The notes under the pieces: generated by a model | Database searches by the model: none | The model's input: only the letters and a program-made list of their open reading frames with translations | Told to the model about the DNA's origin: nothing | Source: Candidatus Electronema halotolerans | GTDB taxonomy: Bacteria; Desulfobacterota; Desulfobulbia; Desulfobulbales; Desulfobulbaceae | Assembly: GCA_942493095.1 (NCBI GenBank) | Contig: OW818675.1 | Coordinates: forward strand, 2,910,001 to 2,942,000 | Direction: 5' to 3' | Length of the DNA: 32,000 nucleotides | Translations under genes and position numbers: made by a program | Shown here: positions 1 to 32,000 of the stretch, one piece after another | How positions within the stretch are numbered: the first letter of the stretch is position 1 | Layout of the letters: the number at the start of each line of letters is the position of its first letter

Positions 1-42
1 CGCAAGTTTGTGGTCTATGGTGAGGGCGAGATTCGCCAGTAA
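1..42 (+). CDS. proA: 3' end of upstream gene, possibly gamma-glutamyl phosphate reductase (partial)
   Basis: Frame 1 reads RKFVVYGEGEIRQ then TAA at 40-42. A G.G.IR-type C-terminus directly upstream of nadD fits the common proA-nadD synteny. Only 13 codons are visible. Confidence 0.35.
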   Translation, partial: RKFVVYGEGEIRQ

Positions 43-47
43 GAATA

Positions 48-638
48 ATGGAGCGGATCGGGCTGTTCGGCGGCACCTTTGACCCAGTGCATTGCGGCCA
101 TCTGGCGATTGCCGAGCAGGCTGCGGAAGAACTGCGGCTCGCCCAGATGCTCTTCATCCCGGCTCCTGATCCGCCTCATAAGCGAAAGACGACAGCGACT
201 TACGGGCAGCGGGTCGCCATGCTGGAGCTGGCCTTGGCCGACCATGATCGCTTCAGCGTCTCCCTGCTGGAGTCTGAGCTGCCCAAACCTTCCTACACGG
301 CTGACACCCTGCTGGAGCTGCGCAAGCGTCTGGCCGGGCAGTTTTATTTCCTCATTGGTGCGGATTCGTTGCTGGAGCTGCACCTCTGGAACCGCTTTCA
401 GGATTTGCTCAAGCTGACCAAATTCATCGTCATTTCACGGCCCGGCATTCCGCTGCCAGCCATGCGGCAGGCGATGGAGCGGCTGCCCGGTAATTTTGTT
501 CCGCTCGTCAACCGGCTGAAGGAGGATGTTTCATCCACTGCGATTCGGGCGCAGTTGCGGCTGGGCGAAAAAACAGAGCTATTGGATAGGCGGGTGGTAG
601 GGTATATTGAGCGGGAGAGGTTGTATAAATCTGTCTGA
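48..638 (+). CDS. nadD: nicotinate-nucleotide adenylyltransferase
   Basis: 196 aa. The N-terminal GLFGGTFDPVHCGHL motif (nucleotidyltransferase (H/T)xGH) and the C-terminal SSTAIR motif are typical of NadD. Confidence 0.9.
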   Translation: MERIGLFGGTFDPVHCGHLAIAEQAAEELRLAQMLFIPAPDPPHKRKTTATYGQRVAMLELALADHDRFSVSLLESELPKPSYTADTLLELRKRLAGQFYFLIGADSLLELHLWNRFQDLLKLTKFIVISRPGIPLPAMRQAMERLPGNFVPLVNRLKEDVSSTAIRAQLRLGEKTELLDRRVVGYIERERLYKSV

Positions 639-665
639 CAAAAAACAGTCATCTTAATGCAGTAG

Positions 666-1859
666 ATGGAGAATGAAAGAATAATGGGTAAAACTTTTAA
701 AAACAGCGGCGGAGAACAGAACATCGCTCAAGGTGACTATGCTATCGGCAGACAGATAAACACCTTTGGTATCCCTCCAGAAATCTTTGAAAAGTATGCG
801 ACGAAGCTCGCTGTTACAGAATCTGCTTTAAGCAGTTTCTTCAAAACATTAGGAATAAAACAGGTTTCCCTTGACGATATAGATGGCAAATTACGTGAAA
901 TTGCAGCTAATCATAAAGAACTATTGCAAAAATTACAGAATAACGCAGCAGAGTTATCAAAAAAATCAGAAGGTGCAGATATGAGTTCAAATTTGATTTA
1001 TATTGAAATATCAATGAAAGATGCGGAGTTGTATCAGGAGGCGTATGAGATACTGCTCAACAAGCTCGTTGAATGGAATGAAATAGCTATCAATAATGGA
1101 GCATCTAAAGCTCCATATGAATATGAAGTAAAGCGATTGCCAATCATAGTTAATTTTTTTAAGAAAAAAATTGCGTCAGGGAGTTATTTTATCACTGATA
1201 GAGTTAGCGAAGAGACCTTGCGTCTCAAAAAATCAGCTCTTCTTTGTGCTGCACATCAACATGAACAGCAGCTCCTCGAAAAATCAAAGAATGGCTGGCC
1301 ACCAGCAGTGATAGAGGCGGCTAAGGAGAAATCCAGAAGATTCAAAGAGCTTGCCGATAAGATTAAATATGATCTTCCAGAAAATTTGGCAGATATTCTG
1401 CCAAGATCAAATGTAACCGTTAATGATCATCATATCCGAGGCAAGGACTGGGAATGGGATGCGTTTATCAGCCACGCATGGGAGGATAAGGAAAATTTTG
1501 TTGCATCACTTGCTGCTGCTTTAGAGGAACAGGGCTTGAAAATATGGTACGACGAGTCAGTACTTAAAGTTGGTGATAGCCTCAGACGCTCCATAGATAA
1601 TGGATTGTCAAAATCAAGATATGGGATTGTTGTGTTAAGTCATTCTTTTTTGAAAAAAGAGTGGCCACAAAAAGAACTTGATGGGATATTCGCAAAAGAG
1701 CGGAATGGGATAAAAGTGCTGCTGCCGATATGGCATAATATTTCTTCAGAAGATATTGAAAAATTTTCGCCTATGCTGGCTGATCGTCTGGCAGTTTCAT
1801 CCAGCAAAGGACTTCCTCATGTCGTTGAGCAATTGTTGAGTGCGATTCAGCAATCGTAA
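666..1859 (+). CDS. TIR-domain protein with an uncharacterised ~260-aa N-terminal region (candidate defence/NADase effector)
   Basis: The C-terminal ~130 aa read WDAFISHAWEDKENFV..LKIWYDE..GDSL..SRYGIVVLSHSFLKKEWPQKELDG, which are classic bacterial TIR boxes including the W..E glutamate position. The gene is visibly AT-rich compared with both flanks. The start could instead be the ATG at 684, which follows a GGAG at 669-672. Confidence 0.85.
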   Translation: MENERIMGKTFKNSGGEQNIAQGDYAIGRQINTFGIPPEIFEKYATKLAVTESALSSFFKTLGIKQVSLDDIDGKLREIAANHKELLQKLQNNAAELSKKSEGADMSSNLIYIEISMKDAELYQEAYEILLNKLVEWNEIAINNGASKAPYEYEVKRLPIIVNFFKKKIASGSYFITDRVSEETLRLKKSALLCAAHQHEQQLLEKSKNGWPPAVIEAAKEKSRRFKELADKIKYDLPENLADILPRSNVTVNDHHIRGKDWEWDAFISHAWEDKENFVASLAAALEEQGLKIWYDESVLKVGDSLRRSIDNGLSKSRYGIVVLSHSFLKKEWPQKELDGIFAKERNGIKVLLPIWHNISSEDIEKFSPMLADRLAVSSSKGLPHVVEQLLSAIQQS

Positions 1860-2133
1860 GATTGATCGAGCGCGGCAATTTTTCGACTGCCGAAAAACGG
1901 CGGCAATACCGGCAACTCGTGGAAAAAGTCGCTAATGCCGCCGCCTTAAAGCAGGAATTTCAGCGAAAACTCAAAAACGTTGAACAGAGCCTTGCTGCGG
2001 AGAGAAACAGCCCTTGAGCTGCATTGAAGCATCTTGATTTCTGTCCGCAGCCCGTGGCATCCAGCAAAAAAAACGATGCCTTGATATCGCATCATCCGTA
2101 TTAGCCAAGATGATGCGGCAGGGTTCATGCACT

Positions 2134-2850
2134 TCATCCTTGAAGGCGGAAAGACAAGCATTCCATCCACACCATCAATTCTCCCAGCGCGGTCGAGGCC
2201 AGCAAATACGGCTCCTGATGCAGCGTGGCCCGGAGCTGCGTTTCTGCCAGCAGCTTGGACAATGACCATGAGGCCGGATTTTCCTCCGGCGCGGGCAGGA
2301 ACTCATTGACATGACCCCAGAGATGCTGCACAGCATTCCTCAGCCCGCCGATGCTGGGCGGCTGGCGGAGCAGCTCACTGAGCTGGCGGGACAGAGCGGC
2401 AAAGTCGGCCTTGCCGCTGGCTGTTTCCCGGCCAATAGCTTTATACAACTGCACATCACGGGCCAGCACGGAATACTTGTGCTGGCTCCAGAGCTGCTGG
2501 GCATGGCGCGGCAAGGGAATCCGGCCCGGCTCACGATCCGCATATTTAGTCCCAAGCAGCTCGAACTGAGCTGCCGGTTCATCAAGATAAAGCGCAGGCC
2601 ATGCCTCGCTGCCGGGCGGCACTGCGACTGGCGACTGCTCCTTGTAGCCGCGCAAGGTCATTTCGCAGGCAAGCTGCTGGTGCCGCCAGGCCAGAGCTGG
2701 CAGGCAGTCTGCCCAGCGCAGGGTTTCCGGGTGCCGGGCATAGCCTTTCTTTTTATTGAGCAGAATTGAGATGATGGCATGCAGCTCCCGGTGCTCGCCC
2801 AGCAGACTCTGCCGGTTGAGATAACCGGGGCTGATGTCCCAAATCCTCAT
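2134..2850 (-). CDS. pyrimidine dimer DNA glycosylase / endonuclease V (Pyr_excise)-like N-terminal domain protein
   Basis: From the internal ATG at 2850 the product starts MRIWDISPGYLNRQSLLGEHRELHAI..KKKGYARHPETLRW, matching the T4 DenV-like family signature (L..EHrEL). This ATG overlaps the upstream gene's TGA (ATGA at 2847-2850). The C-terminal ~130 aa are not recognised. Confidence 0.6.
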   Translation of the reverse strand: MRIWDISPGYLNRQSLLGEHRELHAIISILLNKKKGYARHPETLRWADCLPALAWRHQQLACEMTLRGYKEQSPVAVPPGSEAWPALYLDEPAAQFELLGTKYADREPGRIPLPRHAQQLWSQHKYSVLARDVQLYKAIGRETASGKADFAALSRQLSELLRQPPSIGGLRNAVQHLWGHVNEFLPAPEENPASWSLSKLLAETQLRATLHQEPYLLASTALGELMVWMECLSFRLQG

Positions 2851-4760
2851 GCGCTGCCGTCTGCGCCGGGCAGCCTGCTCCGGCAGGCCGCGAGAATATG
2901 CCCCAGCATCTGGCTGTAGGAAATGCCCTGCAAGGCCGCCATCTTGGCCAAATGGCCGTCCCAGCACCAGCCCGGATTGGGGTTGACCTCCAGCAGCCGG
3001 GGCGTGCCGTTGTCGTCAATGCGCCAGTCAAAACGGGCGTAATCGCGGCAACTGAGCCGTTCAAAGAGCTTGACGCAGCTTGCTCCAAGAAAGCGCTCCA
3101 CATCCTCGGACAGATTGGCCGGAATTGATTTGATTTTCCAGTAGGGCGAACTGGGGTCCCATTTGGCCTCATAGCCGCATAAGCGCGGCAGTCCTTCTGG
3201 CAGGGCCGAGTAATCCTCCTCAATCACCGGCAGAATCATGTACGAGCTGCCCGGATTGCCGATAATGCCGACGCTGATGTCCTTGCCAGTGAGAAACGCC
3301 TCCACCAAAATCGGGTTATTGTAGCCGAACTTGTCCCGGATGCCGGTCACTGCGCTTTCCAAGGCTTGCAGATCATGGCAGACATTGGCTTGGGTGATGC
3401 CAAAGCTGGAGTCGCCGAAGTTGGGCTTGACAATCACGGGAAAGTTGAGCGGAAACTCAATGAACTGAATATCTTCCGGCTTGATCATGAAGGCCGGGGG
3501 CACAGGGATGTCCATTTCCTTGGCAATGCCCCGGATCAGCGACTTGTCGTAGCAATAGGCCAGACACTGGGGATTGCCGCCGGAATAGTGCAAGCCAAGC
3601 ATTTCCAGCAGGGCCGGGACATGCAGCTCCTTGAGGGCCTCGTTCTGAAAGCCCTCGTCGCAGAGATTGAAGACATAGCTGCATTTGCCTTGCAGCCTGC
3701 TCAAGTCCTGAATCAGGGTGTCGTGCCGGTCCAAATAGGTGAAGGTGCAGCCCGGCAGCTCGGCCAGAGCCTTTTTCAGCTGGTTGATGGTGTGGAAGTC
3801 GTCCTCATCAAAGCTGCTGCCCGGCTTGACCGCATCGCTCTTGCCCGGATCGCCGAGCAGGACAACCACGGCATCTGTCCTGTCCGCTTTCTTCTCGACC
3901 ACGGTCCATGCTTTTTCAGCGCAGGCCGTGACCACCACCCGCTGGGCCATCATGCCCAAGTCCTGATTCCGCTTTGATTCGGCAGCAACTTGGGAACAGC
4001 AGCAGCAGGCTGTGAAACCGGCCTTGGTCAGCAGCTGCTCAAGATCATTGCGCGAATAGAGCCGCTCGGCATAGAACTGATCGGCAATCACGCCCTTGCT
4101 GACATGGGTGATCACCTCTCTGGAAACCAGCCGCTCCCCATTCTCGGACAGCGAGCGTTCCCGGCAGACAAAGTAGTTCTTGTCGATCCATTCCCAGCTC
4201 CGGGCCTCAAAATGCGCCCGCATGTAGTCGCCGTCCGTGATGTCGATCAGCAGCTTGCCGCTGGGCCGCAGCACCCGCAGCACTTCTTTGAGAATGCGGT
4301 CGTCGTCCTTGCTCGAATCAAAATAGCCAAAGCTGTTGCCTGCGATCAGCACTGCCTCAAAGCTGTCAGGAGCAAAGGGCAGCCTGCGGGCATCGCCCTC
4401 TTTGAAGGCCACATTCAGGCCCCTGCCTTTGGCCACCTTGCGTGCCCGGCTGATCAGATAATGGGAGCGGTCCAAGCCGCTGACATTGCTCCAGCCCCGG
4501 CTGGCAATTTCCAGCGCATGGCGGCCCTGGCCGCAGCAGAGGTCAAGGATGCGGCTCTCCTTGGGCAAATTAAGAGCGGCAAGATAGATGTCGGTCTCGT
4601 TCTGGGTGATGTCGCTGTCCTCCACCACGTCGCCGTCCGTGCGCAGATAGTTGGCATTGAACAGATGCCGCCACCAGTCCGCCTTGACATAGCTTTCCAG
4701 ATTGTCAACCGGCCCCAGCACCTCGACGATCTTTCTGTTCTTCTTGTTCGATTTTGACAT
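2847..4760 (-). CDS. fusion protein: class I SAM-dependent methyltransferase (N-terminal) + D-Ala-D-Ala-ligase-like ATP-grasp domain (C-terminal)
   Basis: Start chosen at ATG 4760 (MSKSNKK...), preceded by GGAAG. The methyltransferase motif I is ILDLCCGQGRHALEIA and the post-I motif is FKEGDARRLPF. The C-terminal half carries FPVIVKPNFGDSSFGI, ILVEAFLTGKDISVG and LLEVNPNPGW, typical of the Ddl/ATP-grasp fold. Confidence 0.8.
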   Translation of the reverse strand: MSKSNKKNRKIVEVLGPVDNLESYVKADWWRHLFNANYLRTDGDVVEDSDITQNETDIYLAALNLPKESRILDLCCGQGRHALEIASRGWSNVSGLDRSHYLISRARKVAKGRGLNVAFKEGDARRLPFAPDSFEAVLIAGNSFGYFDSSKDDDRILKEVLRVLRPSGKLLIDITDGDYMRAHFEARSWEWIDKNYFVCRERSLSENGERLVSREVITHVSKGVIADQFYAERLYSRNDLEQLLTKAGFTACCCCSQVAAESKRNQDLGMMAQRVVVTACAEKAWTVVEKKADRTDAVVVLLGDPGKSDAVKPGSSFDEDDFHTINQLKKALAELPGCTFTYLDRHDTLIQDLSRLQGKCSYVFNLCDEGFQNEALKELHVPALLEMLGLHYSGGNPQCLAYCYDKSLIRGIAKEMDIPVPPAFMIKPEDIQFIEFPLNFPVIVKPNFGDSSFGITQANVCHDLQALESAVTGIRDKFGYNNPILVEAFLTGKDISVGIIGNPGSSYMILPVIEEDYSALPEGLPRLCGYEAKWDPSSPYWKIKSIPANLSEDVERFLGASCVKLFERLSCRDYARFDWRIDDNGTPRLLEVNPNPGWCWDGHLAKMAALQGISYSQMLGHILAACRSRLPGADGSA

Positions 4761-4948
4761 TTTCTTCGCTTCCTGTAAGATGAGCTGCGCAAGGATGGGA
4801 AAACGCGGCTTCAGCCCTCCGCAGCAGAGGAGGGCGGCCAAGATCGTCTTTTCCTTTACACCACAAACGCGCTGTCAGCGAGCAAAATTCCGAGCGGATC
4901 GCATTTTCCGTCCAGCCTGCTGCCAGCCCTGCGCAACAGCACAGAATC

Positions 4949-5365
4949 ATGAAAAGTTATCACAAGGAACTTTGGTTTGAGATCAAGACCCGGCGGGCCT
5001 TCATCAACATCACCCCGGAGGCGGAGCAATGTCTGGCTGAGTCCGGCATTCAGGAAGGGCTGTGCTTGGTCAACGCCATGCACATCACAGCCTCAGTCTT
5101 CATCAATGACGACGAATTCGGCCTGCACCATGATTATGAAGTCTGGCTGGAAAAGCTGGCTCCCCATGCTCCGGTCAGCCAGTACCGGCACAACGGATAT
5201 GAGGATAACGCGGATGCGCATCTGAAACGGCAGGTCATGGGCCGGGAAGTGGTGGTGGCCATCACGGCTGGCAAGCTCCACCTTGGCCCGTGGGAGCAAA
5301 TTTTCTACGGCGAGTTTGACGGACGGCGGAAAAAGCGGGTGCTGGTCAAGATCATTGGCGAGTGA
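4949..5365 (+). CDS. yjbQ: YjbQ/UPF0047 family protein (secondary thiamine-phosphate synthase-like)
   Basis: 138 aa. [36 protein letters not shown]...[15 protein letters not shown]...[16 protein letters not shown] matches the conserved YjbQ pattern. Confidence 0.85.
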
Positions 5366-5671
5366 GTATGAGAAGCAAGGCTGACGCATGGGATATTGCC
5401 TTTAAATAACAAGTGGTTGGTAAGCTGCTCAAGTGCATGGTGTTGCAGCTCTGAACTTCCAGAACCGCCGCCGCGCACAATCTCAACTTATGCAGAGGAT
5501 TCTTGTTGATTCCGAGCAGAACGTCCCGCAGGCCGGACGAGACTTCCGCCGCCAGATGATTGACTGTGCTTATATTTCACAGAGTCTGAAGAAACAAATT
5601 GATTTTTCAAACTTTTTACTCCGGCGGTTAATCTCTGTCAAGAAAAGTGATGGATGGTAAGGCAATGTGCT

Positions 5672-7561
5672 TCACCAGAACCATTTTATTTCAAGGGAAA
5701 CCTTGCTTTCTTCAGCCTCACGCTGCTCCAGTCCGGCAAACACGGAGAGCTGTCTTGACAGGCCCCACTGCATTTCCGCGCCAAGAAAAGGTTCGGCATC
5801 ACCCTGATAATCAGCCGTTTCTAATCCAGCCAGCAGGCGGGTCTTGAGATTTCCCGTTCCAGCCAGCAGGGCCGCATGAGGCCGGAGACGGAAATACGGC
5901 TCCAAGCTGTGCGCTGCCGCATCAGTCATCAGATAAGCAGTCAGCTGCGGGCTGATCTTCCATGCCCTGCCGACTCCAAAGGCAAAGAGCGCATCATAAT
6001 CACCGTCCTCTTGGATAAGACCGCTGTGGAGCTGCCACGACCAAGGGCTGTCCTCCTCAAGGGCCAAGGTGCTGGTTTTAATTTTCCGAATGCGTATTAT
6101 ATCTAACCGGTCGAGAAACAAGCTGTCCTCTTTGCCGCCCACGCCGACAGCCGTATCCAAGATGGCCAGCTCATCCCCCTCCAAGGTATTGCGTCCCAAG
6201 GTTTCTTGAATAAACGGTGCCCAGCGCAGGCGCAAATGCGCTCCCTGCCCATGTTCGTAACCGAAACCAAGGCTGGTCAGCATGGGGCGGTTGCCTGCGG
6301 CAGGAGAGTCCAGCGCAGGCGGCTCCTCCACTGCCGCGCTGCTCGGCGGGAGGAGAAAACGGGCAGGCAGAAGCTGCTTTTTCATGGCCTTGGTCGCCGG
6401 GCTGGGATTAGGCTGTTCAGCAGTGAGCCGGTAATTGGCATAGGCCAGCAGGGTGTCCAAGACTTCGGCCTGCCGCTCTGGCTTCAGTCCAGCCAGTTCT
6501 GCCGCCATCGCCTTTGGCCCTTGCTGGATGACCTTTTCCGCAGCCGCCTGTTCGTCTGGCTTGAGCAGACTGAACTGATGGTGCAGCCGCCGCTGGGCTG
6601 AGGGAATGAAGCGCACCGTGCTGATCAGGCCCGGCTGACCCGCAGCTTTTTCAGCATGGTCAATGTCTTCAAGACGATGAAAGATTTCCACTGGCGCGCA
6701 CCAGACCTTGGCATGTTGCAGGAGCGGCTCGTCAATGACTAATTCCAGCAGCTCGGCCAGTCGGTAGGCGCAGTTTTTGTCGAGGAAATAATACGTGAAT
6801 TTCTTGCCCAGAATCTCCCAGAGATGAAGCACCAAAAAGGTGCGCTGCTCGTCAGAAAGGCGCAGCTCATAATCCCAGATGTCGCGGAACTCGGTCCGGG
6901 AATACACCAAATCCTGGGTGTAGAAATAGCGGTCTGAGAATCCGGCCTGATAGCCGCCGCCCAAGCCGTGGAGAATGTAGCGCAGGACTGGCTCATCCTT
7001 CGGCACCAAGGCACCGTAACTGACGGTCAGATCAAAAAGTCCGGCCTGATCATCCCGCGCCCCGGCATTGAGCTTGAGCAGGGCGTGACCAAACACAGAT
7101 GCCGGATTGCCAAGATAGCCGCTGACTAAAAAGAGACTGACTGATTTGACCTTGTCCGGCAGGGACCAGCGGACAAAAGTCTTGCATTGCGGCGGCGCAG
7201 GCGTGTATTCTGGCAACTTGATGTGCTGGGAAAGCCAGAAATAGCGGGCCGGAAAGCGGCAGCGGGCATGACTGTCGCCGTCCTTGGGCCACGGCGCAGT
7301 GTAGGCGGCAATAGTGGCGGCCAGTTCGGCCTTGGCATTGTGACGGCCTTCAGGGGCGAGGAAAAAGTCCTTGCTCAGGATTTCGCTCTGTTGCGCCTTG
7401 CGGTCAAAATGGAGCAGCTTGCGCCAAGTCGGATGCTGGGCGAGCTGTTCAAGCTGCGCTGGACTGAGCAGGGAATTTGCCGTTGCTGAACAGAAAAGCG
7501 GGCAGAGGAGGGCATAAAAAAAACAGGCAGCCTGAAGCCGCAAAAGGGGAGAAATGCGCAT
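5672..7561 (-). CDS. DUF4105 (Lnb N-terminal-like) domain-containing exported protein
   Basis: 629 aa with an N-terminal signal-like segment (LLCPLFCSATA). The block VSLFLVSGYLGNPASVFGHALLKLN...YGA...YFLDKNCAY resembles the DUF4105 core. The C-terminal third looks beta-rich and outer-membrane-like. Confidence 0.55.
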   Translation of the reverse strand: MRISPLLRLQAACFFYALLCPLFCSATANSLLSPAQLEQLAQHPTWRKLLHFDRKAQQSEILSKDFFLAPEGRHNAKAELAATIAAYTAPWPKDGDSHARCRFPARYFWLSQHIKLPEYTPAPPQCKTFVRWSLPDKVKSVSLFLVSGYLGNPASVFGHALLKLNAGARDDQAGLFDLTVSYGALVPKDEPVLRYILHGLGGGYQAGFSDRYFYTQDLVYSRTEFRDIWDYELRLSDEQRTFLVLHLWEILGKKFTYYFLDKNCAYRLAELLELVIDEPLLQHAKVWCAPVEIFHRLEDIDHAEKAAGQPGLISTVRFIPSAQRRLHHQFSLLKPDEQAAAEKVIQQGPKAMAAELAGLKPERQAEVLDTLLAYANYRLTAEQPNPSPATKAMKKQLLPARFLLPPSSAAVEEPPALDSPAAGNRPMLTSLGFGYEHGQGAHLRLRWAPFIQETLGRNTLEGDELAILDTAVGVGGKEDSLFLDRLDIIRIRKIKTSTLALEEDSPWSWQLHSGLIQEDGDYDALFAFGVGRAWKISPQLTAYLMTDAAAHSLEPYFRLRPHAALLAGTGNLKTRLLAGLETADYQGDAEPFLGAEMQWGLSRQLSVFAGLEQREAEESKVSLEIKWFW

Positions 7562-7576
7562 CTGGCTGCCGATCAG

Positions 7577-7603
7577 AAAAAAACAGGCGCAGCTGCGCGC
7601 CTG
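7577..7603 (-). terminator. rho-independent terminator/attenuator between the DUF3015-like and DUF4105 genes
   Basis: On the minus strand the 7-bp stem CAGGCGC-GCAGCT-GCGCCTG is followed by T7. It lies 10 nt after the upstream stop and ends 15 nt before the ATG of the downstream gene. Confidence 0.6.
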
Positions 7604-7612
7604 CGGATAATT

Positions 7613-8098
7613 TCAGCTCCTGCTCTCCGGCTGCCGGAAGACCAGATTGTACAGATTCTCGGCCTTCTCAAAACGGCTCTGATCAGCATACTCTGCCGCT
7701 GCCACTGAATTGGCAAAATCCCTGCGCAGTCCGGCAGCAAAAGAGGCTTTGCCCTCTTCGTTCACCCCGGCCAGCGCGGCCAGCGAATCCAAATACTCGC
7801 CCTGACCCCGCGCCAGATCAGCCTCCAGCGGCTCGTAGGCATTGTTGATGAATGCAGCTGCCAGAGCCTGACCGCCTTGGCAGGTCTCTGGCGAGGAGAC
7901 GTTGGAAATGATGGCAGTGGTGCCAAGGTCAAAGGTGACATTGGTCACTGCCGCAACTGCCGGGGTGCGGGGGGCAATGAGCGCGCCCAGACCGCAGTCC
8001 GTGTAGATGTCAGCAAATTCTCTGGCAGCGGCAGTCTGGGCCAAAGCCAATGAGGCGGCAAAGACCAAGGTGATGGTTTTCATGTTTTTTCCAAGCAT
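7613..8098 (-). CDS. DUF3015-like small secreted protein
   Basis: Start taken at ATG 8098 (AAGGAG lies 10 nt upstream); ATG 8083 is an alternative. The signal peptide is MKTITLVFAASLALAQTAAA. The motifs DCGLGA...TNVT..LGTT and ARGQGEYLDSLAAL match my recollection of DUF3015. This family is often adjacent to DUF4105 genes. Confidence 0.5.
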   Translation of the reverse strand: MLGKNMKTITLVFAASLALAQTAAAREFADIYTDCGLGALIAPRTPAVAAVTNVTFDLGTTAIISNVSSPETCQGGQALAAAFINNAYEPLEADLARGQGEYLDSLAALAGVNEEGKASFAAGLRRDFANSVAAAEYADQSRFEKAENLYNLVFRQPESRS

Positions 8099-8398
8099 AG
8101 TGTTGTGTCTCCTTGCGGTTCTGTTTGCGGAAAGCCAGTCGTTGCGGCTTTCCCTGCGGCTCTGCAAAAAACTCCTCATTTCAGCTTACTCATGGAAAAG
8201 GTGCTTGTCAACAGCAGATTCTGCTTCAGCTTTCTAATTATTTATCGTATTATAATAATGAAATCAGAGAGTTTCTCTGCGAAACAGCAAAGCTGAGACC
8301 CTGCTGCTTGCGGCACATTGTAAAAATCACTTCACTTCAATTTGATACGCCGCCCTTTTCTTAGGGACAGGGCGGCGGATTCAGTGAGGAGGGCAGGC

Positions 8399-9286
8399 AT
8401 GAACAGAAAGATTTTAGTCGCAGTTGATGGTTCCGTACACAGCTCCAGCTGTCTTGACTATTTGATCCGGCTTTTCCGCAATGATCAGGACTTCCATGTT
8501 GATCTGCTCGCCGTGGTTTCGGCGTATGCTGCCACGCCTGTCCAGATAGAAGAACGCCGGAAGCGATTCTGCAGCTATCTTCAAGATGCCAATAACCGCC
8601 TGCTGCGCAACGGCTTCAGCGAGGAACGGCTTTCCTGCTCTGTCAGCACAGGGGCTTTTGGGATCGCCGCCTCCATTCATCAGCATCTGCTGCGCGGCAA
8701 ACACGACAGCCTGCTGATCGGGCGGCGGGGCATGGGCCGGATCGGCGAGCTGCTGCTGGGCAGCGTCTCAGCAGAGCTGCTCCCCCGCTGTCACGAAACA
8801 CCGATCTGGCTGTTAGACGGCAATGTCGCTTCAAACCGCTTCCTGCTCGCCGTCAACAGCAGTCCCAGCTCGCTCTTGGCTGCGGATCATCTGTCATTCA
8901 TCCTCAGCGGCTGCCCGGACACTGAAATTTTTCTCTATCATTCTTATGCCTTGTTCGGTTCCGCCCCTGCCGCGCCGCTGGAGGATTTTGAGCGGCAGTG
9001 GGGCGCGACCTGGTGCGCCAAGCATCTGGATTTTGACACCTGCCTCTATCAGGCCCACACCAAAATTCTTTTGGACAACGGGATTGAGAAGCGGCAGATC
9101 ACGCCGGTCCTGCCGCATCGAGATTTTGAGGTCGGGCATGACCTGCTCCGGCAGGCGGAACGGCATGGCTGCGGCACCATTGTCGCAGGCCGCCGGGGCG
9201 CGGATGCAACTAAGGGCCTGCTCGGCGGGGTCTCGGACCGGATGGTGCGGCAGGCGGAAAACTTGGCCATCTGGATTGTCGGCTGA
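8399..9286 (+). CDS. universal stress protein, tandem Usp domains
   Basis: Start at ATG 8399 after GAGGAGG. KILVAVDGSVHSSSCLDY opens the first domain and RFLLAVNSSPSS the second. G.RG..G...LLGSV motifs occur twice (IGRRGMGRIGELLLGSV, AGRRGADATKGLLGGVS). Confidence 0.8.
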   Translation: MNRKILVAVDGSVHSSSCLDYLIRLFRNDQDFHVDLLAVVSAYAATPVQIEERRKRFCSYLQDANNRLLRNGFSEERLSCSVSTGAFGIAASIHQHLLRGKHDSLLIGRRGMGRIGELLLGSVSAELLPRCHETPIWLLDGNVASNRFLLAVNSSPSSLLAADHLSFILSGCPDTEIFLYHSYALFGSAPAAPLEDFERQWGATWCAKHLDFDTCLYQAHTKILLDNGIEKRQITPVLPHRDFEVGHDLLRQAERHGCGTIVAGRRGADATKGLLGGVSDRMVRQAENLAIWIVG

Positions 9287-9398
9287 AGAAAGATCAATGC
9301 AGGAAGTTGAGAAGGCTTTGCAAATGAGATAAGATGAAATCAGTCAGACTGCGCGCCGCAGTTTTTTGATCTTCTGCCGGTTATGGGAGCAAACACCA

Positions 9399-10478
9399 AT
9401 GAAGCCTGTTGAACTGCGAGAAAATGTCTGGTGGTTAGCCAGCCGTTCCGACTCCCTGCTGGAGGTCAATGTCTATCTCCTCTGTTATCCGCATGACAAG
9501 GGGCGGGCTAATCTGATCGTCGATCCTGGCCCGCCGGAGCTGCTCACCTGCCTGCAAAAGGCGACCGTGCCGATCATCGGCGGCTTGGAGCATGTTGACG
9601 GCATTCTGATCAATCATCAGGACCCTGATGTGGCCACCAATGCCGCCTACATTCAGAAGCTCAATCCCAAGTGCATGACGGTCGCTTCAGAAGACACGTG
9701 GCGGCTGATTCATTTTTTCGGCCTCAAGGCCAGCCGCTTCAAGGCGGTGGAGAGTTATCACAACCACCGGGCCACCATGCCGGGCGGCTGCCGCCTCCAT
9801 TTTGTCGGCTCGCCCTTCTGTCATTTCCGGGGGGCGATGATGTATTATGACGAGCGCAGCCGGATTCTTTTCTCCGGCGACCTCTTTGGCGGCCTCTCCT
9901 ACACTCCTGATCTGTACGCCACAGAAGCCTCCTGGGACGGCATCAAGACCTTTCATCAGCTCTACATGCCCTCGCGGGAGGCACTCCGGCTGGCTGTCTC
10001 CCGGATCCGCAATCTGGACCCGCCGCCAGACATGATCGCCCCGCAGCATGGCGGCATCATTCAAGGCGGGCTGCTTAAAGATTTTGTTGACCGGATCTAT
10101 AATTTGGATGTCGGCTTGGACCTGCTCGTGGCCAGCGAGAAAGAGGAGAATTATCTTGGCGCGGTCAATGAAATTTTGGCTGAACTGGAACAGGAAGAGT
10201 CTGCCGAGGCCTTGGCCAAGGGCATTGCCGCCCTGAATCAGGACCGCTCCTTCACCAGCATCATGACCTTTGCCGGCACCAAGGTGACTGCCTTCAAAGT
10301 TGATCCGCCGACCGCAATCAAGACCCTGCTGACCCATCTCCGCAAGCATGGCGGCTTGGGACTGGAGAGTTTGGTCAACTTGGTGGCCTTGAAAGTCCTG
10401 ATAGGCCGGAACATTCCAATCAGCGACATTCTGCCGCAAAACTGGGACGGCGAAGATTTGCCTGACTATTTTGAATAA
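9399..10478 (+). CDS. MBL-fold metallo-hydrolase domain protein (flavodiiron/ODP-like beta-lactamase fold) with an uncharacterised C-terminal domain
   Basis: Start at ATG 9399. VYLLCYP...LIVDPGP, then ILINHQDPDV (a variant of the HxHxDH metal motif), HFVGSPFCHF and LFSGDLFGG fit the MBL-fold order of motifs. Confidence 0.55.
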   Translation: MKPVELRENVWWLASRSDSLLEVNVYLLCYPHDKGRANLIVDPGPPELLTCLQKATVPIIGGLEHVDGILINHQDPDVATNAAYIQKLNPKCMTVASEDTWRLIHFFGLKASRFKAVESYHNHRATMPGGCRLHFVGSPFCHFRGAMMYYDERSRILFSGDLFGGLSYTPDLYATEASWDGIKTFHQLYMPSREALRLAVSRIRNLDPPPDMIAPQHGGIIQGGLLKDFVDRIYNLDVGLDLLVASEKEENYLGAVNEILAELEQEESAEALAKGIAALNQDRSFTSIMTFAGTKVTAFKVDPPTAIKTLLTHLRKHGGLGLESLVNLVALKVLIGRNIPISDILPQNWDGEDLPDYFE

Positions 10479-10495
10479 CCGCGCCGCAGGCCGCC

Positions 10496-11191
10496 ATGAA
10501 CCGCAAAAATATTCTGATTGTTGACCGGGACAAGGAATTCATGCTGGAACTGCGCGAAGCGTTCCTGCCCTACAGCAGCAGCTATCAGACCGCCTTCAGC
10601 AACAGCACAGCCAAGGCCCGTGAAATCCTCGAACGCTTCATGGTGCATCTGGTGCTGGTCAATGTCCAGCTTGCCGGAGAAAGCGGCATTGACCTGCTCC
10701 TGCATGTCCGCCGCCACTATTCGGACACCCATGTGGTGCTTTACAGCAGCAATCTGACTGAGGAACTGAAGCGCTCCGCCTATCACGGCGGCGCAGCAGC
10801 GGTTCTTGAGCATCCCTTCCGTTTTGAAGACCTGCTGAATATTCTGACCGGCATTTTCTTCAAAGATTCGGGCAGCAGCTTTCTTGATTCCGTGCATCTT
10901 GCTGATCTGCTTCAGCTTATCGGCATGGGCGGCCATTCCACTGATGTGGTTGTGGTCGGTGTCGGCCAGCAGCGGGGCGTGATCCGCATCCGCAGGGGCA
11001 AGTTGGTTGAGGCTGAGGCCTGCGGCAAACGGGATGTGGAGGCAGTGACAGAAATGCTCTCCTGGCGTGCTCCGGCAATCAGAACTTGCCGCGCCTCCAC
11101 CGGCATAGGCTCTGCCGCCCAAGCTCTTCCGCTCCACGACGTGCTGATGCAGGCCGTGGCCAAATTGGATGAACGACCGCTGACAATTTGA
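10496..11191 (+). CDS. atypical response-regulator receiver domain + DUF4388 domain protein
   Basis: The N-terminal CheY-like fold begins NILIVDRDKEF. The C-terminal LADLLQLIGMGGHSTDVVVV...GVIRIRRGKLVEAEACGKRDVEAVTEMLSW is the DUF4388 signature. The phospho-acceptor position reads N rather than D (see findings). Confidence 0.7.
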   Translation: MNRKNILIVDRDKEFMLELREAFLPYSSSYQTAFSNSTAKAREILERFMVHLVLVNVQLAGESGIDLLLHVRRHYSDTHVVLYSSNLTEELKRSAYHGGAAAVLEHPFRFEDLLNILTGIFFKDSGSSFLDSVHLADLLQLIGMGGHSTDVVVVGVGQQRGVIRIRRGKLVEAEACGKRDVEAVTEMLSWRAPAIRTCRASTGIGSAAQALPLHDVLMQAVAKLDERPLTI

Positions 11192-11367
11192 TCTGGGAGT
11201 GCTTGCGCCTCCATTCCCCTGCAAATATTCCTTGCTGTTTTCGGCAGCAGGGGATATTTTCTTCAAACTCACCTGCAAGTTCCGCCTTGCTGCAAAAAAA
11301 GGCGGGCTGCTGTGAGCAAATCATCCAGCCTATCAAAGACGACAAAAGCTGTCCGCAGCACTGAAGC

Positions 11368-13212
11368 ATGACCTATATTCTCGGCATTTCCGCCTATTAC
11401 CACGACAGTGCGGCAGTTCTGCTGGCTGACGGCAAGATTGTTGCCGCTGCTCAGGAAGAACGCTTCACCCGCAAAAAGCATGATCCCGGTTTTCCCGGTC
11501 ATGCGATTCAGTATTGTCTGCAAGAGGCGGGCATCAGCATTGAGCAGGTCAGCGATGTTGTTTTCTATGACAAGCCTTTGGTCAAGTTTGAGCGGCTGCT
11601 GGAAACCTATCTGACCTATGCGCCGCAGGGTTTCCGTTCCTTTATCGCGGCCATGCCGGTCTGGATGAAGGAAAAGCTCTACATCAAGACCACGCTGAAA
11701 AGAGAACTGAGCAAGCTGTGCGGCTGCAAGCAATCTGCCCTGCCCAATCTGCTCTTTTCAGAACATCATCAGGCGCATGCGGCTTCAGCCTTCTTTGCCA
11801 GTCCCTTTGAGAAGGCGGCAGTTCTCTGCTTGGATGGCGTTGGCGAATGGGCAACCACCTCGGTCTGGCAGGGAGACCGTAGCACCTTGCAGGCTCTCTG
11901 GGAGATGGATTTTCCCCATTCCCTTGGTCTGCTCTATTCCGCTTTCACCTATTACACCGGCTTCAAAGTCAATTCCGGCGAATACAAGCTGATGGGACTT
12001 GCTCCCTACGGCGAGCCAAAATATGTTGATTTGATTCGCGACAACCTCCTTGATCTCAAGGAAGACGGCACCTTCCGGCTCAACATGGTTTATTTCAACT
12101 ACGCCACCGGCCTGACCATGACCAATGCCCGCTTTGCCAAGCTCTTTGGCGCGCCTGCCCGCAAGCCGGAAGGCCAGCTGACCCAGCGGGAAATGGACAT
12201 TGCCCGGTCGATTCAGGATGTAACCGAAGAAATTGTCCTCCGACTTGCCAAAACTGTGCAGAAGGAGACTGGCGTAGAATATCTCTGCATGGCAGGCGGC
12301 GTGGCCTTGAACTGCGTTGCCAATGGTCGGCTGCTTCGGGAAGGGCCGTTCAAGGACATCTGGATTCAGCCTGCGGCAGGTGATGCGGGCGGTGCGCTCG
12401 GAGCAGCTTTGGTGGTCTGGCAAGAGAAATACCAAGGCCAGCGGACAGCAGACAATGTTCATGATTCTATGTCCGGCTCTTATCTGGGGCCGCGCTTTGC
12501 GGCGGCGGAGATCGAGGCCCGGCTGAATGCTTTAGGCGCACGCTATGAGCGGCTTGACGATGCGCAGCTTATGCCGAAATTAGCCGGACTGCTGGCTGAT
12601 GAGCAGGTTCTTGGTTGGTTTCAAGGACGGATGGAATTCGGGCCGCGTGCGCTGGGCGGGCGTTCAATTATCGGCGATCCGCGCAGTGCCAAAATGCAGT
12701 CAGTGATGAACTTGAAAATCAAATTCAGGGAATCGTTCCGTCCCTTTGCGCCGTCTGTGCTGGCTGAGGATGTGTCTGATTATTTTAATCTGGCCCGGCC
12801 CAGTCCCTATATGCTGATTGTGGCAGATGTGAAGGAAGAGCACCGCATTCCGATGACTGAGGAGCAAAAGCAGCTCTTTGGCGTTGCCAAGCTGAACGTG
12901 CCCCGCTCCACTTTGCCTGCAATCACTCATGTCGATAACTCGGCCCGCATTCAGACCATTCATGCGGAAACTAATCCCCGCTACCATGCCTTGGCCAGCG
13001 CGTTCAAGGAGAAAACCGATTGTCCGGTGCTGGTCAACACCTCCTTCAATGTGCGCGGCGAGCCAATTGTCTGCACGCCCGAAGATGCTTTTCGCTGCTT
13101 CATGCGCACCAACATGGACTGCTTGGTGATCGAAAATTATCTGCTCCTCAAGTCAGAACAGCCTGAATGGAAGGATGACAAAAAGTGGATGCAGGAATTT
13201 GCCCTGGATTAA
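11368..13212 (+). CDS. carbamoyltransferase (NodU/CmcH family)
   Basis: 614 aa. ILGISAYYHDSAAVLLADGKIVAAAQEERFTRKKHD and later GGVALNCVANG, FGPRALGGRSI and VNTSFNVRGEPIV are hallmark NodU/CmcH blocks. Confidence 0.9.
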   Translation: MTYILGISAYYHDSAAVLLADGKIVAAAQEERFTRKKHDPGFPGHAIQYCLQEAGISIEQVSDVVFYDKPLVKFERLLETYLTYAPQGFRSFIAAMPVWMKEKLYIKTTLKRELSKLCGCKQSALPNLLFSEHHQAHAASAFFASPFEKAAVLCLDGVGEWATTSVWQGDRSTLQALWEMDFPHSLGLLYSAFTYYTGFKVNSGEYKLMGLAPYGEPKYVDLIRDNLLDLKEDGTFRLNMVYFNYATGLTMTNARFAKLFGAPARKPEGQLTQREMDIARSIQDVTEEIVLRLAKTVQKETGVEYLCMAGGVALNCVANGRLLREGPFKDIWIQPAAGDAGGALGAALVVWQEKYQGQRTADNVHDSMSGSYLGPRFAAAEIEARLNALGARYERLDDAQLMPKLAGLLADEQVLGWFQGRMEFGPRALGGRSIIGDPRSAKMQSVMNLKIKFRESFRPFAPSVLAEDVSDYFNLARPSPYMLIVADVKEEHRIPMTEEQKQLFGVAKLNVPRSTLPAITHVDNSARIQTIHAETNPRYHALASAFKEKTDCPVLVNTSFNVRGEPIVCTPEDAFRCFMRTNMDCLVIENYLLLKSEQPEWKDDKKWMQEFALD

Positions 13213-13229
13213 CTGGATCGGACCTCGCT

Positions 13230-13637
13230 ATGAGCACTGAAAATTTGTCACAAACAGAACTGCGCAAATTCGGCCTGATTCTTGCGGGCGGATTTGTCGT
13301 CTTCTTCGGCCTGCTGATTCCGCTGCTCAAAGGGCGGGGCATTCATCTGATGAACTGGCCGTGGCTGCTGGCCGTCGGGCTGATCTTAGTCAGTGCGGTT
13401 GCGCCCAAAGCGCTTGGCCCGTTGAATCGGGCGTGGATGTTCTTAGGCCATATACTTGGCTGGATCAACACCAGAATTATTCTCGGCATTGTCTTTCTGC
13501 TGATTTTCACGCCAACCGCACTCGTGTTCAGGCTGCTGGGCAAAGACCCAATGCGGCGCAGCTTTGCCATAGGGCAGAAAAGCTATCGGATCAGCAGCAG
13601 TCAGCCCAAGCCGGAGAATTTAAACCGTCTTTATTGA
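13230..13637 (+). CDS. SxtJ-like small membrane protein
   Basis: Start at ATG 13230 (MSTENLSQTELRKFGL...), giving about 3 TM helices. Its position between a carbamoyltransferase and a DUF5989 gene is the recurrent SxtJ context. The sequence-level call is from memory only. Confidence 0.5.
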   Translation: MSTENLSQTELRKFGLILAGGFVVFFGLLIPLLKGRGIHLMNWPWLLAVGLILVSAVAPKALGPLNRAWMFLGHILGWINTRIILGIVFLLIFTPTALVFRLLGKDPMRRSFAIGQKSYRISSSQPKPENLNRLY

Positions 13638-13650
13638 AGAGGATGTAAAC

Positions 13651-13803
13651 ATGCTGGATTTGCTCAAAGAACTGTGGGGATTTCTGCGGGAGCGCAAGAA
13701 GTTCTGGCTGACTCCCATCATTTTGGTCATTCTGATCTTGGGTGCCCTGATCGTCCTCTCTCAAGGTTCGGCAGTTGCGCCGTTTATCTACACTTTGTTT
13801 TAA
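13651..13803 (+). CDS. DUF5989 family small membrane protein (50 aa; not in the ORF track)
   Basis: Hand translation gives MLDLLKELWGFLRERKKFWLTPIILVILILGALIVLSQGSAVAPFIYTLF*. GAGGA precedes the ATG. The ELW.FL..RKK.WL.PII...GS..APFIYTLF pattern is the DUF5989 signature. Confidence 0.7.
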   Translation: MLDLLKELWGFLRERKKFWLTPIILVILILGALIVLSQGSAVAPFIYTLF

Positions 13804-14468
13804 TCCAGCATCACGCCTGTTCCGTCATCAGCAAAGCAAGGCCGCTGCTCCGGGGAGTAGGCGACGCGGCCCTGCTCCTCCAGCAGGGCTTCAAAACGGA
13901 GCAGGTCAGCTTCGCTCAGTTCATCCACGCCGAGCTGCTCAAAGCGGCAGTCGCAGTGAATGAGCTGGCCCCCGCACCACGGGCAAACTTCCACTGGACA
14001 GCCCAGCTCATGCAGCTCGCCAGTAGCGGCCTGACAGGCCGGGCAAATATCCGTGTCTGTTTGCAGGGGCTGATATTCCGGGAACTCTTCCGGGTGCCGC
14101 ACCGCCTCTTGGAAGGCATTGGCATCAGCAAAGCCGAAAAAATCGAGCAGGTCGCTGTCCAGCCAGCCTTGGCTCAGGCTGCCGTTGAACTCAACTCCCT
14201 CGCTGGAGACTAAATACAAATACGTGTCCTCCGAGGCCACGGCAGCAAGCAGGAACAGGCCCTGCTGCCGGGCGACAAGACGCAGCTCCCTGACCCAGTC
14301 GTTCCGCGCCTCTGGGAGAAAGCTGTAAAATTCCTCCAGCACAGTCAGCGCAGTGCGGTCCTGGCCGAAGACCAGCAGCAGATCAAGCGCAGCTTCCATC
14401 TCCTCATCCGGCACGGCATAGCGCATCAGTCTGCGAATATGGTCCCGTTTTTTCTTCATCTCATCCAT
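13800..14468 (-). CDS. hypothetical cysteine-rich protein (putative zinc-ribbon-like C-terminal region)
   Basis: The open frame runs 13800-14714. The start is uncertain: ATG at 14468 (MDEMKKK) is preferred, with 14543 possible. The C-terminal part contains CPACQ...GCPVEVCPWCGG..IHCDC. No family was recognised. Its stop overlaps the convergent DUF5989 stop. Confidence 0.45.
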   Translation of the reverse strand: MDEMKKKRDHIRRLMRYAVPDEEMEAALDLLLVFGQDRTALTVLEEFYSFLPEARNDWVRELRLVARQQGLFLLAAVASEDTYLYLVSSEGVEFNGSLSQGWLDSDLLDFFGFADANAFQEAVRHPEEFPEYQPLQTDTDICPACQAATGELHELGCPVEVCPWCGGQLIHCDCRFEQLGVDELSEADLLRFEALLEEQGRVAYSPEQRPCFADDGTGVMLD

Positions 14469-14740
14469 CTTCTTTTCTTTCTTGAAGTTTTCTCCGTCTT
14501 GATCTTTTCCGGCAAAGGCGGTACAATCGAGCGTCGCTTCCATGCAATACTCAAGGCGGGCCGGACAGCAATGTCCTCCAAGCAAGCAGCCCGCGCCGCC
14601 TGTCTTCAGACCCTTGCAGCGCAGCATTGCACTCACCGGGAGCAGGAATGCACCGCCGCATCTTTCCGCTGGCTGCGCCTGTCCGGCAGGAGGAAGAAGC
14701 CATCCGTTAATCAATCACAGCAACCAGCGAGGTGCCCGTC

Positions 14741-16033
14741 ATGACCATCAGCAGCGACAGTGCCACCCTCATCATTGAGGGCAAATCCTACCCTCTGCCC
14801 ATAGTCCAGGGCACGGAAAACGACAAGGCCATCGATATCAGCAATCTGCTGCGGGAAACCGGATGCACCACCCTTGACTTGGGCTACAAGAACACAGCCT
14901 CCTGCACCAGCACCATCACCTTTCTTGACGGCGGCAAAGGCAGACTGAGCTACCGGGGCTATTCCATTGAGGACTTGGCGGAAAAATGCGTCTTCATTGA
15001 GGTGGCCTATCTCCTTGTGCATGGCCACCTGCCCACGGCAGAAGAATACGAGCATTTCCGCCACCTGCTCAACCGCTTCTCGCTGCTGCACGAGGATATG
15101 ATCCACTTTTTCGACCAGTTCCCGCCCAGCGCGCCGCCTATGGTCATCCTCTCGATGATGGTCAACAGCTTGTGCAGCTACTACCCGGAGATGAACGAGG
15201 ACCCGACCAAAGACCTTGATCTGACCGCCGCCCGCCTGATTTCCAAAATCCGCACCATTGCCGCATTCTCCTACAAGAAAAATATGGGCAAGCCGCTGAT
15301 TTATCCCAAGCCGGAACTGAGCTACTGCGCCAATTTCCTCAACATGATGTTTGACAGTCCGGTGGAGCCATATATCGTGCGCTCAGAGGCAGTGGCGGCC
15401 CTGAACAAGCTGCTCATCCTTCATGCCGATCATGAGCAGAACTGCTCCACCTCCACTGTGCGGCTGGTCGGCAGTTCGGGCGTGAACCTCTATGCCTCCA
15501 TCGCCGCTGGCATCAATGCTCTCTGGGGGCCGCTGCACGGCGGGGCGAATGAGGCCGTGATTTCCATGCTGGAAGACATTCAGCAGGACAACGGCAATTT
15601 CCAGAAATACATTGACAAGGCCAAGGACAAATCCGATCCTTTCAAGCTGTCGGGCTTCGGCCACCGGGTCTATAAGACCTTTGATCCCAGGGCAAGTATC
15701 ATCAAAGATGCCTGCGACGATTTGCTGACCGCTCTGAAGATTTCTGATCCGCTCTTGGACATTGCCCTACAGCTGGAGGAAGTCGCCTTGAGAGACAACT
15801 ACTTCATTGAACGCAATCTCTTTCCCAATGTGGATTTTTATTCCGGCATCATTTACCGCGCCCTTGGCATTCCCACCAAGATGTTCACGGTCATGTTCGC
15901 CCTTGGCAGGCTGCCCGGCTGGATCGCCCAGTGGAAGGAGCAGCATCAGGATCCCAACACCAAGATTGGACGGCCCCGGCAGGTGTATGTCGGTGAGCCG
16001 ATCCGCTCGGTTGTGCCCATGTCCCAGCGCTGA
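14741..16033 (+). CDS. gltA: citrate synthase
   Basis: Start at ATG 14741 (the track's 14732 is GTG). LSYRGYSIEDLAEK, LLILHADHEQNCSTSTVRLVGSSG, GPLHGGANE and GFGHRVYKTFDPRA are canonical citrate synthase motifs. Confidence 0.92.
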   Translation: MTISSDSATLIIEGKSYPLPIVQGTENDKAIDISNLLRETGCTTLDLGYKNTASCTSTITFLDGGKGRLSYRGYSIEDLAEKCVFIEVAYLLVHGHLPTAEEYEHFRHLLNRFSLLHEDMIHFFDQFPPSAPPMVILSMMVNSLCSYYPEMNEDPTKDLDLTAARLISKIRTIAAFSYKKNMGKPLIYPKPELSYCANFLNMMFDSPVEPYIVRSEAVAALNKLLILHADHEQNCSTSTVRLVGSSGVNLYASIAAGINALWGPLHGGANEAVISMLEDIQQDNGNFQKYIDKAKDKSDPFKLSGFGHRVYKTFDPRASIIKDACDDLLTALKISDPLLDIALQLEEVALRDNYFIERNLFPNVDFYSGIIYRALGIPTKMFTVMFALGRLPGWIAQWKEQHQDPNTKIGRPRQVYVGEPIRSVVPMSQR

Positions 16034-16045
16034 ACAACTGAGCTG

Positions 16046-16585
16046 ATGCGTCTGTTTGTCGCCCTTGCTCTGCCGGAGCCGGTGCTGGCGGAGCTGCGGC
16101 TGCTCTGCTGCGGTCTGCCCGGCGCCCGCTGGGTGCCGCCGGAACAGCTTCATCTCACGCTGCGTTTTATCGGCGCAACAGACGGAGCCATGTGCAGAAG
16201 CATCAGCACTGCTTTGGCAAAAATCCACAGTCCTGCTTTTTCCCTTCAACTGCGCGGCATCGGCTTTTTCCCGCCCCGGAAAGCACCGCACACCCTCTGG
16301 GCCGGTGTGGAAAAATCGGATGACGTGCTGCAATTGCACCGAAAGGTTGAATCCGCCTTAACCGCAATTGGACTGGAACCAGAGCAGCGAAAATTCGCGC
16401 CGCATGTCACGCTGGCCCGACTGCGCGGCGGAACTCCGGCAGACAAAATTGGCAGCTTTCTCGTCCAGCACAGCCTGCTTTCGCTGCCGCCTTTTCCGGT
16501 CAGCAGCTTCTGTCTCTACAGCAGCGTCTTGAGCCGCAGCGGAGCCAAACATTATCTGGAAGCCGACTATCCGCTGGCCGGATGA
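16046..16585 (+). CDS. thpR: RNA 2',3'-cyclic phosphodiesterase (2H phosphoesterase, LigT/ThpR)
   Basis: 179 aa with two HxT motifs (HLTLRFIG and HVTLARL) at the expected spacing. Confidence 0.85.
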   Translation: MRLFVALALPEPVLAELRLLCCGLPGARWVPPEQLHLTLRFIGATDGAMCRSISTALAKIHSPAFSLQLRGIGFFPPRKAPHTLWAGVEKSDDVLQLHRKVESALTAIGLEPEQRKFAPHVTLARLRGGTPADKIGSFLVQHSLLSLPPFPVSSFCLYSSVLSRSGAKHYLEADYPLAG

Positions 16586-16620
16586 AAAAAAGGCTGATGA
16601 ATCAAATAAATTCACCAGCC
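16585..16620 (-). terminator. rho-independent terminator for tRNA-Cys (hairpin also closes thpR from the other side)
   Basis: The minus strand reads GGCTGGTGAAT-TTATTTG-ATTCATCAGCC (11-bp stem, one mismatch) followed by T7. It lies immediately 3' of the tRNA. Confidence 0.65.
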
Positions 16621-16631
16621 TTGCATGTTCT

Positions 16632-16706
<75 letters not shown>

Positions 16707-16723
16707 CTGTGTATGAGCCATAC

Positions 16724-16753
16724 TTTATACTCCATATAGAGGGGCTTTGACAA
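16724..16753 (-). promoter_or_regulatory. candidate sigma70-type promoter for tRNA-Cys
   Basis: The minus strand has TTGTCA (16753-16748), an 18-nt spacer, then TATAAA (16729-16724). The -10 ends 17 nt upstream of the tRNA 5' end. Confidence 0.5.
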
Positions 16754-16805
16754 GAGGAAAATCGGCCTTAAACCGAAAAAAGACCGCTTTTTTGCAAAAA
16801 AGATT

Positions 16806-17564
16806 ATGGGAATCACGCTTGAGGAGCTGACTTGGAACCGGGCTGACCAGCTCAAGGAACTGCAGGAGCAGCTTGGCCGCACCTTCAAGGATGCGAGTCT
16901 GCTCCAGCTTGCCTTGGTGCACAGCTCCTTCGCCTTTGAGCGGCTCGACTGCGGCAAGCACAATGAAACCTTGGAATTTCTCGGCGACGCAGTGCTGGAC
17001 TTGGCAGTCGGCCATATACTGTTCCTCCGCTTTCCGCAGATGCGGGAAGGGCAGCTCACCCGCATCCGCTCGGCCTTGGTCAATGAAAGCGGTTTGGCTG
17101 AGGCAGCCCGCCGCCTTGATCTTGGCCGCCATCTGCTCTTGGGCCGGGGCGAGGACAGCTCCAATGGCCGGGAAAAAGCCTCAATCCTCTGCTGCGCTTA
17201 TGAGGCCCTGATCGGGGCCATGTTCCTTGACAGCGGCTATGCAGTGGCGCATGATTATGTCCAGCAGACCTTTGGCCCGCTGATTGAGCGCCAGGGCGAG
17301 CGGCTCTGCTCGGCAGATGCGAAGAGCCGATTGCAGGAGCAGCTCCAGGAGCAGCACAATGAGGGGCCGCAGTATGTCCTTGAGGCTGAGGAAGGTCCGG
17401 CCCATGCCCGGATTTTCACGGTTTCAGCGCAGTTCCACAGCCAGCAGCTCGGCGCAGGCCAAGCGTCGAGCAAAAAAGAGGCCGAGCAGCTTGCGGCAGC
17501 AGCAGCCTTGAAATTTCTTGAAGAGCACGGGGGCCAGCTTGAGGCTCGGTCCGGCGACAACTAA
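16806..17564 (+). CDS. rnc: ribonuclease III
   Basis: The signature is NETLEFLGDAVLDLAV. A C-terminal dsRBD-like region (PQYVLEAEEGPAHARIFTV...GQASSKKEAEQLAAAAAL) follows. Confidence 0.92.
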   Translation: MGITLEELTWNRADQLKELQEQLGRTFKDASLLQLALVHSSFAFERLDCGKHNETLEFLGDAVLDLAVGHILFLRFPQMREGQLTRIRSALVNESGLAEAARRLDLGRHLLLGRGEDSSNGREKASILCCAYEALIGAMFLDSGYAVAHDYVQQTFGPLIERQGERLCSADAKSRLQEQLQEQHNEGPQYVLEAEEGPAHARIFTVSAQFHSQQLGAGQASSKKEAEQLAAAAALKFLEEHGGQLEARSGDN

Positions 17565-17579
17565 CTTTTTCACACAGAT

Positions 17580-19592
17580 ATGATGAACAGAATGCGACAA
17601 AGAGCAGTCTTTCTCTCCCTGTTTTTACTGCTTGGCAGCTTCACAGCGGCTTGGGCAAAAAACAACAACATAGAATTTTTAGACAAAAAGCTGCTCAAGG
17701 AGCTGAACCACAGCATTTATGAAGTGGTCACGCCAAAGCTGGAAAGCAGCAAAATTCAATATGACCGGCCCCTTCCTTATGATCAGCTCAGTTTCAAAGA
17801 GCGGAATGAGAAGTACAACAGCATCGGCACTGCCTTTTTCATCAATGACAAGGAGCTGATGACAGCAGAGCATGTCTTTGGTCTGACCAGTTTTTCCCTG
17901 CATAAGGATTTTTTCATCAGGGATGCGCAGGGCAAGGTCTATCCGATTGCCACTATCCGCAAGTATTCAACCGTGCGGGATATGGCGATCTTTGATTTGC
18001 AGGAATATCCAGAAGATGCGGTGCCGCTCACATTCAGCCGTCATCTGGAGGTGGGCGACACGGTTTTTTCCGCAGGCAATGCCTTGGGCGAGGGCATTTC
18101 CTACCGGGCCGGACAGGTCGCCTCATTCACGGATGAGGAAGAATACGGCAAATGGAAGAACATCCGCTTTTCCTCGCCTGCCTCGCCCGGCAACAGCGGC
18201 GGCCCGCTCCTGAATCTGCAAGGTGAGGTGGTCGGGGTGATCGTCCGCAAGACCCAAGGGGAAAACTATAATATTGCCGTGCCGATCAGTGAGGCGGACA
18301 ATCTGACTGACAAGGCTGAATTTCATTTCCGCAATGTCACGGTCGAGATTGACGGCACCAATGAGACTGTTGTCAGGGACTGGTCTTTCAGTCTGCCGCT
18401 GCCTGCGCCTGTGGCCGAGGTGGCGGAAAAGGCCCAGAACAATCTTGATGCCTTTTACAAGCAGCTCTCTGATGAACTGACTGAGCAGGTCAAAGAGAAC
18501 AACTTTCCGCTGGGCAAGCGGTTCCGCGCCTATCTGCGCAACCAGCCTGTCATTCAGGGCATTGCCTCGCTGGTGCCGGATGTTGACTTTAAAAAGTGGA
18601 GCGCGCCGAGCTACACGCTGAAAAAAATTCCGCTTTCCGCAGAGCAGAATGTCTATCGCGGCGGCTCGCCCCACTTTGATTTGCAGGCGGTGATTGAAAA
18701 AACACCGGACATGCCGCTCAAGACCTTTCTCAGCTCGCCCAAAACAGTGCTGGACACCCTGCTGAAGGCCGTACCCTATTACCGATATTTTGGCTCGGAA
18801 AAAATCCGCATCATCAGCTTGGGCGAGCCTGAGCGAACCGAGGTCTGGCAGGACAAGCTGGGCCGCAAATGGACTTCCTCGCTTTGGTACAGTGATCATA
18901 ATGATTACTTTGTCACCAGCCACTGTCTGCCGCATCCCAAAGGCGCGCTCTGCATCTTTGACGACAACTACACCGCTGCTCTGAAAATAAATTATTTCAA
19001 ACGAATCAAGGAAGGCTGCGATGAAATCACGGTCGGTTATGATGGCGATTTGACAAGCTGGGCAGAATATCTTGCCTTGGGTGATGAGCAGCTGCCCGCA
19101 TTTTTCAAGAAGGCCAAGATTGAGCAGCAGGGAGATCATCTCAAGCTGCGGCTGCAGGATTTTCAGTTTGATTTCACCAATCCGAAAATCACCAGCAAAT
19201 CTGACCTCCATCTGCATCTTGGCTATGCCAATGACAAACGGCTGGCTGAGGATTTGGTGCTCTTGGAACTGTTTCCGCAAAAAGGCAGTCCGGCCCATTA
19301 TCAAATTCGCCCTTGGTGGCAGCCGAGTCCGTTCAGTCAGGACAGCTACAGCCCGGACTGGGAAGAAATGATGCGGTCTGAAGGCGAGTATTCAGGCAAG
19401 GTGATTGACAAGGGCGAGCTGCGCATCATTCAGAAGACCGCGCCGCAGACCAAAAAAACTGTCACCGCCTTTGACGGCGAGAAAATCGACAAGGTCTTCA
19501 CAGTCGGCTGTGTCTATAAAACCGCAATCAAAGGCAAGGAAGACATGGAAGAGGACTGCGCCCGCTTCTTCCAGAGCATTGAGTTCTTCTGA
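17580..19592 (+). CDS. secreted trypsin-like (S1) serine protease domain protein with a ~420-aa uncharacterised C-terminal region
   Basis: The signal peptide is LFLLLGSFTAAWA. Triad candidates are TAEHVF (His), VRDMAIFDL (Asp) and SPGNSGGPLLN (Ser). The remainder has no recognisable motif. Confidence 0.7.
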   Translation: MMNRMRQRAVFLSLFLLLGSFTAAWAKNNNIEFLDKKLLKELNHSIYEVVTPKLESSKIQYDRPLPYDQLSFKERNEKYNSIGTAFFINDKELMTAEHVFGLTSFSLHKDFFIRDAQGKVYPIATIRKYSTVRDMAIFDLQEYPEDAVPLTFSRHLEVGDTVFSAGNALGEGISYRAGQVASFTDEEEYGKWKNIRFSSPASPGNSGGPLLNLQGEVVGVIVRKTQGENYNIAVPISEADNLTDKAEFHFRNVTVEIDGTNETVVRDWSFSLPLPAPVAEVAEKAQNNLDAFYKQLSDELTEQVKENNFPLGKRFRAYLRNQPVIQGIASLVPDVDFKKWSAPSYTLKKIPLSAEQNVYRGGSPHFDLQAVIEKTPDMPLKTFLSSPKTVLDTLLKAVPYYRYFGSEKIRIISLGEPERTEVWQDKLGRKWTSSLWYSDHNDYFVTSHCLPHPKGALCIFDDNYTAALKINYFKRIKEGCDEITVGYDGDLTSWAEYLALGDEQLPAFFKKAKIEQQGDHLKLRLQDFQFDFTNPKITSKSDLHLHLGYANDKRLAEDLVLLELFPQKGSPAHYQIRPWWQPSPFSQDSYSPDWEEMMRSEGEYSGKVIDKGELRIIQKTAPQTKKTVTAFDGEKIDKVFTVGCVYKTAIKGKEDMEEDCARFFQSIEFF

Positions 19593-19601
19593 AGCACTTT
19601 A

Positions 19602-20618
19602 ATGTCCGGTCTTTTTGTCATCCCCGTCTTCATCCATCACGAGGGCTGCCCGCACCGCTGCCTGTTCTGCAACCAGCACCGGATCAGCGGCTGGAAGGGC
19701 AGCCCAGTCAGCACGGCAGAGGTGCGGCAGGAAATTCAGACGTGGTTGGACAGGCGCAAAAACAGCCAGGCTGCGGTGCAGGTCGCCTTTTACGGCGGCA
19801 GCTTCACAGCCCTGCCCTGCGACCGGCAACAGGAGCTGCTGCAAGCTGCGGCACCTTTTCTGGAGACAGGTCAGGTGCAGTCGCTCCGGCTTTCCACTCG
19901 GCCTGACTGCATGGATGCGGAACAGGCCGATTTTCTCAAGGCGCACCGGGTCGCAACGGTCGAGCTGGGTGCGCAGTCGATGAATGACGTAGTGCTGACA
20001 GCAGCCCGGCGCGGCCACACCGCCGCTGCCACAGAGCAGGCGATGGTCGTGCTGAAGCAGGCCGGATTAGAGACTGGCATTCAGCTCCTGCTCGGTCTGC
20101 CGGGCGACAGCCGGACTTCCCTGCGCCGCACCGTGGAGCAGGTCATTGCTCTGCGGCCTGATTTTGTCCGTTTGTATCCCCTCTTAGTGCTGCGCGGCAG
20201 CGGGCTGGCCGAGCTGCACCGGCAGGGCCAGCACCAGCCGCTCAGTCTTGCCAAGGCAGTGCTGCTTGCCGCTTTTATGAAAGAACGTTTTGAGCACGCT
20301 GGCATCCGAACTGTGCGCATGGGCCTGCAAGCCGGGCCGGAGCTGGAAGACTCCCTCTTGGCCGGGCCGTGGCATCCAGCCTTTGGCGAATTAGTCAAAT
20401 CCCGGCTCATGCTCAAGCAGACAAGAAAGCTGCTCGCCCAAGCCAAGAGCGGCCAGCGCATCAGCCTGCGCATCAGCAGCCGGGATCAGTCCGTGTTTCG
20501 CGGCCTGAAATCAGCCAATCTTGAGCGGCTTTGCCAGCTTGGCCTCTGGCGGGACGCAGTTCTCACTGCCGACCCGGAGCAGCCGCGTGGAACCGTGCGG
20601 CTGCTGCCCTGCCCCTGA
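19602..20618 (+). CDS. radical SAM protein (Elp3-like domain)
   Basis: The CxxxCxxC motif occurs at HHEGCPHRCLFCNQ. It is followed by the VAFYGGSFTAL and RLSTRPD blocks typical of Elp3-type radical SAM enzymes. Confidence 0.8.
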   Translation: MSGLFVIPVFIHHEGCPHRCLFCNQHRISGWKGSPVSTAEVRQEIQTWLDRRKNSQAAVQVAFYGGSFTALPCDRQQELLQAAAPFLETGQVQSLRLSTRPDCMDAEQADFLKAHRVATVELGAQSMNDVVLTAARRGHTAAATEQAMVVLKQAGLETGIQLLLGLPGDSRTSLRRTVEQVIALRPDFVRLYPLLVLRGSGLAELHRQGQHQPLSLAKAVLLAAFMKERFEHAGIRTVRMGLQAGPELEDSLLAGPWHPAFGELVKSRLMLKQTRKLLAQAKSGQRISLRISSRDQSVFRGLKSANLERLCQLGLWRDAVLTADPEQPRGTVRLLPCP

Positions 20619-20623
20619 GCACC

Positions 20624-20650
20624 AACGAGCCTTTCTCTCGTTTTATTTCG
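20624..20650 (+). terminator. possible weak rho-independent terminator after the radical SAM gene
   Basis: AACGAG-CCTTTCT-CTCGTT (6-bp stem) is followed by TTATTTCGG. The stem is short and the T-tract interrupted. Confidence 0.35.
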
Positions 20651-20845
20651 GCATACCTGCTTTTTTCCTTGACTGCCTGCGTAGTTTGTAGTTAATCAGT
20701 AGCCATTTATTGAGGCGGAAGGGTCTCCATGTTCCCCTTGGATGTATTTGGGAGCCTCTGCACCTGTGAGCTGATGAAACTGAAAAGACTGCCTTTTTAA
20801 GGCATAAGATAAGATTAGTTTGAAGCACAAAACAAGGAGGCCGTT

Positions 20846-21154
20846 ATGGCTGAAAAACGAATGAAGAGCATGAGCACGCACAAAGGGCAGGATGAGGTGA
20901 TTGCCGACAAGCGGGTCTTTCTCAAGCGGGCTGCAGCTGCGCTGGGTGTGGTGGCAGCTGCCGGTTTGACTGGAGCAGCAATCACAAAATCTGCCGGAAA
21001 AGTCGGCAAGGCGAACGCCCGTGCTCGCTGCGCTGAGGAGAATTTGCGGCAGCAGCAGATCATGGCTGGCAAAAAACTGGTCATCATGAGCCAGGAAGAG
21101 AAGCAGCAGATGCTTGACCGCATCCTGCGCCACCATTACCGGACAGTGTCTTGA
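20846..21154 (+). CDS. small membrane-anchored/exported protein, first gene of the FeS-NrfD-cytochrome operon
   Basis: A strong RBS (AAGGAGG) lies 6 nt upstream. DKRVFLKRAAAALGVVAAAGLTGAAI resembles a Tat-type signal with KR instead of RR. No family was recognised. Confidence 0.5.
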   Translation: MAEKRMKSMSTHKGQDEVIADKRVFLKRAAAALGVVAAAGLTGAAITKSAGKVGKANARARCAEENLRQQQIMAGKKLVIMSQEEKQQMLDRILRHHYRTVS

Positions 21155-21192
21155 AGATATTTCTATTCCATATATAGCGGAGGCAACACACG

Positions 21193-22227
21193 ATGTCGGA
21201 GGAGAAAAAGAAAGAGCTGGTTGAAGAGCAGGACGACGGAACGGGGAAAGAATCCCGCCGTGATTTCCTGAAAAAAGTGGGTGTTGCAGCCGCTGCAACA
21301 GCCGCTGTCCCAGCAGCCACGGCCAAGGCGGCGGGCATAGCCGAAGCATTGCAGACGCATTTTCGCTTGATGAGTGATGAGGAGAAGAAGGAGGCCATTG
21401 CCCGCTTGGAAAAACGCTACAGCGAGCAGTATGACAAGCAGGTCACAGTGGCCAACACGCCTGCCCCGGATGGAGTGCTGTTTGGCTATGCGCTCAATAT
21501 TTCCAAATGCATCGGCTGCCGCCGCTGCGTTGAGGCCTGCGTCAGGGAAAACAATCAGTCCCGTGATCCCGCAATCGAGTGGATTCGGGTCTTGCGGATG
21601 GAGCGGGGCAACGACACGTTTGAATTGGAAAATTTGAACGACGGCTATCCCGACAGCAGTCCTTTGGGAGACTACGGCATCCAATCCGGCGGCCATGCCG
21701 ACAAAGCTGTTGGCATTTCCGGTGATGTTGAGCATTACTATGACCCGGAGCTGGTCCCGGAAAGCAATTTCTTTTATTTTCCGGTGCAGTGCCAGCAATG
21801 TGAAGACCCGCCCTGTGTCAAGGCCTGTCCGGTTCGGGCGACTTTCAGGGATGAAAATGGCATCGTGGTTATTGATTACAACTGGTGCATCGGCTGCCGG
21901 ATGTGCCAATTGGCCTGTCCGTATTGGGCGCGCCACTTCAACTGGGGCGAACCAGTGCTGCCAAATGAGGAGATGAATCCCAAGACCCATTATTTGGGGA
22001 ATCGTCCTCGCATGCGCGGAGTCATGGAAAAATGCATCTTCTGTTTGCAGAGGGTGAGAGAGGGACGTTATCCGGCCTGCGTGGAAGCCTGTCCTGTGGG
22101 GGCAAGAAAATTCGGCAATCTGCTTGATCCTGAAAGCGAAGTGAGAAAGGTTTTGGCTACCAAGAAGGTGTTCCGATTCAAGGAGGATTATAACACCGAT
22201 CCAAAATTCTTCTATTTCATGGATTAG
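21193..22227 (+). CDS. Tat-exported four-cluster 4Fe-4S ferredoxin subunit (PsrB/NrfC/DmsB-like)
   Basis: The twin-arginine motif is SRRDFLKKVGVAAAATAAV. Four Cys clusters are present: CIGCRRCVEAC, CQQCEDPPCVKACP, CIGCRMCQLACP and CIFC...CVEACP. Confidence 0.85.
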   Translation: MSEEKKKELVEEQDDGTGKESRRDFLKKVGVAAAATAAVPAATAKAAGIAEALQTHFRLMSDEEKKEAIARLEKRYSEQYDKQVTVANTPAPDGVLFGYALNISKCIGCRRCVEACVRENNQSRDPAIEWIRVLRMERGNDTFELENLNDGYPDSSPLGDYGIQSGGHADKAVGISGDVEHYYDPELVPESNFFYFPVQCQQCEDPPCVKACPVRATFRDENGIVVIDYNWCIGCRMCQLACPYWARHFNWGEPVLPNEEMNPKTHYLGNRPRMRGVMEKCIFCLQRVREGRYPACVEACPVGARKFGNLLDPESEVRKVLATKKVFRFKEDYNTDPKFFYFMD

Positions 22228-22240
22228 AGAGGTATTGATC

Positions 22241-23509
22241 ATGACTATGAAACAGCAAATAGCTTCCGCTTCCCAAAAGCCGAGAGCTTTCGCCAGTGAA
22301 TTTTTCAGCTATGCCATCAAAGGAGGAAACCTCTACTATGGCTGGCTGCTCTTTCTTTCCTTTTTTGTCCTTGTGGGGCTGTACACCACCTACGTACAGA
22401 TGACCAAGGGCCTCATCGTCACCGGGGCCACAGACCAGATCATCTGGGAGCTGTTCATCTCCAACTTCATCTTCACCGCCCACATTGCGGCGGCGGCAGT
22501 GCTGGTGGTGATTCCCGCTTATATCTATAAGCGCGAAGACATGAAGCATTTGGCCGTTCTTGGCGAGATCATCGCCCTGACCTTCGTCATTATCGGCCTC
22601 AACTTCATCATGTATCACCTGGGTCGGCCAGACCGGTTCTGGCATGCGCTTCCTGGATTGGGCATCTTCAACTTTCCCAATTCAATGCTCACCTATGACA
22701 TCATAGTGCTGAACACATACCTGGCCATCAACTTGGTGGCGGTTTTCTATCTGTTGTACAAGCGCTATCTTGGTCAGCCGCTGAACACCATGTTTTACAC
22801 CCCGTTGATCTACTTGGCCGTGGTTTGGGGGCCGCTGATTCATATCGTCACCGCCTTCATCCTCAGCAGCAATGCGCCAATCTCGGCCTGGCATACGGCG
22901 GTGCTTCCCTTTGCCTTTTTATCCATGGCAGGCGCATCAGGAGCAGCTTTGGTCATCATCCTGTTCCTCCTGATTCGCAAATACAGCAAACTGCATATTG
23001 CCGACTCGGTTATTGACTTCTTTTCGCAGGTCATTGTCTGGAGTCTGGGGATCATCATTCTGGTCTTTGCCTCTGAGTTTTTTACGGAGCTGTATCCAGG
23101 CACCCATCATGCCGCGTCCCTGAAGTACATGATGTTTGGTCATCACGGTCTGGATGCTTATGTCCCGTGGTTTTGGCTGACTATGGCCCTGATCGTGCTT
23201 CCGTTCCTCCTGATGCTCAACAGCAAAATACGGAAAAGCTACAACAGTTTCCTGCCAGCGATCTGTTTTGTGGTCTTCATGACCATCCTGATGGAAAAAC
23301 CGGCAGTCTTGGTCTTTCCGGCCTTCAGTCCGACCTCATTGGGTGAATATGCCGTGTATCATCCAACCTTTGTTGAAATCTTCAACGTCCTGTTCATCTG
23401 GGCAGTCGGCTTTCTTATCCTGACTTTGCTCACCAAGGGTGCTCTTGGCGTGTTGACCGGTGAAGTGCGGAATACCAAAACAGTGGAAGCAAGTGGAGAT
23501 GCGAAATGA
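22241..23509 (+). CDS. NrfD/PsrC-family integral membrane quinone-interacting subunit
   Basis: Start at ATG 22241. The ~420-aa polytopic hydrophobic protein follows the FeS subunit directly, the canonical NrfD position. Its stop overlaps the next gene's ATG (ATGA at 23506-23509). Confidence 0.75.
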   Translation: MTMKQQIASASQKPRAFASEFFSYAIKGGNLYYGWLLFLSFFVLVGLYTTYVQMTKGLIVTGATDQIIWELFISNFIFTAHIAAAAVLVVIPAYIYKREDMKHLAVLGEIIALTFVIIGLNFIMYHLGRPDRFWHALPGLGIFNFPNSMLTYDIIVLNTYLAINLVAVFYLLYKRYLGQPLNTMFYTPLIYLAVVWGPLIHIVTAFILSSNAPISAWHTAVLPFAFLSMAGASGAALVIILFLLIRKYSKLHIADSVIDFFSQVIVWSLGIIILVFASEFFTELYPGTHHAASLKYMMFGHHGLDAYVPWFWLTMALIVLPFLLMLNSKIRKSYNSFLPAICFVVFMTILMEKPAVLVFPAFSPTSLGEYAVYHPTFVEIFNVLFIWAVGFLILTLLTKGALGVLTGEVRNTKTVEASGDAK

Positions 23510-24336
23510 TTTCAGGGAGCAAATACGTGAGAGCAGCGGTTTTCTCCGGTCTTCTTGTCTTAGTGATCGGCGGCTTGGCACTCCAAAAGATGCCTGGCGA
23601 GGCTGCTGCGCAAGACAAGGCCGGGGCCGGGCAAGATAAGGCCAATGCAGCACCGGATGAGTGCTACGAGAGCATCAAAGATGCCACCAATCTTGCAAGG
23701 GTGGATAATGCGGTCCCCAAGTACGGTTATCCCAATGTGAAGTGTTCCCCCACCACCGGGGCAGTCCTCTGGTACGGTGATCCTTACTATGGCACTGAAC
23801 CTATTGGAGAAATGCCGCACTTCAACGACCGGACCGATGGCGACTTTGCCCAAGCGGTCATCAGGCCCCGTGCGAAGAGCTTGAAAACTCCCATGCAGTG
23901 CAGCGGCTGTCATCCTGGTGCGGATCCGGCTACGCAGAAAAATGATCCCCGCCAGATCATGAATCACCAAGATATTGTCAGCGATGCCAGCAAGCTGCAG
24001 CATGGCCGGGGAGCCATCTGGTGCTTTGACTGCCATAATGCTGCCAATCGTGACACCCTTGTTGACCGTCGCGGGCAAGAGGTCAGCTTTAATGAGTCCT
24101 ACAAGGTCTGCGGCAGCTGTCACGGTGACACCTACAGCAATTGGCGCATGGGCATCCACGGCAAGCGTATTGGCTCATGGAAAGTGGGAGGAAAAAAACG
24201 GTGGTGGACCTGCACGGAATGCCACAATCCCCACACTGTTCAGGAGCATCGCTTTCAGCCGCTTAAACCTGAACCGCCACCAGCCCTGCCCCGTGGCATG
24301 ACCAAGGAAGACTTCAAGGCTGCCGAGGGTCACTGA
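23506..24336 (+). CDS. membrane-anchored/periplasmic tetrahaem cytochrome c
   Basis: It has an N-terminal hydrophobic anchor (AAVFSGLLVLVIGGLAL) and four CxxCH motifs: CSGCH, CFDCH, CGSCH, CTECH. Confidence 0.8.
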   Translation: MISGSKYVRAAVFSGLLVLVIGGLALQKMPGEAAAQDKAGAGQDKANAAPDECYESIKDATNLARVDNAVPKYGYPNVKCSPTTGAVLWYGDPYYGTEPIGEMPHFNDRTDGDFAQAVIRPRAKSLKTPMQCSGCHPGADPATQKNDPRQIMNHQDIVSDASKLQHGRGAIWCFDCHNAANRDTLVDRRGQEVSFNESYKVCGSCHGDTYSNWRMGIHGKRIGSWKVGGKKRWWTCTECHNPHTVQEHRFQPLKPEPPPALPRGMTKEDFKAAEGH

Positions 24337-24366
24337 TCCGCAGCCATTCAGGGTGACGATTTTCAA

Positions 24367-24396
24367 GGTCGGAGACAGGAGTCTCCGGCCTTTTTT
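24367..24396 (+). terminator. rho-independent terminator of the cytochrome operon
   Basis: GGTCGGAGAC-AGGA-GTCTCCGGCC (10-bp stem with one G-T pair) is followed by TTTTTT. Confidence 0.75.
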
Positions 24397-24551
24397 GTTG
24401 TTCGTTGCGACATCGATGCTGTTCTGTGAACAGCAACTGTTGCGCTGTCTGGCAGGTGGAGGGAACTTGTTCAGAAAACGCAAACCAGCATACATCGGGC
24501 ATGGAAGCGCAGCAGGGGACAACAAACTTGGCAGAAAATTTTCTTTTCCTC

Positions 24552-24580
24552 TTGACAGGCAGGCTAAAGTCAAATATAAT
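24552..24580 (+). promoter_or_regulatory. consensus sigma70 promoter for the tRNA-Lys/tRNA-Glu pair
   Basis: TTGACA (24552-24557), a 17-nt spacer, then TATAAT (24575-24580). The tRNA starts 14 nt downstream. Confidence 0.7.
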
Positions 24581-24594
24581 TGACTCTCCTTGAA

Positions 24595-24670
24595 GGGTCG
24601 TTAACTCAGCCGGTAGAGTATCTGCCTTTTAAGCAGAGAGTCGCGCGTTCGAATCGCGCACGACCCACCA
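24595..24670 (+). tRNA. tRNA-Lys (anticodon TTT)
   Basis: GGGTCGTTAACTCAGCCGGTAGAGTATCTGCCTTTTAAGCAGAGAGTCGCGCGTTCGAATCGCGCACGACCCACCA forms a cloverleaf with anticodon loop CTTTTAA, T-loop TTCGAAT and encoded CCA. Confidence 0.92.
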
Positions 24671-24683
24671 TTGTGCATTACTG

Positions 24684-24758
24684 GTCCCCATCGTCTAGTC
24701 AGGTCCAGGACATCGGCCTTTCACGCCGACAACACCGGTTCAAATCCGGTTGGGGACG
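24684..24758 (+). tRNA. tRNA-Glu (anticodon TTC)
   Basis: GTCCCCATCGTCTAGTCAGGTCCAGGACATCGGCCTTTCACGCCGACAACACCGGTTCAAATCCGGTTGGGGACG has acceptor GTCCCCA/TGGGGAC, anticodon loop CTTTCAC and T-loop TTCAAAT. CCA is not encoded. Confidence 0.9.
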
Positions 24759-24770
24759 CAAGAAATAATA

Positions 24771-24806
24771 AGGGGTCAGCTTATCAAGCTGACCCCTTTC
24801 TTCGTT
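24771..24806 (+). terminator. rho-independent terminator after the tRNA pair
   Basis: AGGGGTCAGCTT-ATCA-AGCTGACCCCT is followed by TTCTTCGTTT. Confidence 0.75.
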
Positions 24807-25162
24807 TCTGGAGGGCGTTTGAAGACCTTGGCCGCTGTTTCTCTCAAGCCGGTGAAAACGCCTTTCGGCATCAAAGATAGAATCACGGATGGCGTTTTTT
24901 CAGATGTCGCCTTCCTCTCTACGTGCTCAACGCCTTTCGGCATCAAAGATAGAATCACACCCAAGGCCCGGAAAATTCGGCAAGCTGCTTGGAGTGCTCA
25001 ACGCCTTTCGGCATCAAAGATAGAATCACGGACAATCGTCATTCCTGAAGATGGTTCCGGCGGGTGCTCAACGCCTTTCGGCATCAAAGATAGAATCACA
25101 CGGCCCGCAGATCGGCCTGTCCTCCAAGTTTGTGTGCTCAACGCCTTTCGGCATCAAAGATA

Positions 25163-25288
25163 TAGCGGTTACACGCCGAATGGTGATCACCCTGATATAT
25201 TGATGCTTAATTTAACTTGTTGAATTTATACATACAAAACTTTTGACAAAGCAAAGATATTTGATAGCCGTTCAACCCATAACCGCTA
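25163..25288 (+). mobile_element. 126-bp MITE-like non-autonomous element, copy 1, inserted in CRISPR repeat 5
   Basis: Repeat 5 is split as ...CATCAAAGATA | element | TAGAATCAC. TA is duplicated at 25161-25162 and 25289-25290. The termini are TAGCGGTTA...TAACCGCTA (9-bp perfect inverted repeat, about 27 bp imperfect). The core is AT-rich and has no ORF. Confidence 0.85.
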
Positions 25289-25720
25289 TAGAATCACAAC
25301 ACTTGGCCAAGAAGATACATAAAACCGTCATGTGCTCAACGCCTTTCGGCATCAAAGATAGAATCACAAGATCATGACCGCAGACCGCAAAACAGTCCAA
25401 ACGTGCTCAACGCCTTTCGGCATCAAAGATAGAATCACCGACCACAGGCACGAGAACATGCAGCCAACGATCTATTGCTCAACGCCTTTCGGCATCAAAG
25501 ATAGAATCACTTGTTCTTCCGCCGACAATAGCAACGATCAGCATGATTGCTCAACGCCTTTCGGCATCAAAGATAGAATCACGTACAATCGGCTTGCCAA
25601 AGGCAGGCGGTTAATGCAGGGTGCTCAACGCCTTTCGGCATCAAAGATAGAATCACAGGAGCCTTGAAATCAATATGCTCCAATTGAAAATGTGCTCAAC
25701 GCCTTTCGGCATCAAAGATA

Positions 25721-25846
25721 TAGCGGTTATGGGTTGAACGGCTATCAAATATCTTTGCTTTGTCAAAAGTTTTGTATGTATAAATTCAACAAGTTAAATT
25801 AAGCATCAATATATCAGGGTGATCACCATTCGGCGTGTAACCGCTA
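25721..25846 (-). mobile_element. 126-bp MITE-like element, copy 2 (exact reverse complement of copy 1), inserted in CRISPR repeat 11
   Basis: Base-by-base comparison by hand shows 25721-25846 equals the reverse complement of 25163-25288. The insertion point within the repeat is the same, with TA duplicated at 25719-25720 and 25847-25848. Confidence 0.85.
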
Positions 25847-26464
25847 TAGAATCACGAGCAGTTGCTTTGGATTCAGTGGGGTCAATGGGTGGTGCTCAAC
25901 GCCTTTCGGCATCAAAGATAGAATCACGGGGCAAAGAAAAAAATCTTCGATGCTTCCATGAAAGTGCTCAACGCCTTTCGGCATCAAAGATAGAATCACA
26001 TCCTCAACAGCGCGGAGATGCTGTCGAGGTAGTGTGCTCAACGCCTTTCGGCATCAAAGATAGAATCACTCACGCTCTGACTCAACCTGCGCGTACATCC
26101 TCATAGTGCTCAACGCCTTTCGGCATCAAAGATAGAATCACGCCTTTCGCTGGCGATCACTGAGCCAAGAATAGGGGTGCTCAACGCCTTTCGGCATCAA
26201 AGATAGAATCACGTAATCTTGTAGCCTGCTCCGGCATGGTTATCAAGTGCTCAACGCCTTTCGGCATCAAAGATAGAATCACAGTACTCCCTGTTTTGCT
26301 GACATCTGCTCCAGTGAGTGCTCAACGCCTTTCGGCATCAAAGATAGAATCACTACCACAAACTCTTTCAGGTACTCAGCACAGCAAAGTGCTCAACGCC
26401 TTTCGGCATCAAAGATAGAATCACGCGCCCTTGTCTGTGGTAGGTTACGCCTACGCTGTGTGCT

Positions 26465-27352
26465 GGTAATGGTGAATCGTGAGTGATGGGTTGAAAATAT
26501 GTTGAAATTGATGGAAAATATAATATACTGGCGGCAAGGGATGCTCTCTGTCCCATCGGCTCTTCGTCGGATGCGCATGTCAAGCCGTCATTATGAAAAA
26601 AACAAACATGGAGAAGAAAGCTGTGCAATGCCCAAGATGTGGTTCATCAGTCATTGTGAAAAATGGCTCCAATGCGAATGGGAAAAAGAAATTTTTATGT
26701 AAGGACTGCTCACGTCAATTCGTTGAGAATCCTCAGAACAAAACAATATCTGATGCTGAATGGCGCATAGTTGATAAGCTTCTTGTTGAAAGAATCTCAT
26801 TGGCTGGGATTGCGAGAGCCGTTTCCATCTCAAAAAGATGGCTTCAGGAATATGTTAAAAAAAAACGAAATGAAGTCAAAAAAGAGGCTTTCAATATGTC
26901 CCGCAACGGAAAAATCTTCATCGAAGCCGATGAAATGTGGACTTTCGTTGGTGACAAGGAAAATGATATTTGGATATGGCTTGCTATCGAGAGAAGAACA
27001 AAGCTTATTGTCGGGTATCATGTTGGAAAAAGAGATAATGCAGGAGCAGCCGCCTTGTGGGACTCCCTTTCTGAAGATTGCAAAAAGAACGGAATATTTT
27101 TTACGGATGGACTCGCCGCTTATTCGAGCGTGTTTCCAGCTGAAAGGCATAGAATTGTCAGCAAAGGAAGCGGAAAAACAAGTCATATCGAAAGGCTCAA
27201 TTTGACATTCAGACAAAGATTGTCTGCACTTGTCAGAAAGACCATTTCATTTTCGAGAAGCATCGAAAATTTAACTGCATCTGTCTGGAGGTTCATTCAA
27301 GATTATAATAATAATCTTTTGTTTAATTGATCACTCACAGTTCACCATCACC
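26465..27352 (+). mobile_element. IS1-family insertion sequence (888 bp) inserted in CRISPR repeat 20
   Basis: The terminal inverted repeats are GGTAATGGTGAATCGTGAGTGAT (left) and GGTGATGGTGAACTGTGAGTGAT (right, reverse complement), which start GGT(A/G)ATG as in IS1. The 7-bp direct repeat GTGTGCT flanks it at 26458-26464 and 27353-27359. It contains a single transposase ORF. Confidence 0.9.
26593..27330 (+). CDS. IS1-family transposase (fused InsA-InsB type, single ORF)
   Basis: It has an N-terminal zinc finger (CPRCGSS...CKDC), an HTH-like region (ISLAGIARAVSISKRWL) and a DDE-domain block (FIEADEMWTFVGDKENDIWIWLAIER...FFTDGLAAY...KTSHIERLNLTFRQRL). The stop codon lies in the right inverted repeat. 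Confidence 0.88.
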   Translation: MKKTNMEKKAVQCPRCGSSVIVKNGSNANGKKKFLCKDCSRQFVENPQNKTISDAEWRIVDKLLVERISLAGIARAVSISKRWLQEYVKKKRNEVKKEAFNMSRNGKIFIEADEMWTFVGDKENDIWIWLAIERRTKLIVGYHVGKRDNAGAAALWDSLSEDCKKNGIFFTDGLAAYSSVFPAERHRIVSKGSGKTSHIERLNLTFRQRLSALVRKTISFSRSIENLTASVWRFIQDYNNNLLFN

Positions 27353-28355
27353 GTGTGCTCAACGCCTTTCGGCATCAAAGATAGAATCACATGCTGCACC
27401 TGCGGGAAGCTGTACATGGAACCGGTGCTCAACGCCTTTCGGCATCAAAGATAGAATCACCGTTACAAGACGGCTAATCAAGTCTGCTGACTCAGGTGCT
27501 CAACGCCTTTCGGCATCAAAGATAGAATCACAAGCCCCAAGGCGCGTTTGTGAGAATAGTTATCAATTGCTCAACGCCTTTCGGCATCAAAGATAGAATC
27601 ACTTGGTTGACTGGATTAAAAATAACAGGTATTCTGTTTGCTCAACGCCTTTCGGCATCAAAGATAGAATCACAAAGGTAGAGGGCAACCGATCAAAGGA
27701 AAAAACTTTTGCTCAACGCCTTTCGGCATCAAAGATAGAATCACAGCCCTTCCTGCAGCCCTCTGCTGACGGGCTGCGCAGCACGACAAATCAAGCTGGC
27801 CTGCTGTTCTGTTTCCGCTGCTTGCAAAACAAGCAATTCTTTCCACCCTCCTTTTGCTCAGGTTAATGATTTCAGATGAAAAAATCCACATTCAAGCACC
27901 TGCTGCCCCTGTCGGCGGTCAAAATCAGCCGCAGCCGCAGCACCTTGCCGCCGCTGCCTGCAACCGTGCTGATACTATCATGAATATCCATGAATTGGCA
28001 AGCGGATATTTATATCAGGCTGCTGAATTTTTGGTATTCTCCCTCTTGAGAATTGCTAAATAATTGTTTATCCTTCTGTGTCTGTCAACCTCTTTCTTAA
28101 AGAGCAGCATGGTTGTTATCGGGAAACAACACGCAACAGGGTGACGAGCAGCAATTCCTCCCGAAAAAAATTCATGCCGTCACACACCACAAGGCTTCGC
28201 GCTGAAGGTGATCAGCATTCAGCCTCTATGAATAGGCAGCAAGTTGGGTTACAATAAAAATCACAAAGCGACACTGACCACTTTCTACCGGGCGGCTCAC
28301 AGCTTGTCTGTCTGTCTGCCTGTTTGGATGAACACTGCCTGCCACAGGAGAAAAC

Positions 28356-28601
28356 ATGAATTCCCTTGCAACTGCTGCGACATTTTTCGGCTGGGCAACC
28401 CTGATCAACATTGTTTTGCTGCTGATTGCGGTGCTGGCCATAACATTTCTCCGCTGCCCAATAGCAAAAATTCACAGCAGGCTGTTGGGTATGAACGAGG
28501 CGGAGCTGGCTCCTCTGTATTTTCAGTATTTGGCCAATTACAAGCTCTTGGTCATCATCTTCAATCTGGTGCCGTATGTTGCCTTGAAGATTATGCTCTG
28601 A
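28356..28601 (+). CDS. small integral membrane protein (hypothetical)
   Basis: The RBS is AGGAGAAAAC before the ATG. The 81-aa product has two clear hydrophobic helices (FFGWATLINIVLLLIAVLAITF; LLVIIFNLVPYVALKIM). It ends 2 nt before the next gene. Confidence 0.55.
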   Translation: MNSLATAATFFGWATLINIVLLLIAVLAITFLRCPIAKIHSRLLGMNEAELAPLYFQYLANYKLLVIIFNLVPYVALKIML

Positions 28602-28603
28602 CC

Positions 28604-29128
28604 ATGCTTGCTTATCTTAAAAGCAATCTGCTCGCAGGTTGCAGGATATGTCCTTTCAGTCAGAGGATAAATTTGTCTCTGCTGCTGCTGATCGGCTTTG
28701 CCTGCTTGGCAGCTGCGGTCGGCTTGAGCGGCAATCTCTTCCACTGGCAAATTTTAGATTCGGATATTGTCTATATCCTGCCGTTCTCCCTCTTCATTTT
28801 TCCCGTTTTCCTTGAAGAGGCATTTTTTCGCGGCATCCTGATCCCGAACAAAATCAAAGAAAAAGGCGGAAAAGCTGTTCTTGCGACAACGCTGTTCAGT
28901 GCCGCAGCCTTCACGCTCTGGCATCCGCTCAACGCGCTGACTGTGAATCCCGGCGCACAGGAACTGTTTCTCAATCCGCATTTTCTTTTCATCGTCTTCT
29001 GTCTGGGCATTACATGCAGTCTGTCGTACATCTTCTCCCAGTCGCTCTGGATGCCGATTTTCATTCATTGGCTCACCGTCCTGATCTGGGTTGTCTTTCT
29101 TGGCGGCAGAAATCTTGTTCTGGCATAA
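28604..29128 (+). CDS. CPBP (CAAX protease / Abi) family intramembrane metalloprotease
   Basis: Start at ATG 28604 (MLAYLK...). The long track ORF from 28244 is an upstream extension overlapping the previous gene. Motifs are EEAFFRG (EExxxR), FTLWH (FxxxH) and a later IFIHW histidine in TM helices. Confidence 0.75.
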   Translation: MLAYLKSNLLAGCRICPFSQRINLSLLLLIGFACLAAAVGLSGNLFHWQILDSDIVYILPFSLFIFPVFLEEAFFRGILIPNKIKEKGGKAVLATTLFSAAAFTLWHPLNALTVNPGAQELFLNPHFLFIVFCLGITCSLSYIFSQSLWMPIFIHWLTVLIWVVFLGGRNLVLA

Positions 29129-29162
29129 CGGTCTCACCTGACAAGCAACGGAAACTACTACA

Positions 29163-29657
29163 ATGAGCAAAATGATGAAATTGGTCCGCTGGCTCTGCTG
29201 TCTGCACTGGCTCCTGCCTGTCTCCGCCTCAGCCCAGACGTGGCAGGGCGAGGTGGTCAAAGTCTCGGACGGCGACACCCTGCATGTGCAGAAAGGCCGG
29301 GAAGTCGTCAAGGTGCGGCTCTACGGCGTTGACTGCCCGGAGAAACGGCAGAGCTTTGGCTCGCAGGCGACGCAGTTCACGCAGGAGTTTATTTTGCGCA
29401 AAAAGGCAACAGTGGAGACTGTTGACATTGACCGCTATGGCCGCACGGTCGGCTTGGTCAGCAGCGGGCGCAAATTGCTCAACCGGGAGCTGGTCCGGGC
29501 CGGTTATGCGTGGACCTATCCTGCCTACTGCAAAAAGCAGCCGCTCTGCAATGAATTGAGCGAGCTGGAGGAAAAGGCGCGGAAGCGGAAGGCGGGCCTC
29601 TGGCAGGAGAGAAAGCCGCTCCCGCCTTGGGAATGGCGGAAAAGGCAGCAGCGATGA
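29163..29657 (+). CDS. secreted thermonuclease (staphylococcal nuclease/SNase-like)
   Basis: It has a signal peptide (WLLPVSASAQT). VSDGDTLHV....VRLYGVDCPE....DRYGRTVG...NRELVRAGYAW and a C-terminal GLWQ follow the SNase-fold motif order. Confidence 0.8.
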   Translation: MSKMMKLVRWLCCLHWLLPVSASAQTWQGEVVKVSDGDTLHVQKGREVVKVRLYGVDCPEKRQSFGSQATQFTQEFILRKKATVETVDIDRYGRTVGLVSSGRKLLNRELVRAGYAWTYPAYCKKQPLCNELSELEEKARKRKAGLWQERKPLPPWEWRKRQQR

Positions 29658-30076
29658 ATGCCGCCAACCCGGCCCGGCTGGCTGATATTTTCACCTGCGC
29701 CCGCTGCGGCTTCTGCTGTCAGGGGGAAACCACGGTCTCGCTTGATCAGGATGATCAGGAGCGGATGATTCGTGCGCTCGGTCTGTCCCGGCAGGAGGTG
29801 GAGGAACAATACTGGCGCGTGACCGGCACGGTGGTGCAGATGAAAATAGTTGATCATCACTGCATTTTTTACAGCCCAGAAAGCGGCTGCACCATCCATG
29901 AGGGCCGTCCGTGGCGGTGCGGCCAGTGGCCTCTGCATCCAAGCATTCTGACCGATGAAAACAATTTCCGCACCATCCGCGAGTCCTGCCCCGGCATCAA
30001 CCAAGAGATCAGCTGGGAGCAGTTCTGCGCCGTGTTCAGACAGCTTTTAGAACAGGAAGGAAGGCTGCGCTGCTGA
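29654..30076 (+). CDS. YkgJ-family cysteine-cluster protein (UPF0153)
   Basis: Start at ATG 29654, overlapping the nuclease TGA (ATGA). CARCGFCCQGE...HHCIFY...GCTIHEGRPWRCGQWP is the YkgJ/FliB-type Cys pattern. Confidence 0.7.
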   Translation: MNAANPARLADIFTCARCGFCCQGETTVSLDQDDQERMIRALGLSRQEVEEQYWRVTGTVVQMKIVDHHCIFYSPESGCTIHEGRPWRCGQWPLHPSILTDENNFRTIRESCPGINQEISWEQFCAVFRQLLEQEGRLRC

Positions 30077-30146
30077 TCAGTTTGCTTTTGTTTGAAAAAA
30101 ATGATGCGTGACACGTGAAGACCGCCAGGATTTTTTTGTTTTTTCC

Positions 30147-30175
30147 TTGATATTTTTTGCATTTTGTTTTATGTT
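30147..30175 (+). promoter_or_regulatory. candidate sigma70 promoter for the secreted repeat-protein cluster
   Basis: TTGATA (30147-30152), a 17-nt T-rich spacer, then TATGTT (30170-30175). It lies about 55 nt upstream of the ATG at 30232 in an AT-rich intergenic region. Confidence 0.4.
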
Positions 30176-30231
30176 AAAAGTAGGTGGAGGTGTGGAAACT
30201 GGCAGTTGTTCTCAGTCAAAAGGAGATCAAG

Positions 30232-30678
30232 ATGTGGAAAAAAATGAGTGTCGCAATAGTGTTGGGGCTGTCCCTCAGCCCTTCGGCAGTCATGGCCACG
30301 ACTGAGCCGTTCAGTCCTTTTGCAGGTATTGTGGAAGGAATTGCTCAGAGCATGGCCGCTGGCAGCTATGCAAGCGAGTCAAATTATGACGGTGACACCA
30401 CCGGCAATGGTGCCCGCATGGCAGGCAACGTGATCATCGGCAGTGAAATGGACAGCCAGCAGCAGGTTGCGGTTGTTGAAGGCACAGTCAGTCTGACGAT
30501 GAACGGCAGCAGTGACACTGCTCAGGCGCTGAACTATAACAAGCATAATGGCGGCACAGAGCTGCCAGTGCTGATCATGCAGGGCGCAACCATCAGCGGG
30601 GGTGTTGAGATGGCTTCGTCCAACAGCCAAGGATCTGAGCAGGGCATCAATGTGGTGATCGGCGACAGCGGTCTGTAA
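30232..30678 (+). CDS. secreted Q/N/G/S-rich repeat protein, paralogue 1
   Basis: Start at ATG 30232 after AAGGAG. The signal peptide is MWKKMSVAIVLGLSLSPSAVMA. It contains ESNYDGDTTGNG..AGNVIIG, VAVVEGTVSLTMNGSSDTAQALNYN and SSNSQGSEQGINVVIG, and is clearly paralogous to the next gene. Confidence 0.65.
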   Translation: MWKKMSVAIVLGLSLSPSAVMATTEPFSPFAGIVEGIAQSMAAGSYASESNYDGDTTGNGARMAGNVIIGSEMDSQQQVAVVEGTVSLTMNGSSDTAQALNYNKHNGGTELPVLIMQGATISGGVEMASSNSQGSEQGINVVIGDSGL

Positions 30679-30798
30679 ATGCTTATGGCATGCAGGCTGG
30701 ATATTGCCGTTTCTGTCAGCACTGCGGCTGAAGACCTGAGTGCGGGTTGAGCAGGGAGGAGACTTGCGCCATATTCCGACTGTCAAAGGAGTCCGAGC

Positions 30799-31245
30799 AT
30801 GGAGGGAAAAATTTGTTTAATCATCATCTCTTTGGCAGGATTGGCCTTTGAGCTGCTGAGTCCTCTCAGAGCTGTGGCAGCGGACATGTCAGTGTTTGAT
30901 CAGTTTGCTGATGCGTTTGGCAGCGGTCTGTTTCAAGGCGTGATGATCAACAGCGAGTTGAGCTTGGAATCCAATTACAGCAGCGGTAATTTGCAGGGAA
31001 TAAACATTATCGCAGGCAATTACAATGTGAATGCTGTCCAGGTTGTGGCGGTGACAAGTGATGTTTCCCTCAGTCTCTCAGGGGGAGAAAATGCTGTGCA
31101 GGCCCTCAACATCTATCAGGGCAGCGCGGACGGAATAACTCAGATCGCTGTTATTGACGGTTCGGTGAGCATGACTTCATCCAACAGCAGTGGTGGAATT
31201 CAGGGCATCAATGTCATCACAGAGTCCTGCGATTCCTGCAATTGA
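30799..31245 (+). CDS. secreted Q/N/G/S-rich repeat protein, paralogue 2
   Basis: AAGGAG is followed by a 7-nt spacer before the ATG. The signal-like N-terminus is LIIISLAGLAFELLSPLRAVAA. It contains ESNYSSGNLQGINIIAGN, VQVVAVTSDVSLSLSGGENAVQALNIYQG, ITQIAVIDGSVSMTSSNSSGGIQGINVI and a C-terminal CDSC. Confidence 0.65.
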   Translation: MEGKICLIIISLAGLAFELLSPLRAVAADMSVFDQFADAFGSGLFQGVMINSELSLESNYSSGNLQGINIIAGNYNVNAVQVVAVTSDVSLSLSGGENAVQALNIYQGSADGITQIAVIDGSVSMTSSNSSGGIQGINVITESCDSCN

Positions 31246-31589
31246 TGATTATGAAAAAACTGCTTTTTATTCTTGCAGTGGCTGTCTGCTCCTTCCCGCT
31301 TCAGCAGAGCCACGCGGATGACATCAGAATTGCCTCGATTCCAGATGTGAATGTGACTCCAAGTTTGGAGTCTGTTCTCAGGCAGAAAGACAGCATCCTC
31401 CAAGAAACACAGGAAACAACTGGACAGGAAGCGCAGATCAGCACGAACGGATATGTGCTGGATAACGGCAACATTGTGGTTGACAATCTTGCGGAGCCGA
31501 AATGCGTCTTTTATGGCAATTACAATGATGGCTCCGGCGATGCGTTTCAATATATTGACATTGACACCTTAGTGCTTAACTGCCAGTAA
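31245..31589 (+). CDS. small secreted protein (hypothetical), third gene of the cluster
   Basis: ATG 31245 overlaps the previous TGA by 1 nt (ATG 31251 is an alternative). The signal peptide is MKKLLFILAVAVCSFPLQQSHA. No family was recognised. Confidence 0.55.
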   Translation: MIMKKLLFILAVAVCSFPLQQSHADDIRIASIPDVNVTPSLESVLRQKDSILQETQETTGQEAQISTNGYVLDNGNIVVDNLAEPKCVFYGNYNDGSGDAFQYIDIDTLVLNCQ

Positions 31590-31695
31590 GTTCCTCCAAG
31601 CGGGAGCCGCAGTCTCATCTCTTTTTCTTCTTTCCTCCCACTCCCACAGCTCCGATGAGAACAATTTCCGTTTTCGTTTAAGGCAGGAGTCAACT

Positions 31696-32000
31696 GTGTT
31701 TTGCCGGGCCAGCAGTCTGAAGATCACGACACCTTGCATCAAGGCGGCTTGGCTGACAGGCGCGGTTCTCCTCATGTTCGCCTTGGCTGGCTGTATCAAT
31801 ACCAGTGTCACGGCCCTATCCAACATCACTGCCGAAACCCCCCAGCCTGCTCTGACCAATCTCACTGAAACCTTGAAGTGCATGGGCGGGAAGATCAACC
31901 AGTCGGACATGAAAGGCATTCTCCTGCTGGTGGATGATTTTTATGACGGCACTGTTCCGGTGCTCTCGGAAAGCAGAGCGGCATTGCTCCGTCAGCCCAG
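31696..32000 (+). CDS. lipoprotein, truncated by the window end (N-terminal region reminiscent of CsgG/LpoB-type lipoproteins)
   Basis: It is not in the ORF track because it is open-ended. A GTG at 31696 lies 6 nt after AGGAG. Hand translation gives MFCRASSLKITTPCIKAAWLTGAVLLMFALAGCINTS...LTETLKCMGGKINQSDMKGILLLVDDFYDGTVPVL, with lipobox LAGC. The hydrophobic strand followed by D..(N/D)GT resembles the first strand of CsgG (GKIFVSVYNIQDETG) and LpoB (GSVLLVDSVNNRTNG). Confidence 0.5.
   Translation, partial: MFCRASSLKITTPCIKAAWLTGAVLLMFALAGCINTSVTALSNITAETPQPALTNLTETLKCMGGKINQSDMKGILLLVDDFYDGTVPVLSESRAALLRQP

Follow-up and report, generated by a model that had tools for sequence, protein, structure and literature searches.

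At the 3' end of nadD in a 32,000-nucleotide stretch of bacterial DNA, analyzed here as a whole and referred to as the window, we identified a cassette of about 1.4 kb that was acquired horizontally. It encodes a protein in which a TIR domain follows a conserved N-terminal domain, together with a short, conserved open reading frame. Judged from domain architecture and from the genes that surround members of this family, the cassette is plausibly a stand-alone anti-phage or suicide system. The more specific proposal, that it encodes a stand-alone, cytoplasmic, SpbK-like sensor-TIR NADase acting in abortive infection, has, in our estimate, roughly even chances of being correct. The features on which the argument turns are the following.

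48-638, forward strand: nadD, nicotinate-nucleotide adenylyltransferase (Pfam CTP_transf_like, E 1e-27), the flank and apparent insertion target
639-2027, no strand assigned: AT-rich foreign cassette with the TIR gene and a small ORF, delimited by composition and DNA identity with orthologous loci
666-1859, forward strand: TIR-protein gene, 397 aa from the ATG at 666, stop codon 1857-1859
666-980, forward strand: N-terminal extension, residues 1-105, a disordered G/Q/N-rich start followed by two helices
981-1406, forward strand: conserved N-domain, residues 106-247, compact α/β with the order β-α-α-β-α-α
1407-1451, forward strand: flexible linker, residues 248-262, pLDDT <50 for residues 248-259
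1452-1856, forward strand: TIR domain, residues 263-397, of the AbTir/PdTIR/TcpB/BtTir clade
1662-1664, forward strand: codon of W333, the predicted cyclisation Trp, aligned with AbTir W204
1674-1676, forward strand: codon of E337, the predicted catalytic Glu, aligned with AbTir E208
1862-2017, forward strand: conserved small ORF, 51 aa, TTG start, product basic and probably helical

The composition of the cassette sets it apart from its surroundings. At 0.402, its GC content is lower than that of every other stretch of the same size in the 32 kb (0.539±0.040, minimum 0.425), a deviation of the kind that characterizes genomic islands, and its GC3 is 0.34, compared with 0.72 in nadD and 0.76 in the citrate synthase gene. 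Across the TIR gene, GC ranges from 0.32 to 0.43 against 0.58-0.62 in the flanks, in agreement with the AT-rich gene among GC-rich neighbors reported in the preliminary description of this DNA. The cassette is 84% identical at the DNA level to positions 7785-9144 of one orthologous locus, L002, and 76-78% identical to two others, L184 and L185. Because homology with these loci stops at 2001-2027, the foreign block reaches about 2027, and not 1861 as originally proposed (639-1861); nor is it a single-gene island, given that the second ORF, at 1862-2017, is under purifying selection.

On the left side, the ORF that starts at 666 begins 28 nt after the end of nadD, so that both the insertion after this gene and the size of the gap stand as first described. 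The order of nadD followed by the TIR gene is the same in L002, L184, and L185, and the DNA between the two genes varies among the loci, with a Phd/PIN toxin-antitoxin pair occupying this position in L002. In L002/L003 and L184, the last ~120 nt of nadD recur in degenerate form 3' of the cassette, and in L185 a shorter piece of the 3' end of nadD is found there; in the window itself, no second copy was detected. The conjunction of deviant composition, degenerate nadD copies in three related loci, and variable content between nadD and the TIR gene bears out the earlier suggestion of horizontal acquisition. None of the four orthologous loci has a recombinase or integrase in the interval from nadD to the right end, and a nadD scan of metagenome contigs yielded, among the matches listed, only relatives with at most 47% identity and no empty site. 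The Rfam search detected no RNA element in the cassette or its vicinity, and a consensus scan for a promoter or terminator of its own gave no more than chance.

Lying 28 nt after nadD and without a consensus promoter of its own, the TIR gene may be expressed constitutively with a gene of NAD synthesis, a situation that would also fit a metabolic or an addiction role. The metabolic version, in which the protein would serve NAD or RNA metabolism in connection with nadD, for instance by deNADding RNA or tuning the NAD+ pool, draws on the fact that the TIR gene follows nadD in all four orthologous loci and on the stripping of nicotinamide from NAD-capped RNA by AbTir-clade TIRs in vitro, as stated in a published study (PMC10937652). 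We consider it very unlikely: the adjacency to nadD is missing in eight other family contexts, and the foreign composition of the cassette, together with the duplicated nadD 3' end behind it, points to the choice of an insertion site rather than to an operon.

The TIR domain, correctly placed at the C-terminus in the preliminary description, is not novel but a member of the extensively studied PdTIR/AbTir/TcpB clade. Residues 267-360 match Pfam TIR_2 with an E-value of 4e-20 (72.9 bits, cut-off 28), and the Pfam TIR model scores 44.7 bits (cut-off 21.3), which places the domain in the TIR superfamily. It is 48-54% identical to PdTIR, AbTir, BtTir, and TcpB (phmmer, Foldseek; 52-54% with Foldseek), with phmmer E-values from 4e-43 to 1e-39 for the clade, as against only ~1e-7 for the next-best TIRs, those of plants and Cat1, and its AlphaFold2 (AF2) model superimposes on TIR crystal structures with TM scores of 0.86-0.91 (Foldseek). 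The motif KKEWPQKELDG, in which a catalytic glutamate had been suspected from the outset, contains W333-x3-E337, that is, a WxxxE signature with a numbering offset of 129 relative to AbTir. The suspicion proved well founded, with E337 aligning with the catalytic E208 of AbTir, and W333, K331, G303-D304-S305, and W356 match AbTir W204, K202, G174-S176, and W227, respectively. In AbTir, the E208A mutant is inactive and W204A loses cyclisation; more generally, mutating the matched residues abolishes NADase activity or cyclisation. The aligned catalytic-site residues are invariant or nearly so among 81 family members, and the whole domain shows a dN/dS of 0.09 relative to its L002 orthologue. With the catalytic Glu, the cyclisation Trp, and the BB-loop all retained, the domain is predicted to be catalytically competent.

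Work on the AbTir/PdTIR/TcpB clade has largely treated its members as virulence factors or model enzymes, and, for AbTir, PdTLP, and TcpB, we found no demonstration of a phage phenotype in the literature, which tells against the anti-phage reading. Given the ~50% identity to the TcpB/BtpA TIR domain, the protein could be imagined as a virulence factor of the Tcp type, acting by mimicry of host TLR adaptors in the way suggested for TcpB/BtpA and TcpC. Such a role appears scarcely credible, considering that inspection of the N-terminus reveals neither an obvious secretion signal nor an obvious region for membrane binding and that the N-domain is unrelated to the N-terminal regions of Tcp proteins. 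Furthermore, given the cytochrome c7 and NrfD-type genes in the DNA of the host and the environmental metagenomes from which the homologues derive, we infer that the host is an environmental anaerobe.

The preliminary description had treated some 260 N-terminal residues as a single novel region, probably helical and with a G/Q/N-rich start, that matched nothing recognizable. The helices and the disordered start are indeed seen in the AF2 model and the lack of database matches persists, but the region consists of two modules, residues 1-105 and 106-247, and the second of these is no orphan, being the conserved module of a small family of ~175 clusters. In the model, a globular N-domain is joined through a disordered linker to the TIR domain, as expected from the sensor-plus-effector layout that had been proposed.

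The first module, the extension, has pLDDT values of 29-38 in residues 1-30 and of 65-84 in its two helices. The likelier start of the protein is the ATG at 684, with GGAG 11 nt upstream, which yields the 391-aa form reported by gene callers (our entry P0001 is this form). The extension is translated, to judge from a dN/dS of 0.16 relative to L002 and from the codon-position bias of the differences (16, 17, and 43 at positions 1, 2, and 3). It is present in the window, L001, L002/L003, and L184 and absent in L185, where the gene begins at the N-domain and is preceded by its own AAGGAA Shine-Dalgarno sequence. There were no matches to the extension in Pfam, NCBIfam, PADLOC, or PHROGs, and a tblastn search against 185 loci recovered it in orthologues only. 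The 105-aa extension is specific to this lineage and optional, and nothing comparable occurs in other family members, a point against the SpbK-like proposal.

The second module, the N-domain, is predicted with high confidence (pLDDT about 96-98) and carries the conserved residues W137-N138, G145-A146, P150-Y151, E154, R186, and W211-P212. It matched nothing in Pfam, NCBIfam, PADLOC, or PHROGs, in Pfam even at E<=10. Foldseek, a check proposed in the preliminary description, returned no match for the N-domain at E<0.2 in PDB or BFVD. A profile search recovered the 175 clusters among 1.84 billion representatives, and, in the 56 members that were scanned, the C-terminal partners are TIR in 30 and Ymh-HEPN in 11, with single fusions to PNP, KAP NTPase, and AAA_15. 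The HEPN family Ymh occurs in Abi-type architectures, and across this range of partners the N-domain acts as a portable module at the N-terminus of conflict effectors. Scans of viral contigs and PLSDB plasmids recovered no member of the N-domain family, only TIR-only relatives, a result that speaks against the SpbK-like proposal. Among the latter are proteins annotated as DUF1883, matched over the TIR part.

Between these modules and the TIR domain, the linker is the least conserved segment of the protein in the comparison with L002. Amino acid identity with the L002 orthologue is 72-73% in the putative sensor part and 95% in the TIR domain, so that the putative sensor evolves faster than the effector.

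The second gene of the cassette starts 2 nt after the stop codon of the TIR gene, in another frame, and its peptide is conserved in all four orthologous loci (the window, L002, L184, and L185). In five of the six pairwise comparisons, dN/dS is 0.07-0.14 (dS 0.45-1.9), and it is 0.35 for the closely related pair of L184 and L185, a pattern indicative of purifying selection. The possibility that this ORF is a frameshift extension of the TIR protein was rejected because its frame has a stop codon, TGA, at 1826-1828; by eye, no slippery heptamer was seen in 1829-1861. Searches of Pfam and other profile libraries gave no family match for the product, which is probably an accessory regulator or a neutralizer. 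One could view the whole as a toxin-antitoxin or addiction cassette, in which the 51-aa product keeps the TIR NADase in check and which mainly stabilizes the island, with or without a contribution to phage defense. The strong purifying selection on the small ORF, its apparent translational coupling to the TIR gene, in L184 with an ATGA overlap between its start and the TIR stop codon, and the frequent proximity of family members to toxin-antitoxin modules are all compatible with such an arrangement. However, the ORF is limited to this lineage and was not found beside other members of the N-domain family, it lies downstream of the putative toxin, its start codon varies (TTG here, CTG in L002, ATG in L184), and, in L184, it carries a frameshifting 5-nt insertion. 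On balance, an addiction cassette seems unlikely. Somewhat easier to entertain, although still tentative, is a broader interpretation, in which the N-domain would be a new portable infection-sensing module that serves TIR, Ymh-HEPN, PNP, and KAP-NTPase effectors, and the cassette would be a two-gene system, with an NADase that bears the extension and is gated by the coupled 51-aa peptide.

In the window, the neighbors of the TIR gene are nadD, the small ORF, and a Pyr_excise/DUF1722 gene. This is a housekeeping neighborhood and not a defense island, which counts against the anti-phage interpretation. Elsewhere in the family, the surroundings are of the mobile and defense type and include HicB, Phd/PIN, AbiEi/AbiEii, integrases, IS elements, giant SIR2_2 proteins, and a second TIR. 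In a comparison of ten family contexts (the window and nine others), none of the neighboring genes is conserved as a partner, and, as in the preliminary description, no ThsA, STING, or CBASS partner was found in any of them. Two loci encode SIR2_2 proteins (866 and 1264 aa) several genes away from the TIR gene; ThsA, at ~480 aa, is far smaller.

These contexts also bear on the scenario of an orphan signal generator, that is, a ThsB without its ThsA, whose TIR domain makes 2'cADPR or another ADPR isomer for a remote receptor of the SLOG, Macro, or other type. Its nearest relatives of solved structure act as efficient 2'cADPR cyclases, the Trp required for cyclisation is present here as well, and the ThsB1 model of PADLOC matches the TIR part with E 2e-38. 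One report (PMC11204291) adds that 2'cADPR activates some ThsA proteins, though weakly. Nevertheless, no ThsA-like gene adjoins any of the ten family members or occurs in the 32-kb window, and HEPN and PNP, both directly toxic effectors, occur as fusion partners of this N-domain, which argues for self-contained sensor-effector logic; accordingly, we regard a remote receptor as quite unlikely.

If, instead, the protein is a self-contained sensor-TIR NADase, as we favor, its mode of action can be sketched on the model of SpbK and AbTir. In resting cells, the TIR domains would be held in an inactive arrangement. Recognition of an infection-derived protein or ligand by the N-domain would cause the protein to cluster, whereupon the TIR domains would stack head-to-tail, forming composite active sites that convert NAD+ to nicotinamide and 2'cADPR/ADPR. 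The ensuing loss of NAD+ would stop growth and abort the infection.

What distinguishes this protein is that a catalytic domain of the AbTir clade is joined to an undescribed compact N-terminal domain. HEPN, PNP, and KAP-NTPase effectors have this domain at their N-terminus as well, and its genomic companions are toxin-antitoxin modules, AbiE, integrases, and IS elements. If the N-domain is the module that recognizes the trigger, it would represent a new sensor fold for bacterial immunity and provide a tractable single-polypeptide system for understanding how 2'cADPR-type TIRs are switched on. Should the infection-sensing two-gene interpretation hold, the Abi-type systems would gain a new family, one that uses this new sensor fold. 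In either case, the 51-aa companion and the optional 105-aa extension are natural variants that could be used to dissect regulation.

Among known systems, AbTir, PdTLP (PdTIR), BtTir, and TcpB (BtpA) share with the window protein the TIR fold, the catalytic Glu, the WxxxE Trp, the BB-loop Gly/Ser, and the adenine-stacking Trp, and AbTir-type proteins are alike in size and order, with a ~150-aa N-terminal region followed by TIR. Outside the TIR domain, no sequence relation to them was detected. The N-terminal regions of the Acinetobacter AbTir-like ORFs and of PdTLP are K/E/Q-rich, low-complexity coiled coils, in contrast to the globular β-α-α-β-α-α domain and additional 105-aa extension found here; the coiled coil in PdTLP (P0121 in our set), whose structure founded the clade, rules out that it shares the N-domain.

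The PADLOC run that had been suggested gave PDC-S66 as the best match of the window protein (E 3.6e-63), in the TIR half only. The TIR part of the HMM spans roughly positions 120-280, to which the matches of most family members are confined, with P0011 and the window protein extending further toward the N-terminus. The alignment of the window protein covers positions 90-280 of the 282 in the HMM, and the other family members align from 57 to 266 (P0011) or, in the remaining four, from 113-136 to 266-280, whereas an Acinetobacter beijerinckii ORF covers positions 1-280 with E 2e-115. The HMM thus describes the AbTir type, coiled coil plus TIR, and the assignment of our gene to PDC-S66 was rejected. 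PDC-S66 is itself a candidate system that, in the literature searched, appears in genome-annotation lists only.

The AbiJ-NTD modules resemble the N-domain in being N-terminal domains of ~100-160 aa common to unrelated toxic C-terminal domains, Ymh-HEPN and TIR among them. Pfam has models for AbiJ_NTD3-5. The N-domain gave no Pfam match at E<=10, a comparison that takes in AbiJ_NTD and DUF3644 insofar as they are in the library, and none of the 56 members is fused to the HEPN domain of AbiJ (Abi_C). Modular N-terminal domains of this type in HEPN, TIR, and REase Abi proteins have been described by Anantharaman et al. 2013 (PMC3710099).

Thoeris ThsB, likewise an ADPR-cyclising TIR NADase and matched by the window TIR in the PADLOC comparison, belongs to a system that needs an adjacent ThsA (SIR2-SLOG or Macro/TM), which neither the window nor the related loci contain. 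According to Manik et al. (preprint), the TIR structures of AbTir and BtTir resemble each other more than they resemble BcThsB.

The closest parallel in layout is SpbK of the Bacillus subtilis element ICEBs1, likewise a single polypeptide with an N-terminal sensor, a flexible linker (~15-18 residues), and a C-terminal TIR NADase, carried by a mobile element and acting with no partner. [quoted passage not shown] In SpbK, binding of the portal by the N-terminal domain activates the NADase by clustering. The window protein has the same arrangement of a non-catalytic N-terminal domain, a flexible linker, and a TIR domain with no obligatory partner, as seen in the AF2 model and in the ten genomic contexts.

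The preliminary description of the TIR gene as AT-rich holds because both GC content and GC3 of the block at 639-2027 fall far outside the local range: GC is 0.402 versus 0.539±0.040 (minimum, 0.425) in windows of equal size from the rest of the 32 kb, and GC3 is 0.34 versus 0.72 in nadD and 0.76 in the citrate synthase gene. Along the DNA, GC is 0.58-0.61 in nadD, drops to 0.32-0.43 in the TIR open reading frame (ORF), and regains ~0.60 only past ~2100. The cassette and the gene preceding it are laid out as follows:

48-638, + strand: nadD (Pfam CTP_transf_like, E 1e-27)
666-1859, + strand: TIR-protein ORF, 397 aa, beginning 28 nt past nadD
1862-2017, + strand: small ORF, 51 codons, in a different frame, starting 2 nt past the TIR stop codon

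Public gene callers start the TIR gene at ATG 684, with GGAG 11 nt upstream, yielding a 391-aa form (P0001); residues are numbered here along the 397-aa form. The remainder of the window encodes housekeeping functions (citrate synthase, RNase III, carbamoyltransferase, cytochrome c7, NrfD), and these surroundings are not a defense island.

The protein matches Pfam TIR_2 at residues 267-360 (E 4e-20), and its best matches among PDB sequences (E 4e-43 to 1e-39) are PdTIR (3H16), AbTir (7UWG/7UXU/8G83), BtTir (7UXR), and TcpB/BtpA (4LZP/4LQC/4C7M), all remaining PDB TIRs scoring E 1e-7 or worse. The AlphaFold2 model, with pLDDT of 85-97 across most of the TIR domain, fits the PdTIR, AbTir, BtTir, and TcpB structures with TM 0.86-0.91 at 48-54% identity. 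The catalytic apparatus is intact: all functional residues defined in AbTir are retained, at a numbering offset of 129, and most are invariant across 81 members of the family of N-domain-TIR proteins. Thus, AbTir E208 (catalytic; E208A is dead) corresponds to E337, W204 (W204A loses 2'cADPR formation) to W333, K202 (diphosphate binding) to K331, the BB-loop G174-D175-S176 (G174A and S176A are inactive) to G303-D304-S305, and W227 (adenine contact) to W356. Sequence and structure thus both confirm the earlier placement of the NADase glutamate. The domain belongs to the best-characterized bacterial NADase clade (PdTIR/AbTir/BtTir/TcpB). That clade includes TcpB, and a Tcp-type virulence factor is among the rival readings, as the least likely of them.

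The N-terminus, previously taken as a single ~260-aa region, is two different things within its first 262 residues, an extension (1-105) and a distinct N-domain (106-247). Homologs, mostly ~300 aa long, begin at the position of M106 and align to residues ~107-397 only, with 40-48% identity. The N-domain is modeled as a compact β-α-α-β-α-α fold (pLDDT ~96-98) with the conserved motifs W137-N138, G145-A146, P150-Y151, E154, R186, and W211-P212. The claim that the N-terminus matches nothing recognized stands for the libraries: the N-domain found no family in Pfam or NCBIfam, permissive thresholds included, no match among PADLOC and PHROG models, and, in Foldseek searches of PDB and BFVD, nothing better than E 0.2. 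It does not stand for proteins at large: a profile search recovered the N-domain in 175 clusters, only a minute share of 1.84 billion representatives, almost always at the extreme N-terminus. The N-domain is modular, joined, among 56 longer members, to TIR in 30, to a Ymh (PF09509) HEPN domain in 11, and to PNP_UDP_1, a KAP NTPase, and an AAA_15 ATPase in one each. The N-domain-Ymh proteins (P0315, P0349, and nine others; ~330 aa, TIR absent) look like an uncatalogued Abi-type family; P0315 and P0349, the two scanned, had no match in PADLOC. Ymh is a HEPN family with Abi-like architectures. Searches of viral contigs and plasmids turned up no protein with the N-domain.

The cassette has orthologs in four independent loci, with DNA identity to the window of 98.9% (L001), 84% (L002/L003), 76% (L184), and 78% (L185). 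All share the order nadD, then TIR gene, with a Phd-antitoxin/PIN pair intervening in L002/L003. This pair, a Phd/YefM antitoxin gene and an overlapping PIN-like ORF (L002 7021-7747, same in L003), is absent from the window, and therefore the cargo of the post-nadD site varies. The downstream flank is ahcY-metK in L002/L003 versus a Pyr_excise/DUF1722 gene in the window. Past the cassette, L002/L003 and L184 carry the final ~120 nt of nadD a second time, degenerate and with the frame broken (partial in L185), the footprint that would be expected of insertion into the nadD 3' end. The window has no such copy, none of the four loci contains a recombinase, and no empty site was found among the nadD homologs listed from metagenome contigs, all of ≤47% identity. 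The window nadD lacks (at ~497-503) a ~17-aa segment (…DDAKQMHWQRADGAEFF…) present in nadD of L002 (6768-6828), L184, and L185.

Elsewhere in the window, a 664-aa protein (2847-4841, − strand) joins a SAM-methyltransferase to an ATP-grasp domain of the D-Ala-D-Ala-ligase type. Its match to PADLOC mad2 (E 8e-20) is confined to the methyltransferase part and is probably generic to that domain. Its listed ORF overlaps the Pyr_excise/DUF1722 ORF (2134-2967) by 121 nt, and therefore the start or extent of one of the two is probably mis-set. Two tRNA genes (24595-24667 and 24684-24758) lie just upstream of a CRISPR array (24849-27760; core GTGCTCAACGCCTTTCGGCATCAAAGATAGAATCAC, repeated at least 25 times with a period of ~71 nt), which is interrupted by an IS1-family transposase gene (26593-27330); none of the window's genes was identified as cas, and a listed ORF at 24750-25223 is probably an artifact of the array. 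Two perfectly complementary copies of a 130-nt element (25161-25290 and 25719-25848), each inside a CRISPR repeat and in opposite orientations, carry 29-nt terminal inverted repeats (TATAGCGGTTA...); the element looks like a MITE, and a 70%-identical copy occurs at L002 9261-9391, immediately past the remnant of the nadD 3' end, at the cassette edge.

Besides the window, only L001, L002/L003, and L184 have the extension. Compared with L002, its dN/dS of 0.16 and the dominance of third-position changes (16/17/43 by codon position) show that it is translated. In L185, which lacks it, the gene starts at the N-domain with its own AAGGAA ribosome-binding site; because AGGTG precedes ATG 981 (M106) by 5 nt in the window, a shorter isoform may be made there. 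In the model, the extension opens with a disordered stretch rich in G, Q, and N, after which come two helices predicted with moderate confidence. It has no relatives in Pfam, NCBIfam, PADLOC, or PHROGs, and tblastn of 185 loci finds orthologs only; a word-indexed protein search with 99 aa (684-980) gave 0 matches and missed P0001 itself, and carries no weight, negatives of this method being untrustworthy with short, compositionally biased queries. Between L002 and the window, the N-terminal parts (72-73% identity) diverge faster than the TIR domain (95%).

The small ORF is conserved in all orthologous loci, and therefore the cassette is not strictly the single-gene island first proposed. Five of six pairwise comparisons give a dN/dS of 0.07-0.14 (dS, 0.45-1.9), and the close L184/L185 pair gives 0.35. 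The start of the small ORF varies: L002 has CTG at the start position, L185 has an ATG 24 nt farther upstream, and the L184 ATG forms an ATGA with the TIR stop codon; L184 also carries an insertion of 5 nt. Family libraries (including PADLOC and PHROGs) gave no match. The small ORF is quite probably a real, lineage-specific companion gene. It could be the neutralizer in a toxin-antitoxin cassette, a rival reading to be set beside the observation that the small ORF was not found next to other family members.

Another rival reading links the gene, through its shared order with nadD, to NAD or NAD-capped RNA. In the 10 family contexts read, window included, the N-domain-TIR gene has no recurring neighbor. 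Beyond the Phd/PIN pair of L002, its neighbors include HicB (L100), divergent AbiEi/AbiEii with two integrases (L102), IS1595 and IS240 transposases (L101), an AAA_15/DUF4276 pair (L084), and, in Variovorax (L086), integrases, IS21, a SIR2_2 protein of 866 aa, and, 30 nt upstream, an HTH gene; L085 and L103 have plain housekeeping flanks. In L087, a second, different TIR gene (6991-7938; TIR_2 + Y4lF, 315 aa) lies 63 nt upstream of the N-domain-TIR gene, and the neighborhood, which also encodes an ADP-ribosylglycohydrolase and a SIR2_2 protein of 1264 aa, may be an NAD-centered defense cluster. Taken together, the family contexts are those of a mobile accessory gene that is self-contained.

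The best-supported reading is a stand-alone sensor-effector NADase, for which we infer enzymatic activity, trigger, activation mode, and any phage phenotype as follows. The N-domain would recognize a trigger and gather TIR domains, which would stack head-to-tail into composite active sites, as in AbTir filaments and SpbK on the phage portal; NAD+ would be cleaved, with 2'cADPR and nicotinamide as the probable products, and cell growth would stop. 2'cADPR is the product of the characterized clade members AbTir, BtTir, and TcpB, and a further rival reading is an orphan generator of this signal.

The likeness to PADLOC candidate system PDC-S66 was rejected as an identity: its model describes the AbTir architecture, matching an Acinetobacter ORF end to end (E 2e-115), and the family is matched mostly over the TIR half only (window protein, E 3.6e-63), although further N-terminally in the window protein and family member P0011 than in the others. 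AbTir-like proteins and PdTLP have K/E/Q-rich coiled-coil N-termini, to which the N-domain is unrelated. The pattern of one N-terminal domain across unrelated toxic C-terminal domains is that of the AbiJ-NTD domains (PMC3710099). The one-polypeptide sensor-linker-TIR plan of the window protein is already known from SpbK, the single-gene TIR abortive-infection protein of B. subtilis ICEBs1. Stand-alone TIR candidates are common, and the TIR clade of the window protein is already known; what is new is the N-domain, absent from every library searched and common to HEPN, PNP, and KAP effectors, together with the 105-aa extension, which is optional, and the small ORF coupled to the TIR gene. What the clade does natively is unsettled, and an unrecognized putative sensor module on an AbTir-type TIR is relevant to that question.

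Follow-up and report, generated by a model that had tools for sequence, protein, structure and literature searches.

Candidatus Electronema halotolerans is a cable bacterium with a genome of 3,199,950 bp. The DNA analyzed here, referred to as the window, is a 32,000-nt stretch of that genome, and it holds a CRISPR array that is broken up by inserted mobile DNA. The features of the array and its immediate surroundings are as follows.

24851-27744, minus strand: CRISPR array of 25 repeats and 24 spacers; 36-nt repeat reading GTGCTCAACGCCTTTCGGCATCAAAGATAGAATCAC on the plus strand; interrupted three times.
25134-25297, minus strand: repeat 5, split by MITE copy 1 into 29 nt (25134-25162) and 9 nt (25289-25297); spacing of 198, i.e., 70 + 128.
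25161-25162 (left TA) and 25289-25290 (its partner), no strand: target duplication of copy 1; intact repeats have a single TA (GATAGA).
25163-25288, plus strand: MITE copy 1, 126 bp; ends TAGCGGTTA...TAACCGCTA; imperfect terminal inverted repeats at 25163-25189 and 25262-25288.
25291-25718, no strand: segment between the inverted copies, with five whole repeats and six spacers.
25692-25855, minus strand: repeat 11, split by MITE copy 2 into 29 nt (25692-25720) and 9 nt (25847-25855); spacing of 200, i.e., 72 + 128.
25847-25848 (right TA) and 25719-25720 (its partner), no strand: target duplication of copy 2, read from the sequence.
25721-25846, minus strand: MITE copy 2, 126 bp; exact reverse complement of copy 1.
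26465-27352, plus strand: IS1-family insertion sequence, 888 bp, with 23-bp inverted ends starting GGTAATGGTGA and GGTGATGGTGA.
27745-28243, minus strand: probable leader region with minus-strand promoter-like sites; the next gene encodes a CAAX protease and takes the place of the cas2 of relatives.

The array has a unit length of 70 to 74 bp, and each 36-nt repeat contains only one TA. Transcription of the array is most likely on the minus strand, because a degenerate terminal repeat is located at the 24851 end (24851-24886), only the minus strand gives a 9-bp repeat hairpin, the matches to Rfam CRISPR-DR33 (30 to 35 bits, under the gathering score of 39) are on that strand, promoter-like sites are found there (TTGACA-17-AATTAT at 28088-28060), and the cas2 genes of related arrays are on the side that corresponds to the right end of the window. 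The CAAX-protease gene at 28244-29128 encodes an Rce1-like protein (Pfam). Neither cas genes nor cas remnants were detected in the window by Pfam scans and tblastn, which covered 24.8 kb on one side of the array and 4.2 kb on the other.

The IS1-family element contains a transposase ORF from 26593 (or 26623) to 27330, with matches to Pfam DDE_Tnp_IS1 (2.6e-21) and Zn_ribbon_InsA. It was inserted at a spacer/repeat boundary and is flanked by a 7-bp duplication (GTGTGCT, at 26458-26464 and 27353-27359). Five near-identical 235-aa IS1 products are present in Ca. E. halotolerans under 8 accessions; to judge from the accession range of the window genes, CAK8723359.1 is probably the copy in the array. 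Because this IS1 copy intervenes between the leader and the MITE-bearing part of the array and has a terminator-like minus-strand hairpin (26935-26916), leader-driven transcription may stop short of the MITEs.

A scripted string comparison established the exact reverse complementarity of the two 126-bp elements. A repeat search of the window recovered the pair as a 130-nt inverted repeat with 100% complementarity (arms 25161-25290 and 25719-25848, with 428 nt between them), each arm corresponding to the 126-bp MITE plus the TA on either side. Both split repeats read ...CATCAAAGATA, then the element, and then TAGAATCAC. The 23 intact repeats, which read GATAGAATCAC, represent empty sites; the inserted DNA is therefore exactly 128 bp, i.e., 126 bp plus a 2-bp TA duplication. 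The spacing of the array agrees with this value, with start-to-start distances of 198 and 200 at the interrupted units and 70 to 74 elsewhere. A 3-bp duplication (TAT or ATA) was rejected, as it predicts the empty site AAAGATATAGAATC, whereas the intact repeats read AAAGATAGAATC. An earlier note on this DNA, made from its letters, had described two identical 126-bp elements in opposite orientations at the same repeat position with TA duplications, and string identity, spacing, and the 23 empty sites confirm that description. Its statement that the remaining ~29 kb has no other copy also held: a scan of the window for the termini at up to 3 mismatches yielded 4 matches (0.00 expected by chance), which were those of the two copies, with no further copy or lone terminus.

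The terminal 9 bases of the element are perfect inverted repeats (TAGCGGTTA/TAACCGCTA) and are part of imperfect inverted arms of ~27 to 29 bp, which, counted with the TA, span 29 nt at 72%. The core is AT-rich, and stop codons in all six frames leave the 126 bp without coding capacity. Self-folding of the two strands as RNA gave -29.6 kcal/mol (z = -4.3) and -31.2 kcal/mol (z = -3.1), and no promoter or terminator was detected inside the element at the scan thresholds. The 126-bp element is thus MITE-like and nonautonomous, being short and noncoding, with terminal inverted repeats and a TA duplication verified by empty sites. The earlier reading of it as a MITE with these termini and a TA duplication is supported by its size, the six-frame stops, and the inverted ends. 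Bacterial MITEs as a class are typically <200 bp and AT-rich, with TA ends, a target duplication, and transcripts that form long stem-loops (PMC2229807). A relationship between the MITE and the neighboring IS1 element was considered and rejected: their termini differ, their duplications are 2 bp and 7 bp, respectively, and the only sequence that they have in common is the 8-mer AATGGTGA.

Relatives of the element were sought with the terminus pattern TAGCGGTTANNNGNNGAANGGNNATCA, which fits both element ends, in viral, species-representative genome, and JGI metagenome collections. The metagenome scan returned 19 matches, one of which was a true relative, on the contig designated L029.

L029, 1690-1814: MITE relative, 125 bp, with a TA flank on both sides; ~75% identical overall and 88.6% identical over the right 70 bp.

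This copy is intergenic and located outside any CRISPR array, 24 bp upstream of a small membrane-protein ORF. Its target (GCTG-TA-ATAC) and the CRISPR target (AAGA-TA-GAAT) have the TA alone in common, which counts against the homing to the CRISPR repeat that the earlier note suggested. At ≥90% identity, a protein encoded nearby on the contig falls into a cluster with a Ca. Electrothrix sp. AUS1_2 protein. Because the relative lies in non-CRISPR DNA on an Electrothrix-like contig, the MITE family appears to be common to cable-bacteria genera and not to be tied to CRISPR. The known copies are thus the two identical ones in the array and this diverged one.

The other searches for relatives gave chance matches or none. 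The species-representative genome scan produced 8 chance matches, mostly in a conserved Microcystis gene and none with the partner end, and the viral scan with the terminus pattern produced one; two further viral scans, in which conserved patterns from the interior and the right end were used, had no match. Six-frame MITE peptides, concatenated and aimed at spurious ORFs called over other MITE copies, had no match among 5.8 billion proteins (E ≤ 10). A blastn search of plasmids with the MITE gave a chance AT-rich match only, and both MITE versions had no blastn match in ~99 kb of loci from Ca. Electronema aureum, Electronema sp. JM, and four related arrays.

The related arrays were reached through a protein-database search with peptides translated from the repeat, which hit >1,000 spurious ORFs across arrays of the same family. 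Three of the arrays (L032, L033, and L034, with 30, 21, and 40 evenly spaced repeats, respectively) adjoin a type I-B-like operon, cas6-cas3-cas8b/DevT-cas7(DevR)-cas5-cas4/cas1-cas2, located on the side equivalent to the leader side in the window. Their repeats are identical to the window repeat over the first 27 nt, differ over the last 9, and contain no TA. The closest relative is the array L035, whose 35 repeats have no TA and no insertion. Its repeat (GATCGAATCAC) is one base apart from that of the window (GATAGAATCAC), with TCGA instead of TAGA, and it is through this one-base difference that the E. halotolerans repeat has its single TA. Across the four related arrays, 126 repeats in total, there were 0 TAs and 0 insertions. 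The window array resembles these type I-B arrays in the first 27 nt of its repeat, its unit size, its hairpin strand, and its CRISPR-DR33-like repeat. It differs from the four compared relatives in having a TA in the repeat and from the type I-B arrays in the absence of an adjoining cas operon from the 24.8 kb and 4.2 kb of flanking DNA. Its repeat accordingly belongs to a family used by type I-B systems, and the window array is without the adjacent cas operon.

These observations are best explained by an ordinary TA-targeting MITE that was mobilized in trans by an enzyme of the IS630/Tc1-mariner type and entered a permissive array, without cas genes in its vicinity, in two events, a reading to which we assign a probability of roughly 70%. 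Most likely, a nonautonomous MITE of a cable-bacteria family was mobilized by a TA-specific DDE transposase whose gene lies at another place in the genome, and two separate transpositions, presumably recent and independent, would have placed one copy in each orientation into the single TA of this repeat variant. The second copy may have been a short-range hop from the first. Opposite orientations are to be expected, since the TA target is palindromic. Duplication of the second copy by recombination between repeats was rejected, because its orientation is opposite to that of the first; the homology on one side is also only 9 bp. The insertions probably cost the cell little, because the array appears to have no nearby cas genes and also carries an IS1 element. 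Under this reading, the MITE has no specific action on CRISPR.

Strict TA duplication is the behavior of IS630/Tc1-mariner elements; enzymes of the IS5 type (ISL2/IS427) and the IS30 type make 2-bp duplications. TA flanks were found at 3 of the 3 known insertion sites (two in the array and one in L029), a sample of three in which two sites have the same sequence. The IS630/Tc1-mariner-type mobilization proposed in the earlier note is, on this basis, the most economical reading of the duplication. It is not a proven family assignment, as no autonomous partner (a longer element with TAGCGGTTA ends) was found in the scanned collections, which do not include the Ca. E. halotolerans genome. The same anatomy could have been produced by another mobilizer, i.e., an IS5-type or IS30-type enzyme or the enzyme behind the Correia elements of Neisseria. 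That no partner element was identified leaves room for such an enzyme, as does the likeness between the ends with their duplication (TATAGCGGTTA) and the start of Correia elements (TATAG[CT]GGATTAA), for which the mobilizing enzyme is undetermined (PMC2649163). However, the likeness to Correia is confined to the ~8 to 11 terminal bases, the TA duplication at all three sites is an IS630/Tc1-mariner habit, and RUP with IS630-Spn1 provides a precedent; we therefore regard a different mobilizer as unlikely.

The placement of both copies in CRISPR repeats raises the further question of whether the element homes to them, as the earlier note proposed in suggesting a CRISPR-parasitic or anti-CRISPR MITE. 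In such a scheme, the transposase would recognize the repeat by its sequence or hairpin, and the element would spread in arrays and disturb crRNA production. The scheme accounts for the finding that both window copies split repeats of a single array at an identical point and for the lack of copies in the other 29 kb. To weigh it, we counted the TAs in the window after removal of the inserted DNA. Of the 675 found, the array accounts for 55 (25 within repeats and 30 within spacers), and other noncoding DNA accounts for 100. The probability that both copies fall in repeat TAs by chance is 0.026 among the noncoding and array TAs of the window, a figure that favors homing. On the same basis, two hits within the array have a probability of 0.13, which becomes 0.0066 if all TAs are equally available. 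Because the window was chosen for the insertion feature, these window-level P values are post hoc.

Within the array, however, repeat TAs are not preferred over spacer TAs: given that both copies are in the array, the probability that both are in repeat TAs is 0.21, a weak test in view of the three known sites. The identical position within the two repeats carries no information, because each repeat offers one TA only. Homing is further opposed by the L029 relative, whose TA lies outside CRISPR DNA and has an unrelated flank, and by the 126 same-family repeats without insertion at four other loci. The IS1 element also landed in the same array, and the MITE has no terminator-like site. Nor does the insertion point fall within the hairpin or the handle of the repeat. 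On the transcribed strand, the TA occupies repeat positions 8-9, 5' of both the hairpin (~12-33) and the 8-nt handle. Homing, and with it an anti-CRISPR role, is therefore very unlikely. A variant in which the transposase prefers a TA beside the repeat hairpin, through DNA structure or array transcription, so that the MITE accumulates in arrays and paired copies silence blocks of spacers, is in our estimation less probable still. If it were true, the element would be a transposon living on CRISPR memory and disabling it through long dsRNA or invertible segments.

The favored reading, an ordinary TA-targeting MITE in a permissive array, leaves one feature partly explained. Two copies lie within 558 bp while the other 29 kb has none, a mild clustering that permissiveness alone does not fully account for. 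A permissive target and a short-range hop, singly or together, would fit it.

The consequences of the insertions for the RNA would be limited. In type I-B arrays processed by Cas6, the part of the repeat with the hairpin carries the cleavage site that yields the 8-nt handle. By analogy with these arrays, the corresponding part of both split repeats would be intact. At most, the crRNA upstream of each insertion would be lengthened at its 3' end by ~128 nt, with two crRNAs affected. A transcript across both copies is predicted to form a perfect duplex of 130 bp (minimum free energy of -380 kcal/mol for 761 nt). The dsRNA stem that the earlier note anticipated for a spanning transcript is thus thermodynamically sound, which is a statement about folding and implies no biological weight. 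RNase III is known to cleave the hairpins of Correia elements (PMC2649163). In principle, the 130-bp arms could allow the segment 25291-25718 to invert; in the assembly, this segment is un-inverted, and every repeat in it is direct and in the same orientation as in the rest of the array.

The least probable explanation is that metagenome assembly or polishing created one of the copies or their perfect identity: although the source is a circular MAG assembled from Nanopore reads (Flye), with polishing by Racon and Medaka followed by Illumina polishing (PMC10030654), a procedure that can make repeats look identical, such an artifact is not expected to produce exact 128-bp insertions at TA, each copy has a clean TA duplication in an otherwise regular repeat unit, and the 686-bp structure with its unique flanking spacers is far shorter than a Nanopore read and fits within single reads. 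The 100% identity of the copies could nonetheless stem partly from short-read polishing of the Nanopore assembly (PMC10030654).

The locus adds a MITE family of cable bacteria and a clean, empty-site-verified case of insertion into CRISPR repeats. It illustrates how one base (TAGA instead of TCGA) exposes every repeat of an array to a TA-specific transposon, the examined relatives being without that TA. Insertions of this type split arrays in automatic annotation, and they generate long inverted repeats, by which the locus can be destabilized. If CRISPR repeats were truly preferred, this would be a new kind of transposon-CRISPR conflict; the present evidence points away from it.

To our knowledge, Correia elements are found only in Neisseria. 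Like the MITE described here, these elements (Correia/NEMIS, or CREE) are ~105 to 155 bp and noncoding, with terminal inverted repeats and insertion at TA with TA duplication (PMC2649163; PMC10969869). Their transcript forms a long hairpin that is an RNase III substrate in Neisseria (PMC2649163; PMC10969869), and the MITE is also predicted to form a hairpin. With the duplication included, the first bases are TATAGCGG in the MITE and TATAG[CT]GG in Correia (PMC2649163). Past the ~8 to 11 terminal bases, neither the inverted repeat nor the core is related to its Correia counterpart. In a pattern comparison with the 26-bp Correia repeat, TATAG[CT]GGATTAA(CAAAAA/ATTTAAA)..., only TATAGCGG and the following TTA agreed, and neither of the Correia core motifs was found in the 126-bp sequence. 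Unlike Correia, the MITE has no promoter-like site at the scan threshold and no IHF site. Correia is thus a resemblance and not a family to which the element belongs, and the shared terminal bases may provide a lead to a possibly related transposase.

A second point of comparison is RUP of Streptococcus pneumoniae, which is likewise a short MITE (~107 bp) with TA targets (PMC2229807). RUP is thought to be mobilized in trans by an IS630-family transposase (IS630-Spn1), on the grounds of similar termini and TA targets (PMC2229807). RUP has a candidate terminus-matched IS630 transposase, a link that is missing for the MITE described here. Another IS630-derived bacterial MITE is Nezha, from cyanobacteria.

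Transposon insertions in CRISPR repeats have been cataloged previously, with 59 cases (PMC4852346). Among them, a 180-bp MITE of Microcystis aeruginosa NIES-843 and IS110 of Thermoanaerobacter are, like the copies described here, located inside a direct repeat and flanked by a target duplication (PMC4852346). In Thermoanaerobacter, several IS110 copies occupy one array, as do multiple copies here, and annotation splits such arrays (PMC4852346). Unlike in the cataloged cases, the copies here are identical, opposite in orientation, and inserted at TA, so that they form a 130-bp perfect inverted repeat; the element family and the size of the duplication also differ. The Ca. E. halotolerans element represents a new cable-bacteria MITE family, i.e., a known kind of element in a known kind of place, with two uncommon features: its copies form a perfect inverted pair, and its target owes its origin to a single base.

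The sole TA dinucleotide of the window repeat is created by a single base, the one that separates its TAGA from the TCGA of the nearest repeat variant, which is found in L035 (JGI Ga0123519_10094462, positions 1-2604) and is otherwise identical to the window repeat. In the 30.8 kb of the window that are left when inserted DNA is subtracted, TA is depleted overall, with 675 sites accounting for 2.2% of dinucleotides, and CTAG, the classic IS630 target, is present a single time. Judged from these 30.8 kb, this target is almost unavailable in the Ca. Electronema halotolerans genome. The spacers of L035 are partly duplicated; TACGAGCGGGTGGCGCTGGAATCAATCCAGCGCAA is present three times, and two further spacers are repeated in near-identical form.

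The CRISPR array and some other genes and elements of the window are arranged as follows.

666-1859: gene for a 397-aa product with a C-terminal TIR domain (Pfam TIR_2, 4e-20)
21163-24336: operon-like cluster encoding a 4Fe-4S ferredoxin-type protein, an NrfD-like membrane subunit, and a multihaem cytochrome c
Side of the array opposite the leader: tRNA-Lys and tRNA-Glu
24851-27744: CRISPR array
26465-27352: IS1-family element of 888 bp, inside the array at a spacer/repeat boundary
Leader side of the array: CAAX protease, SNase-like nuclease, and YkgJ-like protein

No cas genes were detected anywhere in the window that contains the array and its probable leader (24851-28243), and the array may be orphaned. 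In other genomes, arrays with the same repeat core directly adjoin a type I-B operon. The tRNA genes and the array follow a short way downstream of the cluster at 21163-24336, whose proteins have identical matches in the Logan assemblies ERR9669565 and ERR9670067. The TIR-domain gene may be defence related.

The IS1-family element carries one transposase ORF; its inverted ends measure 23 bp, and the duplication that flanks it 7 bp (GTGTGCT). For the Ca. E. halotolerans genome, eight accessions are listed for this IS, covering five 235-aa products that are almost identical to one another; one of these probably comes from the copy in the array.

Translations of CRISPR arrays of the window repeat's family, namely the spurious ORFs P0212, P0214, and P0215 called over arrays at L032, L034, and other loci, matched Pfam DUF6050 (PF19517) with scores of 33 to 38 bits, above the gathering cutoff of 27 bits. 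This suggests that translated CRISPR repeats, and not real proteins, make up at least part of the sequences on which DUF6050 was built.

On L029, a metagenome contig carrying an Electrothrix-like relative of the MITE, the stretch 1387-1814 holds both that relative and, on the opposite strand, a small membrane-protein ORF; the relative lies 24 bp upstream of this ORF. Its position would thus be promoter proximal, as it is for many Correia elements.

Follow-up and report, generated by a model that had tools for sequence, protein, structure and literature searches.

To our knowledge, the export of functional amyloids by Gram-negative bacteria is represented by two systems, curli and Fap. Curlin is composed of repeats of about 19–23 residues (S-x5-Q-x-G-x-G-N-x-A-x3-Q), each forming a strand-turn-strand unit. 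CsgG is a nonamer in which two amphipathic β-hairpins per subunit build a 36-stranded barrel, and this hairpin pair sets its structure apart from those of LpoB, PelC and LptE; as far as we know, a long amphipathic hairpin pair is absent from all of LpoB, PelC, LptE, FlgT, HpaA and GNA1162. FapC contains three imperfect repeats of ~35–40 residues, each corresponding to one cross-β layer with conserved Asn/Gln residues (PMC12392863). The analyses presented below concern a four-gene module which, with a probability of about 0.5, we read as a novel system of the curli/Fap type that would secrete and assemble amyloid-like surface fibres and is built from undescribed protein families. It would be the third Gram-negative amyloid-export system, with subunits of Fap-like architecture and an exporter of the CsgG fold.

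The module comes from a cable bacterium, Candidatus Electronema halotolerans (OW818675.1), and all coordinates refer to the window, i.e., the whole 32,000-nucleotide stretch of DNA that was analysed. Four plus-strand open reading frames, A to D, are present at the 3' end of the window, as first described (Table 1). The coordinates, strand and paralogy given in the original prediction were all confirmed, with A and B sharing 38% identity (BLASTP, E=2e-6), and the small secreted protein said to overlap B was found as well: the best start of the 114-residue C is the ATG at 31245, which overlaps the B stop codon as TGATG and agrees with the gene call in a longer contig, L001. Gene D leaves the window at its end, and the full 393-residue protein is encoded at L001:3974–5155. 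The intergenic gaps A–B, B–C and C–D are 120, -1 and 106 bp, and no terminator-like sites were found on the plus strand inside the cluster; the common strand, these gaps and the lack of an internal terminator-like site were counted in favour of a single module. A consensus scan gave one promoter-like match on the plus strand in 29900–32000, a count not exceeding that in shuffled sequences, so that this match is weak evidence for a putative promoter upstream of gene A. The products of A, B and C carry Sec-type signal peptides, as judged by eye. The idea of an attenuator or other RNA structure between A and B and between C and D was rejected, as the folding energies of these intergenic regions resemble those of shuffles (z 0.13 and -1.29). 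The genes lying upstream of the cluster (DUF6868, CPBP protease, SNase, CxxCxxCC) were likewise discarded as parts of the system, as they show no synteny in other genomes.

Table 1. Positions of the module genes, the repeats of B and the candidate promoter in the window.
Feature	Position	Strand	Basis or details
Candidate promoter TTGATA-17-TATGTT, 5' of gene A	30147..30175	+	consensus scan
Gene A, A-type secreted repeat subunit, 148 aa	30232..30678	+	ORF and AAGGAG ribosome-binding site
Gene B, B-type secreted repeat subunit, 148 aa	30799..31245	+	ORF; predicted β-solenoid (AlphaFold2)
B repeat 1, residues 44-77	30928..31029	+	predicted strands E44-50, E54-59, E65-74; invariant Q46, S58, N69
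B repeat 2, residues 78-111	31030..31131	+	predicted strands E78-85, E89-94, E100-109; invariant Q81, N104; near-invariant Q101
B repeat 3, residues 112-146	31132..31236	+	predicted strands E112-119, E123-128, E134-141; invariant Q115, Q135, N138; near-invariant S127
Gene C, small secreted accessory protein, 114 aa	31245..31589	+	start overlaps B stop
5' part of gene D (codons 1-101), outer-membrane-type lipoprotein	31696..32000	+	GTG start after AGGAG; lipobox LAGC

The subunits were originally described as containing motifs that occur twice per protein. The actual unit of B is different, namely three imperfect repeats of ~34 residues each. The local self-alignment of B scores 66–67 versus 26 ± 5 in 2000 shuffles, none of which reaches this score (z ~8). 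The internal repeat of A alone is not significant in the shuffle test (z 0.6–1.7) and is apparent only from the homology of A to B and from the alignment of the family. Among 41 members of the subunit family, Gln and Asn recur with a period of 34–35 residues: Q46/Q81/Q115 and N69/N104/N138 are invariant, as is Q135, and Q101 is nearly so. With such a period and three strands per layer, the proposed curlin-type repeat spacing turned out to be superficial, and the likeness of LNIYQ to CsgA is an isolated five-residue coincidence (hhalign probability 0.5%, only LNIYQ being aligned). A is acidic, with two Lys/Arg residues in its mature part; mature B has neither Lys nor Arg, and in B a conserved FDQFADAF..GLFQG motif lies in the N-terminal part and CDSCN in the C-terminal part. 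The C-terminal Cys pair found in some other A orthologues is missing from A of the window lineage. An obligatory metal site formed by the C-terminal CxxC was considered and rejected, as the number of Cys residues varies (0, 1 or 2) and A of the window lacks the motif.

Neither A nor B matches a Pfam family at E<=1 or any NCBIfam family, and searches of PDB sequences (phmmer/hmmsearch) gave no match. This lack of annotation is the only argument for regarding the reading frames as chance or non-functional and their repeats as a compositional artefact. A profile search retrieved 57 homologues, and 31 clusters at 50% identity were found among 1.84 billion proteins, in both cases of similar length; gene order is kept across genera, the structure prediction is confident, and the repeat of B stands out clearly from shuffles (z ~8). 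Such conservation refutes the chance-frame explanation, the probability of which is negligible. The subunits are less conserved than D (27–70% versus 55–84% identity), and faster divergence is expected of exposed proteins.

The AlphaFold2 model of B, based on the 41-sequence alignment, has pLDDT >90 at roughly residues 45–140 and contains nine strands, three in each of three layers, so B is confidently predicted to be a three-layer β-solenoid with ~34 residues per layer. The β-solenoid fold suggested for the paralogues in the original prediction is thus supported by modelling, and no match to a known family was obtained. When the model was compared with the PDB by Foldseek, there was no significant match; the best one was the FapC amyloid (E=8.7e-3, probability 0.25, TM 0.14), and the remaining matches were β-solenoids. 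With its repeat of ~34 residues and three layers, the modelled architecture of B resembles FapC more closely than curlin. The model also carries an N-terminal helix (residues 35–42) that could close one end of the solenoid and hold B in a monomeric state, which counts against fibre formation. A and B might be capped, non-polymerising small β-solenoids, for instance adhesins or binding proteins of the cell surface or periplasm, with C and D as an exporter, chaperone or anchor only. The compact AlphaFold2 monomer, whose helix may cover the first layer, would suit this explanation, as would the C-terminal Cys pair of many orthologues, which could close the last layer, and the many monomeric solenoids among the Foldseek neighbours (ice-binding proteins, SV2 luminal domain). 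Nevertheless, AlphaFold2 also gives a folded monomer for CsgA, yet that protein forms fibrils, and a solenoid of three layers would be very short if it served as a binding protein on its own. Additionally, a paralogue pair beside a CsgG-fold lipoprotein mirrors CsgA/CsgB and FapC/FapB, and the seven-fold tandem amplification of A-type genes in Electrothrix YB6 suits a bulk structural protein. We regard the capped-monomer explanation as rather unlikely.

The lipobox of D (LAGC) has its Cys-containing form kept in orthologues with a complete N-terminus. The best Foldseek matches of D are CsgG chains (4uv2, 6l7a, 4uv3; E=3.7e-5, probability 1.0), with modest TM-scores (0.42–0.45 on the target, 0.26 on the query) and a model pLDDT of only 62.8; a CsgG-like three-dimensional fold is predicted for D with moderate confidence. 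The order of secondary structure elements parallels that of CsgG, including two amphipathic hairpins at about residues 179–204 and 241–255, in positions equivalent to TM1 and TM2 of CsgG. These hairpins are 32 and 28 residues long and show alternating hydropathy, and their alternating hydrophobic/polar columns persist in homologues that are only 24–29% identical. HpaA, FlgT, PelC, LptE and LpoB, which belong to the same fold class and are not pores, score nearly as high as CsgG in Foldseek. At the sequence level, PF03783 has no match at E<=1 in 23 D orthologues and distant D-like proteins, the comparison of D with Escherichia coli CsgG by hhalign gave a probability of 0.4%, and the D profile retrieved no CsgG among PDB sequences. 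The CsgG-like lipoprotein of the original prediction stands as a predicted fold but not as a member of the sequence family. For the whole module, no sequence link to CsgG, CsgA, FapC or a curated family was revealed by Pfam, NCBIfam, PDB phmmer/hmmsearch or hhalign, the last with both cable-only and diversified profiles. The C-terminal part of D (residues 317–356) matches PG_binding_1 (PF01471) marginally in the window species, with 23.2 bits versus a gathering cut-off of 23, and the match is present in 23/23 aligned D orthologues (best E=2.2e-5). We know of no peptidoglycan-binding domain as a component of CsgG.

C has a conserved N-terminal peptide (IK..IPDV...PSL.SV). A variable linker connects it to the C-terminal domain, TNGY...VD...EPKC.FYGNYNEGSGDAFQ...C, in which two Cys residues are conserved. 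It matches no Pfam or NCBIfam family, and hhalign showed no similarity to CsgE, CsgF or CsgC. Its orthologues lie between a subunit gene and D in 13/13 cable-bacterium loci, and they also occur in Neisseria and in two further loci (L023 and L022).

Conserved synteny, another property to be checked, was indeed observed. The order A/B-C-D is kept in 11/11 cable-bacterium loci of the genome scan, in all of which an A orthologue lies 5' of B, and the order subunit-C-D in two further Electrothrix genomes, giving 13 cable-bacterium loci altogether. Both cable-bacterium genera contain the module in every locus examined, and all close D homologues belong to cable bacteria; a word-limited search did not detect the module in other Desulfobulbaceae. 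A homologous pair of a subunit and a D-like lipoprotein is, however, encoded in four distant, non-cable loci, i.e., in Neisseria animaloris and three unrelated contigs, and a C-like gene accompanies it in three of the four, N. animaloris among them. These modules have no peptidoglycan-binding domain, and those of the unrelated contigs adjoin conjugation or plasmid-type genes; a tblastn search of plasmids with the Neisseria D-like protein gave no match. A gene for a YkuD L,D-transpeptidase follows the module in 9/11 loci. In YB6 the A-type gene is repeated in tandem to a total of seven copies, and direct comparison confirmed six of these as identical (the 537-bp array in L016). This seven-fold amplification falls in the one strain that is reportedly remarkable for its wide ridges and its nanofibre sheaths.

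If the module exports fibres, A, B and C would enter the periplasm via Sec, while D would be lipidated, sorted to the outer membrane and oligomerise in a CsgG-like manner. Its two amphipathic hairpins would then form a β-barrel pore, and its C-terminal domain would fix the complex to peptidoglycan. A and B might pass the pore unfolded, and outside the cell each subunit would fold as three stacked cross-β layers of ~34 residues with Gln/Asn ladders and join others head-to-tail into a fibre. B, the better conserved paralogue that always adjoins C and D, is therefore the presumed nucleator or anchor, comparable to CsgB and FapB. A may be the bulk subunit, given its amplification in one species. 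C, with its conserved N-terminal peptide, linker and small disulfide domain, could act as a pore-associated adaptor of the CsgF/CsgE type. The pore, the passage of subunits through the outer membrane, their polymerisation and the individual roles of A, B and C are inferred here; against the fibre-export reading stand the lack of a sequence link to known families, the modest model of D, its peptidoglycan-binding domain, which has no counterpart in CsgG, and the nearly equal matches of non-pore proteins.

The last of these points, together with the PG_binding_1 match in every aligned D orthologue and the neighbouring YkuD gene, also fits a fibre that remains inside the envelope unsecreted, with D as an outer-membrane, peptidoglycan-binding scaffold of the LpoB/FlgT/PelC type and not a pore. 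A and B would then polymerise within the periplasm that the cells of the filament share, for example as a strand or shell of the conductive fibre, a ridge scaffold or the 'core lamella sheet' of junctions. The presence of the module in every inspected cable-bacterium locus and the restriction of close D homologues to these bacteria speak for such a location. So does the insolubility in SDS that is typical of amyloid-like solenoids with Gln/Asn ladders, and B, which once mature contains neither Lys nor Arg, would be missed by tryptic proteomics. The fibre skeleton of cable bacteria resists SDS, and its constituent proteins are unidentified (PMC11976967; PMC13534509). On the other hand, the module occurs without the peptidoglycan-binding domain in N. 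animaloris and in unrelated contigs beside conjugation or plasmid-type genes, and its existence outside cable bacteria makes an ancestral function tied to electrical conduction unlikely. Moreover, the conserved hairpins of D are the very feature separating CsgG from LpoB, PelC and LptE, and the variable C-terminal Cys motif argues against an obligatory metal site. A fibre confined to the envelope seems unlikely on balance. A more specific proposal, which we hold to be quite improbable, is that A and B are structural proteins of an envelope structure found only in cable bacteria, with D and C nucleating it and anchoring it to the outer membrane and wall; the candidates would be the strands or the insulating shell of the conductive fibres, the scaffold of ridges or junction lamellae, the ~4 nm surface layer and the nanofibre sheath. 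If this were true, amyloid-like insolubility and few tryptic sites would explain the absence of A and B from proteomics.

Cable bacteria have conductive fibres, a surface layer, junction lamellae and sheaths whose proteins still await identification, and the module provides named candidates, e.g., CDV28_1576–1578 in Electronema aureum GS. We found no paper that connects amyloid, curli or CsgG with cable bacteria, and the E. aureum orthologues (CDV28_1575–1578 region) were not mentioned in the main texts or supplements of the searched papers. Pfam and NCBIfam see just the peptidoglycan-binding domain of D; the solenoid subunits, C and the CsgG-like domain of D are covered by no model of either database, which leaves the remainder of the module unannotated. 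Detection of the A and B proteins calls for solubilisation in formic acid combined with non-tryptic digestion.

Among the known systems, curli of Enterobacteria shares with the module a pair of paralogous repeat subunits that are exported by Sec, have Gln/Asn ladders and are predicted to fold as β-solenoids, small secreted accessory protein(s), a lipoprotein (in the module, one whose predicted fold matches CsgG best, with hairpins at the TM1/TM2 positions), and gene clustering. The divergent curli-like system that was originally envisaged is upheld in its predicted solenoids, predicted CsgG fold and synteny, but not in sequence membership of the curlin or CsgG/HfaB families: CsgG, CsgA, CsgE, CsgF and CsgC have no detectable sequence homology here. 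Furthermore, the repeat comprises ~34 residues and three strands instead of ~22 residues and two strands, a subunit has three layers instead of five, there is one accessory gene instead of three, D has an extra C-terminal peptidoglycan-binding domain, and no CsgD-like regulator was found near the cluster. The HfaA/HfaB/HfaD holdfast-anchor proteins of Caulobacter likewise combine small secreted proteins with a CsgG-like lipoprotein anchoring a surface structure, although HfaB belongs to PF03783 and D does not match it. LpoB, PelC, LptE, FlgT, HpaA and GNA1162 are envelope lipoproteins with the same core α/β fold (Foldseek E ~4e-5 to 5e-3), but as far as is known they do not have the two long hairpins of D, and their genes are not known to adjoin those of repeat-solenoid subunits. 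The Fap system of Pseudomonas differs in that FapC shows no sequence similarity and no significant structural match (E=8.7e-3) to the subunits, which have no long linkers between repeats; the predicted exporter has a CsgG fold and is not a FapF-type trimeric barrel, equivalents of FapA, FapD and FapE were not recognised, and the neighbouring genes are unrelated to fapA-F. The likeness to Fap is architectural only and consists in the major/minor paralogue pair, the FapC-type design of B with three layered repeats and Asn/Gln residues, and the position of FapC as the top, albeit weak, Foldseek match of B.

The cluster contains two secreted paralogous subunits (A and B), a small secreted protein (C) and a lipoprotein (D), and the gene arrangement of the original prediction, including the overlap of C with the end of B, proved correct: four ORFs, all on the + strand, fill 30232-32000 (see the table). 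Sec-type signal peptides on A, B and C were judged by eye. A promoter-like site accompanies the cluster, while no terminator-like site was found on the + strand within it and no unusual RNA folding was seen in its intergenic regions.

Positions of the module genes and of other features in the window
Feature	Position	Strand	Description
TIR-domain protein	666-1859	+	397 aa, C-terminal TIR domain
NrfD/DsrP-like membrane protein, then multihaem cytochrome c	22235-24336, possibly from 21193	+	
tRNA-Lys and tRNA-Glu	24595-24759		
CRISPR-like array	24849-27760	+	at least 25 copies of a ~36-nt repeat, spacing 70-72 nt
IS1-like transposase ORF	26593-27330		within the array
Promoter-like site	30147-30175		
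A	30232-30678	+	ORF, 148 aa; strong AAGGAG ribosome-binding site
B	30799-31245	+	ORF, 148 aa; strong AAGGAG ribosome-binding site
C	31245-31589	+	ORF, 114 aa; ATG overlaps stop of B as TGATG
D	from 31696, past window end	+	GTG start after AGGAG; lipobox LAGC

The window outside the cluster is ordinary chromosome. The CRISPR-like array (repeat GTGCTCAACGCCTTTCGGCATCAAAGATAGAATCAC) directly follows the two tRNA genes and is broken by the transposase ORF and, at two further places, by ~200-nt stretches whose repeat ends are hybrid. The window contains no cas genes. The pair of NrfD/DsrP-like protein and multihaem cytochrome c resembles the dsrOhPh-tetrahaem locus discussed for cable bacteria (PMC13047784), and the TIR-domain protein is possibly a defence or signalling protein.

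All 11 loci recovered in the genome scan come from cable bacteria (seven Electronema species, one uncultured Electrothrix MAG, Electrothrix YB6 and two Desulfobulbaceae MAGs), and each keeps the order A-type, B-type, C, D, so the co-occurrence of the four genes is conserved. In Electrothrix GW3-4 and E. gigas, C and D, in that order, come after a single subunit gene. Downstream of the module, 9 of the 11 loci have a YkuD L,D-transpeptidase gene; the genes upstream of the cluster in the window are not conserved neighbours. A rhodanese and metallo-beta-lactamase fusion, a combination known as the 'Rho-PDO' type (PMC13047784), is encoded directly downstream of D, just past the window end (L001:5270-6442, on the longer contig), and this gene stands between D and the YkuD gene both in the window's lineage and in Electronema KV and JC. 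In Electrothrix sp. GW3-4 the murB-ftsQAZ cell-division cluster immediately precedes the module, and the stop codon of D is overlapped by the next gene, which encodes an omptin-family outer-membrane protease (L024:9182-10162).

The paralogy of A and B was upheld (38% identity, E=2e-6). The internal repeat of B is far above chance (z about 8, reached by 0 of 2000 shuffles), and that of A is seen only through the family alignment. Neither protein has a Pfam or NCBIfam match. Searching 5.8 billion sequences with a profile gave 57 homologues, and 1.84 billion representatives, scanned in full with HMMER, yielded only 31 clusters, each of 126-226 aa. The AlphaFold2 model of B, built from a 41-sequence alignment, has pLDDT above 90 over roughly residues 45-140 and places nine strands, as three layers of three, after a short helix (35-42); the suggested beta-solenoid is thus borne out as a prediction. 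Invariant Gln and Asn are spaced at intervals of 34-35 residues (Q46/Q81/Q115 and N69/N104/N138), and in the subunit family Q135 is invariant and Q101 near-invariant. Foldseek returned no significant PDB match to the B model; the best was the FapC amyloid (E=8.7e-3), the others being various beta-solenoids, among which the CsgA fibril ranked 18th overall. FapC is built of three imperfect repeats, each forming one cross-beta layer, with Gln/Asn ladders (PMC12392863). The predicted design of B is of this type, with three imperfect repeats of ~34 residues, one layer apiece, and the same ladders. Curlin repeats, in contrast, are about 22 residues long, and the LNIYQ string shared with CsgA, first read as a curlin-type signature, was rejected as coincidental. 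That A and B are capped monomeric solenoids, rather than subunits that stack, seems unlikely to us. Once mature, A and B are acidic and contain few Lys/Arg, two in A and none in B, whose close relatives carry 0-4; no peptides of mature B are therefore expected from standard tryptic proteomics.

Longer contigs were located through exact matches to B, and one of them (L001) supplied D in full (393 aa). All 40 homologues collected match at E<=1e-118, and every one with a named source belongs to the cable bacteria: Ca. Electronema, Ca. Electrothrix or one of the 'Desulfobulbus sp. F1/F4/TB' single-filament genomes. On this basis the window is assigned to an Electronema-like cable bacterium; the closest named homologues are 77-84% identical. 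The proposal of a CsgG-like lipoprotein stands for the predicted fold and falls for sequence membership. PF03783 was not matched at E<=1 by any of 23 D orthologues or by the distant relatives, CsgG was absent from the PDB sequence matches of D, and hhalign against E. coli CsgG gave a probability of 0.4% even with a diversified profile; by sequence, D is not a member of the CsgG/HfaB family. Its sole family match, PG_binding_1 (residues ~317-356), is marginal, yet present in 23 of 23 orthologues. In Foldseek, CsgG chains nevertheless lead the matches to the AlphaFold2 model (pLDDT 62.8), with E=3.7e-5, a probability of 1.0 and a target-normalised TM of 0.42-0.45; other lipoproteins of the same fold class (HpaA, FlgT, PelC, LptE, LpoB) come next. 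The order of elements tracks CsgG: a helix, strand 1 ending in DGT, a long loop at the position of the CsgG constriction loop, then helix, strand, hairpin 1, two strands, hairpin 2 and a long helix. Such hairpins set pore-forming CsgG apart from LpoB, PelC and LptE in published structures. In D they lie at about residues 179-204 and 241-255, with low pLDDT, as expected for a monomer model, and their columns alternate hydrophobic with polar or glycine residues, a pattern kept in homologues only 24-29% identical. We conclude that D is CsgG-like in fold and that pore formation by it is plausible.

Across C orthologues the N-terminal peptide is conserved and the linker after it varies; the C-terminal domain keeps two Cys. 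C shows no likeness to Pfam or NCBIfam families or to CsgE, CsgF and CsgC, and could be called an adaptor only by analogy, from its layout likeness to CsgF.

Distant subunit homologues also adjoin D-like lipoproteins. In Neisseria animaloris the neighbours match C (E=1.6e-5) and D (E=4.7e-17), the D-like protein being without the peptidoglycan-binding domain; three further metagenomic or genomic contigs all encode a D-like lipoprotein, two of them a C-like gene, and one has parD near the module. What recurs is therefore a subunit paired with a D-like lipoprotein, in most cases with C in between, and this core extends beyond cable bacteria. In locus L021 (3.72-Mb contig) a TraG/TrwB-type coupling protein and a serine recombinase are encoded on either side of the distant module (1-3058, 8447-10009), a hint that integrative elements can carry it. 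The non-cable modules of L018 and L023 have an extra small lipoprotein gene (L018:9799-10341, L023:2678-3121) after the D-like gene; BLAST detected no similarity between the two extra lipoproteins, and the D-like proteins of both loci are without the peptidoglycan-binding domain.

The most economical reading, to which we give about even odds (roughly 0.5), is a secretion and assembly system of the curli/Fap type. Beyond gene content and predicted fold we infer every mechanistic step: A and B would leave the cytoplasm by Sec export, pass the outer membrane through the D pore and stack outside the cell. It is rather improbable that assembly takes place inside the envelope, with D as a wall-anchored scaffold and A and B as candidates for cable-bacterium-specific structures. 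Structures of these bacteria that have no assigned proteins include conductive fibre strand components, the core lamella sheet, the ~4 nm surface layer and the sheaths (PMC11976967, PMC13534509, PMC12093952). Ca. Electrothrix sp. YB6 (CP178758.1) carries seven tandem A-type genes (L016:4881-8540), of which six are 537-bp units with 100% identity to one another, and is the strain reported with unusually wide ridges and nanofibre sheaths (PMC12093952), a correlation from a single strain. A literature search found no papers on this module or tying cable bacteria to amyloid or curli. As a functional analogy, the likeness to curli holds in fold, architecture and synteny and fails in family membership; compared with CsgG, D carries an extra peptidoglycan-binding domain.
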